A stretch of DNA of 64,000 nt. It comes from Flavobacteriales bacterium. GTDB taxonomy: Bacteria > Bacteroidota > Bacteroidia > Flavobacteriales > Flavobacteriaceae. The stretch is from positions 3,086 to 67,085 of the forward strand of contig JALWLE010000141.1 in the NCBI GenBank assembly GCA_026996605.1, written 5' to 3'. Below are positions 1-64,000 of this stretch, piece by piece; the first letter of the stretch is position 1; the number at the start of each line of letters is the position of its first letter. The notes beneath the pieces are model-generated. The model ran no database searches. It was given only the letters and a program-made list of their open reading frames with translations, and was not told the origin of the DNA. A program made the translations under genes and the position numbers.

Positions 1-1
1 T

Positions 2-838
2 ACGGCAGAATCCGGAAGATTAAATATTCCTGTTGGAACCGATACCAATATGGATGGCGTATTGGAAGGTGATGTTGGTGTTAATGGTATTGTAGATGAA
101 TTAGAAACCACACCGGATAGTGGCGTATTATTATATAATGTATTAGATACCGATACTGATGGTAATATCAATGCTTTAGATGACGATGATGATAATGACC
201 ATGTGTTAACTAATGATGAACATCCTGATGATAATACCAATGCCTATCCCGACGACGCACTAGATACCGATACTGATGGAATTCCCGATTATTTAGACAG
301 GGACGATGACGGTGACGGACTCTATACAGATTTTGAAGATGTCGATATCAACAACAACTATCCACAAGACGGTAACCCCATGAATGATGATACCGATGGT
401 GACGGTATTCCCAATTATCTTGATAATGATGATGATAACGACGGTATTTTAACCATTGATGAGCAACCTGATAATAACGGGAACTACGAACCCGATGATG
501 CAGTAGATACAGATAACGACGGTATTCCCGATTATCTCGATGATTATGATGATCGTGAATTGGAAATATTTACCGCCATATCACCTAATGGTAATGGTAA
601 AAATGATTTTATGTACATAAAGAGTGTTGAAAAATTTCCGGATAATAGCATGATTATTTTGAATCGTTGGCAAAATAAAGTTTGGGAAGGTAAAAATTAC
701 AATAATACGGATGTGAAGTTTGACGGTAAAGATATGAATGGAAACCCTTTACCTACCGGAACCTATTTTTATATTTTTGAATATCAAGAAGACGGCAAAA
801 CTAAAACCAAAGCCGGTTATCTCTATTTATTAAAATAA
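2..838 (+). CDS. 3' part of a large secreted adhesin-like protein: thrombospondin type-3-like Ca-binding repeats plus a T9SS type-B (gliding-motility-associated) C-terminal sorting domain. The 5' end lies outside the window.
   Basis: Frame is open from nt 2 to the stop at 836-838. Repeated [16 protein letters not shown] motifs. C-terminus [13 protein letters not shown]...GTYFYIFEY...GYLYLLK resembles CHU_C/type-B CTDs. Confidence 0.7.
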
Positions 839-842
839 CAAT

Positions 843-1754
843 ATGAAACGGATATATTACATATTAATTCTTAGCATTATCAGCATAACCGGAATACAAG
901 CCCAAGATTTTCCGTTACATACCCAATATATGTACAATAAAGCGGCGGTTAATCCCGGAGCAGTGGGTGTTAAAGGTAAAGTTAGTGTGTTGCTGATGCA
1001 TCGCCAACAATGGCTTAATGTTGATGGGGCGCCGGTTACGTCCGATTTGGCATTTGAGTATCCTTTAGAAAAAGCAGCATTCGGATTAGGAGTTAATTAT
1101 GACCAATTGGGACCATTGACTAAACTGACCGGTAATTTACAATTTTCTTACAATCTGGAATTATCATTTACGACCTTTTTATCTATGGGACTTAACGTAG
1201 GATTATATAATCAAAGGCTCAATATGGATAAATTACACATTTATGATCCAACAGAAGAAATTTTTAGTAATGATATAAATGTGATGGATTTTAATGTGGG
1301 GGTTGGCGCTTTTATATATTCAGAGACTTGGTACTTTGGCTTATCTATCCCTAATCTGAATATGCAAAAATATTATAAAGATTTAGAATTAAATGATAAG
1401 CATCCTTTACAAGCTTATGCTATGGGTGGATATAATATTGAACTTAATAGAAAAATGACTTTGCAACCATCAGTCATGCTACGTTATATAGATAAATTGC
1501 CGTTTTCTGCTGATGTAAGTGTAAACCTGCAATGGAATGAAACTTTAACTACCGGATTAGCATATCGTTTAAAAGCGGCATACTCTTTGCTTATAGGTAT
1601 TAATGTATCTAGACAATTTCATATCGGTTATGCTTTTGACTGGGATCAAAATCCCATATATAATGTAAATTATGGCTCTCATGAATTAGTATTACGCTAT
1701 TATTTAACTCGGGATGAAAATAGTTTAAGGTTTCAGTCGCCGCGATTTTTCTAA
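843..1754 (+). CDS. PorP/SprF-family T9SS outer-membrane protein (partner of type-B CTD cargo)
   Basis: Signal peptide. N-terminal QDFPLHTQYMYNKAAVNPGAVG motif and beta-barrel-like alternation typical of PorP/SprF. Lies 4 nt downstream of the type-B CTD gene. Confidence 0.8.
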   Translation: MKRIYYILILSIISITGIQAQDFPLHTQYMYNKAAVNPGAVGVKGKVSVLLMHRQQWLNVDGAPVTSDLAFEYPLEKAAFGLGVNYDQLGPLTKLTGNLQFSYNLELSFTTFLSMGLNVGLYNQRLNMDKLHIYDPTEEIFSNDINVMDFNVGVGAFIYSETWYFGLSIPNLNMQKYYKDLELNDKHPLQAYAMGGYNIELNRKMTLQPSVMLRYIDKLPFSADVSVNLQWNETLTTGLAYRLKAAYSLLIGINVSRQFHIGYAFDWDQNPIYNVNYGSHELVLRYYLTRDENSLRFQSPRFF

Positions 1755-1765
1755 TATATATTCTT

Positions 1766-3514
1766 ATGAAGAACAAATTTTCATTTTTCCTATTATTATT
1801 ATTATTATTATTTGGTTTAGAGATTCATGCTCAATTAGATGAAGGAGTAAAAAAAGCAGATCAGCTCTATAAAGGTTATGAATATATTAAAGCTCGAGAT
1901 ATATATTTAAAAGTAGCCAAACGTGGCTATGTTTCCGGCTACTTGTACAAAAAACTTGGTGATTCATATTTTAAAACAGCAGAATATAGAGAAGCAGTTA
2001 AATGGTATGAAAAGTTATTTAAACTTGGTGAAGACCCTGAACCGGAATATTATTTTAGATATGCTCAATGTTTAAAAGCCAGTGGTAAAAGGGCTGAAGG
2101 AGACAAATATTTACAAAGATATTATACATTGGTTGATGATAAATTCAGAAACAATGAAATAAAGAAGAAATCTTATATTTTATATGATAACGATATTCCT
2201 TTAGAATATAGTAGCTATAAGATAGACAGTCTTTCAATAAATACGGAATATTCTGATTTTGCTCCGGTAATATTTAAAAACAAATTAATTTTTGCATCAT
2301 CCGGTTATCATCCGGTCGGTTATAAAAAGAAATGGCAAAACGGGCAACCCTATTTTGATTTATATCAAGCAACAATTAATGCCCCCAATGATGTAACCGG
2401 AGTACATCCGCTTTCAGGCGATATTAATACTGAGTATCATGAATCTTCTGCCACTTTTACACCGGATGGTAAAACCATGTATTTTTCCAGAAATAGTTAT
2501 AAAGCCGATAAAGGTTCTAATGCCAATTTAAGTAAGTTAAAAATATATAGAGCAGAAAAAATTAACGGGGAATGGAAAACGGTTGAAGAGTTACCATTTA
2601 ACAGTGAGAATTTTACTTATACTCATCCTGCATTAAGCCCGGATGGTAAACGTTTGTATTTTTCATCAGATATGCCCGGAAGCTTTGGAAGTTCTGATAT
2701 TTGGTATGTCGAGATCTATGAGGATAATTCATATAGTTATCCACAAAACTTGGGACCAAAAGTGAATACTACAGAACGAGAAAATTTTCCATATATAAGT
2801 GATAATAATAAATTATATTTTGCATCAGACGGGCAATTAGGTTATGGAGGATTAGATATTTTTGTTGCTGATATAGATGAGAACGGTATGATTGGTGATA
2901 TTCTCAATTTAGGAAAACCAATTAATTCATCACAAGATGATTTTTCATTTTCAATTGATACTAAGAAAAAATACGGTTATTTTGCTTCCAGTCGAAATAA
3001 TGAAAAAATGCGAGATAATATTTATGTTTTTTATAAATCTAATGAAATCAAGAAAGGAGATGAAAAAGATCTTTTTTCTAAAATGCAAGATACTATCAAA
3101 GTGGCAATACCCAAAGAAGAAGCTATTGTTAAGGGAAAAGATTTAGGTAAAATATTAGAGTTAAAACCCATATATTTTGAATACGGCAGCTATGATATAG
3201 GACCTCGTGCAGCAATAGAATTAGAAAAGGTAATAACGGTACTTAGAAAATATCCACATCTAAAATTAGATATTCGTTCTCATACCGATTCGCGAAGTAG
3301 CGCCGCATTTAATATGAAACTATCTCAAAAAAGGGCAGATGCTACACGTCAATATATAATAGATAGTGGTATTGACCCTTCACGAATTACTGCCAAAGGA
3401 TATGGAGAAACACAATTGGTTAACCGTTGTAAAGATGGTGTAAAATGTACTGAAATGGAACATCGTCAAAATAGACGATCTGAATTTATAATTATTGACG
3501 ATACTAATAAATAA
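1766..3514 (+). CDS. OmpA-family protein with N-terminal TPR-like region, TolB/PD40-like beta-propeller repeats and C-terminal OmpA peptidoglycan-binding domain
   Basis: Signal peptide. Repeated FSPDGK..YFSS motifs. C-terminal IYFEYGSYDI...SHTDSRSS..FNMKLSQKRADA...GYGE OmpA_C signature. Confidence 0.8.
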   Translation: MKNKFSFFLLLLLLLFGLEIHAQLDEGVKKADQLYKGYEYIKARDIYLKVAKRGYVSGYLYKKLGDSYFKTAEYREAVKWYEKLFKLGEDPEPEYYFRYAQCLKASGKRAEGDKYLQRYYTLVDDKFRNNEIKKKSYILYDNDIPLEYSSYKIDSLSINTEYSDFAPVIFKNKLIFASSGYHPVGYKKKWQNGQPYFDLYQATINAPNDVTGVHPLSGDINTEYHESSATFTPDGKTMYFSRNSYKADKGSNANLSKLKIYRAEKINGEWKTVEELPFNSENFTYTHPALSPDGKRLYFSSDMPGSFGSSDIWYVEIYEDNSYSYPQNLGPKVNTTERENFPYISDNNKLYFASDGQLGYGGLDIFVADIDENGMIGDILNLGKPINSSQDDFSFSIDTKKKYGYFASSRNNEKMRDNIYVFYKSNEIKKGDEKDLFSKMQDTIKVAIPKEEAIVKGKDLGKILELKPIYFEYGSYDIGPRAAIELEKVITVLRKYPHLKLDIRSHTDSRSSAAFNMKLSQKRADATRQYIIDSGIDPSRITAKGYGETQLVNRCKDGVKCTEMEHRQNRRSEFIIIDDTNK

Positions 3515-3588
3515 CCCGTTAAAATATTGCTTTTTTTTACTTGTATTAAAAAAAGTTATATATTTGTATAACCTAAAACCACATTATT

Positions 3589-5979
3589 ATGAAAAGAAGC
3601 ATTTTTTTGGTTATGATTAGCTTTATAACCGTTTTTACTACAAAGGCTCAAGTAGCCATTAACACAACTAATTCAGCGCCCAACAACTTTTCAATGTTAG
3701 ACGTTTCCGGTTCTCAAAAAGGAATTTTAATCCCCCGTATTACAACAGCAGATAGAACAACTATGGCAGGCTCTATGGGAGTAACCGAAGAAGGTCTTAC
3801 AGTTTATGACACCGATACCAAATCCTTTTGGTTTTGGGATGGAACAGCATGGGTAGCTATCGGATCTGCTGCCATGTCTAATGATAAAGACTGGTTTAAA
3901 GAAGGAACTACAGATGCCCCGAATGATATTAATGATAAGATGTACCATATGGGACAAGTTGCTATTGGAAAGAATACCGCAACATCACAATTGGATATTT
4001 ATAGTGACACCCAAGAAACACTTCTTAACGCTAAATTAGCAAACCCTAATGATGTTACTTTACGCTTAGGTGCTTCTATTAATTTAGATGGAACGCCGAT
4101 AACAACGCATGGTAAGGTAGGTGTTTATACGACAGTTGGTGGAGATCCCGGATCGGCAAGTTATCCAATATTAGAAGGGTTCGAAGCTGCTGTTATAGGA
4201 CAGGATGGTGTTGATAAAGATCAATATGGTTTATATACCTATGTTACCGGAAATAATGCAGGTATTCATGTAGGACTTTCTACATATTTAGATGGTGGAA
4301 GTACAGGTGATAGATATGCCAACTATAACTATATTTCCGGATCAAGTAATGGAAAAAACTTTTTATATTATGGCTATAACAATAATAGTGGCGACGGTGT
4401 ACATTTTGGAAATTTTAATTTGATGACAGGCACTGGAAACGGAGTTCAATATGGTAGTTATAATAGAATTTGGAATTCCGGAACCGGAAAACAAGTAGGT
4501 GCATTTAATGAAATATATTCTAAAGGAGCATCAGCTCATACCGGTACTATAAATCTTATTGGTGCTAAAATTCAGCCTGAAAATCCTAATAACATTACTC
4601 CCGTTAGCGGGGATAGTGATGGTAAACGTATCGGTTCAATCAATACTATACTTGGAGATGGAGGAGGACTTCATGTAGGTGGAGTTAATGTTATTTTATC
4701 AACCGGAAACGGTTTTCATTTGGGTGCGAGCAATATTTTAGGGCATAACTACGTAACTAATTCTAATACATCAACAACAGGCTATCATTTAGGAACATTA
4801 AATATGCTAACTGACTTGGGTGCAACTGCACATGTAGGCACTTCTAACGTTTTAGGTATAGTTATTGATCCAAATGATCCCACTAATTATACACCTGTTA
4901 CGGGAGACAGCGATGCTAAAAGAATAGGTGAGTTAAATACCATTGGAGGAGATGGTAACGGGCAACATTTTGGTATTATTAACAGTTTGCTCTCTACAGG
5001 AACAGGAGAGTTAGTAGGTACCAGCAATATCATTGGTTATGATTTTTATACGCAACAAGCCACAAATGCATCAGGTGATGAAGTAGGAACGCTAAACTCT
5101 GTCAACTCTACCGGTGCCGGCTTACATTATGGTAATGTTAATTTTATAGGATATGATCATATCAATAAAACAGAAATTAATAGTGATGGAATACATATTG
5201 GTACAGGTAATTTATTAGCAGGGGGACAAACAGGGAATGCACTTCAAGGACTACAAATAGGAACCAGTAATGTGATTATTGCTAGGTCAGATGCAACCAG
5301 TGCTACCAGTTACGGATTACAATATGGCTCTATGAATATTATTGGACGTAATCCTTCAGAACCTTTAGCTGGTAATACGAATAATGGTGACGGAACACAT
5401 TATGCTACATACAATGAAGTTGCCGATTCCGGTGACGGATTACATATTGCATCATATAATAAAGTTACTGCAGATGGTGCAGGGCAACATATTGCGGTTT
5501 ACGGTGAAGTAGATTCTGCAGATAATACTGCTTTTGCAGGGGCTTTTAAAGGTGATGTTACAGCAAGAAATTATGTAACTACGATTCCTTTTTTGTCAGG
5601 AAGAAAATTAACTAATACAAATTCATCATATGCTGATTATCTTTATGTAGGATCTGCTCTTAACCCAACGATTTTTAACAAATTAGGACAAATAGAAGTA
5701 AAAATGATAGTAAGAGTTTTTTCAAAGAGTGGCTCAAACAGTTCTCATATTTTTAGATTACATGCTAAAAACAATACACAAGATATTTTTCCTATTGATC
5801 AAAATGATACTTGGACTTGGACATCTTTTCCAGATGGCAGATATATGGTAGAAAGTGAGTGGAAAGTTTGGAATGCGGGTACTGATAATTGGTATTTAAG
5901 TTTAAATACTAAAAATGTTGGTGGCAACAGCATTAGTATTGATCAAGTTTACATATTGGTAAGACCGTTTCAGTTTTAA
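3589..5979 (+). CDS. Large secreted repeat (beta-solenoid-like) surface protein of unknown function
   Basis: Signal peptide. N-terminal SMLDVSGSQKGILIPRITTADR...WFWDGTAWV module. About 20 degenerate G-x-x-N-x-I/L-x-S/G-x-G-x-G-x-H-x-G repeats, including an internal ~65-aa duplication. Distinct ~150-aa C-terminal domain. Confidence 0.55.
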   Translation: MKRSIFLVMISFITVFTTKAQVAINTTNSAPNNFSMLDVSGSQKGILIPRITTADRTTMAGSMGVTEEGLTVYDTDTKSFWFWDGTAWVAIGSAAMSNDKDWFKEGTTDAPNDINDKMYHMGQVAIGKNTATSQLDIYSDTQETLLNAKLANPNDVTLRLGASINLDGTPITTHGKVGVYTTVGGDPGSASYPILEGFEAAVIGQDGVDKDQYGLYTYVTGNNAGIHVGLSTYLDGGSTGDRYANYNYISGSSNGKNFLYYGYNNNSGDGVHFGNFNLMTGTGNGVQYGSYNRIWNSGTGKQVGAFNEIYSKGASAHTGTINLIGAKIQPENPNNITPVSGDSDGKRIGSINTILGDGGGLHVGGVNVILSTGNGFHLGASNILGHNYVTNSNTSTTGYHLGTLNMLTDLGATAHVGTSNVLGIVIDPNDPTNYTPVTGDSDAKRIGELNTIGGDGNGQHFGIINSLLSTGTGELVGTSNIIGYDFYTQQATNASGDEVGTLNSVNSTGAGLHYGNVNFIGYDHINKTEINSDGIHIGTGNLLAGGQTGNALQGLQIGTSNVIIARSDATSATSYGLQYGSMNIIGRNPSEPLAGNTNNGDGTHYATYNEVADSGDGLHIASYNKVTADGAGQHIAVYGEVDSADNTAFAGAFKGDVTARNYVTTIPFLSGRKLTNTNSSYADYLYVGSALNPTIFNKLGQIEVKMIVRVFSKSGSNSSHIFRLHAKNNTQDIFPIDQNDTWTWTSFPDGRYMVESEWKVWNAGTDNWYLSLNTKNVGGNSISIDQVYILVRPFQF

Positions 5980-5998
5980 AAATAACGACTAAACTTTT

Positions 5999-6025
5999 AA
6001 TGCCCGGCTATAATAGTCGGGCATT
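5999..6025. terminator. Hairpin between convergent genes (possible bidirectional terminator)
   Basis: aatgcccggct-ataat-agtcgggcatt forms an 11-bp stem including one G-U. It overlaps the last codons of the minus-strand gene. Only weak T-richness follows. Confidence 0.45.
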
Positions 6026-6814
6026 GTTTATTAAACTAAATAATAACCATAAAATAGGCATGCTTTCTAACCAAAATGCTGTATAATAAAAAGATTTTTC
6101 ACTATTGGAATGACAACTTATAACAATTGAAATCATAATAATGAGTTCGTTAATCCAATTATTCGGATTCTTGTATATAATAAAATTCAGTCCCGATAAA
6201 ATAAGAAAGAAAATCAAATAAATAACAAACATACTGTGAGGAAATAATTGCGGAAGTGTTTTTAGGTCGATTTGATCAATTAAAATATCCCTTTTGTCAA
6301 AGCCAAGTGTTAACATGACTATATACAAAAAAACCAAAAGTGTTTTTAATAAAATAACTGTATCAATATTATTAAAATGAGGAATTAATACCACTAGCCC
6401 GGCCCATACAAAACCGACAATTAAAATTTTAATAATACCATTATCACGAAATTTTGGAAGATTCTTATAGTCAAAATTATATAAAAACGTAATGATGAAT
6501 AATGGAATTATAGCAAGTTGAATAACCAAATGTAATTTAAGAAAAGCCAACAGGCTTACCGGTATTGTGAGTCCTAAAAATAATAGAATAACTTGTTTAT
6601 ACTTAGCGTAATATTTTTTTATAAAAAAGCGATTACTCCCAAAACTTAATAGGCGAATAAGATTATAGGAAACAATGGTAGAACTAAATAAAAAAATTAT
6701 ATAAGTAATATCCGCATCACGATTAAAAACCATATATAATGCGATAACCGCTACAGCCACATGAATATTTAAAATAAGGTATAAATCAAAAATATGTTTT
6801 AATAACTCTTTCAA
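6008..6814 (-). CDS. Polytopic integral membrane protein, function unknown
   Basis: 268-aa ORF with about 8 hydrophobic helices. No motif I can assign confidently. Confidence 0.5.
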   Translation of the reverse strand: MKELLKHIFDLYLILNIHVAVAVIALYMVFNRDADITYIIFLFSSTIVSYNLIRLLSFGSNRFFIKKYYAKYKQVILLFLGLTIPVSLLAFLKLHLVIQLAIIPLFIITFLYNFDYKNLPKFRDNGIIKILIVGFVWAGLVVLIPHFNNIDTVILLKTLLVFLYIVMLTLGFDKRDILIDQIDLKTLPQLFPHSMFVIYLIFFLILSGLNFIIYKNPNNWINELIIMISIVISCHSNSEKSFYYTAFWLESMPILWLLFSLINNARLL

Positions 6815-6918
6815 ATGTTATACATTTACCATGCAAAAATATGAAATTAGAATTTAGTAAGGAATATTAAATTTGAAAGATGCAGACCTAATTCTAATTT
6901 CTAAAATCTAATTTATCA

Positions 6919-8118
6919 ATGAAATGGTATCGTAATTTGACTGAAGCAGTCATAATGGCTCTAGATGATATTTTTAATCGGCACAAACAAGCTGATAAAG
7001 TTATTAACACTTTATTAAAATCTAATAAGAAATGGGGGAGTCGTGACCGGAAATTTGTAGCAGGTTTGTTCTACGATATCGTTCGTTGGAAACGTTTATA
7101 TGAGTATTTGGCTGAAGTAGATGTTTTATCCGGTCAAGGGAAATGGCATATTATCGGTACATGGGCAGTTCTAAATCATATCGAATTACCTGATTGGGAA
7201 GAATTTGTAGATATAAATTCGGAAGTTATTTTAACAAAATATCAAAATATTACAAATGAAGCTGTCAAGCAATCTGTTCCCGATTGGCTTTTTGAGCTGG
7301 GTCAAATACAGTTAAAAGGGCAATGGATTGATATTTTAAAAGCCTTAAATGAAGAAGCGCCTATTAGCATTCGTGTCAATCGTTTAAAAACCAATCCGGA
7401 AGATTTAATGCAAATACTTTTAAAACAAGGTATTGAAACCTATCAAGCCCCGGATTACCCCGATGCTTTATTTTTAAAAACACGAAGAAAATTAACACAT
7501 CTAAAATGCTATAAACAGGGTTTGTTTGAAGTACAAGATGCCTCATCGCAATTAGTTGCCCCATTCACAGGTGCAGTTGCAAGAGATGTTGTTATAGATG
7601 CTTGTGCAGGTGCCGGTGGTAAAACTTTACATTTGGCAACCCAAATGCAAAACCTTGGGCAAATTTTAGCTTATGATATTTATCCGGCAAAAATTGAAGA
7701 ATTACGCAAACGGGCTAAGCGCAATGGTATCAAAAATTTGACTGAATCCGGTATAATTGATGCCGAAACAGTTAAAAAAAATCATGAAAAAGCAGATATT
7801 TTATTGCTCGATGCTCCTTGTAGCAGTTTGGGAACCCTTCGCAGAAATCCGAGATTAAAATGGGAACTCAATCCTGAAAAAATAAAACAAATCAATGTAA
7901 TTCAACGAGATATAATTGAATCGTATGAAAGTATGCTCAAACCGGGTGGTTACTTAATTTATGTAACTTGTTCAATTTTGCCATTGGAAAATCAAATAAT
8001 TGTAAAGAATTTTTTAAGCAAACATAAAAATTATACCTTTGTAGAGGATAAAACAATATTGCCGTCCAAATCAAAAGGGGACGGTTTTTATATGGCAAAA
8101 CTTAAAAAATTACAGTAA
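6919..8118 (+). CDS. RsmB/Sun (NOL1/NOP2) family rRNA cytosine-C5 SAM-dependent methyltransferase
   Basis: VIDACAGAGGKTLHLA SAM motif. LLDAPCSSLGTLRRNP and YVTCSILPLENQ catalytic Cys motifs. Confidence 0.8.
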   Translation: MKWYRNLTEAVIMALDDIFNRHKQADKVINTLLKSNKKWGSRDRKFVAGLFYDIVRWKRLYEYLAEVDVLSGQGKWHIIGTWAVLNHIELPDWEEFVDINSEVILTKYQNITNEAVKQSVPDWLFELGQIQLKGQWIDILKALNEEAPISIRVNRLKTNPEDLMQILLKQGIETYQAPDYPDALFLKTRRKLTHLKCYKQGLFEVQDASSQLVAPFTGAVARDVVIDACAGAGGKTLHLATQMQNLGQILAYDIYPAKIEELRKRAKRNGIKNLTESGIIDAETVKKNHEKADILLLDAPCSSLGTLRRNPRLKWELNPEKIKQINVIQRDIIESYESMLKPGGYLIYVTCSILPLENQIIVKNFLSKHKNYTFVEDKTILPSKSKGDGFYMAKLKKLQ

Positions 8119-9965
8119 TGAACAAACAATTAACTTTATTATTTCTTTTGTTTTTGGCAATTACCTATGGACAAGTCCCCGCAGGTTATTATGACAATGC
8201 ACAGGGATTAACAGGATATCAACTTAAAACAGCTTTAAAAAGCATTATTACCAACGGACATAATGTGCAATCATATAATGATCTATATAATGCATATGAG
8301 ACCACAGATACCGATCATTATTACGAAAATGACGGCACAGTTTTAGATATGTATTCTGAAAATCCTACCGGTGCTGATCCATATAATTATCAGCATCATC
8401 AACAAACTTGCGGAAACTATTCAGATGAAGGAGATTGTTATAATCGCGAACATTTAATGCCACAAAGTATATTTAATTCGGCGAGCCCAATGGTTAGCGA
8501 TGTACATTTTGTAGTTCCAACAGATGGATATGTAAATAATAGACGTAGTAATTATCCTTTCGGAGTTGTTAACAATCCGACTTGGACTTCTGATAATGGT
8601 TCTAAATTAGGATTAAATACCGTTTATGGTTATTCAGGAACCGTTTTTGAACCGATAGATGAATTTAAAGGCGATATTGCCCGAATGTTATTTTATATAG
8701 CAACACGCTATGAAGACCAAATTGCAAGTTGGAACAATAGCGATATGTTAGACGGTAGTAGCGATCAAGTTTTTACTGATTGGTTCTTGCATGTTTTATT
8801 AGATTGGTCAGCACAAGATCCGGTTAGTCAACGAGAAATTGACCGTAACAATGCCGTTTATACTTATCAAGGTAATCGTAACCCGTTCATTGATCATCCC
8901 GAATGGGTCAATGCTATTTGGAACCCCAATCCTGATACAATTCCGCCTAGTGTACCGACAGGCTTAAATGTAACTTCGGTGACTGACACGTCTTTTGAAG
9001 TTACATGGCAAGCATCAACTGATAATGTTATGATTGCAGGTTATGAAGTTTATCTCGATAGTAATTTGATTGCTACTGTTAACGATACGCAATATGTTTT
9101 TTCCGGTTTAACACCGGCAACGACTTATTATGTTTGTATTAAAGCCAAAGATACTTCCGGTAATGTATCGGTATGTAGTACACCATTGACTGTTACAACT
9201 ACCAATGCGGTTAATTATATTATTCAAGAAACATTTGACGATTGTAACAATATGATTTTCGATATTGTTAATGAAGCTAGTGATAAAGATTGGCATTGCA
9301 TTACACAATATGGTGAGAACAATTCTCCCGCTGTTCAAATCAATGGTTATCAAGAAGATGTACCGAGTAAAGATTGGTTGATTACACATAATAAAATTGA
9401 TTTTGACAGTTATACCAATGAAAAATTTTCTGTTTTCTTGGCTTATGCCTATGGTACGACGCCGCTGGAATTGGTGTATTCTGCAGATTATGATGGTAAC
9501 GGTTTACCACAAAATTTTGTATGGACAGCAGTCCCCAACGTCAATATACCGGTACCTACCGGTTCATCATCGCCTACAGAAATTACATTATCTGATATTG
9601 ATATTAGTAGTATTTCAGGTCAAGTGTATTTAGCTTTCAAATACTATTCTAATGGTAGTCCTACCCGTTGGACTGTTGATAGTGTGATAATAACCGGAGA
9701 TAATGCCGGAAGTATCAATCAATATATACAAACTAATACTAAAATATTTCCAAATCCTTTACATGGTGATACAAAGTTGTTTGTTACAGCTAATAAGCTT
9801 TCTATAATTAATATACAACTATTTAATGTAAGTGGACAACAAATCCCTATAACTTATAGTAAGCAAAAAAGATTGATTAATCTAAAGAATTTAACTTCAG
9901 GTATTTATCTAATAAAAATAGAAACGGATAAAGGTATATCTTATAAGCAATTAATTATTGAATAA
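8118..9965 (+). CDS. Secreted endonuclease I fused to a fibronectin type III domain, a further domain and a T9SS type-A C-terminal sorting domain
   Basis: Signal peptide. NREHLMPQS and GNRNPFIDHPEW endonuclease-I motifs. FN3-like PPSVPTGLNVTSVTDTSFEVTW. C-terminal IFPNPL...LFNVSGQ...SGIYLIKIETD...KQLIIE. Confidence 0.8.
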   Translation: MNKQLTLLFLLFLAITYGQVPAGYYDNAQGLTGYQLKTALKSIITNGHNVQSYNDLYNAYETTDTDHYYENDGTVLDMYSENPTGADPYNYQHHQQTCGNYSDEGDCYNREHLMPQSIFNSASPMVSDVHFVVPTDGYVNNRRSNYPFGVVNNPTWTSDNGSKLGLNTVYGYSGTVFEPIDEFKGDIARMLFYIATRYEDQIASWNNSDMLDGSSDQVFTDWFLHVLLDWSAQDPVSQREIDRNNAVYTYQGNRNPFIDHPEWVNAIWNPNPDTIPPSVPTGLNVTSVTDTSFEVTWQASTDNVMIAGYEVYLDSNLIATVNDTQYVFSGLTPATTYYVCIKAKDTSGNVSVCSTPLTVTTTNAVNYIIQETFDDCNNMIFDIVNEASDKDWHCITQYGENNSPAVQINGYQEDVPSKDWLITHNKIDFDSYTNEKFSVFLAYAYGTTPLELVYSADYDGNGLPQNFVWTAVPNVNIPVPTGSSSPTEITLSDIDISSISGQVYLAFKYYSNGSPTRWTVDSVIITGDNAGSINQYIQTNTKIFPNPLHGDTKLFVTANKLSIINIQLFNVSGQQIPITYSKQKRLINLKNLTSGIYLIKIETDKGISYKQLIIE

Positions 9966-9986
9966 TGGTTTACATAGATTTTTTTT

Positions 9987-10015
9987 AAAAGCACCTTTAA
10001 AAAGGTGCTTTTTTG
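9987..10015 (+). terminator. Rho-independent terminator after the endonuclease gene
   Basis: A-tract, GC-containing stem gcacct/aggtgc, then a T-run (aaaagcacctttaaaaaggtgctttttt). Confidence 0.7.
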
Positions 10016-10122
10016 TTGTTAAAATATTAATAATATTTCATAAATAGCTTAAATTATACCCTTTGATTTTTTAAAGCCGTTTATTTTTGCTATTTTGTAA
10101 GCCAAAACCAAAACAAACAGCT

Positions 10123-11895
10123 ATGGATATTAAAAGACTATTCGATTTTGTTCAATATGAAAATGAAACCTACCCACGTGAAGACGCATTAGTAACTAAG
10201 ATGAATGGAAACTGGGTTAAAACATCATCTAAAGAATTTTTTGAAAAAGCTAATCAATTTAGTAGGGGGTTAATTAAATTAGGCGTTCAACCTAATGATA
10301 AAATTGCATTAATATCTCACAACAATCAAACTAAGTGGAATATTAGCGATATAGGTATTTTACAGGTAGGAGCACAGGACGTCCCGGTGTACCCAACTAT
10401 TTCCGAAGATGATTATGAATACATTTTTAATCATGCTGAAGTAAAATATATTATTGTTTCTAATGAAGAAATTTTAGAAAAAGTTAATCATATAAAAAAA
10501 AATATTCCTACATTAAAAGATGTTTTTACGTTTGAATCGATTGAAGGAGAAAGAGCATGGCAAGAGATTTTGGATTTGGGTGCAGATGATTCTTTACAAG
10601 CTGAATTAGATAAAAGAAAAGCTGAAGTAAAAGAAGATGACTTGGCAACAATAATATATACATCAGGAACCACAGGACGTCCAAAAGGGGTTATGTTGTC
10701 TCACAAAAATATTGTCTCGACAGTTATTTCATCATCAAAGCGTGTGCCTAAATTGCCTGATAATGCTCGTTTACTGAGCTTTTTGCCTGCTTGTCATATT
10801 TTTGAGCGTATGATTCAATATTTGTATTATTACAGAGGATTTGGAATTTATTTCGCTGAATCAATTGATAAAATAGGTGATAATATTCGTGAAGTTAAGC
10901 CGCATATGTTTACGGCGGTCCCTCGTTTGATAGAAAAAGTCTATGATAAAATTGTTGCCAAAGGACAAGAATTAACCGGTATCAAAAAAGCTCTCTTTTT
11001 CTGGGCTGTTAAGGTTGGTGAAGAATTTGACTTTAAAAAAGAACATAAATTTCCTTATAGTTTAAAATTAAAATTAGCTCGTAAACTTATTTTTAGTAAA
11101 TGGCGTGAAGCACTTGGTGGAGAATTAATGTATATTGTATCCGGAAGTGCTGCTTTGCAACCGCGTTTGCAAAGAGTGTTTAATGCGGCAACTTTATTTG
11201 TATTAGAGGGTTATGGTTTGACGGAAACATCAGGGGTTGTATCAGTAAATTCTCCAAATGATTTTTGGAAAATAGGTACTGTTGGTCGTCCTATTGATAT
11301 TGTTGAAGTTAAAATTGCTGATGATGGTGAAATTTTGGCAAAAGGACCTAATATGTTAATGGGGTATTATAAAGATCCTGAAAAAACTGCTGAAGTTTTT
11401 ACCGGAGAGTATTTTCATACCGGTGATATAGGCGAATTGGATGCAGATGGTGTTTTAAGAATTACTGATCGAAAAAAAGAAATGTTCAAAACTTCAGGTG
11501 GTAAATACGTAGCTCCGCAATTAATTGAGAATACTATGAAACAATCACCATTTATTGAGCAGATTATGGTTGTTGGTGAAGGACAAAAACTAGTTGCTGC
11601 TTTAATTCAACCGGCATTTCCTTTTATTAAGGAGTGGGCAAGGAGACATCATATTGATGTAGGTGAAACATATGAAGAAATTGCTAATAATCCTAAAGTG
11701 AAAGAACGTGTAATGGAAGAAGTAGAAAAATACAATCAGGGATTTGGTAAGTGGGAAAAAATTAAAATCATTGAACTAACTCCTGATGAGTGGTCTATCG
11801 AAGCAGGACATTTAACGCCTACTATGAAGCTGAAAAGACGTGTTGTCAAAGATATTTACAAAGATTTGTATAACAGAATATATAGTAATCTGTAA
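10123..11895 (+). CDS. Long-chain fatty-acid--CoA ligase (AMP-dependent synthetase)
   Basis: IIYTSGTTGRPKGVMLSH AMP-binding motif, GYGLTETS, TGDIGELD. ATG at 10123 preferred over the TTG at 10087 used by the ORF track. Confidence 0.85.
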   Translation: MDIKRLFDFVQYENETYPREDALVTKMNGNWVKTSSKEFFEKANQFSRGLIKLGVQPNDKIALISHNNQTKWNISDIGILQVGAQDVPVYPTISEDDYEYIFNHAEVKYIIVSNEEILEKVNHIKKNIPTLKDVFTFESIEGERAWQEILDLGADDSLQAELDKRKAEVKEDDLATIIYTSGTTGRPKGVMLSHKNIVSTVISSSKRVPKLPDNARLLSFLPACHIFERMIQYLYYYRGFGIYFAESIDKIGDNIREVKPHMFTAVPRLIEKVYDKIVAKGQELTGIKKALFFWAVKVGEEFDFKKEHKFPYSLKLKLARKLIFSKWREALGGELMYIVSGSAALQPRLQRVFNAATLFVLEGYGLTETSGVVSVNSPNDFWKIGTVGRPIDIVEVKIADDGEILAKGPNMLMGYYKDPEKTAEVFTGEYFHTGDIGELDADGVLRITDRKKEMFKTSGGKYVAPQLIENTMKQSPFIEQIMVVGEGQKLVAALIQPAFPFIKEWARRHHIDVGETYEEIANNPKVKERVMEEVEKYNQGFGKWEKIKIIELTPDEWSIEAGHLTPTMKLKRRVVKDIYKDLYNRIYSNL

Positions 11896-11916
11896 AAATA
11901 AAAAGTACTTTTTACT

Positions 11917-11948
11917 AAAAAACCGTCTCATTACAAGACGGTTTTTTT
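11917..11948. terminator. Bidirectional rho-independent terminator between convergent genes
   Basis: A-run, 8-bp stem aaccgtct/agacggtt with a 7-nt loop, then T7 run. Confidence 0.75.
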
Positions 11949-11963
11949 GTTGAACCTAAAAAT

Positions 11964-12164
11964 TTATTTGACTTCAAAAGTAACTTTTAAATTAACGCGA
12001 TATTCAACAACCGCACCATCTTTTACAACAACACTTTGGTCTTGAACATAAGCTGACTTAATCTCTTTAATAGATTTACTGGCTTTTTTTACTGCTTTGG
12101 CAGTAGCATCTTCCCAAGATTTTTTTGAACTTGACATAAGTTCTACAACTTTTAATACTGACAT
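11964..12164 (-). CDS. Dodecin-family (DUF1458-type) small flavin-binding protein
   Basis: 66 aa. KVVELMSSSKKSWEDA...VEYRVNLKVTFEV matches the dodecin pattern. Confidence 0.7.
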   Translation of the reverse strand: MSVLKVVELMSSSKKSWEDATAKAVKKASKSIKEIKSAYVQDQSVVVKDGAVVEYRVNLKVTFEVK

Positions 12165-12246
12165 AATATTTGTTTTTAGTTTATAAAATCAAATATAAAG
12201 TATTTTTTTTAAATTTGTGAAAATTGATTAAAAATTAATAATTTTT

Positions 12247-13053
12247 TTACAACTTTTCACCACAATTGTAACAAAATTTAGCGTTATCTTTATGGTCGGA
12301 AGCATTACAATTTGAACAAACTTGGGTGTTTAAATCTATTTTCTTTTTGTTAAATTCCGAAGTGACGATTCCGGTTGGAACAGCTATAATACCATAACCG
12401 AGAATCATTAAAACACTTGCTATAAATTGTCCAAATGGTGTGACTGGATGAATGTCGCCATAACCTACTGTCGTCAGGGTAACAATACTCCAATAAACAC
12501 TTACAGGGATGTTATTAAAACCACTGTCTTTTCCTTCTACTATATACATTAATGAACCAAAGATGATGGTAATAAGGATTACTGCAAAAATAAATACCGA
12601 AATTTTAACCCTACTGTTTTTTAATGCTTTTAAGAGTTTGTTAGATTCACCTACATACCTTGAAACTTCTAAAATTTTAAAAACTCTAAGCAATCTAAGT
12701 GAACGTAGAACTATAAGTATATGCGAACCGGCAATTATAAAAGATAAATAAAGAGGTATGGTTGATAAAAAATCTATTATCCCGTAAAAACTAAAAATAT
12801 ATTTTGAAGGGTTTTTGACCGTAATGATTCTGGCTATATATTCTATGGTGAAAAGAATCGTGATAACCCATTCCGTAATATAAAAAAAAGTATGATATTG
12901 GGCATTAATATTATCAACACTTTCCAACATTACCGTTATAACACTGGTTGTGATAAGTATTAAGAGAATAATATCAAAAAGTTTGCCTTCAAAAGTATCA
13001 GCTTCATATATTATTTCATGTAGCTTGACTTTCCAATTCTTTTTTGCTTTCAT
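12247..13053 (-). CDS. Voltage-gated-type K+ channel (ion transport protein) with C-terminal zinc-ribbon
   Basis: TTVGYGD selectivity filter. S4-like LRSLRLLRVFK. C-terminal CSNC...CYNCG. ATG at 13051-13053, because the upstream part of the tracked ORF is antisense to tRNA-Val. Confidence 0.8.
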   Translation of the reverse strand: MKAKKNWKVKLHEIIYEADTFEGKLFDIILLILITTSVITVMLESVDNINAQYHTFFYITEWVITILFTIEYIARIITVKNPSKYIFSFYGIIDFLSTIPLYLSFIIAGSHILIVLRSLRLLRVFKILEVSRYVGESNKLLKALKNSRVKISVFIFAVILITIIFGSLMYIVEGKDSGFNNIPVSVYWSIVTLTTVGYGDIHPVTPFGQFIASVLMILGYGIIAVPTGIVTSEFNKKKIDLNTQVCSNCNASDHKDNAKFCYNCGEKL

Positions 13054-13103
13054 AGTGTAAAAATAAAAAAAATATTTAGTATATTTGCACTTACAAAAAT
13101 AAA

Positions 13104-13178
13104 GGGTTCTTAGCTCAGCTGGTTTAGAGTATCGCCTTGACAGGGCGGGGGTCGCCGGTTCGAACCCGGCAGAACCCA
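13104..13178 (+). tRNA. tRNA-Val (anticodon GAC)
   Basis: 75-nt cloverleaf read by eye. Acceptor GGGTTCT/AGAACCC, D-arm GCTC..GAGT, anticodon stem TCGCC/GGCGG with loop TTGACAG, T-arm GCCGG-TTCGAAC-CCGGC. Confidence 0.9.
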
Positions 13179-13192
13179 CTAAGGAAGTATTT

Positions 13193-14758
13193 TTATAAAA
13201 TGCTTCCTTTTTTTATGACTTCAACAATCCGTTCACCGTCCATAGCTGCCGATACAATGCCACCGGCATACCCGGCACCTTCACCGGCAGGGTATAAATT
13301 GGTTATCTGCGGATGATGTAGTTTCTCAGTTCTTGGAATCTTTATAGGCGATGAAGTCCGTGATTCCACGCCTATAACATTAGCTAGTTCCGTATAAAAA
13401 CCGGGCATTTTTTGTCCGTATGCTTTAAAAGCTTTTCGTAGTTTTTTACCAATTATTTTAGGCAAAATAGAATGTAGCGGCGCCGGTTTTAATCCGGGCT
13501 GATAGGAAGTTTCGTTCAAGCTGTCAGATAAACGTCCTTCAACAAAATCGGTTAAGCGCTGTGCAGGTGCTTGCAGGTTTTTACCTCCGGCTACAAAAGC
13601 CAAGTATTCTAAGTCTTTTTGAAAAGCCAAACCTTTAAATACACCGTATTTCGCATATTTTCCTAAATCTTTATCAACATTAATTTCGACGACTATGCCC
13701 GAATTGGCAAATTTGTTATTGCGTTTCGATGGTGACATACCATTGACAACCACTTCCGATTTTCCGGTTGCAGACGGCACAATAAATCCCCCCGGACACA
13801 TACAAAACGAATAAACACCGCGATCACCGACTTGTTGTACTAAACTGTAAGATGCGGGTGGTAGTAGTTCATCTTTTTGACCGATAGGGCAGTGGTATTG
13901 AATGCTGTCAATCAACTCTTGCGGATGCTCTACTCTTACTCCCATTGCAAAAGATTTAGCTTCCATATAGATTTGTTGTCGGTCAAGTAATTCATAAATA
14001 TCTCTTGCAGAATGACCGGTGGCTAAAATTAGATTATTTACCGGCATTTCCTTATCATCATTGATAATAATTGATTTAATTCGTTGATTTTTAATAGTAA
14101 AGTCAGTCAGTCGGCTATTGAAATGAACTTCACCACCGTATTTTAAGATGGTTTCCCTGATATTTTGCACAACCTTAGGCAGTTTGTCTGTGCCGATATG
14201 CGGGTGTGCATCAATCAATATTTGTGCTTTGGCACCATGATAAACCAAATTTTCGAATATCCGGCGTACATCGCCGCGTTTAAGGCTGCGCGTATAGAGT
14301 TTACCATCCGAATAGGTGCCGGCACCGCCTTCACCAAAACAATAATTGGAATTTTCATCAACAATACGCTCTTGATTAATTAATCTTAAATCTCTGCGTC
14401 GGCTTCTGACATCTTTACCTCGTTCGAAAACAATGGGTTTCAGTCCCAATTCAATAGCGCGCAAAGCGGCAAACATACCAGCCGGACCGAAACCAATAAT
14501 GTGAATGGGTGGGGCATTGGATGCATCATGATAATCAAACCTATAGGTCGATGATTCCGGTGGGATTTCATCGATATAAACAGACACTTTATAATCAAAC
14601 CATATTTGTGGTTTTCGAGCATCGATAGATTTTTTTAAAATTTTGACAGCACTTATTTTTTCTTCCGGTAAAGATAAAAATGCAGCTGCTTTTTGTTGCA
14701 AAATATCCGGTTGACGTGCTTCTTTCAAACTAATCCGTAATCGTATTTCTTGAGCCAT
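13193..14758 (-). CDS. FAD/NAD(P)-binding oxidoreductase (COG2509-like uncharacterised FAD-dependent dehydrogenase)
   Basis: IIGFGPAGMFAA dinucleotide-binding motif. C-terminal LYPAGEGAGYAGGI motif. Confidence 0.75.
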   Translation of the reverse strand: MAQEIRLRISLKEARQPDILQQKAAAFLSLPEEKISAVKILKKSIDARKPQIWFDYKVSVYIDEIPPESSTYRFDYHDASNAPPIHIIGFGPAGMFAALRAIELGLKPIVFERGKDVRSRRRDLRLINQERIVDENSNYCFGEGGAGTYSDGKLYTRSLKRGDVRRIFENLVYHGAKAQILIDAHPHIGTDKLPKVVQNIRETILKYGGEVHFNSRLTDFTIKNQRIKSIIINDDKEMPVNNLILATGHSARDIYELLDRQQIYMEAKSFAMGVRVEHPQELIDSIQYHCPIGQKDELLPPASYSLVQQVGDRGVYSFCMCPGGFIVPSATGKSEVVVNGMSPSKRNNKFANSGIVVEINVDKDLGKYAKYGVFKGLAFQKDLEYLAFVAGGKNLQAPAQRLTDFVEGRLSDSLNETSYQPGLKPAPLHSILPKIIGKKLRKAFKAYGQKMPGFYTELANVIGVESRTSSPIKIPRTEKLHHPQITNLYPAGEGAGYAGGIVSAAMDGERIVEVIKKGSIL

Positions 14759-14763
14759 AATGT

Positions 14764-15513
14764 TTAAAATGTAAGTCGGTAACTGATAAAATATTGCATG
14801 CCGAAACCAAAACTGCTGTATGTATTTCTGTTGAAAAAACCTGGAATATATGTCACCGTAAAATTGTCGATGTCGGAATAATTTATCAAAAATTTGACAC
14901 TGATGTTATAGCCTAAATAGATGTGTTTAAGCGTTTCAACCTGTATTTGTGTAAAAAATTCAAGCCACTGTGCCGTATTGTTGTTAAACGCTTGCTCTAC
15001 AACAACAGGTTCCGGAACAAAGACGGCGCCGGGCTGATTAATCCGGTAGGAGTGAAGCAAGTAGTCAAAACGAGCAAAACCATAATTAATTCCAACGTCA
15101 ATATCATTATCCATGTTTAGCCAATTGTCATATAAATTATACATTAGGCCTATTTTATAATAGTTACCTGATGTATGATAATTGAGCAAATTATTATCTG
15201 TCAAATGTTTTTCATGTCCGTATGAAAGCATCAAATAGTACGTTTTGTAAAAATTGGCATCGATAAAAAAATCATATGATTCGGATTGGTTTAGTTTTGC
15301 CCAAGTATATTTGCCTATGTCAAATCCAAAACGGATTTTGATAGGTTGTTTAGGTTTAATGATGCTATCCTTGATAATACTATCCCTTTTTTGTTGTGCG
15401 GAAAGGGGAGACGAAAACAGCAAAAATATCATTAAAAAAATGATTATTTTAATAAAAATACCGATTTTTAATTCTAAATTTTTAAAAAATTGATATGAAA
15501 AGTTTTTTGTCAT
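14764..15513 (-). CDS. Hypothetical secreted / outer-membrane beta-barrel-like protein
   Basis: Signal peptide, aromatic-rich alternating pattern, terminal F. No assignable family. Confidence 0.45.
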   Translation of the reverse strand: MTKNFSYQFFKNLELKIGIFIKIIIFLMIFLLFSSPLSAQQKRDSIIKDSIIKPKQPIKIRFGFDIGKYTWAKLNQSESYDFFIDANFYKTYYLMLSYGHEKHLTDNNLLNYHTSGNYYKIGLMYNLYDNWLNMDNDIDVGINYGFARFDYLLHSYRINQPGAVFVPEPVVVEQAFNNNTAQWLEFFTQIQVETLKHIYLGYNISVKFLINYSDIDNFTVTYIPGFFNRNTYSSFGFGMQYFISYRLTF

Positions 15514-15534
15514 TAATCGATTTGTTATAAGTAT

Positions 15535-16014
15535 CTAGTGATAAATTTTTAGATGAGTTGTATCATTGACCACATCGTGATTGATAATGTCTATTTGTTT
15601 AATCCAATTGTCGCTGTCATGTTGTAAGTCAACGTCTAAGTTGTGAAAAAGGATTTTGTAGCCACAAGTTTTGGACACAAAAATAGTTTCGCGTGAATAA
15701 TGAAAAATTAAAGTGTCATTGTTGTGTTGTGTTGTAAAAATAAACTCTGATATATCGGCATTGACATTTAAGGGAATTGACAAACCGGCCACTTCCGTTT
15801 CACCTGTCGCCAAAGTGTCTTGTCCGGGTAATGCTATTACATATAATGTATCAACTGATTTTTCAGTAGCATGATTTCCGGCATCAAAAAACTTGATTTG
15901 CAAATCGGGGGTGCCTTCATCAGTGCAAACATCATCTTTACGACATGCGGTTATGCTTATCAAAAGTAAGGATAAAATTAGTATGAAATTTCGAAAAATA
16001 TTTTTTTGATTCAT
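15535..16014 (-). CDS. Hypothetical lipoprotein
   Basis: Signal peptide with lipobox-like SITAC. No assignable family. Confidence 0.5.
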   Translation of the reverse strand: MNQKNIFRNFILILSLLLISITACRKDDVCTDEGTPDLQIKFFDAGNHATEKSVDTLYVIALPGQDTLATGETEVAGLSIPLNVNADISEFIFTTQHNNDTLIFHYSRETIFVSKTCGYKILFHNLDVDLQHDSDNWIKQIDIINHDVVNDTTHLKIYH

Positions 16015-16098
16015 ACGACAAAGATAATCATATTAGATTTAAGGTAAAAGTTGTATTTATCAATTGAACTTATGCTTGCCCAAAAGAAGTTTACTTTA

Positions 16099-16998
16099 TC
16101 AATTCCTTTTTCCAATATATTTTAATATTTTATCCAAGTCATACGCCATATCAAACCACTTGATATCCTGATTTTTCCTAAACCAAGTTAATTGCCTTTT
16201 GGCAAAACGACGCGTGTTTTTTTTTATTTCTGATATAGCAAAATCTAAATCGTATTGACCGTCAAAATATTGAAACAATTCTCGATACCCAACGGTTTGT
16301 AAGGCATTTTGTTCTCTGTAAGGATATAGTTTTTTAGCTTCGTCAATCAGCCCTTGTGCTACCATAACATCAACACGACGGTTGATACGGTTGTATAAAG
16401 TCGTTCTCTCTCCGGTTAGTCCTATATAGATGGTTTTAAAATCACGTGTGGTTTTTTGTTGATATAAATCAGCCATCTTTTTGCCGTTGGCTTGCCGTAA
16501 AATTTCTATGGCTCTAATCAAACGGTGTGGATTAAGTATATCAATTTTTTGATAATAATCAGAGTCAAGAGCTTGTAATTGTTTTTGTAAACTTTCAATA
16601 CCGTTTTTTTTTAAATCAATGGCTAATTCTTGTCTGATTTTTTCGTTTTTATTCGGTAATTTATCTAGTCCTTTACAAGCTGCATCAATATATAACCCAC
16701 TACCACCTACCAGTATTAAAGTATCTTTGGTTTGAAAAAGTTTTTTAGTCAGTTTTAAGAAATCATCTTCATAGTCGCCTACGTTATAATCTTCAAAAAT
16801 AGATTTGTTTTGAATAAAATAATGTTTTGCAACAGCTAGTTCGTCCGGTTCCGGCACAGCGGTTCCTATGCGCATCTCTTTATAAAATTGTCGTGAGTCA
16901 GCCGAAATAATTTCGGTATTAAGTGCTTGTGCCAGTTTGATACTCAGTGCGGTTTTTCCCGATGCAGTCGGTCCTATAATAGCGATAATACGTTTCAT
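16099..16998 (-). CDS. miaA: tRNA dimethylallyltransferase
   Basis: IIGPTASGKT P-loop, DSRQFYKEMRIGTA, and RRFAKRQLTWFR near the C-terminus. Confidence 0.9.
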   Translation of the reverse strand: MKRIIAIIGPTASGKTALSIKLAQALNTEIISADSRQFYKEMRIGTAVPEPDELAVAKHYFIQNKSIFEDYNVGDYEDDFLKLTKKLFQTKDTLILVGGSGLYIDAACKGLDKLPNKNEKIRQELAIDLKKNGIESLQKQLQALDSDYYQKIDILNPHRLIRAIEILRQANGKKMADLYQQKTTRDFKTIYIGLTGERTTLYNRINRRVDVMVAQGLIDEAKKLYPYREQNALQTVGYRELFQYFDGQYDLDFAISEIKKNTRRFAKRQLTWFRKNQDIKWFDMAYDLDKILKYIGKRN

Positions 16999-17407
16999 AT
17001 TAACCGTTTGTTTTTCCCTTTATATTTTCTTACTTATTAGTCCTTGTTATAGATTAATGAGATTAGCTAATTAAGTGATAAAATATATATTATTTTGTTG
17101 TTTTCTTGTTGTCGTTGATATTCAGAGCTTTAAGTTTTTCTATTCTTGCTTTTTCCCTAACTTATTGATAGATAATATTAAAATTTCCTTATGATTTAAG
17201 ATTTATTTAGTAAAATATAAGTATAAAAAGTTTTGTAAACAGGCGATAAAAATACGGTTTTTTAATTAAATAAATTCTTTTTACTTTATCAACTAATTAC
17301 GAAACAATTGTTACATTATTTTTATTTAGAATGAATATAATTTATAAATTTGTTAACAATCTTCTAAAAACCTGATATTTTTCATAAAAATAACTTTCTC
17401 TATCTGG

Positions 17408-17415
17408 TATTTTTG
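17408..17415 (+). promoter_or_regulatory. Candidate Bacteroidota -7 box (TAnnTTTG) for the 13-gene cluster
   Basis: tatttttg lies 20 nt upstream of ATG 17435, within a 436-bp AT-rich divergent region. No clear -33 TTTG seen. Confidence 0.25.
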
Positions 17416-17434
17416 AGATGAAAATATTGCAAAT

Positions 17435-17953
17435 ATGTCAGCAAAAACTATTTCTCCAAGTCGTTATTTTTATACATTTTTTATAGTTTTTTTGATTTGG
17501 TATGCCTTTACGACTTCGTTACAACCTGCTGAAATCATAACCGGCATAGTTTTGAGTTTGGTGGTGGCATACATCACGGTAGTTAATTTTGATTGTTGCG
17601 ACCCGATTTTGATAACGCCGTCACACATTATATATTTTATCCAATACTTTTTAGTGTTTTTGGTAGCTTTGGTCAAAGCAAACTTTGATGTTGCCAAACG
17701 AGTTATTAATCCGAAATTACCAATCAATCCGGGTATTGTAAGCTTTGAGACTAAATTAAAAAATAATTTTGCAAAAATGGTTTTAGCTAATAGTATCACC
17801 TTAACCCCCGGAACCTTAACAATTGATGTAGTGGATGATAAATTTTATATACATTGGATAGACGTAACAACCGAAAATAAAGACGAAATTTATAAAGAAA
17901 TAGCCGAACCTTTTGAAAAGGTTTTGTTGAAGATATATGGCAGTAGCAAGTAG
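17435..17953 (+). CDS. MrpE/MnhE (MbxA-position) subunit of Mrp-type cation:proton antiporter module
   Basis: ANFDVAKRVINP...PGIV...LANSITLTPGTLTIDV...YIHWIDV matches the MnhE signature. The stop TAG lies inside a repeat. Confidence 0.8.
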   Translation: MSAKTISPSRYFYTFFIVFLIWYAFTTSLQPAEIITGIVLSLVVAYITVVNFDCCDPILITPSHIIYFIQYFLVFLVALVKANFDVAKRVINPKLPINPGIVSFETKLKNNFAKMVLANSITLTPGTLTIDVVDDKFYIHWIDVTTENKDEIYKEIAEPFEKVLLKIYGSSK

Positions 17954-18200
17954 AGACTAATTGTAATTCGTCTCTGTGAAAAGTGCAAATGTAGAGACGC
18001 ACGGTTGTGCGTCTGATGCGGAAAATTTGAAGAGACGTTTTGGCAAAACGTCTGAATTGAAAAATGAAAATGAAAAATTGACAATGTAGAGACGTTGCAC
18101 CGCAACGTCTGAAAAATCTAAAATCTGAAATGAATAATACATCGGACATCCGACATCAGATAACCAGTATCATCAGATAACCAAGTAACCAAATAATCAA
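17950..18200 (+). repeat. REP/BIME-like mosaic at junction 1
   Basis: Four GTAG(or GAAG)AGACG...CGTCT hairpins at 17950-17975, 17991-18018, 18029-18056 and 18086-18114. These are followed by AAATTGA/AAATCTG/ACATCSG heptamer tracts and a CA-rich AAATAACC-type tract (18158-18200) that ends at ATG 18201. Confidence 0.9.
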
Positions 18201-18458
18201 ATGAACATAGTAATATACATAGCAATTGTTTTAATCAGCATAGGTAGTTTTTTAGCTTTTATGCGTTTTGTAAAAGGACCTACGGCAGCCGACAGGGCTA
18301 TTGCCCTCGATACACTTTCGGTTATTGGAATAGCCGGATTGGTCTTATTGGGCTATTTATTTCAACGATACATTTATATCGATTTAGCACTAGTATATGC
18401 CGTTTTGGGATTTATTGGCACTATCGTGATTGCACGTTATATCGAAAAAGCATTGTAA
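18201..18458 (+). CDS. MrpF/MnhF-like subunit
   Basis: 85 aa, 3 TM. RFVKGPTAADRAIALDT motif. Confidence 0.8.
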   Translation: MNIVIYIAIVLISIGSFLAFMRFVKGPTAADRAIALDTLSVIGIAGLVLLGYLFQRYIYIDLALVYAVLGFIGTIVIARYIEKAL

Positions 18459-18823
18459 TGGATACATTAAATAATATATTGGAATACATCGGACTGTTTT
18501 TTGTGCTACTGGGCAGTATTTTTCTGTTTCTCGGTGCATTGGGAATTTATCGTATGCCCGATTTGTACAACCGCCTGCAAGCCGGCACCAAAGCATCTAC
18601 ATTAGGTGCGATGAGTATGGTTTTGGGAATAGGACTGATGCAACCCGGTTGGCTGATTAAACTTATCGTGATAATTCTGTTTATCGGGATATCCAATCCT
18701 TTGAGTTCACATGCCTTGGCAAGAGCATCGTACAAGAGTGGTATTCGTCCGTTTTTTAAGAAGAAGGTAGATGATTATGAGGAAGAAGTTGAAAGTGAGA
18801 AGGGAAAAATGGAAAGTGTGTAG
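18458..18823 (+). CDS. MrpG/MnhG-like subunit
   Basis: GALGIYRMPDLYNRLQAGTKASTLG motif. ATGA overlap with the preceding gene. Confidence 0.8.
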   Translation: MDTLNNILEYIGLFFVLLGSIFLFLGALGIYRMPDLYNRLQAGTKASTLGAMSMVLGIGLMQPGWLIKLIVIILFIGISNPLSSHALARASYKSGIRPFFKKKVDDYEEEVESEKGKMESV

Positions 18824-18845
18824 AGACGAATTGCAATTCGTCTCT
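18820..18845 (+). repeat. Single GTAG-footed REP-like hairpin (class 1) at junction 2
   Basis: gTAGagacgaattgcaattcgtctct. Its TAG is the stop codon of the MrpG-like gene. Confidence 0.85.
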
Positions 18846-18895
18846 TGTGAAAAGTGACAAAATGTAAATAGGAAGAAAAAGTAGTAAGCATTGCT

Positions 18896-18990
18896 GTCAT
18901 TTCGACAGAGCGACGTTAGGAGCGACGAGAAATCTCAAAATTATAAATTTGAAATAAACAAATAGATTTCTCACTGTGTTCGAAATGACA
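18896..18990. repeat. Second repeat family ('X' element): inverted half-sites GTCATTYCGA...GAGRAATCTC / AGATTTCTCAC...TCGAAATGAC
   Basis: The two arms are separated by 27 nt. Copies also occur at 24545-24618 and 28995-29066. Confidence 0.8.
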
Positions 18991-19018
18991 AAAAAATCAA
19001 TTAACAAAAAATAATAAA

Positions 19019-19294
19019 ATGGCTTTAATCTTATTTTTAATAGTAATGGCAATCATATTAATCGCAGCGGCAATCTATGCAGTGATGCAAAAAGATTTAT
19101 TGTATGCCGTTTTGGCAACGGGTATTATCAGCGTGGTACTATCCGTGTTTTTTTATCTGTTGCAGGCACCTGATGTGGCTATCACCGAAGCTGCAATAGG
19201 CATTGCTTTAACAACGATAATTTTTATCATTACCATACGAAATACATCACGAAATGAAGAGGAATACAGTGAGGATCATATCAAGAAGTTTTAA
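19019..19294 (+). CDS. MbhD/MrpB-N-terminal-like (DUF4040-type) small membrane subunit
   Basis: 91 aa, 3 TM. LQAPDVAITEAAIG motif typical of MbhD/MnhB N-terminal domain. Confidence 0.7.
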   Translation: MALILFLIVMAIILIAAAIYAVMQKDLLYAVLATGIISVVLSVFFYLLQAPDVAITEAAIGIALTTIIFIITIRNTSRNEEEYSEDHIKKF

Positions 19295-19309
19295 GTGGAA
19301 AATGCGAAC

Positions 19310-19528
19310 GTAGAGATGCACAATTGTGCGTCTGATGTAGAGACGAATTGCAATTCGTCTCTGTGAAAAATGCGAATGTAGAGACGCACGGTCGTGCGTC
19401 TGATGCGGAAAATTCGTAGAGACGTTTTGGTAAAACGTCTGAATAAAAAATTGTAAATGTAAAATTGATAATGTAGAGACGTTGCACCGCAACGTCTAAA
19501 ATCGAAAATCTGAAATCTGAAATCTGAA
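19310..19528 (+). repeat. REP/BIME-like mosaic at junction 3
   Basis: Five hairpins at 19310-19337, 19337-19362, 19378-19405, 19416-19444 and 19473-19497. An (AAATCTG)n tract then runs directly into ATG 19529. Confidence 0.9.
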
Positions 19529-20248
19529 ATGAAAAAATACATCATATTCATATTAATTGCCATATTGGGTTTGACATTAGCGCAGACCTTTAAAGCCATT
19601 CCTTTTGGAGCGGATAGACGTGGCGATTTGGAAAATCCGGATAAAGTAGCAGCATATTATTTAAAAGAATCACCGGAAACTTTGCAAACGGCTAATTCCA
19701 TTACGGCTATCGTTGTGAATTTCAGGGGGTTTGACACATTAGGCGAAGTAACCGTTTTGTTTTTAGCAGCAACTGGATTAGCAAGTATTTTATATCGAAA
19801 AGAAGAAGAAGATGAAGAGGAAGTAGAACGCGTTCGTTTGCCATCATCAAGTTTGGTACGAACAGGTGCCAAAATCTTATTTCCGTTGATGTTATTGTTG
19901 GGAATTTACGTGTTTGTACACGGACATTTAACACCGGGTGGAGGATTTCAAGGAGGCGCCATTATTGCTACCGGATTTTTGTTGATGCTGATAACCTATA
20001 AGCATTTTGAAACCAATCACAAGGTAATGGTTTGGCTTGAAAGTTTGGCCGGCTTGGCATTTGTAGCAGTCGGGCTTTACGGTTTGTTTGCCTATGGGTC
20101 GTTTTTGCAAAATACACATTCCGTCGGCACGCTGAACGATTTAATCAGTGGAGGCTTAATTCCTTTAATTTATATTTTTATCGGAATTAAAGTCGGCACG
20201 GAATTGACGAATATTTTGGATATTTTGTTGAAGATTAAAAAAAGCTGA
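19529..20248 (+). CDS. MrpB/MnhB-like subunit
   Basis: NSITAIVVNFRGFDTLGEVTVLF signature, followed by TM helices. Confidence 0.8.
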   Translation: MKKYIIFILIAILGLTLAQTFKAIPFGADRRGDLENPDKVAAYYLKESPETLQTANSITAIVVNFRGFDTLGEVTVLFLAATGLASILYRKEEEDEEEVERVRLPSSSLVRTGAKILFPLMLLLGIYVFVHGHLTPGGGFQGGAIIATGFLLMLITYKHFETNHKVMVWLESLAGLAFVAVGLYGLFAYGSFLQNTHSVGTLNDLISGGLIPLIYIFIGIKVGTELTNILDILLKIKKS

Positions 20249-20291
20249 CGCTTTTTTAGTGCGAAGTGGAAAGCGATAAAGTGGAAAGTGC

Positions 20292-20579
20292 GTAGAGACG
20301 AATTGCAATTCGTCTCTATGAAAAATACGAATGTAGAGACACACAATTGTGCGTCTGATATAGGAAGCGCGTAGAGACGTTTTGGTAAAACGTCTGAATT
20401 GAAAATTGAAAATGAAAAATTGAAAATTAATAACGTAGAGACGTTGCACCGCAATGTCTGAAAATCAAAAATCGAAAATCTGAAATGAATAATACATCGG
20501 ACATCCGACATCGCTCATCGGACAAATCATCCGACATCAATTAACCAAATAACCGGTATAACCAAATAACCAAAAATAA
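20292..20579 (+). repeat. REP/BIME-like mosaic at junction 4
   Basis: Four hairpins at 20292-20317, 20333-20359, 20371-20398 and 20435-20463. These are followed by heptamer tracts and a CA-rich tract ending at ATG 20580. Confidence 0.9.
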
Positions 20580-20972
20580 ATGACAGAATTTAACGACTTG
20601 TTCATCAAATATAAAGATCTGATAACCATTGCGGTTTACGGGACGGCTATAATGTTGATTTTGATTGGCTTATATGCCGTATTGCTCAAAAAACATTTGG
20701 TAAAAATAGTCATCGGCTTATCTATTATTGATGCCGGTGTGCATTTGCTTTTTGTAGCGGTGGGCTATATTCAAAATGGTACGGCACCCATCTTTTCACC
20801 CGGCAATGAACATGCTGCGAGTAAAATGGTTGACCCTGTTCCGCAAGCATTGGTATTGACGGCAATCGTTATTGGTTTTGCCGTAACGGCTTTGGCTTTG
20901 TCCTTGGTTATTCGATTATACAAGCATCATCATACAGCAAATATTGATCAAATAAAATCATTGAAATGGTAA
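20580..20972 (+). CDS. MrpC/MnhC (NuoK-like) subunit
   Basis: 130 aa, 3 TM. DPVPQALVLTAIVIGFAVTA motif. Confidence 0.8.
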   Translation: MTEFNDLFIKYKDLITIAVYGTAIMLILIGLYAVLLKKHLVKIVIGLSIIDAGVHLLFVAVGYIQNGTAPIFSPGNEHAASKMVDPVPQALVLTAIVIGFAVTALALSLVIRLYKHHHTANIDQIKSLKW

Positions 20973-22447
20973 TTAGTCCGGTTCATTATATCGTAGCGCC
21001 TTTGTTGGCGGCTTTTGCAATTCCGTTGCTCACCAAGCTTTATAAAGATGCGGCGCGTGTGGTGCCGGGAATTGTCTTGTTTTACAATGTCATAATTTCC
21101 TTTGTGTTGATGCAGCAAGTATCGCAAACCGGAATGATTAGCGAAGTGCTTGCCGGTTGGCGTCCGCCTTGGGGCATCAATTTGGTTTTGACACCTTTTA
21201 CGGCATTTTTGGCGACAATGATATCGGTTTTGGGTTTTATCATTTGGCTTTACGGCTTCCGCTTTAAGCGAACATTGAAGGGTGGGGTTGTCAAGCATTA
21301 CGAAATACTGCAAATGATGATGGTTGCCGGTTCTATTGGGGTGATTATTACCGGTGACTTGTTCAATATGTTTGTGTTTATCGAAATTGTCGGTATTACA
21401 GCCTATTCACTTACAGCATTTTACCGGGAGAGAAACGGTGCCGAAGCAGGTTTTAAATATTTATTAATCGGAAGTTTGGCTTCTACATTTCTGTTATTAG
21501 CTATTTTGATTATTTATACACAAACCGGCACGCTTAATATGGCGCAAATTGCTGAAAGAATGGCTTTTGTTCCGCATACAATGAAAGTAACCGCCTTAAT
21601 ATTTTTCTTAATAGCCTTGGGTATTGAAGCTGAAATGTTTCCGCTCAATGCTTGGGCACCGGATGCTTACGAGCAAGCACCTTCGCCAACAAGTGCCACC
21701 TTTGCTGCAGTGGTTTCCATAGCAGGCGTGTATGCTTTGGTTCGGGTATTGTTTACTTTGTTTGACGTATCAGGCGTGCATAATTATTTGATTGTAATGG
21801 GGTTTGTAACGATGTTGGTAGCGGAAATTACCGCTATTGCACAAAAAAATCTCAAACGAATGTTGGCTTATTCCAGTATCGGTCAAGTGGGCTTGGTATT
21901 GATTGCCTTTGGTATCGGTAGCAAGTTGGCGGTGTTTGGTGCAATATTTTTGATGCTCAATCATGCAGTTATTAAGTCCTTACTGTTTATGACAGGTAGT
22001 TATTTTATCTATAATGCTGATGACAAACGTTTGATTGGCTTAAACGGTATGCACAAACAGTTGCCTTATGTATCCGCTTTGTTTTCATTGGCTGCCTTTG
22101 CCATAGTGGGCTTTCCGCCTTTTTCAGGATTTTGGAGTAAATTTTATATCCTGATTTCGGCATCCGACCAAAAAATGATGTATCTGATTATTGGTATTTT
22201 GTTGGTAACGATTATCGAATTGGTTTACTATTTACGGGCAGTCGGACGTATTTATTTTGCCAAAGAAGAAATGGAAGACGTTGCACATCGTCCGTCTGTC
22301 AATGCTTTGGTGGCGATGTCATTATTAGCTTTGTTTATCATTGTAGTCGGTGTTTATCCCGATATTGTTACCGGCTATCTCAATGATGCCGCTAGTGCGT
22401 TATTAGATAAAGCGCATTATATTCAACAAATTTTAGGAAGTAAATAA
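20966..22447 (+). CDS. MrpD/NuoM/N-like proton/sodium-translocating antiporter-type subunit (MbxH position)
   Basis: 493 aa, about 14 TM. Conserved AYSSIGQVG and LNHAVIKSLLFM motifs. Overlaps the upstream gene by 7 nt. Confidence 0.8.
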   Translation: MVISPVHYIVAPLLAAFAIPLLTKLYKDAARVVPGIVLFYNVIISFVLMQQVSQTGMISEVLAGWRPPWGINLVLTPFTAFLATMISVLGFIIWLYGFRFKRTLKGGVVKHYEILQMMMVAGSIGVIITGDLFNMFVFIEIVGITAYSLTAFYRERNGAEAGFKYLLIGSLASTFLLLAILIIYTQTGTLNMAQIAERMAFVPHTMKVTALIFFLIALGIEAEMFPLNAWAPDAYEQAPSPTSATFAAVVSIAGVYALVRVLFTLFDVSGVHNYLIVMGFVTMLVAEITAIAQKNLKRMLAYSSIGQVGLVLIAFGIGSKLAVFGAIFLMLNHAVIKSLLFMTGSYFIYNADDKRLIGLNGMHKQLPYVSALFSLAAFAIVGFPPFSGFWSKFYILISASDQKMMYLIIGILLVTIIELVYYLRAVGRIYFAKEEMEDVAHRPSVNALVAMSLLALFIIVVGVYPDIVTGYLNDAASALLDKAHYIQQILGSK

Positions 22448-22451
22448 GATT

Positions 22452-24302
22452 ATGGAAATGAACAGTTTAGCTATCATATTAGGCGTACTTTTTACCGGCA
22501 GTATTTTGACGTTCAGCATTGATACATTCAATCGAAAACTCACCGGATGGACAGCATTTGCAACGCTTCTTATTGCTACAATATATTTTTATACCACTGG
22601 AAATGATGCTGATTTTAGTTTACAAATTGGTGGGATAACCTTAAAATGGGGACTATCGGCATTTCGCCTATTTTTCATAAATATCGTATTGATATTGGGT
22701 GTTTTAGCACTACTTTATTCCATCGGATATATGAAAGGAAAAGCCCGTTTGGGCTATTTTTACGCATCCTTTGTAATGACGATTTTAGGAATGTTCGGTG
22801 TAGTTATCAGTAAAGATTTCGTGTCCCTATTTATCTTTTGGGAAATTATGACTTGGTCGTCCTTCCTATTGATTATTTACAATGCCTATTACAAGATTAA
22901 AACAGAAGGACTGAAATATATGGTTTTTAGCGCTATCGGTGCGTATGCAATGCTGACAGCTATCGTTTTTATTTATCATTTTTACGGCACATTTGATATA
23001 GCCGAAGCGATGCAGAAAGGTGTCTTTTCGTTTGAAAATCACGCTTTTATACCCATATTTTTGGCATTGGGATTTGCCATAAAAGCCGCCGTGATGCCCT
23101 TTCACGTATGGGCACCTTCGGGTTATGCTAACAGTCCGATGTCATTTACATCAGTATTTTCTGGTGCAATGTCCAAAATGGGCGTGTTTGGACTCTTGTT
23201 GATTTTTGCAACTTATTACACATCTCATACACCGGGTGCTTATGTGTTCACGCAAATTCTGGCGTGGATGGGTGGTATTACCGCTGTGATGGGGACTATT
23301 TACGCACTCATACAAAACGATGCCAAAAAATTGTTGGCATATTCATCTATTGCACAATTAGGATACATTGTAGTGGCACTGTCCACAGGAACCAAATTGG
23401 GCGTAATGGCAGCCCTGTTTTTAGCGGTATTACACGCTGCCTTTAAAGGCGCCTTGTTTATGGTAGCAGGTGCGGTCGAAAAGCAAGCCGGCACTACGGA
23501 TATGACCAAAATTTCGGGTTTAATCAGAAAAATGCCATGGACGTTTTTTGTTGCCTTGGTTTCTGTTATTTCATTGGCTGGTGTGCCACCACTTGGGGGA
23601 TTTATCGGAAAATGGCTCTTATATGAAGCTTTGATTACCGAAAGTCATAACTATTTCTTGGTCATTGTGATATTTTTTTCATCGACAGCGGCATTTTTGT
23701 ATGCTTACCGATTTTTATTCGGATTATTTTTAGGACAAGAGGAAAAAGAAACAGAAAATGTAAAAGAAGCCCCTTTGACGATGCTCGTTCCGATGATTGT
23801 TTTGGCATTGGTTTCTATCATTACAGGTGCGATGCCCGGATTGATTTTTAAACCGGCAGCCGTAGCGATGCGAGATATCGGCTTTTCATCTATGGATTGG
23901 CAAATGTCCACATTATCAAATGTTTGGGGTAATAATGTAGATGTCAGTTTGATTGGTGCATTTATAGGTATTGTTTTCGTTTTGATTTTTGCATTTTTGA
24001 CATTAAAAGGACGTAAAACAACCCGTAAAGTTGGCACCAAAGAAATTTCCAGTTCAGGAGAATTGTGGAAAGAAGGCGAGAATTGGACCTTTCAACAAGA
24101 TTTTTTCAAACCCTTTGAACGCGCCGCATCGCCTTTATACAAGTTGAAAATGAACAAAATATGGGAAGATTTGGGTAATGCATTAGAAGCATTCTTTAAT
24201 TTTTTCAGACGCATATATACCGGCAATGGACAGACGTATGCGATGTATGTTGTGGGATTTCTTGTTTTGTTGATTTTGTTTAGAGATTATATATTTAAGT
24301 AG
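22452..24302 (+). CDS. Second antiporter-type subunit, NuoL/MrpA/MrpD-like with C-terminal extension (MbxH' position)
   Basis: 616 aa. FWEIMTWSSF, AYSSIAQLGY and LHAAFKGALFM motifs. An extra ~130-aa tail ends in a TM helix. Confidence 0.8.
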   Translation: MEMNSLAIILGVLFTGSILTFSIDTFNRKLTGWTAFATLLIATIYFYTTGNDADFSLQIGGITLKWGLSAFRLFFINIVLILGVLALLYSIGYMKGKARLGYFYASFVMTILGMFGVVISKDFVSLFIFWEIMTWSSFLLIIYNAYYKIKTEGLKYMVFSAIGAYAMLTAIVFIYHFYGTFDIAEAMQKGVFSFENHAFIPIFLALGFAIKAAVMPFHVWAPSGYANSPMSFTSVFSGAMSKMGVFGLLLIFATYYTSHTPGAYVFTQILAWMGGITAVMGTIYALIQNDAKKLLAYSSIAQLGYIVVALSTGTKLGVMAALFLAVLHAAFKGALFMVAGAVEKQAGTTDMTKISGLIRKMPWTFFVALVSVISLAGVPPLGGFIGKWLLYEALITESHNYFLVIVIFFSSTAAFLYAYRFLFGLFLGQEEKETENVKEAPLTMLVPMIVLALVSIITGAMPGLIFKPAAVAMRDIGFSSMDWQMSTLSNVWGNNVDVSLIGAFIGIVFVLIFAFLTLKGRKTTRKVGTKEISSSGELWKEGENWTFQQDFFKPFERAASPLYKLKMNKIWEDLGNALEAFFNFFRRIYTGNGQTYAMYVVGFLVLLILFRDYIFK

Positions 24303-24305
24303 CAA

Positions 24306-24654
24306 GTAGAGACGTACGGTCGTGCGTCTGATGAGGGATAAGAGATAAATTAGTGGAAAGTGGAAAGCGTAGAGACGAATTGCAATTCGTCTCTGTGGAA
24401 AAAGAAAAATATGTAGAGACGCACGGTCGTGCGTCTGATGTAGAAATTGTGTAGAGATGTTTTGGTAAAACGTCTAAATAGAAATTTAAAATTGATAATG
24501 TAGAAACGTTGCACGCAACGTCTGAAAAATATGCAATGAATAGTGAGATTTCTCACTACGTTCGAAATGACAGGCGTTGTCATTCCGACAGAGCGACGAA
24601 GGAGCGACGAGGAATCTCAAATAACCAAATAACCGATTAACCAAATAACCAGAA
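24306..24654 (+). repeat. REP/BIME-like mosaic at junction 7, including an X element
   Basis: Five hairpins at 24306-24333, 24369-24394, 24413-24440, 24451-24475 and 24500-24527. X element at 24545-24618. CA-rich tract at 24619-24654 abuts ATG 24655. Confidence 0.9.
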
Positions 24655-25608
24655 ATGATATTAACAATCAAAATATTAGGCGCATTACTAACCGCAATCT
24701 TGGCTTTTACAGTCGGGATGTTTTACGGTGGTTTACGACGTAAGATTACGGCGCGTGTACAAAATCGTGTAGGACCGCCGGTTTACCAGAATTTTTTAGA
24801 TTTAATGAAATTGCAAGCCAAAGAAACCAATATTGCGCACGGTTTTATGGGGCATATGGCACCAATGTGGATTATCATAGCGGCGATGACTGTTTTGATG
24901 TTTATTCCCGTCTTGCACAACGGTTTATGGTTTGACAATTTAACCTTTAAAGGCGATTTGATTTTCATCCTTTATATGATGGTCTTTGGGTCATTGGGAA
25001 TGGCATTAGGTGCCGGACAATCCGGTAATCCCAATTCGGCAATTGGTGTAACTAGGGGTTTGGCAATGATGGTGGGTTATGAAATTCCGTTTGTGTTGTC
25101 ACTGGTAGCCATTATGATACAATTTCATACGACATCCTTGCAAGATTTAATGCAATACCAACAAGAAACCGGTAGATGGATTATTATGGAGAATCCCTTT
25201 GCATTTCTAGCGGCATTATTATCTTCCTTGGGAATGTTTCGCTATTCGCCTTTTGATATTGTAGGCGCACCGGCAGAATTGGCATCGGGACCGGTATCGG
25301 AATTCGGTGGCAAATATCTCGGAACAATGATGAGTGGTGGTGCTGTGTTTGCCTTTATCAAATTGGTTTTGTTTGTCGATATTTTCTTGGGAGGCGCCGG
25401 TAATACGGAATTAGAAGGTATTCTAGGCACATTAGCAGGATTAGGTGAATTGTTATTAAAAACATTTTTGTTTTATATGATTCCCGTTTTTATCGGATTA
25501 GTTAGTCCCAGATTTAGAACCGAACAAGCCATTCGATTTTTTTGGAAATGGCCAACGTTTTTAGGGATTTTAGCAATTGTTTGGGCGTTGTATCATCCTA
25601 TTCGTTAA
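24655..25608 (+). CDS. NuoH/MbhM/HyfC-like membrane subunit
   Basis: RKITARVQNRVGPP motif and about 8 TM helices. Confidence 0.8.
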   Translation: MILTIKILGALLTAILAFTVGMFYGGLRRKITARVQNRVGPPVYQNFLDLMKLQAKETNIAHGFMGHMAPMWIIIAAMTVLMFIPVLHNGLWFDNLTFKGDLIFILYMMVFGSLGMALGAGQSGNPNSAIGVTRGLAMMVGYEIPFVLSLVAIMIQFHTTSLQDLMQYQQETGRWIIMENPFAFLAALLSSLGMFRYSPFDIVGAPAELASGPVSEFGGKYLGTMMSGGAVFAFIKLVLFVDIFLGGAGNTELEGILGTLAGLGELLLKTFLFYMIPVFIGLVSPRFRTEQAIRFFWKWPTFLGILAIVWALYHPIR

Positions 25609-25621
25609 AAATTAAAAGTGT

Positions 25622-25826
25622 GTAGAGACGAATTGAAATTCGTCTCTGTGGAAAGTTAAAAGTTGAATGTAGAGACGTTTTGGTAAAACGTCTGAATTGA
25701 AAATTGAAAATGGATAATTAATAAATAACATCCGACATCGGTCATCCGACAATCAATAAACCAGTATCATCAAATAACCCCTGATGAGAATCGGGGTAAG
25801 CAAATAACCACATAACCGAAAATAAA
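25622..25826 (+). repeat. REP/BIME-like mosaic at junction 8
   Basis: Hairpins at 25622-25647 and 25669-25696. ACATCSG-like tract. CA-rich tract with embedded hairpin cccctgatgagaatcgggg, ending at ATG 25827. Confidence 0.85.
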
Positions 25827-26480
25827 ATGACAAATAATCCGGACAAAAATATCAAAACACTCGGCATACCAACCGAAGATGAAATTCGTCAAGCGCAGAT
25901 TGAATTTGCGCCGCGTTGCACATCAGCCGGGCGGGTCAATGATAAGGAAACGCAAAAAATGGTGCAATATATTTTGAACTTTGCTCGTAAGCATTCATTG
26001 TTTGTCTTAGCTTATGGCACTGGTTGTGGCGCTATTGAAATTCCGGCAACGATGACATCCCGTTACGATGCGGAACGCTTTGGAATTCGCGGGGCGGCAA
26101 CCCCTAGGCAAGCAGATGTCTTGCTGATTACCGGTTACCTATCCACCAAAACCTTAAAAAGAGTTATCCGCGTGTATGAGCAAATGCAAGACCCTAAATA
26201 TGTCATTGCTTTTGGTTCGTGTACCATTAACGGTGGGATGTATTTTGACAGTTATAATACTATCAAAGCGCTCGACCGGTATTTACCGGTAGATGTATAT
26301 ATCGCAGGATGTATGCCGCGTCCCGAAAGTGTGATTAAGGGCTTTATCAAATTACAAGAATTAATACAAAACGGCAATGCCGGCGGTGGCAAATGTTATC
26401 GCGATAATTTGGAATGGTATCGTGCCAATCAACAAAAAGTAATCAAAAATTGGGATTTTCCCGATGAGTATAATTGGTAA
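25827..26480 (+). CDS. NuoB/MbhJ-like [4Fe-4S] small subunit
   Basis: GTGCGAIE...RQADVLLITG...GSCTINGG...GCMPRPE. The first motif has a single Cys where NuoB has CC. Confidence 0.8.
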   Translation: MTNNPDKNIKTLGIPTEDEIRQAQIEFAPRCTSAGRVNDKETQKMVQYILNFARKHSLFVLAYGTGCGAIEIPATMTSRYDAERFGIRGAATPRQADVLLITGYLSTKTLKRVIRVYEQMQDPKYVIAFGSCTINGGMYFDSYNTIKALDRYLPVDVYIAGCMPRPESVIKGFIKLQELIQNGNAGGGKCYRDNLEWYRANQQKVIKNWDFPDEYNW

Positions 26481-26487
26481 GTGAAAC

Positions 26488-26522
26488 GATGATATGGTTA
26501 TTTGTTGATATGGTTATATGAT
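26488..26522. repeat. TG-rich tract, the inverted counterpart of the AAATAACC/ATATCATC tracts
   Basis: gatgatatggttatttgttgatatggttatatgat is complementary to 26920-26965 downstream of the four-helix-bundle gene. Confidence 0.7.
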
Positions 26523-26547
26523 AGTTGAACAGAAAAAAGGATATTGA

Positions 26548-26913
26548 ATGAAACGACAATTTTCTTTTGAAAAATTAGAAGTTTGGCAAAATGCAATTGA
26601 TTTATCGATTGATGTTTATCAATTGACGAAAGATTTTCCGGATGAAGAAAAATTTGTTTTAGTTAATCAAATGAGGAGAGCAGCCTTATCCATTTCGTCA
26701 AATATTGCAGAAGGAAACGGTAGAGAAACAAATAACGATCAAGCCAGATTTACAACAATGGCATACGGCAGTCTGATGGAATTATTAAACCAATTGATTT
26801 TTTCCTATAAATTAGGATATATATCAGAAAATCAATTAGACGAATTAAGAGATAAGATTAATCTTATTTCAAACCAATTAAACAGATTAAGAAAATATCA
26901 AAAAAACAGATAA
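26548..26913 (+). CDS. Four-helix-bundle protein (23S rRNA intervening-sequence / Avd-like family) inserted inside the operon
   Basis: 121 aa. FEKLEVWQNAIDL...QMRRAALSISSNIAEGNGR...SLMELLNQL pattern of the S23-IVS family. Confidence 0.8.
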   Translation: MKRQFSFEKLEVWQNAIDLSIDVYQLTKDFPDEEKFVLVNQMRRAALSISSNIAEGNGRETNNDQARFTTMAYGSLMELLNQLIFSYKLGYISENQLDELRDKINLISNQLNRLRKYQKNR

Positions 26914-26919
26914 CCTATT

Positions 26920-27044
26920 AACCAATATCATCAAATAACCAGTTAACCAATATCATCAAATAACCCCCGACAATAGTTGGGGTAAGCAGATAATCAAATA
27001 ATCAGTATAACCAGTTAACCGATTAACCAAATAACCAATAAGAA
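26920..27044 (+). repeat. CA-rich AAATAACC/ATATCATC tract array with embedded small hairpin, abutting ATG 27045
   Basis: aaccaatatcatcaaataacc occurs twice, then cccccgacaatagttgggg, then ataaccagttaaccgattaaccaaataacc. Confidence 0.85.
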
Positions 27045-27602
27045 ATGCAAGAAAACATATTAAATCAACTCAAAAAAGTCTTTAAAATTGATGGCGAGAT
27101 AAAAACGCCAATGCGAATAAAAATCGTAGCAGACAAGGACTTGGTGTCGAGTATTTTGCTTTATTTAAAAAATCAGATGGGTTTTATCCACTTGAATCAT
27201 ATGTCTTGTGTGGATTGGATTGAGGACAATAAATTTGAGTTGGTGTATATCGTTTGGCATCCGGAACAAAAGCAAACCGTTTTGGTGCATACGTTTATCG
27301 ACAGGAATAATCCGGTAATGGAAAATATAGATACGATATGGGATCAAGCCAATACCTACGAAAGGGAAATGCGAGAGATGTATGGAATAGAATTTCCCGG
27401 ATTGATAGGCGCTAAAGAATTTATTTTAGAAGATTGGCAAGAAATGCCCCCGATGCGACGTGATTTTGATACGAAAAAATATGCACAAGAAACCTATGAA
27501 ACGCGTCCCGGAAGAGAAAACGCCCGTGATGTAAGAGAAGAATTGATGAAACGAAGCGGCGAAGAATTACCGGATTTTGCGAAAAAGTATTCTAGGGATT
27601 GA
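27045..27602 (+). CDS. NuoC/MbhK-like subunit
   Basis: ANTYEREMREMYGIEFPG signature (ERE..D/E.GI.F). Confidence 0.8.
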   Translation: MQENILNQLKKVFKIDGEIKTPMRIKIVADKDLVSSILLYLKNQMGFIHLNHMSCVDWIEDNKFELVYIVWHPEQKQTVLVHTFIDRNNPVMENIDTIWDQANTYEREMREMYGIEFPGLIGAKEFILEDWQEMPPMRRDFDTKKYAQETYETRPGRENARDVREELMKRSGEELPDFAKKYSRD

Positions 27603-27642
27603 GTGTTTAGTGGAAACCGGAAAAGTGCTAAGTGGAAAGTGC

Positions 27643-27792
27643 GTAGAGACGTTTTGGCAAAACGTCTGAATTGAAAATTGAAAATGGATAATTGACAACG
27701 TAGAGACATTGCAAGCAACGTCTAAAAAATCTGAAATCTGAAATCGCAAATCTGAAATATAAAATCAAATAACCGATTAACCAAATAACCAA
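27643..27792 (+). repeat. REP/BIME-like mosaic at junction 11
   Basis: Hairpins at 27643-27670 and 27700-27727. AAATCTG heptamers. CA-rich tract ending at ATG 27793. Confidence 0.85.
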
Positions 27793-28896
27793 ATGTTAGA
27801 AAAAGAAACAACCTTATATTTAGGACCACAGCACCCGGGGATTACCGGAAATATGATGATAAAGCTCAAAGTCAAAGGCGATGTGGTAACACAAGCCGAA
27901 ACGCACGTTGGGTATTTGCATCGGGCTTTTGAGAAACTGATTGAAGGACGCAATTGGTTACAATCCTTTACGTTATTGTGCCGTTTTTGTGTACCGGAGC
28001 CGGACCCTATGGAACTGACATATGCACGTGCCGTAGAGCAAATCGAAGGGCGTGAAGTACCGCCACGTGCTAAATATATCCGGACTATCGTTGCGGAATT
28101 AGCTCGTATTCAATCGTTTTTGTTGTGGTATGGCGGTCAATCCGGTTCGAGTGGTTTATACACATTGGGACAATGGAGTGTCGGAGACAGAAACTATATT
28201 CTCGACTTATTTGAAGATCTGACCGGTGCACGAATTTATCATATGTATATGTGGCCCGGTGGTGTGCGTCGCGATTTGCCGGAAGGTTGGGTTGATAAGG
28301 CATATAAGACGATGGATTATCTGGAAAAACGATTAGATGATTACAATAAATTATTATTTGACAATGCCATTTTTCAAAAACGGGCACAAGGTGTCGGCAT
28401 TATCCCCAAAGATAAAGCCATAGAATGGGGCGTTGTAGGCGCACCGTTGCGTGGCACCGGTATTAAGCACGATGTGCGTATCGATGAACCTTACGAAGCT
28501 TACTCCGATTTGGATTTTGTTGTGCCAACTTACGAAGGAGGTGACGTGTGGGCAAGAGCACTCGTTCGTAGAGATGAGATTAAGCAATCTATAAGTATTA
28601 TCAGACAAGCTCTGGATAAAATGCCGGGCGGTAGTTATTACAATCGTATTCCAAACCCGATGAAATGGACGGTTCCGGCAGGAGAAGCTTGGGTAAAAAC
28701 CGAAAGTGTCCGTGGCGAAATAGGATTTTATGTGGTCAGTGATGGTAGCAACAAACCAAGACGGGTACATTTGAAAGGTGCTGCTTATACACACGGTGTT
28801 AGTGTGTTGGAAAAAATATTGCCCGGACAGAATATTGCCGATGTATCATTTATTTTGAATTCGTTAGGCGTTTGTCCCCCGGAGATTGAGAGGTAG
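27793..28896 (+). CDS. NuoD / group-4 [NiFe]-hydrogenase-large-subunit-like protein with an incomplete Ni-Fe ligand signature (MbxL/MbsL-like)
   Basis: GPQHPGITG start. HVGYLHRAFEKL. LLCRFCVPEPDP where hydrogenases have RxCGxCxxxH. C-terminus LGVCPPEIER where hydrogenases have DPCxxCxxR. Confidence 0.8.
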   Translation: MLEKETTLYLGPQHPGITGNMMIKLKVKGDVVTQAETHVGYLHRAFEKLIEGRNWLQSFTLLCRFCVPEPDPMELTYARAVEQIEGREVPPRAKYIRTIVAELARIQSFLLWYGGQSGSSGLYTLGQWSVGDRNYILDLFEDLTGARIYHMYMWPGGVRRDLPEGWVDKAYKTMDYLEKRLDDYNKLLFDNAIFQKRAQGVGIIPKDKAIEWGVVGAPLRGTGIKHDVRIDEPYEAYSDLDFVVPTYEGGDVWARALVRRDEIKQSISIIRQALDKMPGGSYYNRIPNPMKWTVPAGEAWVKTESVRGEIGFYVVSDGSNKPRRVHLKGAAYTHGVSVLEKILPGQNIADVSFILNSLGVCPPEIER

Positions 28897-28926
28897 CTAG
28901 CGCGAGTTAAAAGTTGATAGTTGGAA

Positions 28927-29066
28927 GTAGAAACGCACGATCGTGCATCTGATGTAGAAAGCGCAGATGAATTGAAAATTGAAAATGGAGAATTAGATTT
29001 CTCACTGCGTTCGAAATGACAGCAATTGTCATTCCGACAGAGCGAGGGACGAGCGACGAGGAATCT
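28927..29066 (+). repeat. Degenerate REP-like hairpin plus X element at junction 12
   Basis: gtagaaacgcacgatcgtgcatctgatg at 28927-28954. X element agatttctcactgcgttcgaaatgaca-gcaat-tgtcattccgacagagcg...gaggaatct at 28995-29066. Confidence 0.8.
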
Positions 29067-29173
29067 AATCTAAAAATTTGATATGTAATAATAAGTTTTA
29101 AGAAGATGTCATTTAAAAAGTAGAATTTTGGTTTGTATTTCTGCAAGGCACTTCACACTAAAAAATATAGACA

Positions 29174-30964
29174 ATGAGTATAATAGATTTGAAAGGCATA
29201 TTAACACCAATGACGGCGCTGAAGCAAATTGGAAAACAACCGCATACCATAAGTTTTCCAGATGAGCAGAAAGATATTTCGCCGCGTTATAGAGGTTTTC
29301 ATTACAACGATTTGGAGCAATGTATCGGTTGTGGCAACTGTGCGACTATTTGTATGAATGAAGCCATTGATATGATTGCATTGGCGGGCATTGAGGGACA
29401 AGCCGGTGATAGTGGCTTACGCCCGCAGATAGACTATGGGCGTTGTTGTTATTGTGCCTTGTGTGTCGATGTATGTCCGTCAGGCTCGCTCAATATGACA
29501 CAAGATTTTATCAAAGTCAGCCCTGATCCTTTTGATTTCTTGATGGTGCCGGGTAAGGACAATCCCGAGGCAAAAGAAAAATTGAGTTTTACGGCAGATC
29601 TAGATACATCGCTCAATGTATTTGACCGTGTGCCAATGCGTGAACTCGACCCGGAAGAACGGGTAAAATCTTTTGCCGAAGTATTTTTGGGCTATAACGA
29701 AGAAGAAGCCCGTATTGAAGCCAGTCGTTGTATCAGTTGCGGACTTTGTACTGAAAATTGTCCGGTGCATATGCACATACCGGAATATATCAATGCCATT
29801 GCCAAAGCTGATGATGAAGCGGCAATTAAGATCATTTATGACAATAACGATTTACCCGAAATGTGTGGTAAAGTTTGTACTCGTCGTTGTGAAGATGTTT
29901 GTGCGTTGCAGGTAAGAGGAGAAGCCGTTGCGATTCGTTGGCTTAAACGCTATGCAACCGAACGGGCTGAAAATGCCGATATGATTGCCGAAATTGTCAA
30001 TCCTGAAATCAGAGAACCGAATCAATATAAAGTTGGTATTATTGGTGCCGGTCCGGGTGGATTAACCGCTGCATATTATTTGGCATTACGCGGTTACAAT
30101 GTAACGGTTTACGAAGCGCATAAAGATCCGGGCGGTATGATAATGTATGGTATTCCAAAATACCGTTTGCCGTATGAAAGTATCCAAAAACAGGTGGATT
30201 ATATGAAAAAAGTTGGTGTAAAAATACATTTCAATACGGTGGTTGGAAAAGATATAAGTTTTGATGAAATTTATAACAACAGCGATGCCGTTTTTATGGC
30301 GGTTGGACTGCAAGATGCATGGAATTTGGGCATAGAAAATGACGATGCCAAAGGTGTATGGTCTGCTATTAATTTTCTAGGAAAAGTCAATTCCGGCGAA
30401 CCGGTTGATATTGGAAAACGCGTCGTTGTAGTAGGCGGTGGTGATGTGTCTATTGACTGTTCTCGTGTATCGCGCCGTTTGGGTGCCGAAGTTTATCAAT
30501 CTTACAGACGTCGTATTCAAGATATGCCTGCGGATTTAGAAGAAATTGAAGGTGCAGAAGCCGAAGGTGTACATATTATGCCACAAACCATTCCGACACG
30601 TGTGATTAAAGACGAAAACGGTAAAGTCAAAGGATTGGAATACGTCAGAGCCGAAATGATTTCGGAAGGCGGTGGACGTCCGCGACCAAAACCTATTGAG
30701 GGCAGCGAAACCATAATCGAATGTGATGCCGTGATTGCCGCAATCGGACAAAAAGCTGATTACAGCTTACTACCGGAACATATTTTAGCCAAATTGGAAA
30801 TGCAAAAAAATAAAATTGTGGTGGATGAGAATAGGAAAACATCTATTCCTAAATTATTTGCCGGTGGTGATGCCGTTGTTTCCGGTCGTAATGATGCCAT
30901 TTCGGCAATTGCAGATGGCTACGCTGCTACAAAAGCGATTGATGCGATGTTGATGGGGAGTTAA
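29174..30964 (+). CDS. Fusion protein: NuoI/MbhN-like 2x[4Fe-4S] ferredoxin domain plus GltD/SudA/NfnB-like NAD(P)H-dependent FAD oxidoreductase
   Basis: N-terminal CIGCGNCATIC and CCYCALCVDVCP. Then RCISCGLCTENCP...MCGKVCTRRCEDVC, and GIIGAGPGGLTAAYYL...GGMIMYGIPKYRLP plus a second Rossmann VVVVGGGDVSID. Confidence 0.85.
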   Translation: MSIIDLKGILTPMTALKQIGKQPHTISFPDEQKDISPRYRGFHYNDLEQCIGCGNCATICMNEAIDMIALAGIEGQAGDSGLRPQIDYGRCCYCALCVDVCPSGSLNMTQDFIKVSPDPFDFLMVPGKDNPEAKEKLSFTADLDTSLNVFDRVPMRELDPEERVKSFAEVFLGYNEEEARIEASRCISCGLCTENCPVHMHIPEYINAIAKADDEAAIKIIYDNNDLPEMCGKVCTRRCEDVCALQVRGEAVAIRWLKRYATERAENADMIAEIVNPEIREPNQYKVGIIGAGPGGLTAAYYLALRGYNVTVYEAHKDPGGMIMYGIPKYRLPYESIQKQVDYMKKVGVKIHFNTVVGKDISFDEIYNNSDAVFMAVGLQDAWNLGIENDDAKGVWSAINFLGKVNSGEPVDIGKRVVVVGGGDVSIDCSRVSRRLGAEVYQSYRRRIQDMPADLEEIEGAEAEGVHIMPQTIPTRVIKDENGKVKGLEYVRAEMISEGGGRPRPKPIEGSETIIECDAVIAAIGQKADYSLLPEHILAKLEMQKNKIVVDENRKTSIPKLFAGGDAVVSGRNDAISAIADGYAATKAIDAMLMGS

Positions 30965-31504
30965 TAAGTGGAATGTATTTAGTGCCAAGTGAAAAGAGGT
31001 AAAGTTTAAAGAGACAAAGTAGGACATTTAAAATAATACCAATTCCAAATATAAAATAGTCCAAAAGGATTTGGGGTATTCCCGATTTATAGAGACAGAT
31101 TATACCGATATTCATAAAAATAGTTCAATTTTCCGGAAATTATCATGATTTTGATTATGATAATCAAAAAAATGAGAACCGTAAATAGGATGTGAAACGA
31201 ACCTACAATAACAATCAGATTAAGAGGTTTATTTATCGTTTTATAGCAATTGCAAGAAAATGGATGCATCAATGGCGGTAATGGGTGTTAAAACTCTACA
31301 CTAATCGACCGTATTATACAGGTTGATTGATCGAAAAACATATCTTAAATGTTAAATACAGGGAAGGGAATATTTGGTTTTTAAATAGATAATTGTTGAT
31401 AACCGGACTGTTATGTTTTATTTGTAAAATTATGCTCTTTATTTGTTTAAAAGTATAACTAGTCTTTTCAAAATTATCTATTGATAAGCTAAAAAAATAT
31501 TAGC

Positions 31505-31836
31505 TCTATGTCGTTTTGTGTGGGTAATAATAAATTAGGTTCAAGAATCATTTAATCATGGTGATTATCTTTTTAAATAATTTCACCCCTACGGGGTTTA
31601 TGTTCTTAATGATATAAATTTTCTATAATTATGTCACTTCCTTCAGGGTTCAATAGTGTTTTTTTATTGTTTAATCTATAAATATATCACCTCTACGGGG
31701 TTCTTTATATGAAGCCCGAAGGGCTGACATTATTATAATAAAACAATGTCTTTGACCCCGACAAATGCGGGGGGCATTATTATTTGAGATATTATATATT
31801 TTACCCACTTAAATCGATATAAGACCAAAATATTTT
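31505..31836 (+). mobile_element. MITE-like ~330-bp non-coding repeat, copy 1
   Basis: Roughly 85-90% identical by eye to 38754-39098. Imperfect ~30-bp terminal inverted repeats (tctatgtcgttttgtgtgggtaa...ttacccacttaaatcgatataaga). Internal ~50-bp sub-repeats each carry a CCCC-TACG-GGGG-type hairpin. Confidence 0.7.
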
Positions 31837-31937
31837 TAACTCTTTTTACGTTAAATTTTAGATAATAAATACGGAAAAAATTCTATTTTTAAAATTTTTA
31901 TATCTTGTTTCGGATTGATAGCATATTAACTATGATT

Positions 31938-33119
31938 TTATATTTTTGATAATGCCTGATCTAAATCGTTAATAATATCTTCTACGTTTTCGATACCAAC
32001 AGCAAAACGAACAAGTTCGTCAGTAATACCTGCTTCTTCACGAGCTTCCTTACTCATGGAAGCATGTGTCATTGATGCCGGGTGTTGAATTAAAGTTTCA
32101 ACACCACCTAATGAAACTGCCAGAAGTGCGAGTTTAACATTATCCATTAATATTTTTCCGGCATTAAAACCACCTTTAACTCCAAAACTAATCATAGCAC
32201 CTGGTAATGCCATTTGTTTTTGTGCCAGTTCATATTGTGGGTAAGATTTAAGTCCGGGATATTTAATCCAAGCTATTTTAGGATGATTTTCTAAGAATTC
32301 AGCTATTTTCATTGCATTTTTGCTAGCACGTTCTATACGAAGCGAGAGAGTTTTTACACCACGAATAACCATATATGCCTGATGCGGATCCATATTGGCA
32401 CCAAAATATGCCATAGTTTTACGTAATCTTGCATAAAGAGTTTCATTATTTGCAATTAAAGCACCACCAACTATATCAGCATGTCCGTTAATAAATTTAG
32501 TTAAAGAATGTAAAACTATATCAGCACCTAAATCTATAGGTTTTTGTATATACGGACTTGAAAAAGTATTATCCACCGCCATAAGAATATTATGCCTGTG
32601 TGCTAAATCGGAAACTGCTTTAATGTCAGTTAAAACCATAGTCGGATTAGTAGGCGACTCAACATAGATTAATTTAGTATTGGGTTTAATTGCCGCTTCA
32701 ATATCTTTTATTTTAGCGGTATCGACAAAAGTTGATTGTACACCAAAATCTTTAAAAAAACTTTCCATTATTGCTCTTGATGGTCCATACATCGCTTCGG
32801 AGCCAATCATATGATCGCCTGACTTGAGTGTTGCCGCATACAAAGCGCTAACGGCTCCCATTCCTGATGCAAATACGACAGCTTTATAACCGTTTTCCAA
32901 GGCAGCTAACTTGTCTTCCAGTGCTGTAATAGTCGGATTACCGATACGGGTATAAATATAACCGGGTTCTTTACCTGCAAAACGGGCGGCGCCTTGATCG
33001 GCATTTTTAAATGCAAATGTTGATGTTTGGTAAATAGGAGTCACTGCTGAGCCAAAAGCATCATCAAAGTCTCCGGCATGGATTAACTTGGTATCAAAAC
33101 CTTTATTTTTTGTGTTCAT
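31938..33119 (-). CDS. Methionine gamma-lyase / Cys-Met-metabolism PLP-dependent enzyme
   Basis: FDTKLIHAG, YTRIGNPT and SLTKFINGHAD (PLP-Lys) motifs. Confidence 0.8.
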   Translation of the reverse strand: MNTKNKGFDTKLIHAGDFDDAFGSAVTPIYQTSTFAFKNADQGAARFAGKEPGYIYTRIGNPTITALEDKLAALENGYKAVVFASGMGAVSALYAATLKSGDHMIGSEAMYGPSRAIMESFFKDFGVQSTFVDTAKIKDIEAAIKPNTKLIYVESPTNPTMVLTDIKAVSDLAHRHNILMAVDNTFSSPYIQKPIDLGADIVLHSLTKFINGHADIVGGALIANNETLYARLRKTMAYFGANMDPHQAYMVIRGVKTLSLRIERASKNAMKIAEFLENHPKIAWIKYPGLKSYPQYELAQKQMALPGAMISFGVKGGFNAGKILMDNVKLALLAVSLGGVETLIQHPASMTHASMSKEAREEAGITDELVRFAVGIENVEDIINDLDQALSKI

Positions 33120-33166
33120 TATAGTTGTTTTTTGCTTTCAAATTTACGGACTAATTTTGTAAAAAA

Positions 33167-33916
33167 CTAATGATTTTTCTTATTAAAAACTGTTGCGTTG
33201 GCTTGAGCAGTTGGTAAAATTAACATATCTGCTATGTTGACATGTGCCGGACGTGTTGCCATATATAATACTGCATCAGCTATATCGTCAGCAGTAAGTG
33301 GTTGATAACCTGCATAAACCTTTTGATTGGCATTGTTATCTTTTAGTCTGACAATCGAGAATTCAGTTTTAACAGCACCCGGCGAGACACTTCCAACCTT
33401 AATATTATATGGGTTTAAATCAATACGCATAGCTTTGGTTAAGGCTTCAACAGCATGTTTTGTAGCACAATAAACAGCACCTTTTCCATAGGCTTCCTTT
33501 CCGGCTATTGAGCTGACATTAATTATTTGTCCCATCTGTCGTTTTACCATTTTTTGTGATATAATTTTGGTTACATATAACAAACCTTTGATATTAGTAT
33601 CTATCATTTGTTCCCAATCTTCGATACTATTTTTATGTATTGGTTCTAATCCTGCTGCTAATCCGGCATTATTTACCAGTAAATCAATTTTTTTCCAATT
33701 TTCCGGTAAACTTTCTAGGGCTTTTTGAACCTGATAATTGTCTTTAATATCAAAATTTAAAGGATAGATTTGATCCCCCAATTCGTATGATATTTTTTTT
33801 AAGCGATCTTTACGCCGTCCGGTAATAATAACTTTAAAGCCATTTTGTGATAATAGTTTTGCAGTTGCTTTACCAATTCCTGATGTCGCACCTGTTATTA
33901 GAGCTGTCTTTTTCAT
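33167..33916 (-). CDS. Short-chain dehydrogenase/reductase (YdfG-like, NADP-dependent)
   Basis: TGATSGIGKA, NNAG and YCATKHAV catalytic motifs. Confidence 0.85.
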   Translation of the reverse strand: MKKTALITGATSGIGKATAKLLSQNGFKVIITGRRKDRLKKISYELGDQIYPLNFDIKDNYQVQKALESLPENWKKIDLLVNNAGLAAGLEPIHKNSIEDWEQMIDTNIKGLLYVTKIISQKMVKRQMGQIINVSSIAGKEAYGKGAVYCATKHAVEALTKAMRIDLNPYNIKVGSVSPGAVKTEFSIVRLKDNNANQKVYAGYQPLTADDIADAVLYMATRPAHVNIADMLILPTAQANATVFNKKNH

Positions 33917-34021
33917 AGAATAACTATTAATTTAAAAAATAGAATAACTATTAATTTAAAAATAATATATTTTAAAAAATATTTATAATTTTAACATAAA
34001 CTAAAAACTTAGATCATAAAT

Positions 34022-35344
34022 TTATTTTGTAAAAATAAGCTTACGCATTTTTATAGATAAAGTATGCCCTGTCAAGTCTGTCCAAATCGGGATAACTATC
34101 CCTTTGTAAGCATCAATATTATTATAATCACCTATAAAGACTTGTTTTACCGGCTTAAAAGGTTTTTCAGAAATATTCAACGACTTAAATGTTTCACCAC
34201 CATCAGTGCTGTATGAGAGTGTTACATCTGTCTTTTCATCAGTATAACGACTTCGGTCATAATAGACTATATAGATGTATCCGGTATCTGGGTCTATCGC
34301 CATCCAAGTCAAGTATTGATGTGTTTTTGTTGAGTCGGTATTGACACGCTTAGGTTTAGACCAAGTTTTACCACCATCGGTGCTTTTGGCAATAAAAATA
34401 TCAGTATCATCGGTGCCGTGACGTTGGTCAGACCAATTTATATATAATGTACCACTATAAAAATTATTACTGTTATCAATACCTAAAACAGGCATCCCAT
34501 TTGCTCTGAACACACCGGGAATTTCATAATCCCAACCATGGGGCTGGTCTGCGACCACTATATCATCATCTAACCAAGTTTTGCCACCATCGGTACTTTT
34601 GTCAAAATAAATTTTGTTATGATATGCCCATGCAACGTAAATATTACCTTGTTTATCGAACACTGGCACAGCTCCTTCAACCGTATTGTCACTGTCTAAA
34701 CAATCTCCATCCAATTGGTTAATTTTAAGCGGTTTGGTCCATGTTTTACCAAAATCTGTAGATTTTGAAAACAGAATTCGCGAATGATCATTAGGTTTTT
34801 TACTATTATACTTATCAAATTCGGTCCAAGTAACTGCTAATTCACCGGTAATTGGATGAATACCTATCCAATGCTTGTCTTGTTCGTGTTGGTTATTGTA
34901 ACCGATAGCTATATCATCAGTCCATGTTTTGCCTTTATCGGTTGATTTCTGAATAACTATACTACTTAAAAATTCTTTACTATTGCGGTTATTATTCGGA
35001 TTAGCCAAATGTAAATAATAAATATTGCCAAAACTATCTGAAGCCAAACAGGGATCTCCAAAAACACCATGGCGTGAACGTAATTTACTGTTTTTCCAAG
35101 TTTGACCGCCATCATTAGTTACATGAACATTATCATAAATACTACCGGCTACTATATTAGTTGTATCGGTTTTGTTAATACAAATACCGGGTTCAGACAA
35201 AGCTGAAAAAGGATTAGGATTTTTCATAATAGTTACTACCTTTGACATAGAAATATGAATCGGTTTTCGGTATGCTTTTTGAGATGATTTACAAGCATTA
35301 AGCAATAAAACACTCAAAATAGTGATAAAAAAATATTTCTTCAT
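34022..35344 (-). CDS. BNR/Asp-box repeat (sialidase-fold) beta-propeller lipoprotein
   Basis: Lipobox LLNAC. At least six S-x-D-x-G-x-T-W Asp-box motifs (STDKGKTW, STDFGKTW, STDGGKTW x2, STDGGETF, and others). Confidence 0.7.
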   Translation of the reverse strand: MKKYFFITILSVLLLNACKSSQKAYRKPIHISMSKVVTIMKNPNPFSALSEPGICINKTDTTNIVAGSIYDNVHVTNDGGQTWKNSKLRSRHGVFGDPCLASDSFGNIYYLHLANPNNNRNSKEFLSSIVIQKSTDKGKTWTDDIAIGYNNQHEQDKHWIGIHPITGELAVTWTEFDKYNSKKPNDHSRILFSKSTDFGKTWTKPLKINQLDGDCLDSDNTVEGAVPVFDKQGNIYVAWAYHNKIYFDKSTDGGKTWLDDDIVVADQPHGWDYEIPGVFRANGMPVLGIDNSNNFYSGTLYINWSDQRHGTDDTDIFIAKSTDGGKTWSKPKRVNTDSTKTHQYLTWMAIDPDTGYIYIVYYDRSRYTDEKTDVTLSYSTDGGETFKSLNISEKPFKPVKQVFIGDYNNIDAYKGIVIPIWTDLTGHTLSIKMRKLIFTK

Positions 35345-35367
35345 AAACTAAAATTTGTTTCAAAGAT

Positions 35368-35847
35368 ATGAAAAAGCTTTTTTATACATTTATCTTTTTA
35401 AGCCTAACTGCTTTTAGCATGCATAAATATTATGTCAGCGTAACCGAAATTTATATTAAACCTAACAAACTTGAAATCATCATCCGGACTTTTCCTGATG
35501 ATATTGAAAATATTTTAAAAGATATCTATCATATTAATTCGGATTTATCTAAAAAAAAAACGAGAGAGTTGTTAAAAGAATATATTAATTCTCATTTTTT
35601 AGTTAACATTGACAATCAGCCTATTAACTATCAATATTACGGCATAACCATGGAAGATGAATTTTTAGTAATTTTACTTCAAGCTAATATTGATAGAACG
35701 TCTAAAAAAATAAGTGTTAGAAACATCATTTTACAAGATTTATATGACGAACAAAAAAATATCATTCATTTTTTCTACCAAGACGACAAAGCAAGTTTTA
35801 TTTTGATTAAACAAGATCCTATAGCAGAATATGAATTAAAAAAATAA
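35368..35847 (+). CDS. Hypothetical secreted protein (HKYYVSVTEI N-terminal motif)
   Basis: Signal peptide. 159-aa ORF. Family assignment not secure from memory. Confidence 0.45.
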   Translation: MKKLFYTFIFLSLTAFSMHKYYVSVTEIYIKPNKLEIIIRTFPDDIENILKDIYHINSDLSKKKTRELLKEYINSHFLVNIDNQPINYQYYGITMEDEFLVILLQANIDRTSKKISVRNIILQDLYDEQKNIIHFFYQDDKASFILIKQDPIAEYELKK

Positions 35848-35893
35848 GCCGCCAAAAAAATTGACGGCTTTTTCAGTAAAAAATTATGTTATT

Positions 35894-37405
35894 TTAATTC
35901 GTCGGTAAAATATCAAAAGTAGGATAATTTGCAGGGATGACTTTAGCTAATTTTGCACCATAAGTGCGTTCAATCACATCGATAAATTTATTGGCAATAA
36001 CTGCATAGCCTCTTGGTGTGGGATGCACGCCGTCTAAACCGAATAATAAATTGTCTAAATTAGTACCATTAAAATAGTCTGCTGTATAAAATGAGCCATC
36101 TTCAATAACCAAACCATTTTTCATTTGTTCCATTAAAGCAGCCATATCAGCAACCGCCAAATGTTTGTTAGTTGCGATGTCATTTATTATTTGATTATAT
36201 CCGGCTGTAGCAGCTCTAACTTCTGAAATTTCATTTTTAGACAATATCCATTCATCTTCCAAAGGAATAGTTATTCCATGTATCAATTGCGGATTACTTG
36301 GATCCGGTACACCAATAATTGATTTTGCCGTTAAAACTACCAAATCATCAGCAGTTGCTTGTCTTATAGACGGTAAACTCAAACCGGATAAATCCGTTAA
36401 ATACTCATCTTCTATAACCAATGCATTTGCACCTAGATCAAAACTGATTGTTCTGGCATCAGCTTCAGCTTGTGTAATTAAGTTATTTTGAAGTGCAGCT
36501 TGAATACCTGCATTATATTGGGCATAAGCAGTATTTAAAGCATCTACTGTAGCTTGATCAGTTAACGGAATCGGATTATAAGGAATAGTTGTGAAATAAG
36601 GGACGGATGCTACATCCGGAATGGTTGCCAATACTCCTTTGGCTCCATTGGCAGTTAAAGCATCAACTATTTGTTGATAAGCAAAGCCAAACACATTGAC
36701 GTGTGTTATATCATCGGGTCCGTAAGTTGTCGGATTGGTATTGCCGGCGACGTTTTGATCAACACCGGTTCCGCCACTGGTTGCATACCATAATACATCA
36801 TTATTTCCTATCCATAATGTAAAAAATGTAGGATTAGCTGCAACTGCATCTTCCACAATAGACTTATTAGGCGCTGAAGCCATTCTAACAAAGTACGGGT
36901 TAGCTGTTCCTGTTGGTAAGTTAGCAATATTCCCATAACCCTGAAAGCCCAAATGATAAATTTTAGCACCGGGAACTCCCATATTATTATAAGGACCGGG
37001 ATGAATATTTGTGACATCTATGGTGGGTATCTGACTGATTCTCTCCGGTCCACCTTGAGATGCATCAATCACGAGTTTAGTAGGCAAAATAGGAGTTGTA
37101 CCCAGCACCATTCCACCTACATTATTGGTATCATCATCTAAAAACGGTTGCGTAAATTCACCGCCTCCTGCTAATTTTAATTGTTCTGCTAAAATAGCAG
37201 GAAATGAGTTTTCTTGAGCACTTTTATAAAGCGTACCATTGGTATATCCGGCTGTTAATGAATTACCAACAGCAACATAGTTGGAAAAGTCGGCATCGCC
37301 GGATGTATAAGAGTTATCACCCACAGGATTGGAAAACTCAGGTTCACAAGCTGTAAAACTCGAAGCTACTAATAAACCTACAAGAATATATATTATTTTT
37401 TTCAT
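35894..37405 (-). CDS. SGNH/GDSL-type hydrolase lipoprotein
   Basis: Lipobox SSFTAC. VAVGNSLTAGY block I. LDGVHPTPRGYA block V. Confidence 0.65.
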   Translation of the reverse strand: MKKIIYILVGLLVASSFTACEPEFSNPVGDNSYTSGDADFSNYVAVGNSLTAGYTNGTLYKSAQENSFPAILAEQLKLAGGGEFTQPFLDDDTNNVGGMVLGTTPILPTKLVIDASQGGPERISQIPTIDVTNIHPGPYNNMGVPGAKIYHLGFQGYGNIANLPTGTANPYFVRMASAPNKSIVEDAVAANPTFFTLWIGNNDVLWYATSGGTGVDQNVAGNTNPTTYGPDDITHVNVFGFAYQQIVDALTANGAKGVLATIPDVASVPYFTTIPYNPIPLTDQATVDALNTAYAQYNAGIQAALQNNLITQAEADARTISFDLGANALVIEDEYLTDLSGLSLPSIRQATADDLVVLTAKSIIGVPDPSNPQLIHGITIPLEDEWILSKNEISEVRAATAGYNQIINDIATNKHLAVADMAALMEQMKNGLVIEDGSFYTADYFNGTNLDNLLFGLDGVHPTPRGYAVIANKFIDVIERTYGAKLAKVIPANYPTFDILPTN

Positions 37406-37421
37406 GATTTAAATGTTTTTA

Positions 37422-38663
37422 TTAATTAATAGAATAACTGAATCCGATACCGGGAATAATAGCATTACTAACATATGTGCCACCAAACTTGTGTGCACTG
37501 GGTCCTTCACCTTTAACAAAAGTGTAGTCTGTACGTTCTTGTCCATCAACATATAATAATGAAATATCTACCGCCCATTTTTTCATTTGATAACCAAACC
37601 CGAAGGTATAATTGTTTGAATCTAAACTCGGTGTTTCCGGGGAAAAATGTCCTTCGGTTAAAGGGGATTGGTCATAGTAATAACCTGCTCTAACAAACAT
37701 TTTGTCATTTAATTGGTACTCGGCACCAAAGCGAATGGTACTGGTATTTTTATAACTTTTGTTTGCAACACTTGGTGGTAAGCCGTTTTTAAATTCAATG
37801 CGTAGCTCTTCATATATACTCCAGTAAGTGTAATTATAATCTAATGCCAATAGTAATTTATCCGTTGGTTTCACAGAAAAACCAATTCCTAATTCAGCCG
37901 GCATTGGTAGTTTGGCAGAGAAAGCCGTAGTTTTTAATTTATTAGATAAAATAGCAGGTACATTATTAAACTCTGCTTTACCATATTTAGCATCTAAGGT
38001 AACCGACGAACGATAGTTTAGACCAAAAGAAATCTTATCGGACGGACGAAAAGCTAAACTAAAGTCATAACCGGCTGCACCGGTAATACCGGAATCTAAT
38101 TGAGCGTTGGTTTTTTCACCATTATCACCGGTTAAATATCGGTTAATATTCTTGTTATACGAAACTCCTCCATAAACCATAATCAAAGAAGCAGACATAC
38201 TTAACATATCGGAAAATTTATAGGTCAATGAAGGCTGAATAAAGAACACTTTCATAGAAATTTCATTAACAATATCAGAGCCGGTCCAATTATTCCATAC
38301 GGTAGAACTTCCAAAAGGTGTATAAACGGCCAAACCCAAACTGACATTCTTATCAACTTGATAAGCGGCATACAAGTAGAAAGGCGTACCGATAGGATTA
38401 TCGGTTTCATAAGCCCAATTATAACGTTCATTTTGAAATTTGACATGAGACATAATACCACTTACCCCAAACGAAAAATTAAATTTATTGTCTAAAAAAG
38501 CGATTCCCGCCGGATTAAAAAAAGCCGTCTCTGCATTATTAAACACTGACAAACCGGCATGTGCCATACCTAGCATCCGTTGTCCTTGCAAGGCAACTCT
38601 ATAGCCTCCGGCATACATACTGCCAAAGCTGATGAATACAAATACTATTAATATTTTTTTCAT
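37422..38663 (-). CDS. FadL/TodX-family outer-membrane hydrophobic-compound transport protein
   Basis: Signal peptide. N-terminal GGYRVALQGQRMLGMAHAG hatch motif. Beta-barrel pattern with terminal aromatic region. Confidence 0.75.
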   Translation of the reverse strand: MKKILIVFVFISFGSMYAGGYRVALQGQRMLGMAHAGLSVFNNAETAFFNPAGIAFLDNKFNFSFGVSGIMSHVKFQNERYNWAYETDNPIGTPFYLYAAYQVDKNVSLGLAVYTPFGSSTVWNNWTGSDIVNEISMKVFFIQPSLTYKFSDMLSMSASLIMVYGGVSYNKNINRYLTGDNGEKTNAQLDSGITGAAGYDFSLAFRPSDKISFGLNYRSSVTLDAKYGKAEFNNVPAILSNKLKTTAFSAKLPMPAELGIGFSVKPTDKLLLALDYNYTYWSIYEELRIEFKNGLPPSVANKSYKNTSTIRFGAEYQLNDKMFVRAGYYYDQSPLTEGHFSPETPSLDSNNYTFGFGYQMKKWAVDISLLYVDGQERTDYTFVKGEGPSAHKFGGTYVSNAIIPGIGFSYSIN

Positions 38664-38753
38664 AGTTATTAAGTTTAAATTAATTTTTTATAAAATTACA
38701 TTAAATAAATTTTACTTGCAAATTTTTTTTTAAAATTATCCCATAAATATGGG

Positions 38754-39098
38754 TCTATGTCGTTTTGTGTGGGTAATAATAAATTAGGTTTAAGAATCAT
38801 ATAATCATGGTTATTATTTTTTATATAATTTCACCCCCTACGGGGTTTATGTTATTAACGTCATAAATTTTCTATAAATATATCACCCCTACGGTGTTCA
38901 ATGGTGTGTTTATTATTGTTTTGTCTATAAATAAATCACTCTTTCGGGGTTATTATATAATCCAGACGATTGTCGGGAGACATTATTATAATAAAGCAAT
39001 TAAACAAAGTTTTTGCCCCCGACGACTGTCGGGATACATTATTTTTTGAGATATTATATATATTACCCACCTAAATCGATACAGAACCATAAATATTT
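38754..39098 (+). mobile_element. MITE-like ~340-bp non-coding repeat, copy 2 (direct orientation relative to copy 1)
   Basis: Collinear with 31505-31836, including both termini and the internal hairpin sub-repeats. Confidence 0.7.
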
Positions 39099-39127
39099 TA
39101 TAAAGTCTAATAAAATAAAATAAATTC

Positions 39128-39898
39128 TTATTGGTTTAAGAATGCTAGTGTCTTTTCAAAAAACACAACCGGTTGTTCCGCATGTACCCAATGACCACTA
39201 TTGGGAATTGTAGTGATTTCAGCATTTGGAAAATGGGCTTTAATTTGAGAAAAGTCATTTGGTAAGATATAAGGTGATTTAGCACCTTTTAAAAATAACG
39301 CCGGTACATGACTTTCTTGCAATGGCGGTAAGGCTTCACCTAATTCTTCTAACGATGCCGCTAACACAGGCATATTTGCTTTCCATATAAAAGTGCCGTC
39401 TTGTTGACGTCCTAAATTTTTCAAGATAAATTTTACAATCGCCTGTGAATCAATAAATTGAGACACAAATTTGTCAACTTCACGGCGTGTTTTAAAACGA
39501 CTTAAATCAATCTTATCAATCGTATCAAAGATAAAATGGTGATGTGGCGGATAATACTTGGGGGCAATATCCACTACAATGAGTTTATGCAGTAATTCCG
39601 GATATTGTAAAGCAAAAAACATGGCGGTCTTTCCCCCCAATGAATGTCCCAATAAATCAAATGATTCAATTTGATGCGCTTTTACATATTTATATAGGTC
39701 ATCGGTTAATGCTTCATAAGTCATCTCATCATCATGAAAACTTTTGCCGTGATTACGCTGATCTATCAAATGTACTTCAAAGCCCTGTTCGGCATATTGG
39801 CGTCCGAGAGTTATCCAATTATCGCCCATACCTAATAAGCCGTGCAAAATCAATAGTGGCTTGCCTTTACCAATAATTTTTGAATGTAAAATATTCAT
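39128..39898 (-). CDS. Alpha/beta-fold hydrolase
   Basis: LILHGLLG, nucleophile elbow GHSLGG, C-terminal GHWVHAE. ATG at 39896-39898 preferred over the TTG at 39922. Confidence 0.8.
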   Translation of the reverse strand: MNILHSKIIGKGKPLLILHGLLGMGDNWITLGRQYAEQGFEVHLIDQRNHGKSFHDDEMTYEALTDDLYKYVKAHQIESFDLLGHSLGGKTAMFFALQYPELLHKLIVVDIAPKYYPPHHHFIFDTIDKIDLSRFKTRREVDKFVSQFIDSQAIVKFILKNLGRQQDGTFIWKANMPVLAASLEELGEALPPLQESHVPALFLKGAKSPYILPNDFSQIKAHFPNAEITTIPNSGHWVHAEQPVVFFEKTLAFLNQ

Positions 39899-39918
39899 CT
39901 TAAAATCAACAGTTATTA

Positions 39919-40644
39919 TCAATTTCCACCGGCTAATTTATGTTGATACATGCCAATAACGTTTTCCATACCGTAAATCAAAGATTCGACCACCAAGGCG
40001 TGACCTATGGAAACTTCATCGAGATAAGGCACTTTTTGTTTGAAATAAGCAATGTTTTGCAAATTCAAATCATGTCCGGCATTGATGCCTAAACCTAACC
40101 GGTTTGCCAGTTTAGCCGCCAATGCAAATTTTTCAACTTCCTTTAAATTGCCTTTGGCAAATTCGGAAGCATAAGATTCGGTATAGAGTTCTATCCGGTC
40201 GGTTCCGGTGGCTACAGCGCCTTCAACCATTTTCAAATCCGGATCAACAAAAATAGACGTGCGGATGCCATTTCGTTTAAATTCACTGATGATGTCTTTT
40301 AAATAATCACGATGGGTTATCGTATCCCAACCGTGATCAGAAGTCAACTGATTGGGATCATCAGGTACCAATGTAACCTGTTCAGGTTTAACCGATAAGA
40401 CTAAGTCTATAAATTTAGAAATCGGATTACCTTCGATATTAAATTCGGTCGTTACCACCGGGCGCAATGCATAGGCATCGGCATAACGGATATGGCGCTC
40501 ATCAGGGCGCGGATGAATAGTGATGCCATCGGCACCATAATCTTGAGCTTTTTGAGCAAATTCTATTACATTGGGGTAATTACCACCGCGTGCATTGCGC
40601 AAAGTGGCTATTTTATTGATATTGACGCTTAATTTGGTTTTCAT
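39919..40644 (-). CDS. pdxJ: Pyridoxine 5'-phosphate synthase
   Basis: LSVNINKIATLRNARGG, HPRPDERH and GHDLN motifs. Confidence 0.9.
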   Translation of the reverse strand: MKTKLSVNINKIATLRNARGGNYPNVIEFAQKAQDYGADGITIHPRPDERHIRYADAYALRPVVTTEFNIEGNPISKFIDLVLSVKPEQVTLVPDDPNQLTSDHGWDTITHRDYLKDIISEFKRNGIRTSIFVDPDLKMVEGAVATGTDRIELYTESYASEFAKGNLKEVEKFALAAKLANRLGLGINAGHDLNLQNIAYFKQKVPYLDEVSIGHALVVESLIYGMENVIGMYQHKLAGGN

Positions 40645-40647
40645 TTG

Positions 40648-40695
40648 TTGGTTAATTGGTGATATGATTATCTGGTTATTTGATGAATTGATGAA
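40648..40695 (-). repeat. AAATAACC/CATCAAT-type CA-rich tract (read on the minus strand) immediately upstream of the pdxJ start
   Basis: The reverse complement reads ttcatcaattcatcaaataaccagataatcatatcaccaattaacc, followed by aacaaATG. Confidence 0.75.
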
Positions 40696-40810
40696 TTTTT
40701 GATTTTATCTGTTTCATAGAATGTTATGTTCTTCGATGTTTACTCGCTACTTGTTACTTGATACTTGCTACTTGCCACTTTATAAACATTACAAACTTTT
40801 AACTAATAGG

Positions 40811-41218
40811 CTATAACAAACTTTTTATTTTATCAACAAATATTTTAGGCGGACGAATAGGCTTTCCGTCTGTTCCGGCAAACACCAAAACCACTTCGCC
40901 TTCGGTGGCTTTTTGTCCGGCTTCATTATAAATTTCGTAACCGAATGCCAAACGAACACCTTTCAAATATTTTACACGCGTTTTGAGTGTAATCAATTCA
41001 TCAAAAGTCAAGGGCAAATAATATTTGGTTTGTAAGGTATAAACCGGCAAAATATAGCCGTCTTTTTCCATTTGTTTATAAGATATACCTATTTGATGCA
41101 TCAATGCAATCCGCCCCATTTCATAGTATTGAGCATAAATACTATGGTGAATATACCCCATTTGGTCTGTCTCGGCATAACGGGTTTTAAATTTTAATTC
41201 ATGAATTTTTTCAGACAT
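40811..41218 (-). CDS. Acyl-CoA thioesterase, YbgC/4HBT family
   Basis: RYAETDQMGYIHHSIY hot-dog-fold catalytic motif. Confidence 0.8.
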   Translation of the reverse strand: MSEKIHELKFKTRYAETDQMGYIHHSIYAQYYEMGRIALMHQIGISYKQMEKDGYILPVYTLQTKYYLPLTFDELITLKTRVKYLKGVRLAFGYEIYNEAGQKATEGEVVLVFAGTDGKPIRPPKIFVDKIKSLL

Positions 41219-41428
41219 TTTTTTCTTTACATTATCTTTAATAATCTACGACAAATGTATAATAATTTTTTTTAAAAAATCCATTTTTTTTAAGACATAA
41301 ATAATAATGAAAAAAAAGTTAAAAAACAAGCAAAAAAAATTTTTTTAATAGAAAATTTTATCCCAATTTTGCAGTTACAAAAAGGAAAGAAAATTAATTT
41401 TTTTTACCCGTTAACCTAATAACTAATT

Positions 41429-42850
41429 ATGAATCAAGCACTTAACATTTGGAATAAATGTTTATCCTTTATTAAGGACAATATTGATGAAACGGCATTT
41501 GAGACTTGGTTCAAACCTTTAGTTCCTATTGATTTTAAAGAAAACATTTTAAAAATTCAGGTTCCCAGTAAGTTTTATTATGAGTGGATTGAGGAACATT
41601 ATTTACAGCTTTTAAAAGTTGCTTTAACCAAATATATTGGTTCGGATGCCAAATTGATATACAGCATCAAAATGAGTGCCGATGCTGACAAAAAAAAGAC
41701 AAATTTAATGGACGTTCCCAGTTCGAATCGTCCACCGGTTGAAACTCGTAATCGTAAAACAACTAAAAACTTTGCACCGGAAATCAAAAATCCTTTTGCA
41801 TTTCCCGGAATTAAAAAAATTCACATCGATTCACAACTGAATCCTCATTATACATTTGATAATTTTGTCGAAGGCAATTCCAATCGTTTGGCACGCAATG
41901 CCGCTATGGCTGTTGCTAAAAAACCCGGTGCAACATCTTTTAATCCTTTATTGATATACGGTGATGTAGGACTTGGTAAAACACACTTGGCTAATGCTGT
42001 AGGTGTGGAAGTCAAAAGTCGTTTTCCGGACAAAACCGTTTTGTATGTATCTACCGAAAAATTTATTCAACAATATTCAACTGCTGCCCAACGCAACAAT
42101 CGCAATGATTTTATTCATTTTTATCAAATGATTGATGTTTTAATTGTTGATGATATACAATTTTTATCGGGTAAACCCGGTACGCAAGACGTATTTTTCC
42201 ATATCTTTAACCATTTGCATCAAAACAAAAAACAAATCGTTTTAACGGCAGACAAAACGCCGGTTGATATGCAAGATATAGAGCAACGGCTTTTATCTCG
42301 TTTTAAATGGGGACTTTCGGCAGAACTGCAAAAACCGGATTATGAAATGCGTAAGCAAATTATACTCAATAAATTATATCATGACGGTGTCAAGTTACCC
42401 GAAGATGTTATTGAATATATTGCCCAAAGTATAAAAACCAACATTAGAGAACTGGAAGGCATCATCATATCATTGATAGCACATGCTTCTTTTGATCATA
42501 AAGAAATTAATTTGGATTTGGCTCAAAAAATAGTTCAAAATTATGTCAAGCAAACCAAAAAGAACTACTCGCTTGATATGATTCAAGAAGTGGTGGCTAA
42601 ATATTTCGGTGTTGATATCGAAGCTATTCAATCCAAGTCGCGCAAACGTGATATTGTACAAGCCCGTCAATTTGTTATGTACTTTGCCAAAAAAATTACC
42701 AATAAACCCTATGCCGAAATCGGTAAACATATTGGTAATAGGAATCATGCTACCGTATTACATGCTTGCAAAACTATTGACGGCTTAAAAAAAGTCAATA
42801 AAGAATTTGGAAAATTCCACAAAGATTTAGAAATCAGATTTTCCTTATAA
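41429..42850 (+). CDS. dnaA: Chromosomal replication initiator protein DnaA
   Basis: GDVGLGKTHL Walker A, IVDDIQFL Walker B, C-terminal DNA-binding HATVLHACK. Confidence 0.95.
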   Translation: MNQALNIWNKCLSFIKDNIDETAFETWFKPLVPIDFKENILKIQVPSKFYYEWIEEHYLQLLKVALTKYIGSDAKLIYSIKMSADADKKKTNLMDVPSSNRPPVETRNRKTTKNFAPEIKNPFAFPGIKKIHIDSQLNPHYTFDNFVEGNSNRLARNAAMAVAKKPGATSFNPLLIYGDVGLGKTHLANAVGVEVKSRFPDKTVLYVSTEKFIQQYSTAAQRNNRNDFIHFYQMIDVLIVDDIQFLSGKPGTQDVFFHIFNHLHQNKKQIVLTADKTPVDMQDIEQRLLSRFKWGLSAELQKPDYEMRKQIILNKLYHDGVKLPEDVIEYIAQSIKTNIRELEGIIISLIAHASFDHKEINLDLAQKIVQNYVKQTKKNYSLDMIQEVVAKYFGVDIEAIQSKSRKRDIVQARQFVMYFAKKITNKPYAEIGKHIGNRNHATVLHACKTIDGLKKVNKEFGKFHKDLEIRFSL

Positions 42851-42900
42851 CCGTTTATTTTTTTGTAATTTTGCAGTCGTATTCACAAATCTATTTGTTT

Positions 42901-43365
42901 ATGTCTGACAAAAGACGAATTTTAATGGTCTGTTTGGGTAATATTTGTCGTTCACCTTTGGCGGAAGCTTTGCTACGTCATAAAGTTAATCCTAAAAAAG
43001 TTGAAGTTGATTCTGCCGGACTGGACAGCTATCATATAGGTGAAGCACCATGTAAAACATCTCAAGAAGTTGCCGGCGAACACGGACTGGACATTTCCGG
43101 ATTGCGCGCCAGAGCTTTTAAGACTTCCGACTTTGACCGTTTTGATAAAATTTATATCATGGACGATTATAATTGGCAGTTGATACAATCCCGTGCAAGG
43201 AATAAAGCCGACTTGCAAAAAGTAGATTTTATTCTCAATGAAATTTTTCCCGGTGAAAATATGGCGGTTCCCGATTCATACGGTAAAGGCAAAAATGCCG
43301 CCAAACTGGTCTATGATATGCTCGATAAAGCGACTACAGCTATCGCTCAAAAACTACAATCTTGA
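42901..43365 (+). CDS. Low-molecular-weight protein-tyrosine phosphatase
   Basis: CLGNICRSP P-loop and DPY-like DSYG. ATG at 42901 preferred over the TTG at 42871. Confidence 0.85.
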   Translation: MSDKRRILMVCLGNICRSPLAEALLRHKVNPKKVEVDSAGLDSYHIGEAPCKTSQEVAGEHGLDISGLRARAFKTSDFDRFDKIYIMDDYNWQLIQSRARNKADLQKVDFILNEIFPGENMAVPDSYGKGKNAAKLVYDMLDKATTAIAQKLQS

Positions 43366-44072
43366 AAAAAGCGACACTATTTTTGATTCCCGCTCCACTG
43401 GGTGATACGCCACTCAATGAAATTATGCCGGAGATTGTCAAACGGACTATTTCTAGTTTGACTTATTTTATTGTTGAAAATGAAAAAACCGCCCGTCGTT
43501 TTATCAAGCGTATTTGTCCTGAAAAAAAACAATCGGAAATCATTGTGTATCAGCTTGATAAGCATCAAAAATCGGCCTTTTTACAAGACTATATTCAAGC
43601 TTTACTGCAAGGCTCGGATATGGGATTATTATCTGAAGCCGGTTTGCCTGCCGTAGCTGACCCTGGTAGTTTGGTAGTTGCTTTGGCACATCAAAAAAAT
43701 ATTCCGGTCAAACCTTTAACCGGTCCGTCGTCGTTGATGTTAGCACTGATGGGGTCCGGTTTAAACGGACAAAAATTTTCATTTGAAGGTTATTTACCTA
43801 AAGAATCCTCTGAACTCAAACGTAAAATCAAGCATTTGGAACAAGTTTCCGCAAAAAATAATTGTACAAAAATCTGTATCGAAACCCCATATCGCAATCA
43901 AAAACTACTGCAAAGTTTCTTAAAATACTTACATCCCGATACGCAACTATGTATTGCTTGCGATTTGACCCTCTCTACCGAATTTATTAAAACCATGCCG
44001 GTAAAAAAATGGTCAAAACATTTACCCGATTTACACAAACGCCCTACGGTTTTCTTATTTCAAGCCCGATAA
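43362..44072 (+). CDS. SAM-dependent methyltransferase of the tetrapyrrole-methylase/RsmI-like fold
   Basis: LFLIPAPLGD and LLSEAGLPAVADPG motifs. TTG start overlaps the upstream TGA. Confidence 0.65.
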   Translation: MKKATLFLIPAPLGDTPLNEIMPEIVKRTISSLTYFIVENEKTARRFIKRICPEKKQSEIIVYQLDKHQKSAFLQDYIQALLQGSDMGLLSEAGLPAVADPGSLVVALAHQKNIPVKPLTGPSSLMLALMGSGLNGQKFSFEGYLPKESSELKRKIKHLEQVSAKNNCTKICIETPYRNQKLLQSFLKYLHPDTQLCIACDLTLSTEFIKTMPVKKWSKHLPDLHKRPTVFLFQAR

Positions 44073-44122
44073 TATAATTTGGAATGATTTTTGTTTAATT
44101 TTAATAACAAAATTCTATTAAA

Positions 44123-44602
44123 ATGAAATTCAAATTAATTATTCCGGCAATTCTTTTTACATTATTAATAACCTCATGTTCGTCCACCAAAATAGAATAT
44201 GATAAATCCATTGACTTCACGCAATATAAAACCTATGCATTCTTTAAAAAAGGTTTAGATCACTTAAAAATACCTACCAAAAAGAAACGTTTTGTCGTAA
44301 AAACCATTTCCGAAGTTATGTTGCAAAAAGGCTTTACCAAATCAAGTCATCCGGATTTGATTATCAATATTTTTACCGATTTACATGATAGAATAGATGT
44401 TTATCCGCAATATTATTCTCCTTTCTATAGTCGTGCCTATATTGAAAAATCAAAAGAAGGCACTTTATTTATAGACATTGTCGATTTAAAACAAAAAAAA
44501 GTAATTTGGTCCGGTAGAAAATATATTAACTTAAGCGGTAATGACTATAAGCAGTTTAAAAAAGCTATTTATAAACTTTTAGAAAATTTTCCTCCTAAAT
44601 AG
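44123..44602 (+). CDS. Small lipoprotein (DUF4136-like)
   Basis: Lipobox LITSCSS. 159 aa. Confidence 0.5.
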   Translation: MKFKLIIPAILFTLLITSCSSTKIEYDKSIDFTQYKTYAFFKKGLDHLKIPTKKKRFVVKTISEVMLQKGFTKSSHPDLIINIFTDLHDRIDVYPQYYSPFYSRAYIEKSKEGTLFIDIVDLKQKKVIWSGRKYINLSGNDYKQFKKAIYKLLENFPPK

Positions 44603-44978
44603 AAACCTGTGTCTTAGTTTTTCAAAAAAAGAAAAAAAAAAATTCACTTTTTTAATAGTAGCAAGCGCTTTGTTTATTGAAACTTAAAATGCTTCAATAA
44701 TTGATGTCGGGTATGGATTTGAAAAATCGGATTTTTTAAAATTCATTGATAATAATGGACACTACCTTTTACAAAGTACGAAATTAGAAATAGAATAATA
44801 TGAATATGTCCTGAAATAGCTATATTAAATCTTATTCCCGTTATAAAAGTTTTAATAATAGTTAAGTATGATTCTTCATTTAAATTTATCTTATCAAACC
44901 CACTTACTAACAATATTGCCCTAAAAATAAAAAACTGATATGACTAACAAATATGTTTTCATTTTTAATAATATATTT

Positions 44979-45860
44979 TTATTTGGTGTCATTTTTTTTG
45001 TTTTTTGCTTGATTTTTTAATAATAATTTTTTTTCTAAATTATCAATGCTTCCTATTGAATTATCATAATCAAGAATAATATTTTGAATACCCAAACTTA
45101 ATACAGTATTTATATTATTAGCATCTACGCCGTAAGTAATTTTATTTTTTATTAAGTTATGTTTTTTTAGAAATGCAATATGTTTTTCGTTTACTTCTGA
45201 TAAAAAACTAGAATAATAATCTGGTTTATAATTGACAGGAATAATGTAATATATCCACTCCTTTCCTTTGTTGAAGCCCTCTAATGCCACTTTTATATTT
45301 GGTGCCTTCATTTTTATATATATTAAAAACAAGAGATTTTCGTCAGCGATAATAATATTTTCTTTTTTTCTATTTTTTTTAAGAATAAAAAGCAAAGAAT
45401 CTGCGATTGATTTTGATGTTTCTTTTATATCAAGGTATAATATCTTTGAAAAATTAGTTTGTTCTAAAAACTCATCCAAAGAAAGTACTTTGTTTTTAGT
45501 TTGTTTTCCATTATATACTAATTTTCTTTGTTTAATATCATTCCATTTCATTTCGTTAATATTAGTATCAATTCCTAACAAACGCTTAGCAGACTTATCA
45601 TGAAAAATAATTAGTTTGCCATCTTTAGTACAACTAATGTCTGTTTCAATTGCATTAAAACCAATACTATCACTTTTTGAAAAAGATTCTTTGCTATTCT
45701 CTACATTTAAGTTTACATAACCTCTATGAGCAAATATTATTGGTTTACCTTGATTAATTAATTCATAATCATATCTATCCCCAAGTCCTCCGCCCAAAAT
45801 TATAATTAAACTAATTATTAAGATAATACCGATCGAAATATATTTTATTGTTCTTATCAT
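44979..45860 (-). CDS. Glycerophosphodiester phosphodiesterase family protein with N-terminal TM anchor
   Basis: IFAHRGY...ENS..SF...GF.AIETDI..TKDGKLIIFHD GDPD motifs. Confidence 0.7.
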   Translation of the reverse strand: MIRTIKYISIGIILIISLIIILGGGLGDRYDYELINQGKPIIFAHRGYVNLNVENSKESFSKSDSIGFNAIETDISCTKDGKLIIFHDKSAKRLLGIDTNINEMKWNDIKQRKLVYNGKQTKNKVLSLDEFLEQTNFSKILYLDIKETSKSIADSLLFILKKNRKKENIIIADENLLFLIYIKMKAPNIKVALEGFNKGKEWIYYIIPVNYKPDYYSSFLSEVNEKHIAFLKKHNLIKNKITYGVDANNINTVLSLGIQNIILDYDNSIGSIDNLEKKLLLKNQAKNKKNDTK

Positions 45861-47039
45861 TTAATTGTGTAATTTATATTTGCCATAATATTGCACAAAG
45901 GTTTATATATGACGTCGTAGTCTGTTTAAAATTTGCTAACTTTACCTTATGCAACAAAGATAGAAAAATTCTATGAATTTTCCGGTGTAAATACTCATAA
46001 ACATTGTAGTAGACGAAAATTCCGCCACGGACATATATAGTGTTAGCATTATTTATTAATAATTTCGAATTAATTCTTCACTTGGAATATTCGATTGTTA
46101 ACTTAAATTTTTAATCATTTTAAGTGTCAATTTCTTTTTTTATTAAGTATTTTACTTACTCTGCTTTTAAATCTTACAATTTCAGCTAAGCTTTTGATAT
46201 AATCCTAAACAATATTCGTAATTTTTTACCTTTAATTAGTTTGAAAGGAATTTTGCCACGTTCTTGGTTTCACTCATATATTTACTTACGGTACTAACCA
46301 AAAATATATCTACGTTTTTAGTTGTTCAACTACTTCGTCATGCGAATGTTTTTCCTCATCATCATGATGATGAGGAAAAGCTTACCCGTATTCAAGTCCA
46401 CATCCCGTCCTAATCCGTGTCCGTGTCGTTCTTGACGGTGATTGCCTTCACTTCTGTCATGGTCGTGGTGTTCGTGCTGATTTTTTTAAAAAGATAAGTT
46501 GACAATTTCATTGTCTTTTGTCTTAAAAAAATGCAAAGGCAGCCGCTCTGCCTGTTCGTCTGTCAATGGTTTATCTATCGTTTGTAGAAATGGCGATGAG
46601 CATAGTTCTTTAATTTTGATATTTTTGTATTTTAATTGGTTTTGAGAAAATGATCTACACAGGTTTATTTAGAACAATTTTAAATTACAGCAATAAATGT
46701 TACGATAAAAAAATAGAGTCTTAGAAACAAAGTTGTCGTCTCAATGAGACTTATTGTATTTACCTAAATTAAGAAGTTTTACAAAGGTTTCGCTCCTATG
46801 GTTCTTTATTTGTATATTTATAAAATGTCATTTGGTGACGTATGCACGACAACTTTATAGTTTTTAATTATTTATCTTTGAGAAAGATAACAATCAAAAT
46901 TCATACTATATTTATGATATTTTTATTATTTTTACTGATATAAAATTTATTGGTCGTTATTAACAAAACTAATTAGTACCAAACATGCAGTAGTAATCTA
47001 ATTTTAAGAAAGGAAAAATTAATCAAAAATATAAGAGAT
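45861..47039. other. 1.18-kb AT-rich stretch without any intact ORF of 60 aa or more. It holds probable decayed gene remnants and a perfect 30-nt palindrome.
   Basis: No track ORF. A minus-strand His-rich reading frame fragment (46330-46486) is interrupted by a stop upstream. Palindrome ttttcctcatcatcatgatgatgaggaaaa at 46350-46379. Confidence 0.5.
46330..46486 (-). pseudogene. Possible remnant of a His-rich (metal-binding?) protein gene
   Basis: Minus-strand translation NQHEHHHDHDRSEGNHRQERHGHGLGRDVDL... has no start codon and is preceded by an in-frame TAA next to an A/T homopolymer run. Confidence 0.25.
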
Positions 47040-48083
47040 ATGAAAAAAATATTGATTTTTGTGTTTATAGTATTATTTTTTATTGGTTGTGGAAATAACA
47101 ATCAGAAAGAGCAAAACAAGACACTGACAAATGTTGAAAAAAAGACAGATACATTCAAGAAACTGAACGCAAAAGCCAGACAAATGTTTGGTGTTTTGCC
47201 AAAAGTGGCAGAAAATCCGGATAATCCTGTAACCGATGAAAAAGTAGCATTGGGTAAAAAACTGTATTTTGACAAGCGATTATCAAAAGACAATGTTCAA
47301 AGTTGTAACACTTGTCATAATTTAAATACGTTTGGTGTTGATAATCAACCTTTTTCAAAAGGAAATGATGGTAAATTAGGTGATAGAAATTCGCCTACAA
47401 CGCTTAATGCCGCTTTACATATTGCACAATTTTGGGATGGTAGAGAACCTGATGTAGAAGCACAAGCAGGCGGACCGATTTTAAATCCGGTAGAAATGGC
47501 AATGCCTAGTGAAAAAGCGGTAATTGATAGATTGTCAAAAATTGACGAATACGTTACAATGTTTGCAAAAGTTTTTCCCGAAAAACCGTCTCTTACATAC
47601 GAAAATTTGAAAAAAGCCATTGGTGCCTTTGAAAGAAAATTGATAACGCCTTCAAAATTTGATGACTATATTGCAGGTAATGATGATGCTTTAAACACCA
47701 AGGAGAAAAAAGGGCTTCAAACCTTTATCAATGCAGGTTGCACGGCTTGTCATTCCGGTAATTTATTTGGAGGAAACAGTTATCAGAAATTCGGTATTTT
47801 TGGCAATTATTGGGATTTTACTAAAAGTAAAAAAATAGATAACGGAAGATATGATGTAACAAAAAATGAAGCAGATAAATATGTATTTAAAGTGCCTTCT
47901 TTGAGAAATATAGAAAAAACAGCACCATATTTTCACGATGGGAGTGTACAAGATTTGGCACAAGCCGTCAAGATTATGGGTAAAACACAATCAAATAAGG
48001 ATTTAACAGATGAGGAAGTCAATCAGATTATTGATTTCTTAAAAACGCTTACAGGTGAAGTTCCGGCATCGTTAAAAGAATGA
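47040..48083 (+). CDS. Di-haem cytochrome c peroxidase (CCP/MauG family)
   Basis: Lipobox-like FIGC. Haem motifs CNTCHN and CTACHS. FWDGRE and PYFHDGS motifs. Confidence 0.85.
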   Translation: MKKILIFVFIVLFFIGCGNNNQKEQNKTLTNVEKKTDTFKKLNAKARQMFGVLPKVAENPDNPVTDEKVALGKKLYFDKRLSKDNVQSCNTCHNLNTFGVDNQPFSKGNDGKLGDRNSPTTLNAALHIAQFWDGREPDVEAQAGGPILNPVEMAMPSEKAVIDRLSKIDEYVTMFAKVFPEKPSLTYENLKKAIGAFERKLITPSKFDDYIAGNDDALNTKEKKGLQTFINAGCTACHSGNLFGGNSYQKFGIFGNYWDFTKSKKIDNGRYDVTKNEADKYVFKVPSLRNIEKTAPYFHDGSVQDLAQAVKIMGKTQSNKDLTDEEVNQIIDFLKTLTGEVPASLKE

Positions 48084-48114
48084 TATAGAAAGAATTGATT
48101 AAATAATTTTATAG

Positions 48115-48181
48115 GACTGCTAAAAAGTCAACGACACTTATATTACAACTGTGTTTATGGCTTTTTTAGCAGTTTTTTTTT
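48115..48181. terminator. Possible bidirectional terminator between convergent genes
   Basis: Arms ggactgctaaaaag / cttttttagcagt with a long (~32 nt) loop, followed by a T9 run. Confidence 0.4.
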
Positions 48182-48861
48182 TAATTAATATAAATCCAAT
48201 ATATACCAATGGCAAAAGCAAATATGGCGCCAATATATTGTAGCCAAATGATTTTTTGGCTATGGTAATCATGTTTTGAACCGGAAATCTTATCGATAAA
48301 TAAGGCATAAATGGTCATTGCACTGACAATACCCAATCCAAAACCAATCATATATTGAATAGAATCAGTAGCAGATTTATAGCCCAATACCGGTAGCATC
48401 AAGATAAAGTGAGAAATCCCTGCAAATCCATGAATAATACCGATAAAAAAAGATAAAACGGTATTGTGTTTTTTGATATTAGTGTGTTGGTGCTTTCCTG
48501 TTGTTTTATGAACATGAGTGTATGTGCTGTTTTCTTGCGAATGTGTATGTGGATATGCCAGACTTTTTTTTCTTTGCTGTGTTCGATATAAAGCCCAAAT
48601 ACCGATACCGATTAACATAAAGCCGACAAATTTTTCACTGTTTTTAGAAATGTTTTCAACCGGAATTTGATTTTTTAAAAAATAAAACAATAAACCGATG
48701 AGTAACATACCTAAAACATGTCCCAATCCCCAACCCAAACCAATTTTCCACGACTTTGATTTCTTTTCCAATACTAAGGGTGTAACCGCCGCCAAATGAT
48801 CCGGACCGGTTAAAACGTGAACCAGTGCCGCTGTAAATCCGATGAATAATGGTAGTGTCAT
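48181..48861 (-). CDS. Putative Ni2+/Co2+ permease (HupE/UreJ- or UreH-like) with His-rich cytoplasmic loop
   Basis: 6 TM. N-terminal HVLTGPDHLAAV motif. Central loop YPHTHSQENSTYTHVHKTTGKHQHTNIKKH. Adjacent to hyp genes. Confidence 0.55.
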   Translation of the reverse strand: MTLPLFIGFTAALVHVLTGPDHLAAVTPLVLEKKSKSWKIGLGWGLGHVLGMLLIGLLFYFLKNQIPVENISKNSEKFVGFMLIGIGIWALYRTQQRKKSLAYPHTHSQENSTYTHVHKTTGKHQHTNIKKHNTVLSFFIGIIHGFAGISHFILMLPVLGYKSATDSIQYMIGFGLGIVSAMTIYALFIDKISGSKHDYHSQKIIWLQYIGAIFAFAIGIYWIYIN

Positions 48862-49056
48862 GGTTGTGGAGTTAAAAGTTGAAAGTTAAAAGTTTCGGTT
48901 CATAGATTATTTACGTGTTTAAAGAATGATTTTCGTTTCATAATATATGTGCTTTGAGATTGATGAATTGATGACTTTATCTGCTTCATAGATTATTTCG
49001 TTTTTTGATGATTATTTATTATTTTATACCATATTATTCGTTTCATAAATTGAGGA

Positions 49057-49130
49057 ATTGATGAAAGGTCATTGAGTGATTTTGTGAGGTAACGAACAAA
49101 ATTGTATCGAAGTGACCGGTTTCATTGATG
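49057..49130. repeat. ~75-bp repeat, left copy (inverted relative to 63931-64000)
   Basis: attgatgaaaggtcattgagtgattttgtgaggtaacgaacaaaattgtatcgaagtgaccggtttcattgatg matches the reverse complement of the window's last 70 nt at roughly 90% identity. Confidence 0.75.
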
Positions 49131-49225
49131 AAATGATGATTTTTTTATAACTTTATAAGTTTTCATCAGCTCATCAATTCATCAACTCATCAATAATTGC
49201 TCCACTTGTTACATGTTACTATATC

Positions 49226-50278
49226 CTAACATATCCGCGGTAATTGTTCTCCGATAGGCATATGCACTACTCGTTTGCCGCCCATCGGATTGGTTATTAA
49301 TACTTTACCATTAGGTTTTTCGCTGACTTCACCTATAATTGATGCATATTTTGATTCGGGATATTGTTGTAATGTTTTTACAACTTCATCGGCAATTCCG
49401 GCATCGACAAAACTCATAAAAACACCTTCGTTTGCCGTATATAACGGGTCTAATCCGAGAATTTCACATGCCGCTTTGACTTGCGGTAAAACAGGGATTT
49501 TGTTATCGTGTAAAATAATACCTTTATTGATTTCGGAAGCAATCTCGTTTAAAGTCGCCGCTACACCACCGCGGGTCGGATCACGGAATAGGTGGATTTT
49601 CTCACCAAATTTATCCAACAATTCATTGGTTAAATGATTGAGATTGGTTGTGTCGCTTTCAATTTGCGATTCAAATTGTAAACCTTCTCTTACAGATAAT
49701 ATGGCAATGCCATGGGTAGCAAGACTATTGCTAACAATTACTTTATCGCCAGATTTTATTCTGGACGAATCAATTTGTGCTTTCGGGTGCAATTTACCAA
49801 TGCCGGTTGTGTTGATAAAAATTTTGTCGCCTTTACCTTTATCAACTACTTTGGTATCACCGGTTACGATTTTTACTCCTGATTTTTCCGCCGCATATTT
49901 TATCGAGACAATAATGTCCCAAAATTTGCTGATTTCCAATCCTTCTTCAATGATAAAACTTAACGATAAATATTGTGGAATGGCGCCACACATGGCTATA
50001 TCGTTAACTGTGCCGTTGACAGCCAATTCGCCTATATCACCGCCCGGAAACTCGATAGGGGAGATAACAAAACTATCGGTTGAAAAAGCTATTTGTCCAT
50101 TCATTTCCAAAAAAGCACCGTCGTGATGTTTATCGAGAATATCATTTTTGAGTAAGTCAAAAACACCGGTTTCCAATAATTGATTGGTTAATTTACCACC
50201 GCTTCCGTGTGCCAAAGTAATGATATCAAAATCAAATTTGGGTGCGGGACATTGTGATTTTAATAAGCTTTTTTTCAT
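49226..50278 (-). CDS. hypE: Hydrogenase maturation protein HypE (carbamoyl dehydratase)
   Basis: AIR-synthase-like fold motifs. Diagnostic C-terminal PRIC. Confidence 0.9.
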   Translation of the reverse strand: MKKSLLKSQCPAPKFDFDIITLAHGSGGKLTNQLLETGVFDLLKNDILDKHHDGAFLEMNGQIAFSTDSFVISPIEFPGGDIGELAVNGTVNDIAMCGAIPQYLSLSFIIEEGLEISKFWDIIVSIKYAAEKSGVKIVTGDTKVVDKGKGDKIFINTTGIGKLHPKAQIDSSRIKSGDKVIVSNSLATHGIAILSVREGLQFESQIESDTTNLNHLTNELLDKFGEKIHLFRDPTRGGVAATLNEIASEINKGIILHDNKIPVLPQVKAACEILGLDPLYTANEGVFMSFVDAGIADEVVKTLQQYPESKYASIIGEVSEKPNGKVLITNPMGGKRVVHMPIGEQLPRIC

Positions 50279-50443
50279 ATCAATCCGTTGTCATTTTCTA
50301 CAAAATAGTTATTTTTCTAAACCAAATATACACTTTTTCATTAGAAAAAATGTTTTTTCAATCACTTAGTTCCAAAGGTATGACGGAATATACCTTTGTA
50401 ACGTTACAATAAGATACTACCATTGAGCACCGTAGGTACTACA

Positions 50444-52714
50444 CTATGCATGTATCAAACCATAAACCAACTGCCCTAAAACAATCCCTTCATCATTGGG
50501 CGATAATTCTTTATGAAAATACAATTTTTTCCGGTTATTATTTTTTTCAATCATTAAGTCCACCAATAGCGCATTTTGAAATACACCACCGCTAAACGCT
50601 AGATGTTCATATCCGTATTGATCGGCTATTTGCCAAATATAATTAACTAATGTTAAATGAAATTTAGCTGCAATCTTTTGAAAATCAATGTTTTTATTTA
50701 AGTCATCAATAATTTGTTCAAATATAAAACCGCTAAAATTTTCATAAGCATATGCCGTTAGGTTATAGCCGTCGGTTTGATTTTTTTCGAGAAATTGTGT
50801 GGCTTGCCATTCGAGTTTCATACTTACTTCTGCTTCATAGCTGTGTATATCAAAATTGAAAACTAAGGAAGCCACAGCGTCAAATAAGCGTCCCATACTT
50901 GTGCTTTTGAGTTGCGTATTTGATAAGAGTTTTTGATAAATTTTCCACTCCGTTTCGTTGAATTTCGGTTGTAAATATTTTTGCGCTTTTTCAAACTTAT
51001 GTCCGATTGCCAAAGCAGATATACGAGGTTCTTTAACCATTTTATCTGCCAGAATAAAATCAAATTCACCAATATGATGTAAGCGTTCAATTTTATACTT
51101 TTGATAATGAAAAAATTCACCACCCCAAATATTACCGTCGTCACCCAATCCGGTGCCATCCCAAACTATACCCAAAATTTTGTCTTGGCTATCGAGCAAA
51201 TTATTTTCTGCTAAAACACTTAATAAATGCGCTTTATGATGTTGAATTTCAACGTGTTTGATTTTGTTCTTTTGAGCATACTTTTTGCCGAATTCCGTTG
51301 CAAAATAGGCGGAGTGTTTATCTGTAACGACAGTTTCTATATCGGGTTTTAAGATATTTGTAAGGTGTTTAAAAGTTTTTTCATAATTATTTTGCGCTTC
51401 GTAACTTTCGGTATTACCCAGATATTGACTGATAAAAATATTATTTTGATGTGTAAATGCAAATACACTTTTCAACATACTACCTGTGGCCAAAATACTT
51501 TTTTTATGAAAGTTTAATTTAGGATTGATATAAATAGGCGCCTTGCCCCGCGAACGACGCAGAACAATTTTTTGCCGGTATTTAGTCGAAAATTGCACCA
51601 GTCCGTCATCTTGCGGAATGACGATGTTACGGTTGTTCATCAAGAGAACATCGGCGATATGTGTTAAATAATCAATAGCCGTTTGGTCATCGTATATAAT
51701 GGTAGAACCCGTAATATTGCCACTGGTAGCGATGATAGGTTTACCGAATTTGGCAAGCAACAAATCATATAAGGGAGTATAAGGCAACATCACACCAATA
51801 CGTCCCAAGTCTTTGATAATCTTATCGATAGCTATTTTTGAAGCAGGTTGTTTTTTTAATTGTAATAAGACAATAGGAGCGCTAATGCTTTTCAATTCAT
51901 TTTTTTCATCGCTGTTGATAAATGTATCTTTTTCAATGCTTGGTATATCGGGATACATTAATGCAAAAGGTTTAGCAGGACGTTGTTTGCGTTTTCGTAA
52001 TGTATTTACGGCATCTATATTGGTAGCGTCGCAAGTCAGCAAATACCCGCCGATTCCTTTAATAGCGATGATTTTTCCGTCGTTCCAATATTGGATTACC
52101 TTTTCTAAATCGGTAAAATGTTCCGTTAGTTTTCCGTTTTCATACCATTGCATTTCTACCGGACATTCGGGGCAAGAGTTGGTTTGTGAAAAATGCCGGC
52201 GTTCCAGCGGATTGTTGTATTCGGCTTGACAGACCGGACACATTTCAAATTTGTGCATAGTTGTAAAAGGACGGTCGTAGGGTAGGGCGGTGATGATAGA
52301 GTAACGTGGTCCGCAATTGGTACAGGTTATAAACGGATATTGGTAACGTCTGTCTTCGGGATTATAAAGTTCGCGTCGGCAATCCGGACACATGGCGACA
52401 TCGGGTGTTACTAATACATTGGTGGTCGCATTACTTTCACTTTTGATAATTTTAAAACTTTTAAAATATTGATTATCAACTTTTTTAATAGAGTAATCGG
52501 TAATCACAGCCAAAGGTGGCAGGTTGTCTAAAATTTTTTTTAAAAACAGATTAGCTTCTCTTTCATCGGCATTGATTTGGATATGTACGCCGTCAGTTGT
52601 GTTGTTAACCCAACCTTTAAGATGTTTTTGCATGGCCATTTGATAGACAAATGGTCTAAAACCAACGCCTTGCACAATTCCTTTTATATGTATATGATAA
52701 GTTTCCACACACAA
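50444..52714 (-). CDS. hypF: Carbamoyltransferase HypF
   Basis: Acylphosphatase domain GIVQGVGFRPFVY, two CxxC-x18-CxxC zinc fingers, YrdC-like and Kae1-like domains. Start is TTG (52714) or GTG (52708). Confidence 0.9.
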   Translation of the reverse strand: MCVETYHIHIKGIVQGVGFRPFVYQMAMQKHLKGWVNNTTDGVHIQINADEREANLFLKKILDNLPPLAVITDYSIKKVDNQYFKSFKIIKSESNATTNVLVTPDVAMCPDCRRELYNPEDRRYQYPFITCTNCGPRYSIITALPYDRPFTTMHKFEMCPVCQAEYNNPLERRHFSQTNSCPECPVEMQWYENGKLTEHFTDLEKVIQYWNDGKIIAIKGIGGYLLTCDATNIDAVNTLRKRKQRPAKPFALMYPDIPSIEKDTFINSDEKNELKSISAPIVLLQLKKQPASKIAIDKIIKDLGRIGVMLPYTPLYDLLLAKFGKPIIATSGNITGSTIIYDDQTAIDYLTHIADVLLMNNRNIVIPQDDGLVQFSTKYRQKIVLRRSRGKAPIYINPKLNFHKKSILATGSMLKSVFAFTHQNNIFISQYLGNTESYEAQNNYEKTFKHLTNILKPDIETVVTDKHSAYFATEFGKKYAQKNKIKHVEIQHHKAHLLSVLAENNLLDSQDKILGIVWDGTGLGDDGNIWGGEFFHYQKYKIERLHHIGEFDFILADKMVKEPRISALAIGHKFEKAQKYLQPKFNETEWKIYQKLLSNTQLKSTSMGRLFDAVASLVFNFDIHSYEAEVSMKLEWQATQFLEKNQTDGYNLTAYAYENFSGFIFEQIIDDLNKNIDFQKIAAKFHLTLVNYIWQIADQYGYEHLAFSGGVFQNALLVDLMIEKNNNRKKLYFHKELSPNDEGIVLGQLVYGLIHA

Positions 52715-52792
52715 AAAAATATGTGTAAAAATAAAAAAATCAATGTAATTTATGTTACCAAAAAGATTTTTTTTTTACTTTTACATTGACTT

Positions 52793-53437
52793 ATGCCAAT
52801 ATTTTCATTAAATACTAATCCGATTCAATTTCCACCACCGGATTTTGCCGGTCCGGATGGGCTTTTAGCTGAGGGAGGACTTTGCACAAGTGATTGGCTT
52901 TTCAAGGCTTATTATTCCGGTTTTTTCTGTTGGTCACATCCTATGCGTTATCCCAAGTGGTGGACACCGGATCCTAGAAAAGTAATCTTGCCACAAGATT
53001 ATAAGCTTAACTTTGAAACAGATAAAAATTTTACTACCGGTTTTAATAATGACTTAGATAGTAGTTTAAAGTTTATTCAAGGTATTGAAAATCAAGGTGA
53101 AATGAATGATTTTTGGCTCACGGGAATCATGATGAACGCTTTTAAAGATTTTCACAAAACCGATAATTTAATTTGGATAACGGTAAAAAAAGCGCAAGAA
53201 ATTGTTGCTGTTGCACTGGGAGTAGCTATCAATAATTTGTTTTTCGGTGAGTATATTTCCGGTAAAGATGAGAATGTGATGCGTCATGCCGGTTATCATC
53301 TATTAGAATATTTAAAACAACAGAATTTTATTCTGTTTGATGTTCATAAACCAACCAATCGAGGCGATGAAATTTTTAAAGTATCACTAATTGGCAGAAG
53401 AGATTATTTAACTATTTTAGAAAACAATTTAACATGA
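52793..53437 (+). CDS. aat: Leucyl/phenylalanyl-tRNA--protein transferase
   Basis: FPPPDFAGPDGLLAEGG...AYYSGFFCW...WWTPDPR N-terminal signature. Confidence 0.8.
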   Translation: MPIFSLNTNPIQFPPPDFAGPDGLLAEGGLCTSDWLFKAYYSGFFCWSHPMRYPKWWTPDPRKVILPQDYKLNFETDKNFTTGFNNDLDSSLKFIQGIENQGEMNDFWLTGIMMNAFKDFHKTDNLIWITVKKAQEIVAVALGVAINNLFFGEYISGKDENVMRHAGYHLLEYLKQQNFILFDVHKPTNRGDEIFKVSLIGRRDYLTILENNLT

Positions 53438-55296
53438 CTGAAATCAAAACAGATTTAAAAAAATTATTAGAAAAAGCACAACAGTTTATCGAACTGAAAC
53501 ACTATGATGATGCGGTTGAAACTTACCGGAACGCTTTACATTTAACCAATAGTTTGCCTTTGAAAATAGATATTTTTAATACTTTGGGGCGCTTATCACT
53601 TTTTTTAGAGAACAACAAGGAAGCCGAACAATATTTTTTCAAATCGTTGAGCTTGCATGAAGAATTGCCCGAATCACAAAAAAATCAATTGAATCTCAAT
53701 AAAGCGATGGTTTTGAGTAATTTGGCAATGTTAGCCCGTATGCGTCAAGACCGTTTGCAAGCCATTACTTTGTATCAAAAAGCTTTGAAACTTCTAAATT
53801 CTATGGAAAAACAAAGTCCTATTCAAGAACAGAATAAAGCTGAAATTCAATACAATTTGGCAGATTTACTATATCAAGCCGGACAATTACGTCAAGCTAA
53901 AAATGCTTATTTAGAAGCTTTGAAATTTTATGAAAAGAATGAAAATTTTGATGAATTAACCGCTCGTATTTACTTTCAATTGGCTAACGTTTATATGGAC
54001 CAACACAATATGTATGATTCGCAACGTTATTTTATCAAAGCTATGCGTATTTTTGATGCTTTAAGCCAAGAAAATCCTACATATTATTTACCGTTATTAG
54101 CTTCGGTTTACAATAATTTGGCTGTGGTTGCCAAAACAATGTATAAATATGACGATGCAGCAGGATATTATAAAAGGACATTAAAGGTTTATGAACAACT
54201 GTTGGATATTGACCGCAAGACTTATTTACCTTTTTACGCCAATACACTCAACGGGTTAGGGATTGTTTACACTGAACAAATGGAAGTCAGAGATGATTAT
54301 GACAGCGGCGGTTTATCGGGGTTTTCCGGCGTTGGAATCTTTTCGACAAATGCAATTAAAGAAGAAGAAAAAGAAAAAAACAGACAATATCGATTACAAC
54401 AAGCAGAAACTTATTTTAAACGAGCATTGCTTTTATATCGGGAAATGGCGGTAGATGACCCCGAAAAATACAAACATTATATTGCTAATGTTTTGCATAA
54501 TTTGGCTGTTTTGTATGATGAAAATAAAAAATTTGAAATGGCACAAGTTTATTATAAAGATGCCATTGATTTGCGTGAAAAACTATCCCGTCAAGCAGAT
54601 GTTTTCATTCCGGATTTGATAGCCAGTATGATGAATTTAATCACGATGAATCAATATTTGCTCGAAGCTACCGGCGATATCAATTATAAAAAACAAAGTA
54701 TTGCGTTATTAGAAAAAGTCAACAAATATTTAGCACAAGTTGATCATAAATTACCGGTCATCGAAAGTATGAAAAGTGATTGGAGCTATTTTAATAAATA
54801 TTTTATTGAAGTTGATGCAGCTTATGTCGATATTATAGTGCAAATCAATAAAACAAATGCGTTAAAAGAAAAAATAGCCGAGACTTTGGACCCACGGAAA
54901 AAAATGAATTGGCAAGAAAAAATTCTTGATATTTTAAATTCATTAAAAGAAAAATATCCCGATAACGATAAAGTAAATGAAAGTCTGGCACTTGCCCATA
55001 CCGATTATTCATGGTATGCTATGCGTGCCGGTGAATTTGAAAAAGCCGAACGATCTTTGAATCATGTGTTACCTTTGCCTTCCGTATTGTTGGCAAAATC
55101 TATTAATGAAGCACATTTACAATTGTTAAAAGGAAACAAAGAACTAGCTATGAAAACCTATAAGAATTTAAAAAACCAAAAGGATACGCAAAACGAACCG
55201 GCATATAAAATTATGAAAACCGATTGGCAAACATTGGAAAGAGACGGATTGATCGATGGGGATTTATTAAAAGTGTTATTTGATCTTGTTCAATAA
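53434..55296 (+). CDS. Tetratricopeptide-repeat protein
   Basis: 620 aa with many 34-aa A..Y..AL...-type repeats. ATGA overlap with aat. Confidence 0.7.
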   Translation: MTEIKTDLKKLLEKAQQFIELKHYDDAVETYRNALHLTNSLPLKIDIFNTLGRLSLFLENNKEAEQYFFKSLSLHEELPESQKNQLNLNKAMVLSNLAMLARMRQDRLQAITLYQKALKLLNSMEKQSPIQEQNKAEIQYNLADLLYQAGQLRQAKNAYLEALKFYEKNENFDELTARIYFQLANVYMDQHNMYDSQRYFIKAMRIFDALSQENPTYYLPLLASVYNNLAVVAKTMYKYDDAAGYYKRTLKVYEQLLDIDRKTYLPFYANTLNGLGIVYTEQMEVRDDYDSGGLSGFSGVGIFSTNAIKEEEKEKNRQYRLQQAETYFKRALLLYREMAVDDPEKYKHYIANVLHNLAVLYDENKKFEMAQVYYKDAIDLREKLSRQADVFIPDLIASMMNLITMNQYLLEATGDINYKKQSIALLEKVNKYLAQVDHKLPVIESMKSDWSYFNKYFIEVDAAYVDIIVQINKTNALKEKIAETLDPRKKMNWQEKILDILNSLKEKYPDNDKVNESLALAHTDYSWYAMRAGEFEKAERSLNHVLPLPSVLLAKSINEAHLQLLKGNKELAMKTYKNLKNQKDTQNEPAYKIMKTDWQTLERDGLIDGDLLKVLFDLVQ

Positions 55297-55340
55297 ATAG
55301 ATGGTTACGATACTTTCTACTTGTTACTAGTAACGTGTGA

Positions 55341-57074
55341 CTATTCTTCATAATCATACTTTTCCCACTTGCGTTTGCGGTATATTTCACGTCTGTTACG
55401 ATACAGATTTTCAAAAGTTTCCACACCGGTATCCGGTATTTTGTGGACAAAACAAAACCGTTTCCGGTTGTATTGCCAATTGTCTTCAAAGAAATTGCGG
55501 TGCATTTGTGCCAGTTCTTCTTTACGGTAACGTTCCAAGGGCTTGTTACGCTCATCTTTCATACGTTGAAAACGCTTGGCTTTCAACAGTTTGTCAAAAT
55601 ATTTCAGGTTTTTAACTTCGTTGGCTTTATCTTTGACATAGCTCATAAATTCGACAGGTGTTTGTCCGTAATAGCCGTCAATCATACCAATTTCAAAAGC
55701 AATTTGCACACCCCAAGGTAAGCAATCATTTGTAAAGCGTTCGGCTTTGTCAAATCCGATACGTTTGGGCAACAAGTAAGTCCAATATTCTGACCCGTAA
55801 AGTCCCATATTTTTGGTATGCGGATTTAAAACGATACCTTCACGGCACAATACTTTATCGGCAGCTAGTGCCAGAGAAACGCCGCCGGCGCCGGCATTGC
55901 CTTGTAAGGCGGAAATAATATAATGATCGGTTGATAAAATCAATTCCAAAATCAAATCGTCTATGGCTTGAATGTTTTCCCAAGAAGTTTGTGCGGGATT
56001 TTCCGAATGTTCAATAACGTTTAAGTGTATGCCGTTAGACCACAAATCCCTACCACCGGTTAATACGATGATTTGCGTTTGTTCTTTGAGTTCTTTCAGC
56101 GCTTCTGTCAACCGGCGACAGCGGTAAGTATCCATAGCACCATTATAAAAATCAAAATGCAGGTAACCGATATCATTTTCAATTTCGTAATAAATTTCTT
56201 GACGGGTAGGGTAATCCGCTTTATAAAATCCAATTATGGAATTTGAAATATTATCGGCTTTTGGGCCTAGACAGATAGTTGCCGGTAATTTGATTTGTTC
56301 TTTACCTTCTTTTTTGAGTTGCGCCAACCAAACAGCACCGTCTTTGCAGGCAATACATACGGCTTGTTCGCGTTGTGCTAAAATTTCGCCGGGTTGTCCT
56401 GTGAGTTTAGCTTCGTAAGTGGCACCATAGCAAAAATAATTTTCACCGAATAGCTCAATTTTTACGCCCGGTGTACTATCGGCTGCATTAATTTTTTTGA
56501 TGATGTCTTTGGCGGGTTCATTCCATGAAAAGGCGTAATCTTCTTGACGGGTCTTTCTGTTCCAAGTGCCTTTGATGTCGGGTGAGCCGGTCTGAGTAGT
56601 TTCGGGAATAAAATTTCCGGATTGATATTTTTCAACAGCTTCAAGTATGCCTTTGGCGGCAGCTTGGGTAACTTCACATCGGTATAGTTCGCTTTTACTT
56701 GCCGGTCGCATTGCAAATTCGTGACTTGCCCACACCGGACCGGCATCCATTTTTTCTACGGCTTGCAAAATCGTAACGCCCCATTGTTTGCAATCCCTTA
56801 AAATAGCCCAATCCAAAGACGATGCTCCACGGTCGCCTTTGACCCCCGGATGAACTATCAGACAAACGTGGTTTTGCCAAATTTCGGTCGGTATTTTACG
56901 GGTTAAGTATGGCGCAATGATTAAATCGGGCTGGTAATCATCAATTTTATCAAATAACTGTTTTTCATAACCGGTATAAACCAAAACTTGAACGTCGTGG
57001 TTCAGACGGTCCAGTTCAATCCACAAACGCTGCGACATACCGTTAAAAGCATCAGTGATAAATAAGATTTTCAT
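55341..57074 (-). CDS. hypX: Hydrogenase maturation factor HypX/HoxX (formyltransferase-like N-domain plus crotonase-like C-domain)
   Basis: N-terminal MKILFITDAFNGMSQR...HPG..GDRG formyl-transferase fold. C-terminal enoyl-CoA hydratase-like GNAGAGGV segment. Overlaps the hypD stop. Confidence 0.8.
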   Translation of the reverse strand: MKILFITDAFNGMSQRLWIELDRLNHDVQVLVYTGYEKQLFDKIDDYQPDLIIAPYLTRKIPTEIWQNHVCLIVHPGVKGDRGASSLDWAILRDCKQWGVTILQAVEKMDAGPVWASHEFAMRPASKSELYRCEVTQAAAKGILEAVEKYQSGNFIPETTQTGSPDIKGTWNRKTRQEDYAFSWNEPAKDIIKKINAADSTPGVKIELFGENYFCYGATYEAKLTGQPGEILAQREQAVCIACKDGAVWLAQLKKEGKEQIKLPATICLGPKADNISNSIIGFYKADYPTRQEIYYEIENDIGYLHFDFYNGAMDTYRCRRLTEALKELKEQTQIIVLTGGRDLWSNGIHLNVIEHSENPAQTSWENIQAIDDLILELILSTDHYIISALQGNAGAGGVSLALAADKVLCREGIVLNPHTKNMGLYGSEYWTYLLPKRIGFDKAERFTNDCLPWGVQIAFEIGMIDGYYGQTPVEFMSYVKDKANEVKNLKYFDKLLKAKRFQRMKDERNKPLERYRKEELAQMHRNFFEDNWQYNRKRFCFVHKIPDTGVETFENLYRNRREIYRKRKWEKYDYEE

Positions 57075-58174
57075 TTTTTTGGACTACTAAAAACATTTGA
57101 ATAATGGTAATAAGCCGCACAAGCGCCTTCACTACTGACCATTGGGGCACCCAAAGGATTTTCGGGTGTACATTTTTTGCCAAATGCCGGACATTGGAAG
57201 GGTTTGATGATACCTTTCATTATTTCGCCCGCTAAACATTCGGGATTTTCTTTGACTTCTTCAAGTTGTATATCAAATTTTTTAATGGCATCGAATTCTG
57301 CATATTCGTCTTTGATTCTGTAACCGCTATTAGGGATATTTTCCATACCGCGCCAAACCCTGTCAGATATTTCAAATACTTGAAAAATAACGTCTTGTGC
57401 GGGTTGATTGCCTTCTTCGGTTACATAGCGGGTATATTGATTTTCCACTTCATAACGACCTTCTTCCAATTGCTTAACAACCATTAAAATACCTTGTAAA
57501 ATATCAACAGGTTCAAATCCGGTAACGACAATGGGAATTTTGAATTTTTCGACCAAAGGATAATATTCCCAATAACCCATAATGGTGCAGACATGTCCGG
57601 CGGCTAAAAATCCGTCAATATGCGCATCGACATCTTCCATAATGTTTTCAATGGCAGGCGGTACTAAAACGTGAGACGTCAGGATAGAATAATTTTTTAA
57701 GCCGAGTTTTTTGGTATGGATAACTGACAAAGCATTTGCCGGTGCGGTGGTTTCAAAGCCAACAGCAAAAAAGACCACTTCTTTATCAGGATTTTGTTGG
57801 GCTATTTGTACGGCTTCGAGTGGTGAATATAATATTCTGATATCGGCACCTTGTGCTTTGGCTTCTAGCAAACTTTCTTTGGAGCCGGGTACTCGTAGCA
57901 TGTCGCCAAAACTACATAAAATAACACCTTTTTCTTTGGCAAGATAAATGGCTTTGTCTATGAGATGTAAAGGCGTAACACAAACCGGACAGCCGGGACC
58001 ATGCACCATGGTGATTTCTTTGGGTAATACGTCTAAAATGCCGTTTTTGACTAACGAATGGGTTTGTCCGCCACAAACTTCCATGATAGTCCAAGGTTTA
58101 GTAACCGTTTTTTTGATTTCTTCCAGTATTTTTTTGGCTAATTCCGGATTTCTGTAATCTGTTAAGTACTTCAT
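57071..58174 (-). CDS. hypD: Hydrogenase maturation protein HypD
   Basis: MEVCGGQTH, GPGCPVCV, FFAVGFETT and C-terminal CxxxxxxxPxGxxMVSxEGxC motifs. Confidence 0.9.
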   Translation of the reverse strand: MKYLTDYRNPELAKKILEEIKKTVTKPWTIMEVCGGQTHSLVKNGILDVLPKEITMVHGPGCPVCVTPLHLIDKAIYLAKEKGVILCSFGDMLRVPGSKESLLEAKAQGADIRILYSPLEAVQIAQQNPDKEVVFFAVGFETTAPANALSVIHTKKLGLKNYSILTSHVLVPPAIENIMEDVDAHIDGFLAAGHVCTIMGYWEYYPLVEKFKIPIVVTGFEPVDILQGILMVVKQLEEGRYEVENQYTRYVTEEGNQPAQDVIFQVFEISDRVWRGMENIPNSGYRIKDEYAEFDAIKKFDIQLEEVKENPECLAGEIMKGIIKPFQCPAFGKKCTPENPLGAPMVSSEGACAAYYHYSNVFSSPKK

Positions 58175-58470
58175 TTGTTCAACTCTTGATATCGTTTTCC
58201 GAATTGTTCTATTTTTTTGGGTGTAAAGTCTTTTAAGATGTCCAAAAGAATTTTTTGCGGGTCGGTTGCTTTATTATTAATTCTTTTTATAAAGGTATTG
58301 AAAATATACCAAAATTCATCATCGGTTAAGTCGGCATCCAAATCAGTTTTTTCTTCCGCTTTGTTTTGAACGGCTTTATTTTGTTCTTTGTGAGCGGATT
58401 TGTTTTTTAGTTCCCGCTCACGAGCCAAACCGGCGGCACGCCGTTCAAAAAATTCTCGTATTTTACTCAT
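58171..58470 (-). CDS. Uncharacterised 99-aa protein translationally coupled between hyaD and hypD
   Basis: 4-nt overlaps at both ends. Lys/Glu-rich N-half. C-half DDEFWYIFNTFIKR...ILLDILKDFTPKKIEQF. Not HypC-like (no MC...PG N-terminus). Confidence 0.5.
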   Translation of the reverse strand: MSKIREFFERRAAGLARERELKNKSAHKEQNKAVQNKAEEKTDLDADLTDDEFWYIFNTFIKRINNKATDPQKILLDILKDFTPKKIEQFGKRYQELNK

Positions 58471-58985
58471 TTTGATTGAATTTTTTCTGCCAATTCCAAT
58501 ATGGTTTTAACCGCTTCGGGGACACATTTTTCTATTTCAGGAGTCATACCTACAACCATTGGTTGGATACCTTTAACGGAAATAGTAACCAGATGAATTT
58601 CAGGGAGATTATCTTGAAGATAAAGTGCTTCAATCATATCACGTAAACCCACATCATGAACGCTTAATGCAGTAGGGTAATCGGCTGCAAAGCGCGGTTT
58701 TATAACTGAAATAGTTCCTGCCGGTTTGCCGTCCATTGTGGCATCAACCAAAATAATTCTACCGTACTCATCAAATACGTTCATTAAAAAAAAACCGCCT
58801 GTTCCACCGTCTAAAACATCAATATAATCAGGTAATTTAGTTTTTTCCAATCGGTGGGCAATATGTACCCCGACACCTTCATCTCCCATCAAATAATTGC
58901 CTATGCCAAGTACCAGTGTTTTTCCTTTTTTATCGGCAAATAAATCTGTAAAACCTTCTTTTTGTGCAATATTTTTTTCTTCCAT
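58467..58985 (-). CDS. hyaD: Hydrogenase maturation endopeptidase (HyaD/HybD family)
   Basis: LVLGIGNYLMGDEGVG...DGGT...ILVDA...SVHD motifs (Ni-binding E, D, H). Confidence 0.85.
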   Translation of the reverse strand: MEEKNIAQKEGFTDLFADKKGKTLVLGIGNYLMGDEGVGVHIAHRLEKTKLPDYIDVLDGGTGGFFLMNVFDEYGRIILVDATMDGKPAGTISVIKPRFAADYPTALSVHDVGLRDMIEALYLQDNLPEIHLVTISVKGIQPMVVGMTPEIEKCVPEAVKTILELAEKIQSK

Positions 58986-59002
58986 TTTTTATTAATTAAA
59001 AA

Positions 59003-59029
59003 GTACCTTTACGCTCAAAGTAAAGGTAC
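59003..59029 (-). other. Stem-loop between hyaC and hyaD
   Basis: gtacctttac-gctcaaa-gtaaaggtac, a perfect 10-bp stem. Confidence 0.6.
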
Positions 59030-59055
59030 ATTAATTTTGATATATCAAGCCAAAC

Positions 59056-59742
59056 TTATTTATTTGGTTCAAATTTGTGTCCGTTTATCATTGAAGATAC
59101 TTCTCCGTCTTTATCTTTGACATCATGAAATATCACAAAGTAAATATGAATAAAAATCAAAAATAACATTAACCACATTGTGATGTGATGAATTAATCGG
59201 GCTGTAAAATCACCCCCAAGATAGACAGGAACCCAACTAAATAATTTTGGTAGCCACCACGAAGTGTTCTGAGCATAAAGTCCGAAACCGGTAAAAACCA
59301 TGATTAATGCCAGAATAAACATTATTAGATATGTAAATGATGCTAAACTGTTGTGTCCAACTTTAATATGTAATAGTTTGGATTTTTTTTCATTATAGGG
59401 CAAAAGAAACACATCGTGCTTAATAACATAAAACAAATTACTAAACCATTTTTTTGTAAAAGGCACAAAGGATTTCCAATGAGCAAACTTATTACCGACA
59501 AAAGCCCAGTATATACGTAACAACATAGCTGCTACAAAAAAATAAGCGGCTATAAAGTGCGTTACGCGAACATATCCCATATAGTAAGTTTCATAAGCTT
59601 CGTGATTGCTCTGTAATGCAGGCGGATCGGCTATAATAATTCCGGTTATAGCCAATACGACTATGGAAAAAGCATTTACCCAATGAAAAATCCTAACCGG
59701 TAATTGCCAGACATATATACGTTTAAATTCTTTTTCTTTCAT
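59056..59742 (-). CDS. hyaC: Ni/Fe-hydrogenase b-type cytochrome subunit
   Basis: RIYVWQLPVRIFHW N-terminus. 4 TM with conserved His. Confidence 0.8.
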   Translation of the reverse strand: MKEKEFKRIYVWQLPVRIFHWVNAFSIVVLAITGIIIADPPALQSNHEAYETYYMGYVRVTHFIAAYFFVAAMLLRIYWAFVGNKFAHWKSFVPFTKKWFSNLFYVIKHDVFLLPYNEKKSKLLHIKVGHNSLASFTYLIMFILALIMVFTGFGLYAQNTSWWLPKLFSWVPVYLGGDFTARLIHHITMWLMLFLIFIHIYFVIFHDVKDKDGEVSSMINGHKFEPNK

Positions 59743-59761
59743 AATAAATTAATTTTAAAAT

Positions 59762-59795
59762 TCCGGCGAAATTTATTGGCAAAAATTTCGCCGGA
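59762..59795 (-). other. Strong stem-loop between hyaB and hyaC
   Basis: tccggcgaaattt-attggcaa-aaatttcgccgga, a perfect 13-bp stem followed (on the minus strand) by an A/U-rich run. Confidence 0.6.
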
Positions 59796-59801
59796 TTAAA
59801 A

Positions 59802-61529
59802 TTATACTGTACAAACCGAAACGGTATTAACACCGGTTATATGTTTACCATGTTCGTCATACAAATGAACGGAACATGCAATACAAGGATCAAACGAATG
59901 AATGGTTCTTATGATTTCCAAAGGTAATTTTTCATCTGCTACCGGAGTATCAAGCAATGTTGATTCATAGGCGGATCGTTGCCCTTTGGGATCTCTTGGC
60001 GAAGCATTCCAAGTTGAAGGAACCACTTGTTGATAATTGGCTACTTTTTTATCTTTTATGACAATCCAGTGTGCCAGAGCACCACGTGGTGCTTCCATAA
60101 ATCCGACTCCTTTGGCTTCCTTAGGCCATTTATCTGGATCACGCATTTCTGACGATGCCATTCGGGTATCACCGTTCTTGATATTTTCCATCAATCTGTT
60201 ATAGAATTCAATTCCCCAGCCGGCAGCTTGTTTGGCACAGAGTGCTCTTGCAGCAGTTCTACCAAGTGTTGAGAACATGGCATCAATTGGTACATCTAGA
60301 TAAGAAAGAACCGCATTGACTTGTTCTTGGGTTTCTTTATCACCGCGAGCATAGTTGACCAAAATTCGAGCCAATGGTCCTACTTCCATAGGTTTGCCAC
60401 GCCAACGAGGTGTTTTGATGAAGCTGTATTTTTCATTTATGTTCAGATGTTTGTATGGAGGTTTTGGTCCTGAATATTTGATGTTGGTTTCACCTTTCCA
60501 AGGATGTTTACCTTTGTCGTCTCCGTCTGAATAATTATACCATGAATTATTAATAAATTCTTGAATATCTTCGTTGCGGTGGTTAACATCATAAACTTTG
60601 GATAAATCGCGGTTTAAAATAACACCTTGTTGGTATTTGAATTCTTTACCGTTATAGCCGTTAACGGGGAATTCTCCATAACTCATATAGTTACCGAATC
60701 CTTTACCGATCGCTCCCCAATCTTTATAGAATGATGCGATAGCCAATAAATCAGGAACATATACTTGTTCTACAAATTGTTTACCTTCTTCAAGTAATCG
60801 GCCTACATAAGCCAATCTTTCGGCATTAAGTCCACCAATATGATCTTCGCTGATGGCACATGCCATACCACCTACCAAATAATTGGGGTGTGGATTTTTA
60901 CCACCGAATATGGTGTGCACCTTAACGATTTCTTTTTGCCATTCTAATGCTTCCAGATAATGAGCCACAGCCATTAAGTTAGCTTCGGGCGGTAATTTCA
61001 TTTGAGGGTGTCCCCAATAACCGTTTGCAAAAATGCCAAGTTGTCCGCTTTCTACAAATCTTGTTAAACGTTTTTGAATATCTGAAAAATATCCGGGCGA
61101 ACTTTTTGGCCAACTGGAAATACTTTGAGCTAATTTCGAGGTTTGATTCGGGTCGGCTTTCAAAGCACTGACGACGTCCACCCAATCTAATGCGTGTAAA
61201 TGATAGAAATGTACTACATGATCATGCATGTATAAGGCGGCAGCCATGATATTTCTTACTAAATCTGCATTAGGGGGTATAACAATTCTTAGAGCATCTT
61301 CAACTGCTCGCACTGAAGTTAATGCATGTGCTGTTGTACAAACCCCACAAGTTCTTTGTACAAACGCCCAAACATCTCTCGGATCTCTTCCTTTAACCAC
61401 ATTTTCCAATCCACGAACCATTGTGCTAGAGCTCCAAGCATCTACAATTTTACCGTCTTTAACTTCGGCTTCAATTCTTAAATGACCTTCAATCCGCGTT
61501 ACCGGATCTACTACTATTCTTTCAGCCAT
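59802..61529 (-). CDS. hyaB: [NiFe] uptake hydrogenase large subunit, group 1 (membrane-bound, respiratory)
   Basis: N-terminal RIEGH...RTCGVCTTAH (L1). C-terminal DPCIACSVH followed by a 20-aa cleavable extension. Confidence 0.95.
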   Translation of the reverse strand: MAERIVVDPVTRIEGHLRIEAEVKDGKIVDAWSSSTMVRGLENVVKGRDPRDVWAFVQRTCGVCTTAHALTSVRAVEDALRIVIPPNADLVRNIMAAALYMHDHVVHFYHLHALDWVDVVSALKADPNQTSKLAQSISSWPKSSPGYFSDIQKRLTRFVESGQLGIFANGYWGHPQMKLPPEANLMAVAHYLEALEWQKEIVKVHTIFGGKNPHPNYLVGGMACAISEDHIGGLNAERLAYVGRLLEEGKQFVEQVYVPDLLAIASFYKDWGAIGKGFGNYMSYGEFPVNGYNGKEFKYQQGVILNRDLSKVYDVNHRNEDIQEFINNSWYNYSDGDDKGKHPWKGETNIKYSGPKPPYKHLNINEKYSFIKTPRWRGKPMEVGPLARILVNYARGDKETQEQVNAVLSYLDVPIDAMFSTLGRTAARALCAKQAAGWGIEFYNRLMENIKNGDTRMASSEMRDPDKWPKEAKGVGFMEAPRGALAHWIVIKDKKVANYQQVVPSTWNASPRDPKGQRSAYESTLLDTPVADEKLPLEIIRTIHSFDPCIACSVHLYDEHGKHITGVNTVSVCTV

Positions 61530-61544
61530 AATATGATAGTTTTA

Positions 61545-62627
61545 TTAGTTTTCTGATTTTTTTAGTTTACTTTTAATAGTGCTGGCAATAGCATGCGCAC
61601 CGATACCTACGGCAATTGCGCCTGTTACTGCTTTACCTATACTGTCTGCAGTATGTTCAATGCCAAAACCGGGAACTGCGGTTAATCTTTCGTAGATTGG
61701 TCCATTGTCCCAGAAATTGTCTTCACTACAACCGAAACAACCGTGACCGGACTGAATCGGGAAACTAACTCCATTATTCCATTTTATGGTGCCACAAGCA
61801 TTGTATGTCATAGGGCCTTTACAACCTACTTTGTATAAACAATAGCCTTTTTTGGCGTTTTCATCATCAAATGATTCTACAAACAAACCGGCATCATAAT
61901 AAGCCCTTCTGTAGCAGCTATCGTGTACGCGTTTAGCATAAAAAGCTTTGGGTCTTTTGGCACCGTCAAGCTCGGGCAATCTTCCAAATGCCACAACGTG
62001 AACTATGACACCTGCCATAACTTCACCTATAGGGGGACATCCCGGAACTCTAATGAGCGGTTTGTCTGAAACTAATTTATGAATAGGCGTAGCATCAGTT
62101 GGATTGGGTTTTGCCGATTGGACACAACCATTGGAAGCACAACTACCCCAAGCTATAATGGCTTTGGCACCTTCGGCGGCTTCTTTAAATTGTTCTATGG
62201 CTGTTTTTCCGGCAATACAACAATAATTACCGTCGTCACCAAGTGGAATGGAGCCTTCTACACACAAAATATATTCGCCATGATATTTTTTCATAGTATC
62301 GTGTTTGGCAGCTTCTGCTTGTTCACCGGCGGCAGCCATTAAAGTTTCGGTATAGTCTAGTGAAATTTTATCCAGAATGATGTCTGCTACAATAGGGTGG
62401 TCGGAACGGATAAAAGACTCACTGCAACAGGTACACTCTTGATAATGTTCCCAAATCACCGGTAAACGCGGTGTTTTTTCCAAGGCATGCGCAATCTGAC
62501 CGACTGCGGAGTTCTCCAAGCCCATATATGCAGCCATATATGTGGCAAATTTCATGAAATCCCGGCGGGTATAGCCCATTTTTAAGATGGATTCCAAATA
62601 AGTTTCTCGCTTAGAAGTTACTGCCAT
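61545..62627 (-). CDS. hyaA: [NiFe] uptake hydrogenase small subunit with Tat signal and C-terminal membrane anchor
   Basis: TRRDFMKF twin-arginine motif. ECTCCSESFIRS and AWGSCASNGCVQSAKPNPT. Distal-cluster motifs. Strong resemblance to E. coli HyaA as recalled. Confidence 0.95.
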   Translation of the reverse strand: MAVTSKRETYLESILKMGYTRRDFMKFATYMAAYMGLENSAVGQIAHALEKTPRLPVIWEHYQECTCCSESFIRSDHPIVADIILDKISLDYTETLMAAAGEQAEAAKHDTMKKYHGEYILCVEGSIPLGDDGNYCCIAGKTAIEQFKEAAEGAKAIIAWGSCASNGCVQSAKPNPTDATPIHKLVSDKPLIRVPGCPPIGEVMAGVIVHVVAFGRLPELDGAKRPKAFYAKRVHDSCYRRAYYDAGLFVESFDDENAKKGYCLYKVGCKGPMTYNACGTIKWNNGVSFPIQSGHGCFGCSEDNFWDNGPIYERLTAVPGFGIEHTADSIGKAVTGAIAVGIGAHAIASTIKSKLKKSEN

Positions 62628-62708
62628 AATAAAAATTGTTTTATATTTGCAACAAATGTAACAAAAAAAAATTATTGTAACAAATATTACAAAGAAAAAT
62701 CAGATATA
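62628..62708. promoter_or_regulatory. Divergent hyaA / hypA control region
   Basis: Candidate -7 boxes TAnnTTTG on plus (tatatttg, 62642-62649) and on minus (caaatgta, 62653-62660). Three TG(C/T)AACAAA repeats at 62648-62656, 62657-62665 and 62676-62684. Confidence 0.3.
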
Positions 62709-63053
62709 ATGCATGAAATGTCGATAGCTTTGGGGATCGTGCAATTAGCAGAAAAGAAAGCAAAGGAATCTAATGCTCGGTATATCAGTAAGATAAATAT
62801 TCAGATAGGAACTTTGTCAGGTATTGAGATTGATTCGTTTGAATTTGCTTGGCCATTAGCTGTAAAGGAAACATTGTTAGAAAAAGCAGTAAAAATTTTA
62901 GATGTTGTGCCAGCCAAAGCCAAATGTTCCGATTGTAATCATGATTTTGATATACATAATATTTATGATGCTTGTCCTAAATGTGGTAGTTATTTTAAAC
63001 ATATATATCAAGGTAAAGAATTGAAAGTGAAATATATTGAAATAGAAAAATAA
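62709..63053 (+). CDS. hypA: Hydrogenase nickel-insertion protein HypA
   Basis: MHE N-terminus. CSDC...CPKCG zinc site. Confidence 0.9.
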   Translation: MHEMSIALGIVQLAEKKAKESNARYISKINIQIGTLSGIEIDSFEFAWPLAVKETLLEKAVKILDVVPAKAKCSDCNHDFDIHNIYDACPKCGSYFKHIYQGKELKVKYIEIEK

Positions 63054-63069
63054 TATAAAACAATTAATT

Positions 63070-63870
63070 ATGTGTACAACTTGCGGATGTAGTTCGACAG
63101 ATCAAATCAGTATTCAAAAACCCGGTGATATTATTCGTGAGCACAATCATGAACATGATTCGCATCACCACCATCATAATCATTCACACGGTCATGATGC
63201 GCATCATCACCATCATCATCATGGTGAAAGGACTATAATCGATATAGAACAAGATATTTTGCAAGCCAATCAGTTGTTGGCGGAACGGAATAGGGGATAT
63301 TTTATGGCAAAAAATATTTTTGCAGTCAATTTGGTGAGTTCACCCGGTTCAGGCAAAACGACTTTGTTAGAAAAAACACTGGCAGATAATAAAGATAAAA
63401 AGAAGTTTTACGTTATTGAAGGCGATCAACAAACCATGAATGATGCCGACCGGATAGATGCTTTAAATATACCCGTAGTGCAAATCAATACCGGAAAAGC
63501 TTGTCATTTAGACAGCGATATGGTCAATCAGGCAATTGCCAAACTAAATCCGGAACCTGATTCTATTGTGATTATTGAAAATGTTGGAAATTTAGTTTGT
63601 CCGTCTGCTTTTGATTTGGGTGAGAATATCCGTGTAGTTATCATTAGCACAACCGAAGGCGATGATAAGCCCATCAAATATCCGGACATGTTTGAAGGTT
63701 CTGATGTTTGTATCATTAATAAAATTGATTTACTACCTTATGTAAACTTTGATGTAGAAAAAGTCAAGGATTATGCCAGACAAGTCAACCCGAATTTGAT
63801 ATTTTTTGAAGTCTCTGCCACCACCGGAGAAGGAATGAATGAATGGTATGAGTGGTTGTTGAGTCGTTAG
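63070..63870 (+). CDS. hypB: Hydrogenase nickel-incorporation GTPase HypB with His-rich N-terminal region
   Basis: MCTTCGC high-affinity Ni motif. HNHEHDSHHHHHNHSHGHDAHHHHHHH tract. GSGKTTLL P-loop. ENVGNLVCP and NKIDL motifs. Confidence 0.9.
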   Translation: MCTTCGCSSTDQISIQKPGDIIREHNHEHDSHHHHHNHSHGHDAHHHHHHHGERTIIDIEQDILQANQLLAERNRGYFMAKNIFAVNLVSSPGSGKTTLLEKTLADNKDKKKFYVIEGDQQTMNDADRIDALNIPVVQINTGKACHLDSDMVNQAIAKLNPEPDSIVIIENVGNLVCPSAFDLGENIRVVIISTTEGDDKPIKYPDMFEGSDVCIINKIDLLPYVNFDVEKVKDYARQVNPNLIFFEVSATTGEGMNEWYEWLLSR

Positions 63871-63930
63871 GAATTGATGAGATGATGAATTGATGAAAAA
63901 TTTCGACTTAAAAAAAATTTCTCAATTTCT

Positions 63931-64000
63931 CAATAAAACCGGTCACTACGATACAATTTTGTTAGTTACCTCACAAAACACTCAGTGACCTTTCATCAAT
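63931..64000. repeat. ~75-bp repeat, right copy (inverted relative to 49057-49130), truncated by the window end
   Basis: caataaaaccggtcactacgatacaattttgttagttacctcacaaaacactcagtgacctttcatcaat. Confidence 0.75.

Follow-up and report, generated by a model that had tools for sequence, protein, structure and literature searches.

What does a gene that joins a ferredoxin-type subunit of the complex I family to a glutamate synthase-type flavoprotein contribute to the complex it is encoded with? The gene in question lies at positions 29174-30964 (+) of the window, the 64,000-nt stretch of Flavobacteriales DNA analysed here, and is a single uninterrupted ORF of 596 aa with an ATG start and no internal stops, as a preliminary description made from the letters alone had proposed. 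The four motifs quoted in that description were all found verbatim: CIGCGNCATIC at C50-C60, CCYCALCVDVCP at C91-C101, GIIGAGPGG at aa 288-296 and VVVGGGDVS at aa 418-426. An HMM domain scan returned Fer4/NuoI followed by Fer4_20 and Pyr_redox_2. With Pfam, Fer4_7/Fer4_21 matched aa 49-108, Fer4_20 (PF14691) aa 163-267 (1.2e-28) and Pyr_redox_2 aa 285-581 (8e-30); with NCBIfam, NuoI TIGR01971 matched aa 13-114 (7.6e-28) and NADPH-glutamate-synthase/GltD models aa ~150-595 (1e-109). The best solved relative of the N-terminal part (aa 9-113) was P. furiosus MbsN (6u8y_N, 2.6e-23), and aa 152-595 matched the solved structure of T. maritima NfnB (4ylf_B, 1.2e-92). The protein comprises a NuoI/MbsN-like 2x[4Fe-4S] part (aa ~9-113), a linker of ~45 aa and a GltD/NfnB-like part that is complete, with Fer4_20 followed by the Rossmann domains for FAD and NAD(P)H:

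29174..29512, + strand: aa 1-113, NuoI/MbsN-like 2x[4Fe-4S] connecting domain (C50, C53, C56, C60; C91, C94, C97, C101; TIGR01971 and MbsN match)
29513..29659, + strand: aa 114-162, linker, the breakpoint region of natural split versions
29660..29974, + strand: aa 163-267, Fer4_20, 2x[4Fe-4S] (C186, C189, C192, C196; C231, C235, C239, C243)
30026..30916, + strand: aa 285-581, FAD (GIIGAGPGG) and NAD(P)H (VVVGGGDVS) domain (Y444-R445-R446-R447; R331 at the flavin N5 position)

The cofactor-binding residues of both halves are strongly conserved. Among 13 divergent fusions (41-68% identity to the window protein), all 16 Fe-S Cys, the FAD and NAD(P)H glycine motifs (G291xG293P294 and G421G422G423) and R331, the equivalent of the flavin-N5 arginine R187 of T. 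maritima NfnB, were invariant. The suggestion that a two-cluster NuoI/MbhN-type subunit is followed by a complete GltD/SudA/NfnB-type module thus held for each half. Invariant as well is K258, which sits at the position of the NfnB proximal-cluster ligand E117. Residues Y444-R445-R446 align with NfnB Y310-R311-R312; in NfnB, YRR serves the NADP(H) 2'-phosphate, and the motif is a marker of NADP(H) use in both NfnB and DsrL-2. Judged by its motifs, the fused module would have a pyridine nucleotide as electron donor or acceptor, and the YRR motif points to NADP(H) as the preferred one. An AF2 model built from a 72-sequence alignment was too weak (pLDDT 75, pTM 0.58, Fer4_20 region <50, low confidence at aa 156-172 on the linker/Fer4_20 border) for judging whether the clusters of the two halves lie within tunnelling distance; Foldseek searches with this model re-found NfnB, GltD and DPD only.

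The fusion closes an mrp-mbx operon of 13 genes (17435-30964) with the order mrpE-F-G, mbhD, mnhB, nuoK-like, two mrpD-like, nuoH, nuoB, nuoC, nuoD and N subunit, an order kept in every related locus with enough flank. Upstream of the fusion it contains:

17435..17953, + strand: MrpE/MbxA-like membrane subunit, the operon's first gene (Pfam MNHE 3e-42; same position in related loci)
18201..18458, + strand: MrpF/MbxB-like subunit (Pfam MrpF_PhaF 4.6e-19)
18458..18823, + strand: MrpG/MbxC-like subunit (Pfam PhaG_MnhG_YufB 4e-25)
19019..19294, + strand: MbhD/MbxD-like subunit (Pfam MbhD 7e-20)
19529..20248, + strand: MbhE/MnhB-like subunit (Pfam MnhB 2.6e-25, MbhE 1.3e-9)
20580..20972, + strand: NuoK/MrpC-like subunit, MbxG (Pfam Oxidored_q2 4.7e-28)
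20966..22447, + strand: MrpD-like antiporter subunit, MbxH (Pfam Proton_antipo_M 1.4e-64; NCBIfam PRK08377/PRK08376)
22452..24302, + strand: second MrpD/NuoL-like antiporter subunit, MbxH', 616 aa (Pfam Proton_antipo_M 1.1e-57; NCBIfam PRK08668, full length, 7.9e-142)
24655..25608, + strand: NuoH/MbxM-like membrane anchor of the peripheral arm (Pfam NADHdh 9e-58)
25827..26480, + strand: NuoB/MbsJ-like subunit, proximal [4Fe-4S] carrier (best solved relative MbsJ 6u8y_J, 2.3e-66)
26548..26913, + strand: 23S rRNA intervening-sequence protein (IVP) gene, between nuoB and nuoC (Pfam 23S_rRNA_IVP 7.9e-39)
27045..27602, + strand: NuoC/MbxK-like subunit (Pfam Complex1_30kDa 9e-26)
27793..28896, + strand: NuoD/MbsL-like large subunit (MbsL 6u8y_L 1.4e-106)

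The IVP gene, although located in the operon, is no subunit of the complex, and it was not found at the nuoB-nuoC spacer in any other locus compared. Other spacers harbor an IVP gene in three loci (L003, L004 and L006). Palindromes lie between genes of the operon in the window. The NuoB/MbsJ-like subunit may have its true start near Met45, and its alignment to MbsJ 6u8y_J begins at aa 45. The window also encodes a T9SS-tailed endonuclease and FadL.

Sequence comparison places both catalytic subunits far nearer to their counterparts in Pyrococcus MBS (MbsL and MbsJ) than to those of complex I or MBH. The large subunit matched MbsL 6u8y_L at 1.4e-106, Nqo4 at 3.3e-74 and MbhL at 1.5e-38. It keeps two vestigial NiFe Cys (RFCVPEPD and GVCPPEIER, aligned with RICVPEPD and NCPPDIDR around C85 and C385 of MbsL) and has lost the other two of the four, and in the alignment to Nqo4 the quinone-ligand positions His38 and Tyr87 are Thr and Val. 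The NuoB-like subunit has only three conserved Cys (GTGCG, GSCT and AGCMP), equivalent to MbsJ C28, C93 and C123. Where MbsJ has the leading Cys of its CTGC motif (C25), the window has Gly, and 67 of the 72 fusion-linked loci have Gly or Ala; the tandem Cys of complex I are missing from the window subunit, which has GTGCG in place of a CC pair. These residues suggest that the proximal [4Fe-4S] of the window complex is held by three Cys, and the MBS structure literature assigns catalysis in MBS to a three-Cys proximal cluster.

Three other assignments were rejected. A NiFe hydrogenase of the MBH type fails on the low MbhL score and the two missing NiFe Cys, and a complex I-like quinone reductase on the absent quinone ligands and tandem Cys. 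An electron-bifurcating Nfn (NfnAB) would need an NfnA partner with a [2Fe-2S] cluster, FAD and an NADH site; no NfnA/SudB or GltB partner gene was present in the operon or the scanned flanks, and with E117 replaced by K258 as well, Nfn-type bifurcation is not expected. NuoE, NuoF and NuoG domains had zero matches among the operon ORFs and the scanned flanking ORFs. The preliminary description had proposed that the GltD-type module replaces the NuoEFG N-module of complex I. This survives as a functional analogy, not as a homologous swap, because the host complex is MBS/MBX-like and not complex I.

We consider it most probable, at roughly 55%, that the fusion is the NADPH-input subunit of an MBX/MBS-type, Mrp-linked, ion-translocating reductase whose likely acceptor is sulfane or polysulfide sulfur. 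The sequence shows which domains are present, that ligands and cofactor motifs are conserved, that the gene belongs to the operon and that the catalytic subunits are MBS-like; from this we infer a physical chain of clusters between the two halves, a direction of flow, an acceptor and ion coupling. NADPH, recognized through the YRR motif, would pass a hydride to the FAD of the GltD-type module, from which electrons would move one at a time along the Fer4_20 pair of clusters and then the NuoI-type pair until they reach the proximal [4Fe-4S] in the MbsJ-like subunit, reducing a non-quinone, non-proton acceptor at the MbsL/MbsJ/MbsM-like chamber. By homology with MBS this acceptor would most likely be sulfane or polysulfide sulfur, and its reduction would drive H+/Na+ translocation via both MrpD-like pumps together with the Mrp module. 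In T. maritima, S0 and thiosulfate induce the mbx operon; the fusion itself was seen in a relative within the Thermotogae, Thermosipho melanesiensis. MBH conserves energy on just 12 kJ/mol per 2e-, by which measure the step from NAD(P)H to polysulfide is, as an estimate, energetically comparable. Counting against a sulfur acceptor, Melioribacter roseus, to which a MAG carrying the operon (L039) is assigned, is reportedly not stimulated by S0 or thiosulfate.

Entry of electrons at NADPH is also at odds with the published suggestion that electrons leave through the flavoprotein, which would reduce NAD(P)+ (Degli Esposti, 2015; PMC4758237). According to this original MBX model, which is the literature reading for mbx-like operons with a gltD-like subunit and also the older reading of Pyrococcus Mbx, the complex is a ferredoxin:NAD(P)+ oxidoreductase with ferredoxin as donor, the fused flavoprotein as NADP+-reducing exit and Rnf-like ion pumping. 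NfnB-type modules indeed swap electrons with ferredoxin via their distal cluster. However, a path from ferredoxin through the NuoI clusters and the GltD clusters to FAD would skip the proximal cluster as well as the MbsL/J/M chamber, which is where coupling takes place, by a conserved site, in every complex I-like enzyme, whereas the subunits that form it and the three-Cys cluster are strictly conserved. In addition, later work has identified Pyrococcus MBX as the sulfane reductase MBS. We regard the ferredoxin-driven scheme as unlikely for the window.

With so small a driving force (roughly 50-100 mV), the NADPH-input enzyme could also operate backwards. Sulfide or polysulfide oxidation driven by the ion-motive force would then reduce NAD(P)+ and supply reducing power. 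The gap between the NAD(P)H and S0/HS- potentials is estimated to be small, and the operon is present in sulfur oxidizers including Chromatiaceae, Thiohalocapsa marina and Ca. Thiosymbion as well as in Gallionellaceae and Burkholderiales. That many hosts oxidize sulfur suggests that, in some lineages at least, the enzyme works the other way round or on a different substrate. In the Riftia symbiont, a putative Mrp-Mbx complex and the rTCA cycle are expressed together; the source leaves the direction of the complex undecided. The window host, however, looks like a heterotrophic member of the Flavobacteriales (T9SS-tailed endonuclease, FadL, closest loci) with a less obvious need for reverse flow, and here we think this direction improbable, about on a par with the ferredoxin-driven scheme.

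More doubtful still is an alternative NAD(P)H:menaquinone oxidoreductase, in effect complex I with a GltD-type N-module, a reading to which we give little weight. By NCBIfam the large subunit would be called NuoD, since it scores 425.7 bits with NF004739 (cut-off 360), and the earlier analogy to NuoEFG leads in the same direction. Against it stand the substitutions at the Nqo4 His38 and Tyr87 positions, the missing tandem Cys, the far higher scores of both subunits against MBS, and a membrane arm that is Mrp-type with MbhD/MbhE subunits. An assembly chimera or frameshift artefact joining two genes, conceivable in principle given that natural two-gene versions exist, is hardly credible for a fusion of the same length that recurs in thousands of independent sequences and in complete genomes, with full-length copies 86-94% identical to the window protein at four independent MAG loci (L003-L006) and a linker conserved within the window's clade.

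The search for fused and split genes beside mbx-like clusters, proposed in the preliminary description, turned up both forms, always after a NuoD-like gene. More than 3,900 homologues were found, and the best 120 are all ~595-600 aa long with 97-100% coverage, except for two of 536 and 578 aa. In about 80 loci from many phyla, the terminal gene of the same 13-gene operon is invariably the fusion, with orthologues 41-95% identical at this position in Bacteroidota, Ignavibacteria, Calditrichia, Acidobacteria, Spirochaetes, Proteobacteria, Thermotogae (where it ends the cluster in Thermosipho melanesiensis) and others. In split versions, the two halves are adjacent and overlapping, which implies a physical partnership. 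At two such loci (L083 and L084), homology of the N-terminal gene stops at window aa ~133-134 and that of the GltD-like gene starts at aa ~150-155. The window fusion belongs to a YRRR (NADPH-type) clade, while the Thermotogae/proteobacterial clade has T-S/A/C-L-E plus an insertion of 6-7 residues (NADH-type). In other loci a rubrerythrin-like gene follows the fusion; none follows it in the window. The Thermosipho operon has a Rex-like regulator as its neighbor. Queries with the rubrerythrin-like and PRK07565 DHOD-like neighbors of other loci gave no tblastn match in the whole 64 kb.

The fusion is real, not rare, and typical of a family already recorded in NCBIfam and the literature, and the window brings no new principle beyond that family. 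NF010590 (PRK13984, 'putative oxidoreductase') covers the protein end to end in one stretch (aa 6-594 against 8-607 of 611, 5.1e-192). The score of 639.2 bits is under the curated equivalog cut-off of 946 despite the same architecture; the window fusion belongs to a diverged clade. For mbx-like operons of Thermotoga and proteobacteria, a gltD-related, NAD(P)-handling flavoprotein was described as replacing NuoI (Degli Esposti, 2015; PMC4758237). We found no paper discussing this operon in the literature on Mbx in Bacteroidetes, Ignavibacteria and related taxa, and nothing relevant under the names MbxN/MbsN; the operon also goes unmentioned in the genome and omics papers on Melioribacter roseus, and neither the MBS structure paper nor a related review takes up bacterial versions linked to NAD(P)H. 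Annotations routinely call the fusion gene no more than 'FAD-dependent oxidoreductase' or 'glutamate synthase small chain' and list its partners under NADH-quinone oxidoreductase, generic names that obscure the system when metabolism is reconstructed.

In evolution, MBX/MBS-type complexes are seen as an intermediate stage that links membrane-bound hydrogenases with complex I, and the only studied MBX/MBS enzyme is the ferredoxin-dependent archaeal one. The fused bacterial version suggests a way in which a pyridine-nucleotide entry module can be attached to a NuoI-type subunit independently of NuoEFG. Tentatively, these operons could represent a widespread bacterial class of NAD(P)H-dependent, ion-pumping sulfane/polysulfide reductases, or the reverse, in which the GltD module is a third independent solution besides NuoEFG and FpoF, the NADPH and NADH clades are tuned to their hosts, and a PRK07565 DHOD-like partner may take part in a quarter of the lineages. 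With the operon in Bacteroidota, Ignavibacteria, Acidobacteria, Spirochaetes, sulfur-oxidizing Proteobacteria and Thermotogae, such enzymes could be relevant to the sulfur and redox balance of sulfidic sediments.

Among known systems, the closest are the NF010590 members and the mbx-like operons of Degli Esposti (PMC4758237), which share the full-length domain order and the terminal operon position, as in Thermosipho melanesiensis; the window differs from the Thermotogae/proteobacterial members in its YRRR clade, its sub-cut-off score and the lack of a rubrerythrin-like gene after the fusion. Pyrococcus MBS shares the gene order and subunit set, provides the best solved relatives of three peripheral subunits (MbsL, MbsJ and MbsN), and has in common with the window two vestigial NiFe Cys and a three-Cys proximal cluster, predicted from sequence for the window, in which the non-ligating MbsJ Cys25 is Gly. 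In contrast, MbsN is a free 208-aa subunit that receives electrons from docking ferredoxin, whereas the N subunit of the window carries a covalent NADPH/FAD/2x[4Fe-4S] module. To the NfnB/SudA/GltD family (T. maritima NfnB 4YLF, P. furiosus NfnI-L 5JCA, A. brasilense GltD 6S6S) the window protein is ~38-39% identical in Foldseek alignments of ~470 columns, sharing the eight-Cys Fer4_20, the FAD and NADPH motifs, YRR and the flavin-N5 Arg. Complex I NuoEFG is a functional analogue, with pyridine-nucleotide/flavin entry feeding an Fe-S chain to NuoI and NuoB, but is unrelated in sequence and fold (FMN/NuoF versus FAD/GltD) and serves a complex with a quinone site, which the window complex lacks. 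DsrL likewise has an NfnB-type module covalently joined to a 2x[4Fe-4S] ferredoxin domain, linking NAD(P)(H) to a sulfur-metabolizing Fe-S enzyme, and the same split into YRR and S/T-x-x types for NADP(H) and NAD(H). Its ferredoxin domain is C-terminal and its partner is the soluble DsrAB, whereas the domain in the window is N-terminal, NuoI-type and predicted to plug into a membrane complex.

The fusion gene starts with ATG and runs uninterrupted for 596 codons with zero internal stops, and the four cluster- and nucleotide-binding motifs named in the preliminary description were all found verbatim in the protein. The claimed two-part architecture, a NuoI/MbhN-type ferredoxin subunit joined to a GltD/SudA/NfnB-like module, was borne out by Pfam and NCBIfam domain scans as well as by matches to solved structures.

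29174-30964 (+): fusion gene
Fusion aa 13-114: NuoI, NCBIfam TIGR01971 (7.6e-28)
Fusion aa 49-108: 2x[4Fe-4S] dicluster domain, Pfam
Fusion aa ~150-595: GltD/NADPH-glutamate-synthase models, NCBIfam (1e-109)
Fusion aa 163-267: Fer4_20, Pfam (1.2e-28)
Fusion aa 285-581: Pyr_redox_2, Pfam (8e-30)

The protein also matches NF010590 (PRK13984, "putative oxidoreductase", 611 positions) from end to end (5e-192), with a score of 639 bits that is under the curated cut-off of 946. Among solved structures, the N-terminal part is best matched by MbsN of the P. furiosus sulfane reductase MBS (6u8y_N, 2.6e-23), followed by MbhN and complex I NuoI (about 1e-11), and the C-terminal part by T. maritima NfnB (4ylf_B, 1.2e-92) as well as P. 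furiosus NfnI-L (5jca_L). An AF2 model (pLDDT 75, pTM 0.58), which is too weak for judging inter-domain cluster distances, recovered the NfnB/GltD/DPD fold and nothing else in Foldseek.

A search of 5.8 billion proteins returned >3,900 homologues, and the best 120 of these measure ~595-600 aa at 97-100% coverage, except for two shorter proteins (536 and 578 aa). An exhaustive search without profiles, run on representatives at 50% identity, yielded about a dozen separate clusters of full-length fusions (586-619 aa); one 764-aa form (P0125) carries an additional rubrerythrin-like domain at its C-terminus. Using the N-terminal 222 aa (NuoI part, linker and the beginning of Fer4_20) as the query, a genome scan detected at least 546 confirmed relatives, and nearly all of the best 80 span essentially the entire query, the few exceptions ending at contig edges. 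Hosts among these best 80 are Flavobacteriales (95% identity), Bacteroidales, Prolixibacteraceae, Saprospiraceae, Melioribacter, "Chlorobiota" MAGs, Calditrichaceae, Deferribacteres, Leptospira, Rectinema, Marinimicrobia, Acidobacteria, Aminicenantes, Chromatiaceae, Thiohalocapsa marina, Ca. Thiosymbion, Burkholderiales, Rhodocyclales, Gallionellaceae, Cloacimonadales and Fermentibacteraceae. An assembly chimera is excluded by the same architecture in many independent loci. Fused and split genes beside mbx-like clusters, raised as alternative states in the preliminary description, both occur in nature. One short metagenomic contig has a 131-aa MbxN-like gene, a 25 nt gap and a 442-aa GltD-like gene, and another has a NuoD-like gene followed by a 176-aa MbxN-like gene and a 450-aa GltD-like gene, the last two overlapping by 4 nt; in both, the break point corresponds to the linker of the window protein (about aa 134-155). 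At the sequence level, the existence of both states argues that the two halves act as a single physical unit.

The fusion is the 13th and final gene of a co-directional operon in a genome whose neighbouring genes (FadL and an endonuclease with a T9SS tail) and closest relatives indicate Flavobacteriales.

17435-30964 (+): 13-gene operon, in the order MrpE, MrpF, MrpG, MbhD, MbhE/MnhB, NuoK-like, two MrpD-like antiporter subunits, NuoH, NuoB, NuoC, NuoD, fusion
25827-26480 (+): NuoB/MbsJ-like subunit
27793-28896 (+): NuoD/MbsL-like large subunit

The gene order is that of Pyrococcus mbx/mbs, and tblastn revealed the same order, with the fusion at the end, in all loci with sufficient flank; Ca. 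Sulfidibacterium hydrothermale and Thermosipho melanesiensis likewise have the fusion-terminated operon. The NuoD-like protein matches MbsL (1.4e-106) better than Thermus Nqo4 (3.3e-74) or MbhL (1.5e-38). For the NuoB-like protein MbsJ is likewise the better match (2.3e-66), its hits to subunits of NDH-1, complex I and MBH reaching about 1e-38 at best. The window large subunit also keeps both vestigial NiFe cysteines of MbsL (RFCVPEPD, GVCPPEIER). It has no quinone ligands of the complex I kind: His38 of Nqo4 aligns with Thr and Tyr87 with Val. In the MBS structure paper, catalysis is placed at a proximal [4Fe-4S] cluster with three Cys ligands only (MbsJ C28, C93 and C123), MbsJ C25 being too distant for ligation. 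The window NuoB-like protein has Gly at the C25 position (GTGCG), as 67 of the 72 MbsJ homologues encoded beside a fusion gene have Gly or Ala, while the three ligating cysteines are invariant among the same 72. Given these matches, the vestigial cysteines, the absent quinone ligands and the three-Cys cluster, the predicted catalytic core is MBS-like, neither hydrogenase-like nor quinone-reductase-like.

By NCBIfam cut-offs the two subunits would be named NADH-quinone oxidoreductase subunit D (NF004739, 425.7 bits, cut-off 360) and subunit B (NF005012, 205.9, cut-off 116), although both products are MBS-like and without quinone-site signatures. Members of the family are probably misnamed systematically in this way. 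The NuoB/MbsJ-like ORF is 217 aa as listed, and homology to MbsJ and distant orthologues (~181 aa) begins at about Met45. The true start may lie downstream, or the 44-aa extension, which is conserved in the close Flavobacteriales MAGs (L003-L006), may be peculiar to this lineage.

Nearly all operon spacers in this genome are filled with short palindromic repeat families. Other lineages have the operon genes closely spaced.

17950-18200, 18805-19015, 19296-19530, 20255-20580, 24292-24655, 25607-25830, 26905-27045, 27606-27792, 28913-29170: repeat-filled spacers
18895-18990 (partial), 24526-24624, 28975-29073: three spacer copies of a ~100-nt element, AGATTTCTCACTGCGTTCGAAATGACAG...TGTCATTCCGACAGAGCGACG..GGAGCGACGAGGAATCT, with internal inverted repeat GAAATGACA/TGTCATTCC
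26548-26913 (+): 23S rRNA intervening-sequence protein (IVP) gene, PF05635, an unrelated insert between nuoB and nuoC

The core pattern GTAGAGACG-N10-CGTCTC has 11 matches (0 expected), all in operon spacers within 17950-25646; the sense (+) strand carries 10 of them, and the one on the minus strand is the overlapping reverse reading of a + palindrome copy. Examples of the palindromes are GTAGAGACGAATTGCAATTCGTCTCT, GTAGAGACGCACGGTCGTGCGTCTGATG and GTAGAGACGTTTTGGCAAAACGTCTGAAT. We also noted TTGAAAATTGAAAATG tracts in the spacers and 8-nt periodic AATAACC tracts immediately 5' of start codons. Among 85 related loci the palindrome was found only in L003 (95% identical), at different spacers. 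These repeats may be invaders of the REP/MITE type, or else elements acting at the RNA level. Homologous IVP genes of close Flavobacteriales relatives (L003 ~4957, L004 ~3765, L006 ~9463) lie in the mrpD'/nuoH or the nuoD/fusion spacer. Because the occupied spacer differs between the window, L003/L004 and L006, the gene looks mobile or repeatedly inserted.

Other loci carry further neighbours.

L001/L002 1-932, L025 10863-11846, L037 3667-4644, L032 4194-5165, L069 11806-12768 and 18 more loci: PRK07565 (NF005741) "dihydroorotate dehydrogenase-like protein" gene, ~328 aa
L085 (Thermosipho melanesiensis) 11853-12356, also L041, L043, L051, L053, L058 and others: rubrerythrin/ferritin-like gene, ~150-180 aa
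L085 475-1104 (-): Rex-like regulator (Put_DNA-bind_N + CoA_binding), divergent and upstream of the operon

The PRK07565 gene, present in 23 of ~80 loci from several phyla, immediately precedes mrpE or immediately follows the fusion in most of them. A GltD-like protein with a DHOD-like protein is the pairing of dihydropyrimidine dehydrogenase, and by this analogy the PRK07565 product may be an extra redox partner. Of the 50 loci that have an ORF 3' of the fusion, 13 have the rubrerythrin-like gene there. For neither gene was a tblastn match found within the 64-kb window. The Rex-like neighbour hints at NADH/NAD+-responsive control of the Thermosipho operon.

Across 13 fusions with only 41-68% identity to the window protein, 16/16 Fe-S cysteines are invariant.

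C50, C53, C56, C60, C91, C94, C97, C101: NuoI-part cysteines
C186, C189, C192, C196, C231, C235, C239, C243: Fer4_20 cysteines

The FAD motif (G291, G293, P294), the NAD(P)H motif (G421-G423) and R331, which aligns with the arginine bonded to flavin N5 in Tm NfnB (R187), do not vary either. Fusion Y444-R445-R446(-R447) aligns with NfnB Y310-R311-R312, which grips the NADPH 2'-phosphate; a YRR motif also tells DsrL-2, which is NADP(H)-type, apart from the NAD(H)-type DsrL-1. At this site (fusion aa 436-456, window 30479-30541), loci L001-L082 fall into two clean clades. The YRRR clade (the window, Bacteroidota, Ignavibacteria, Calditrichia, Acidobacteria) would be NADPH-type; the T-(S/A/C)-L-E clade, with a 6-7 residue insertion (Proteobacteria, Spirochaetes, Cloacimonadales, a second Draconibacterium type, Thermotogae), would prefer NADH by the usual Rossmann-fold rule. 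Nfn-type bifurcation is not expected, because K258, an invariant Lys, stands where NfnB has E117, the Glu ligand of its proximal cluster, and neither the operon nor the scanned flanking genes encode an NfnA-like partner. A simple GltD-like NADPH/FAD-to-cluster input role fits better.

As judged from sequence, an MBS-like complex with NADPH input is the best-supported reading. Electrons would pass from NADPH to the FAD of the GltD-like part, through the two Fer4_20 clusters and the two NuoI-type clusters to the three-Cys proximal cluster on the MbsJ-like subunit, and on to an acceptor within the MbsL/J/M chamber, with turnover powering the Mrp module and two MrpD-like pumps. By homology with MBS, the acceptor is most likely sulfane/polysulfide sulfur. 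S0 and thiosulfate induce T. maritima mbx, and in the related Thermosipho melanesiensis the fusion ends the same 13-gene cluster. Melioribacter, which S0 reportedly does not stimulate, counts against this model; the operon is present in a MAG assigned to M. roseus (L039). Electron transfer from NAD(P)H to polysulfide would have little driving force, yet one comparable in order to that of MBH, which works on 12 kJ/mol per 2e-. Sulfur oxidisers are numerous among the hosts, and for them the reverse direction is appealing, with an ion gradient driving the reduction of NAD(P)+ by reduced sulfur. The published suggestion that a ferredoxin-oxidising complex passes its electrons to NAD(P)+ at the flavoprotein, as its exit (Degli Esposti, 2015; PMC4758237), ranks lower, because a ferredoxin to NAD(P)+ route would skip the site of catalysis and coupling, which is strictly conserved. 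A quinone-reductase reading is contradicted by the absent quinone ligands and the absent tandem Cys.

The preliminary reading of the fusion is correct, and the family is already known from the curated NF010590 model, the 2015 description and public MAG proteins 92-95% identical to the window fusion. A gltD-related flavoprotein in NuoI's place, often with rubrerythrin after it, was described for mbx-like operons of Thermotoga and proteobacteria (PMC4758237), and the Thermosipho operon reproduces this picture, including the rubrerythrin-like gene. To this our analysis adds that the fusion is broadly distributed, that split forms exist, that the fourth Cys of the proximal cluster has been lost almost universally, that there are putative NADPH-type and NADH-type clades and that Lys replaces E117 of NfnB.
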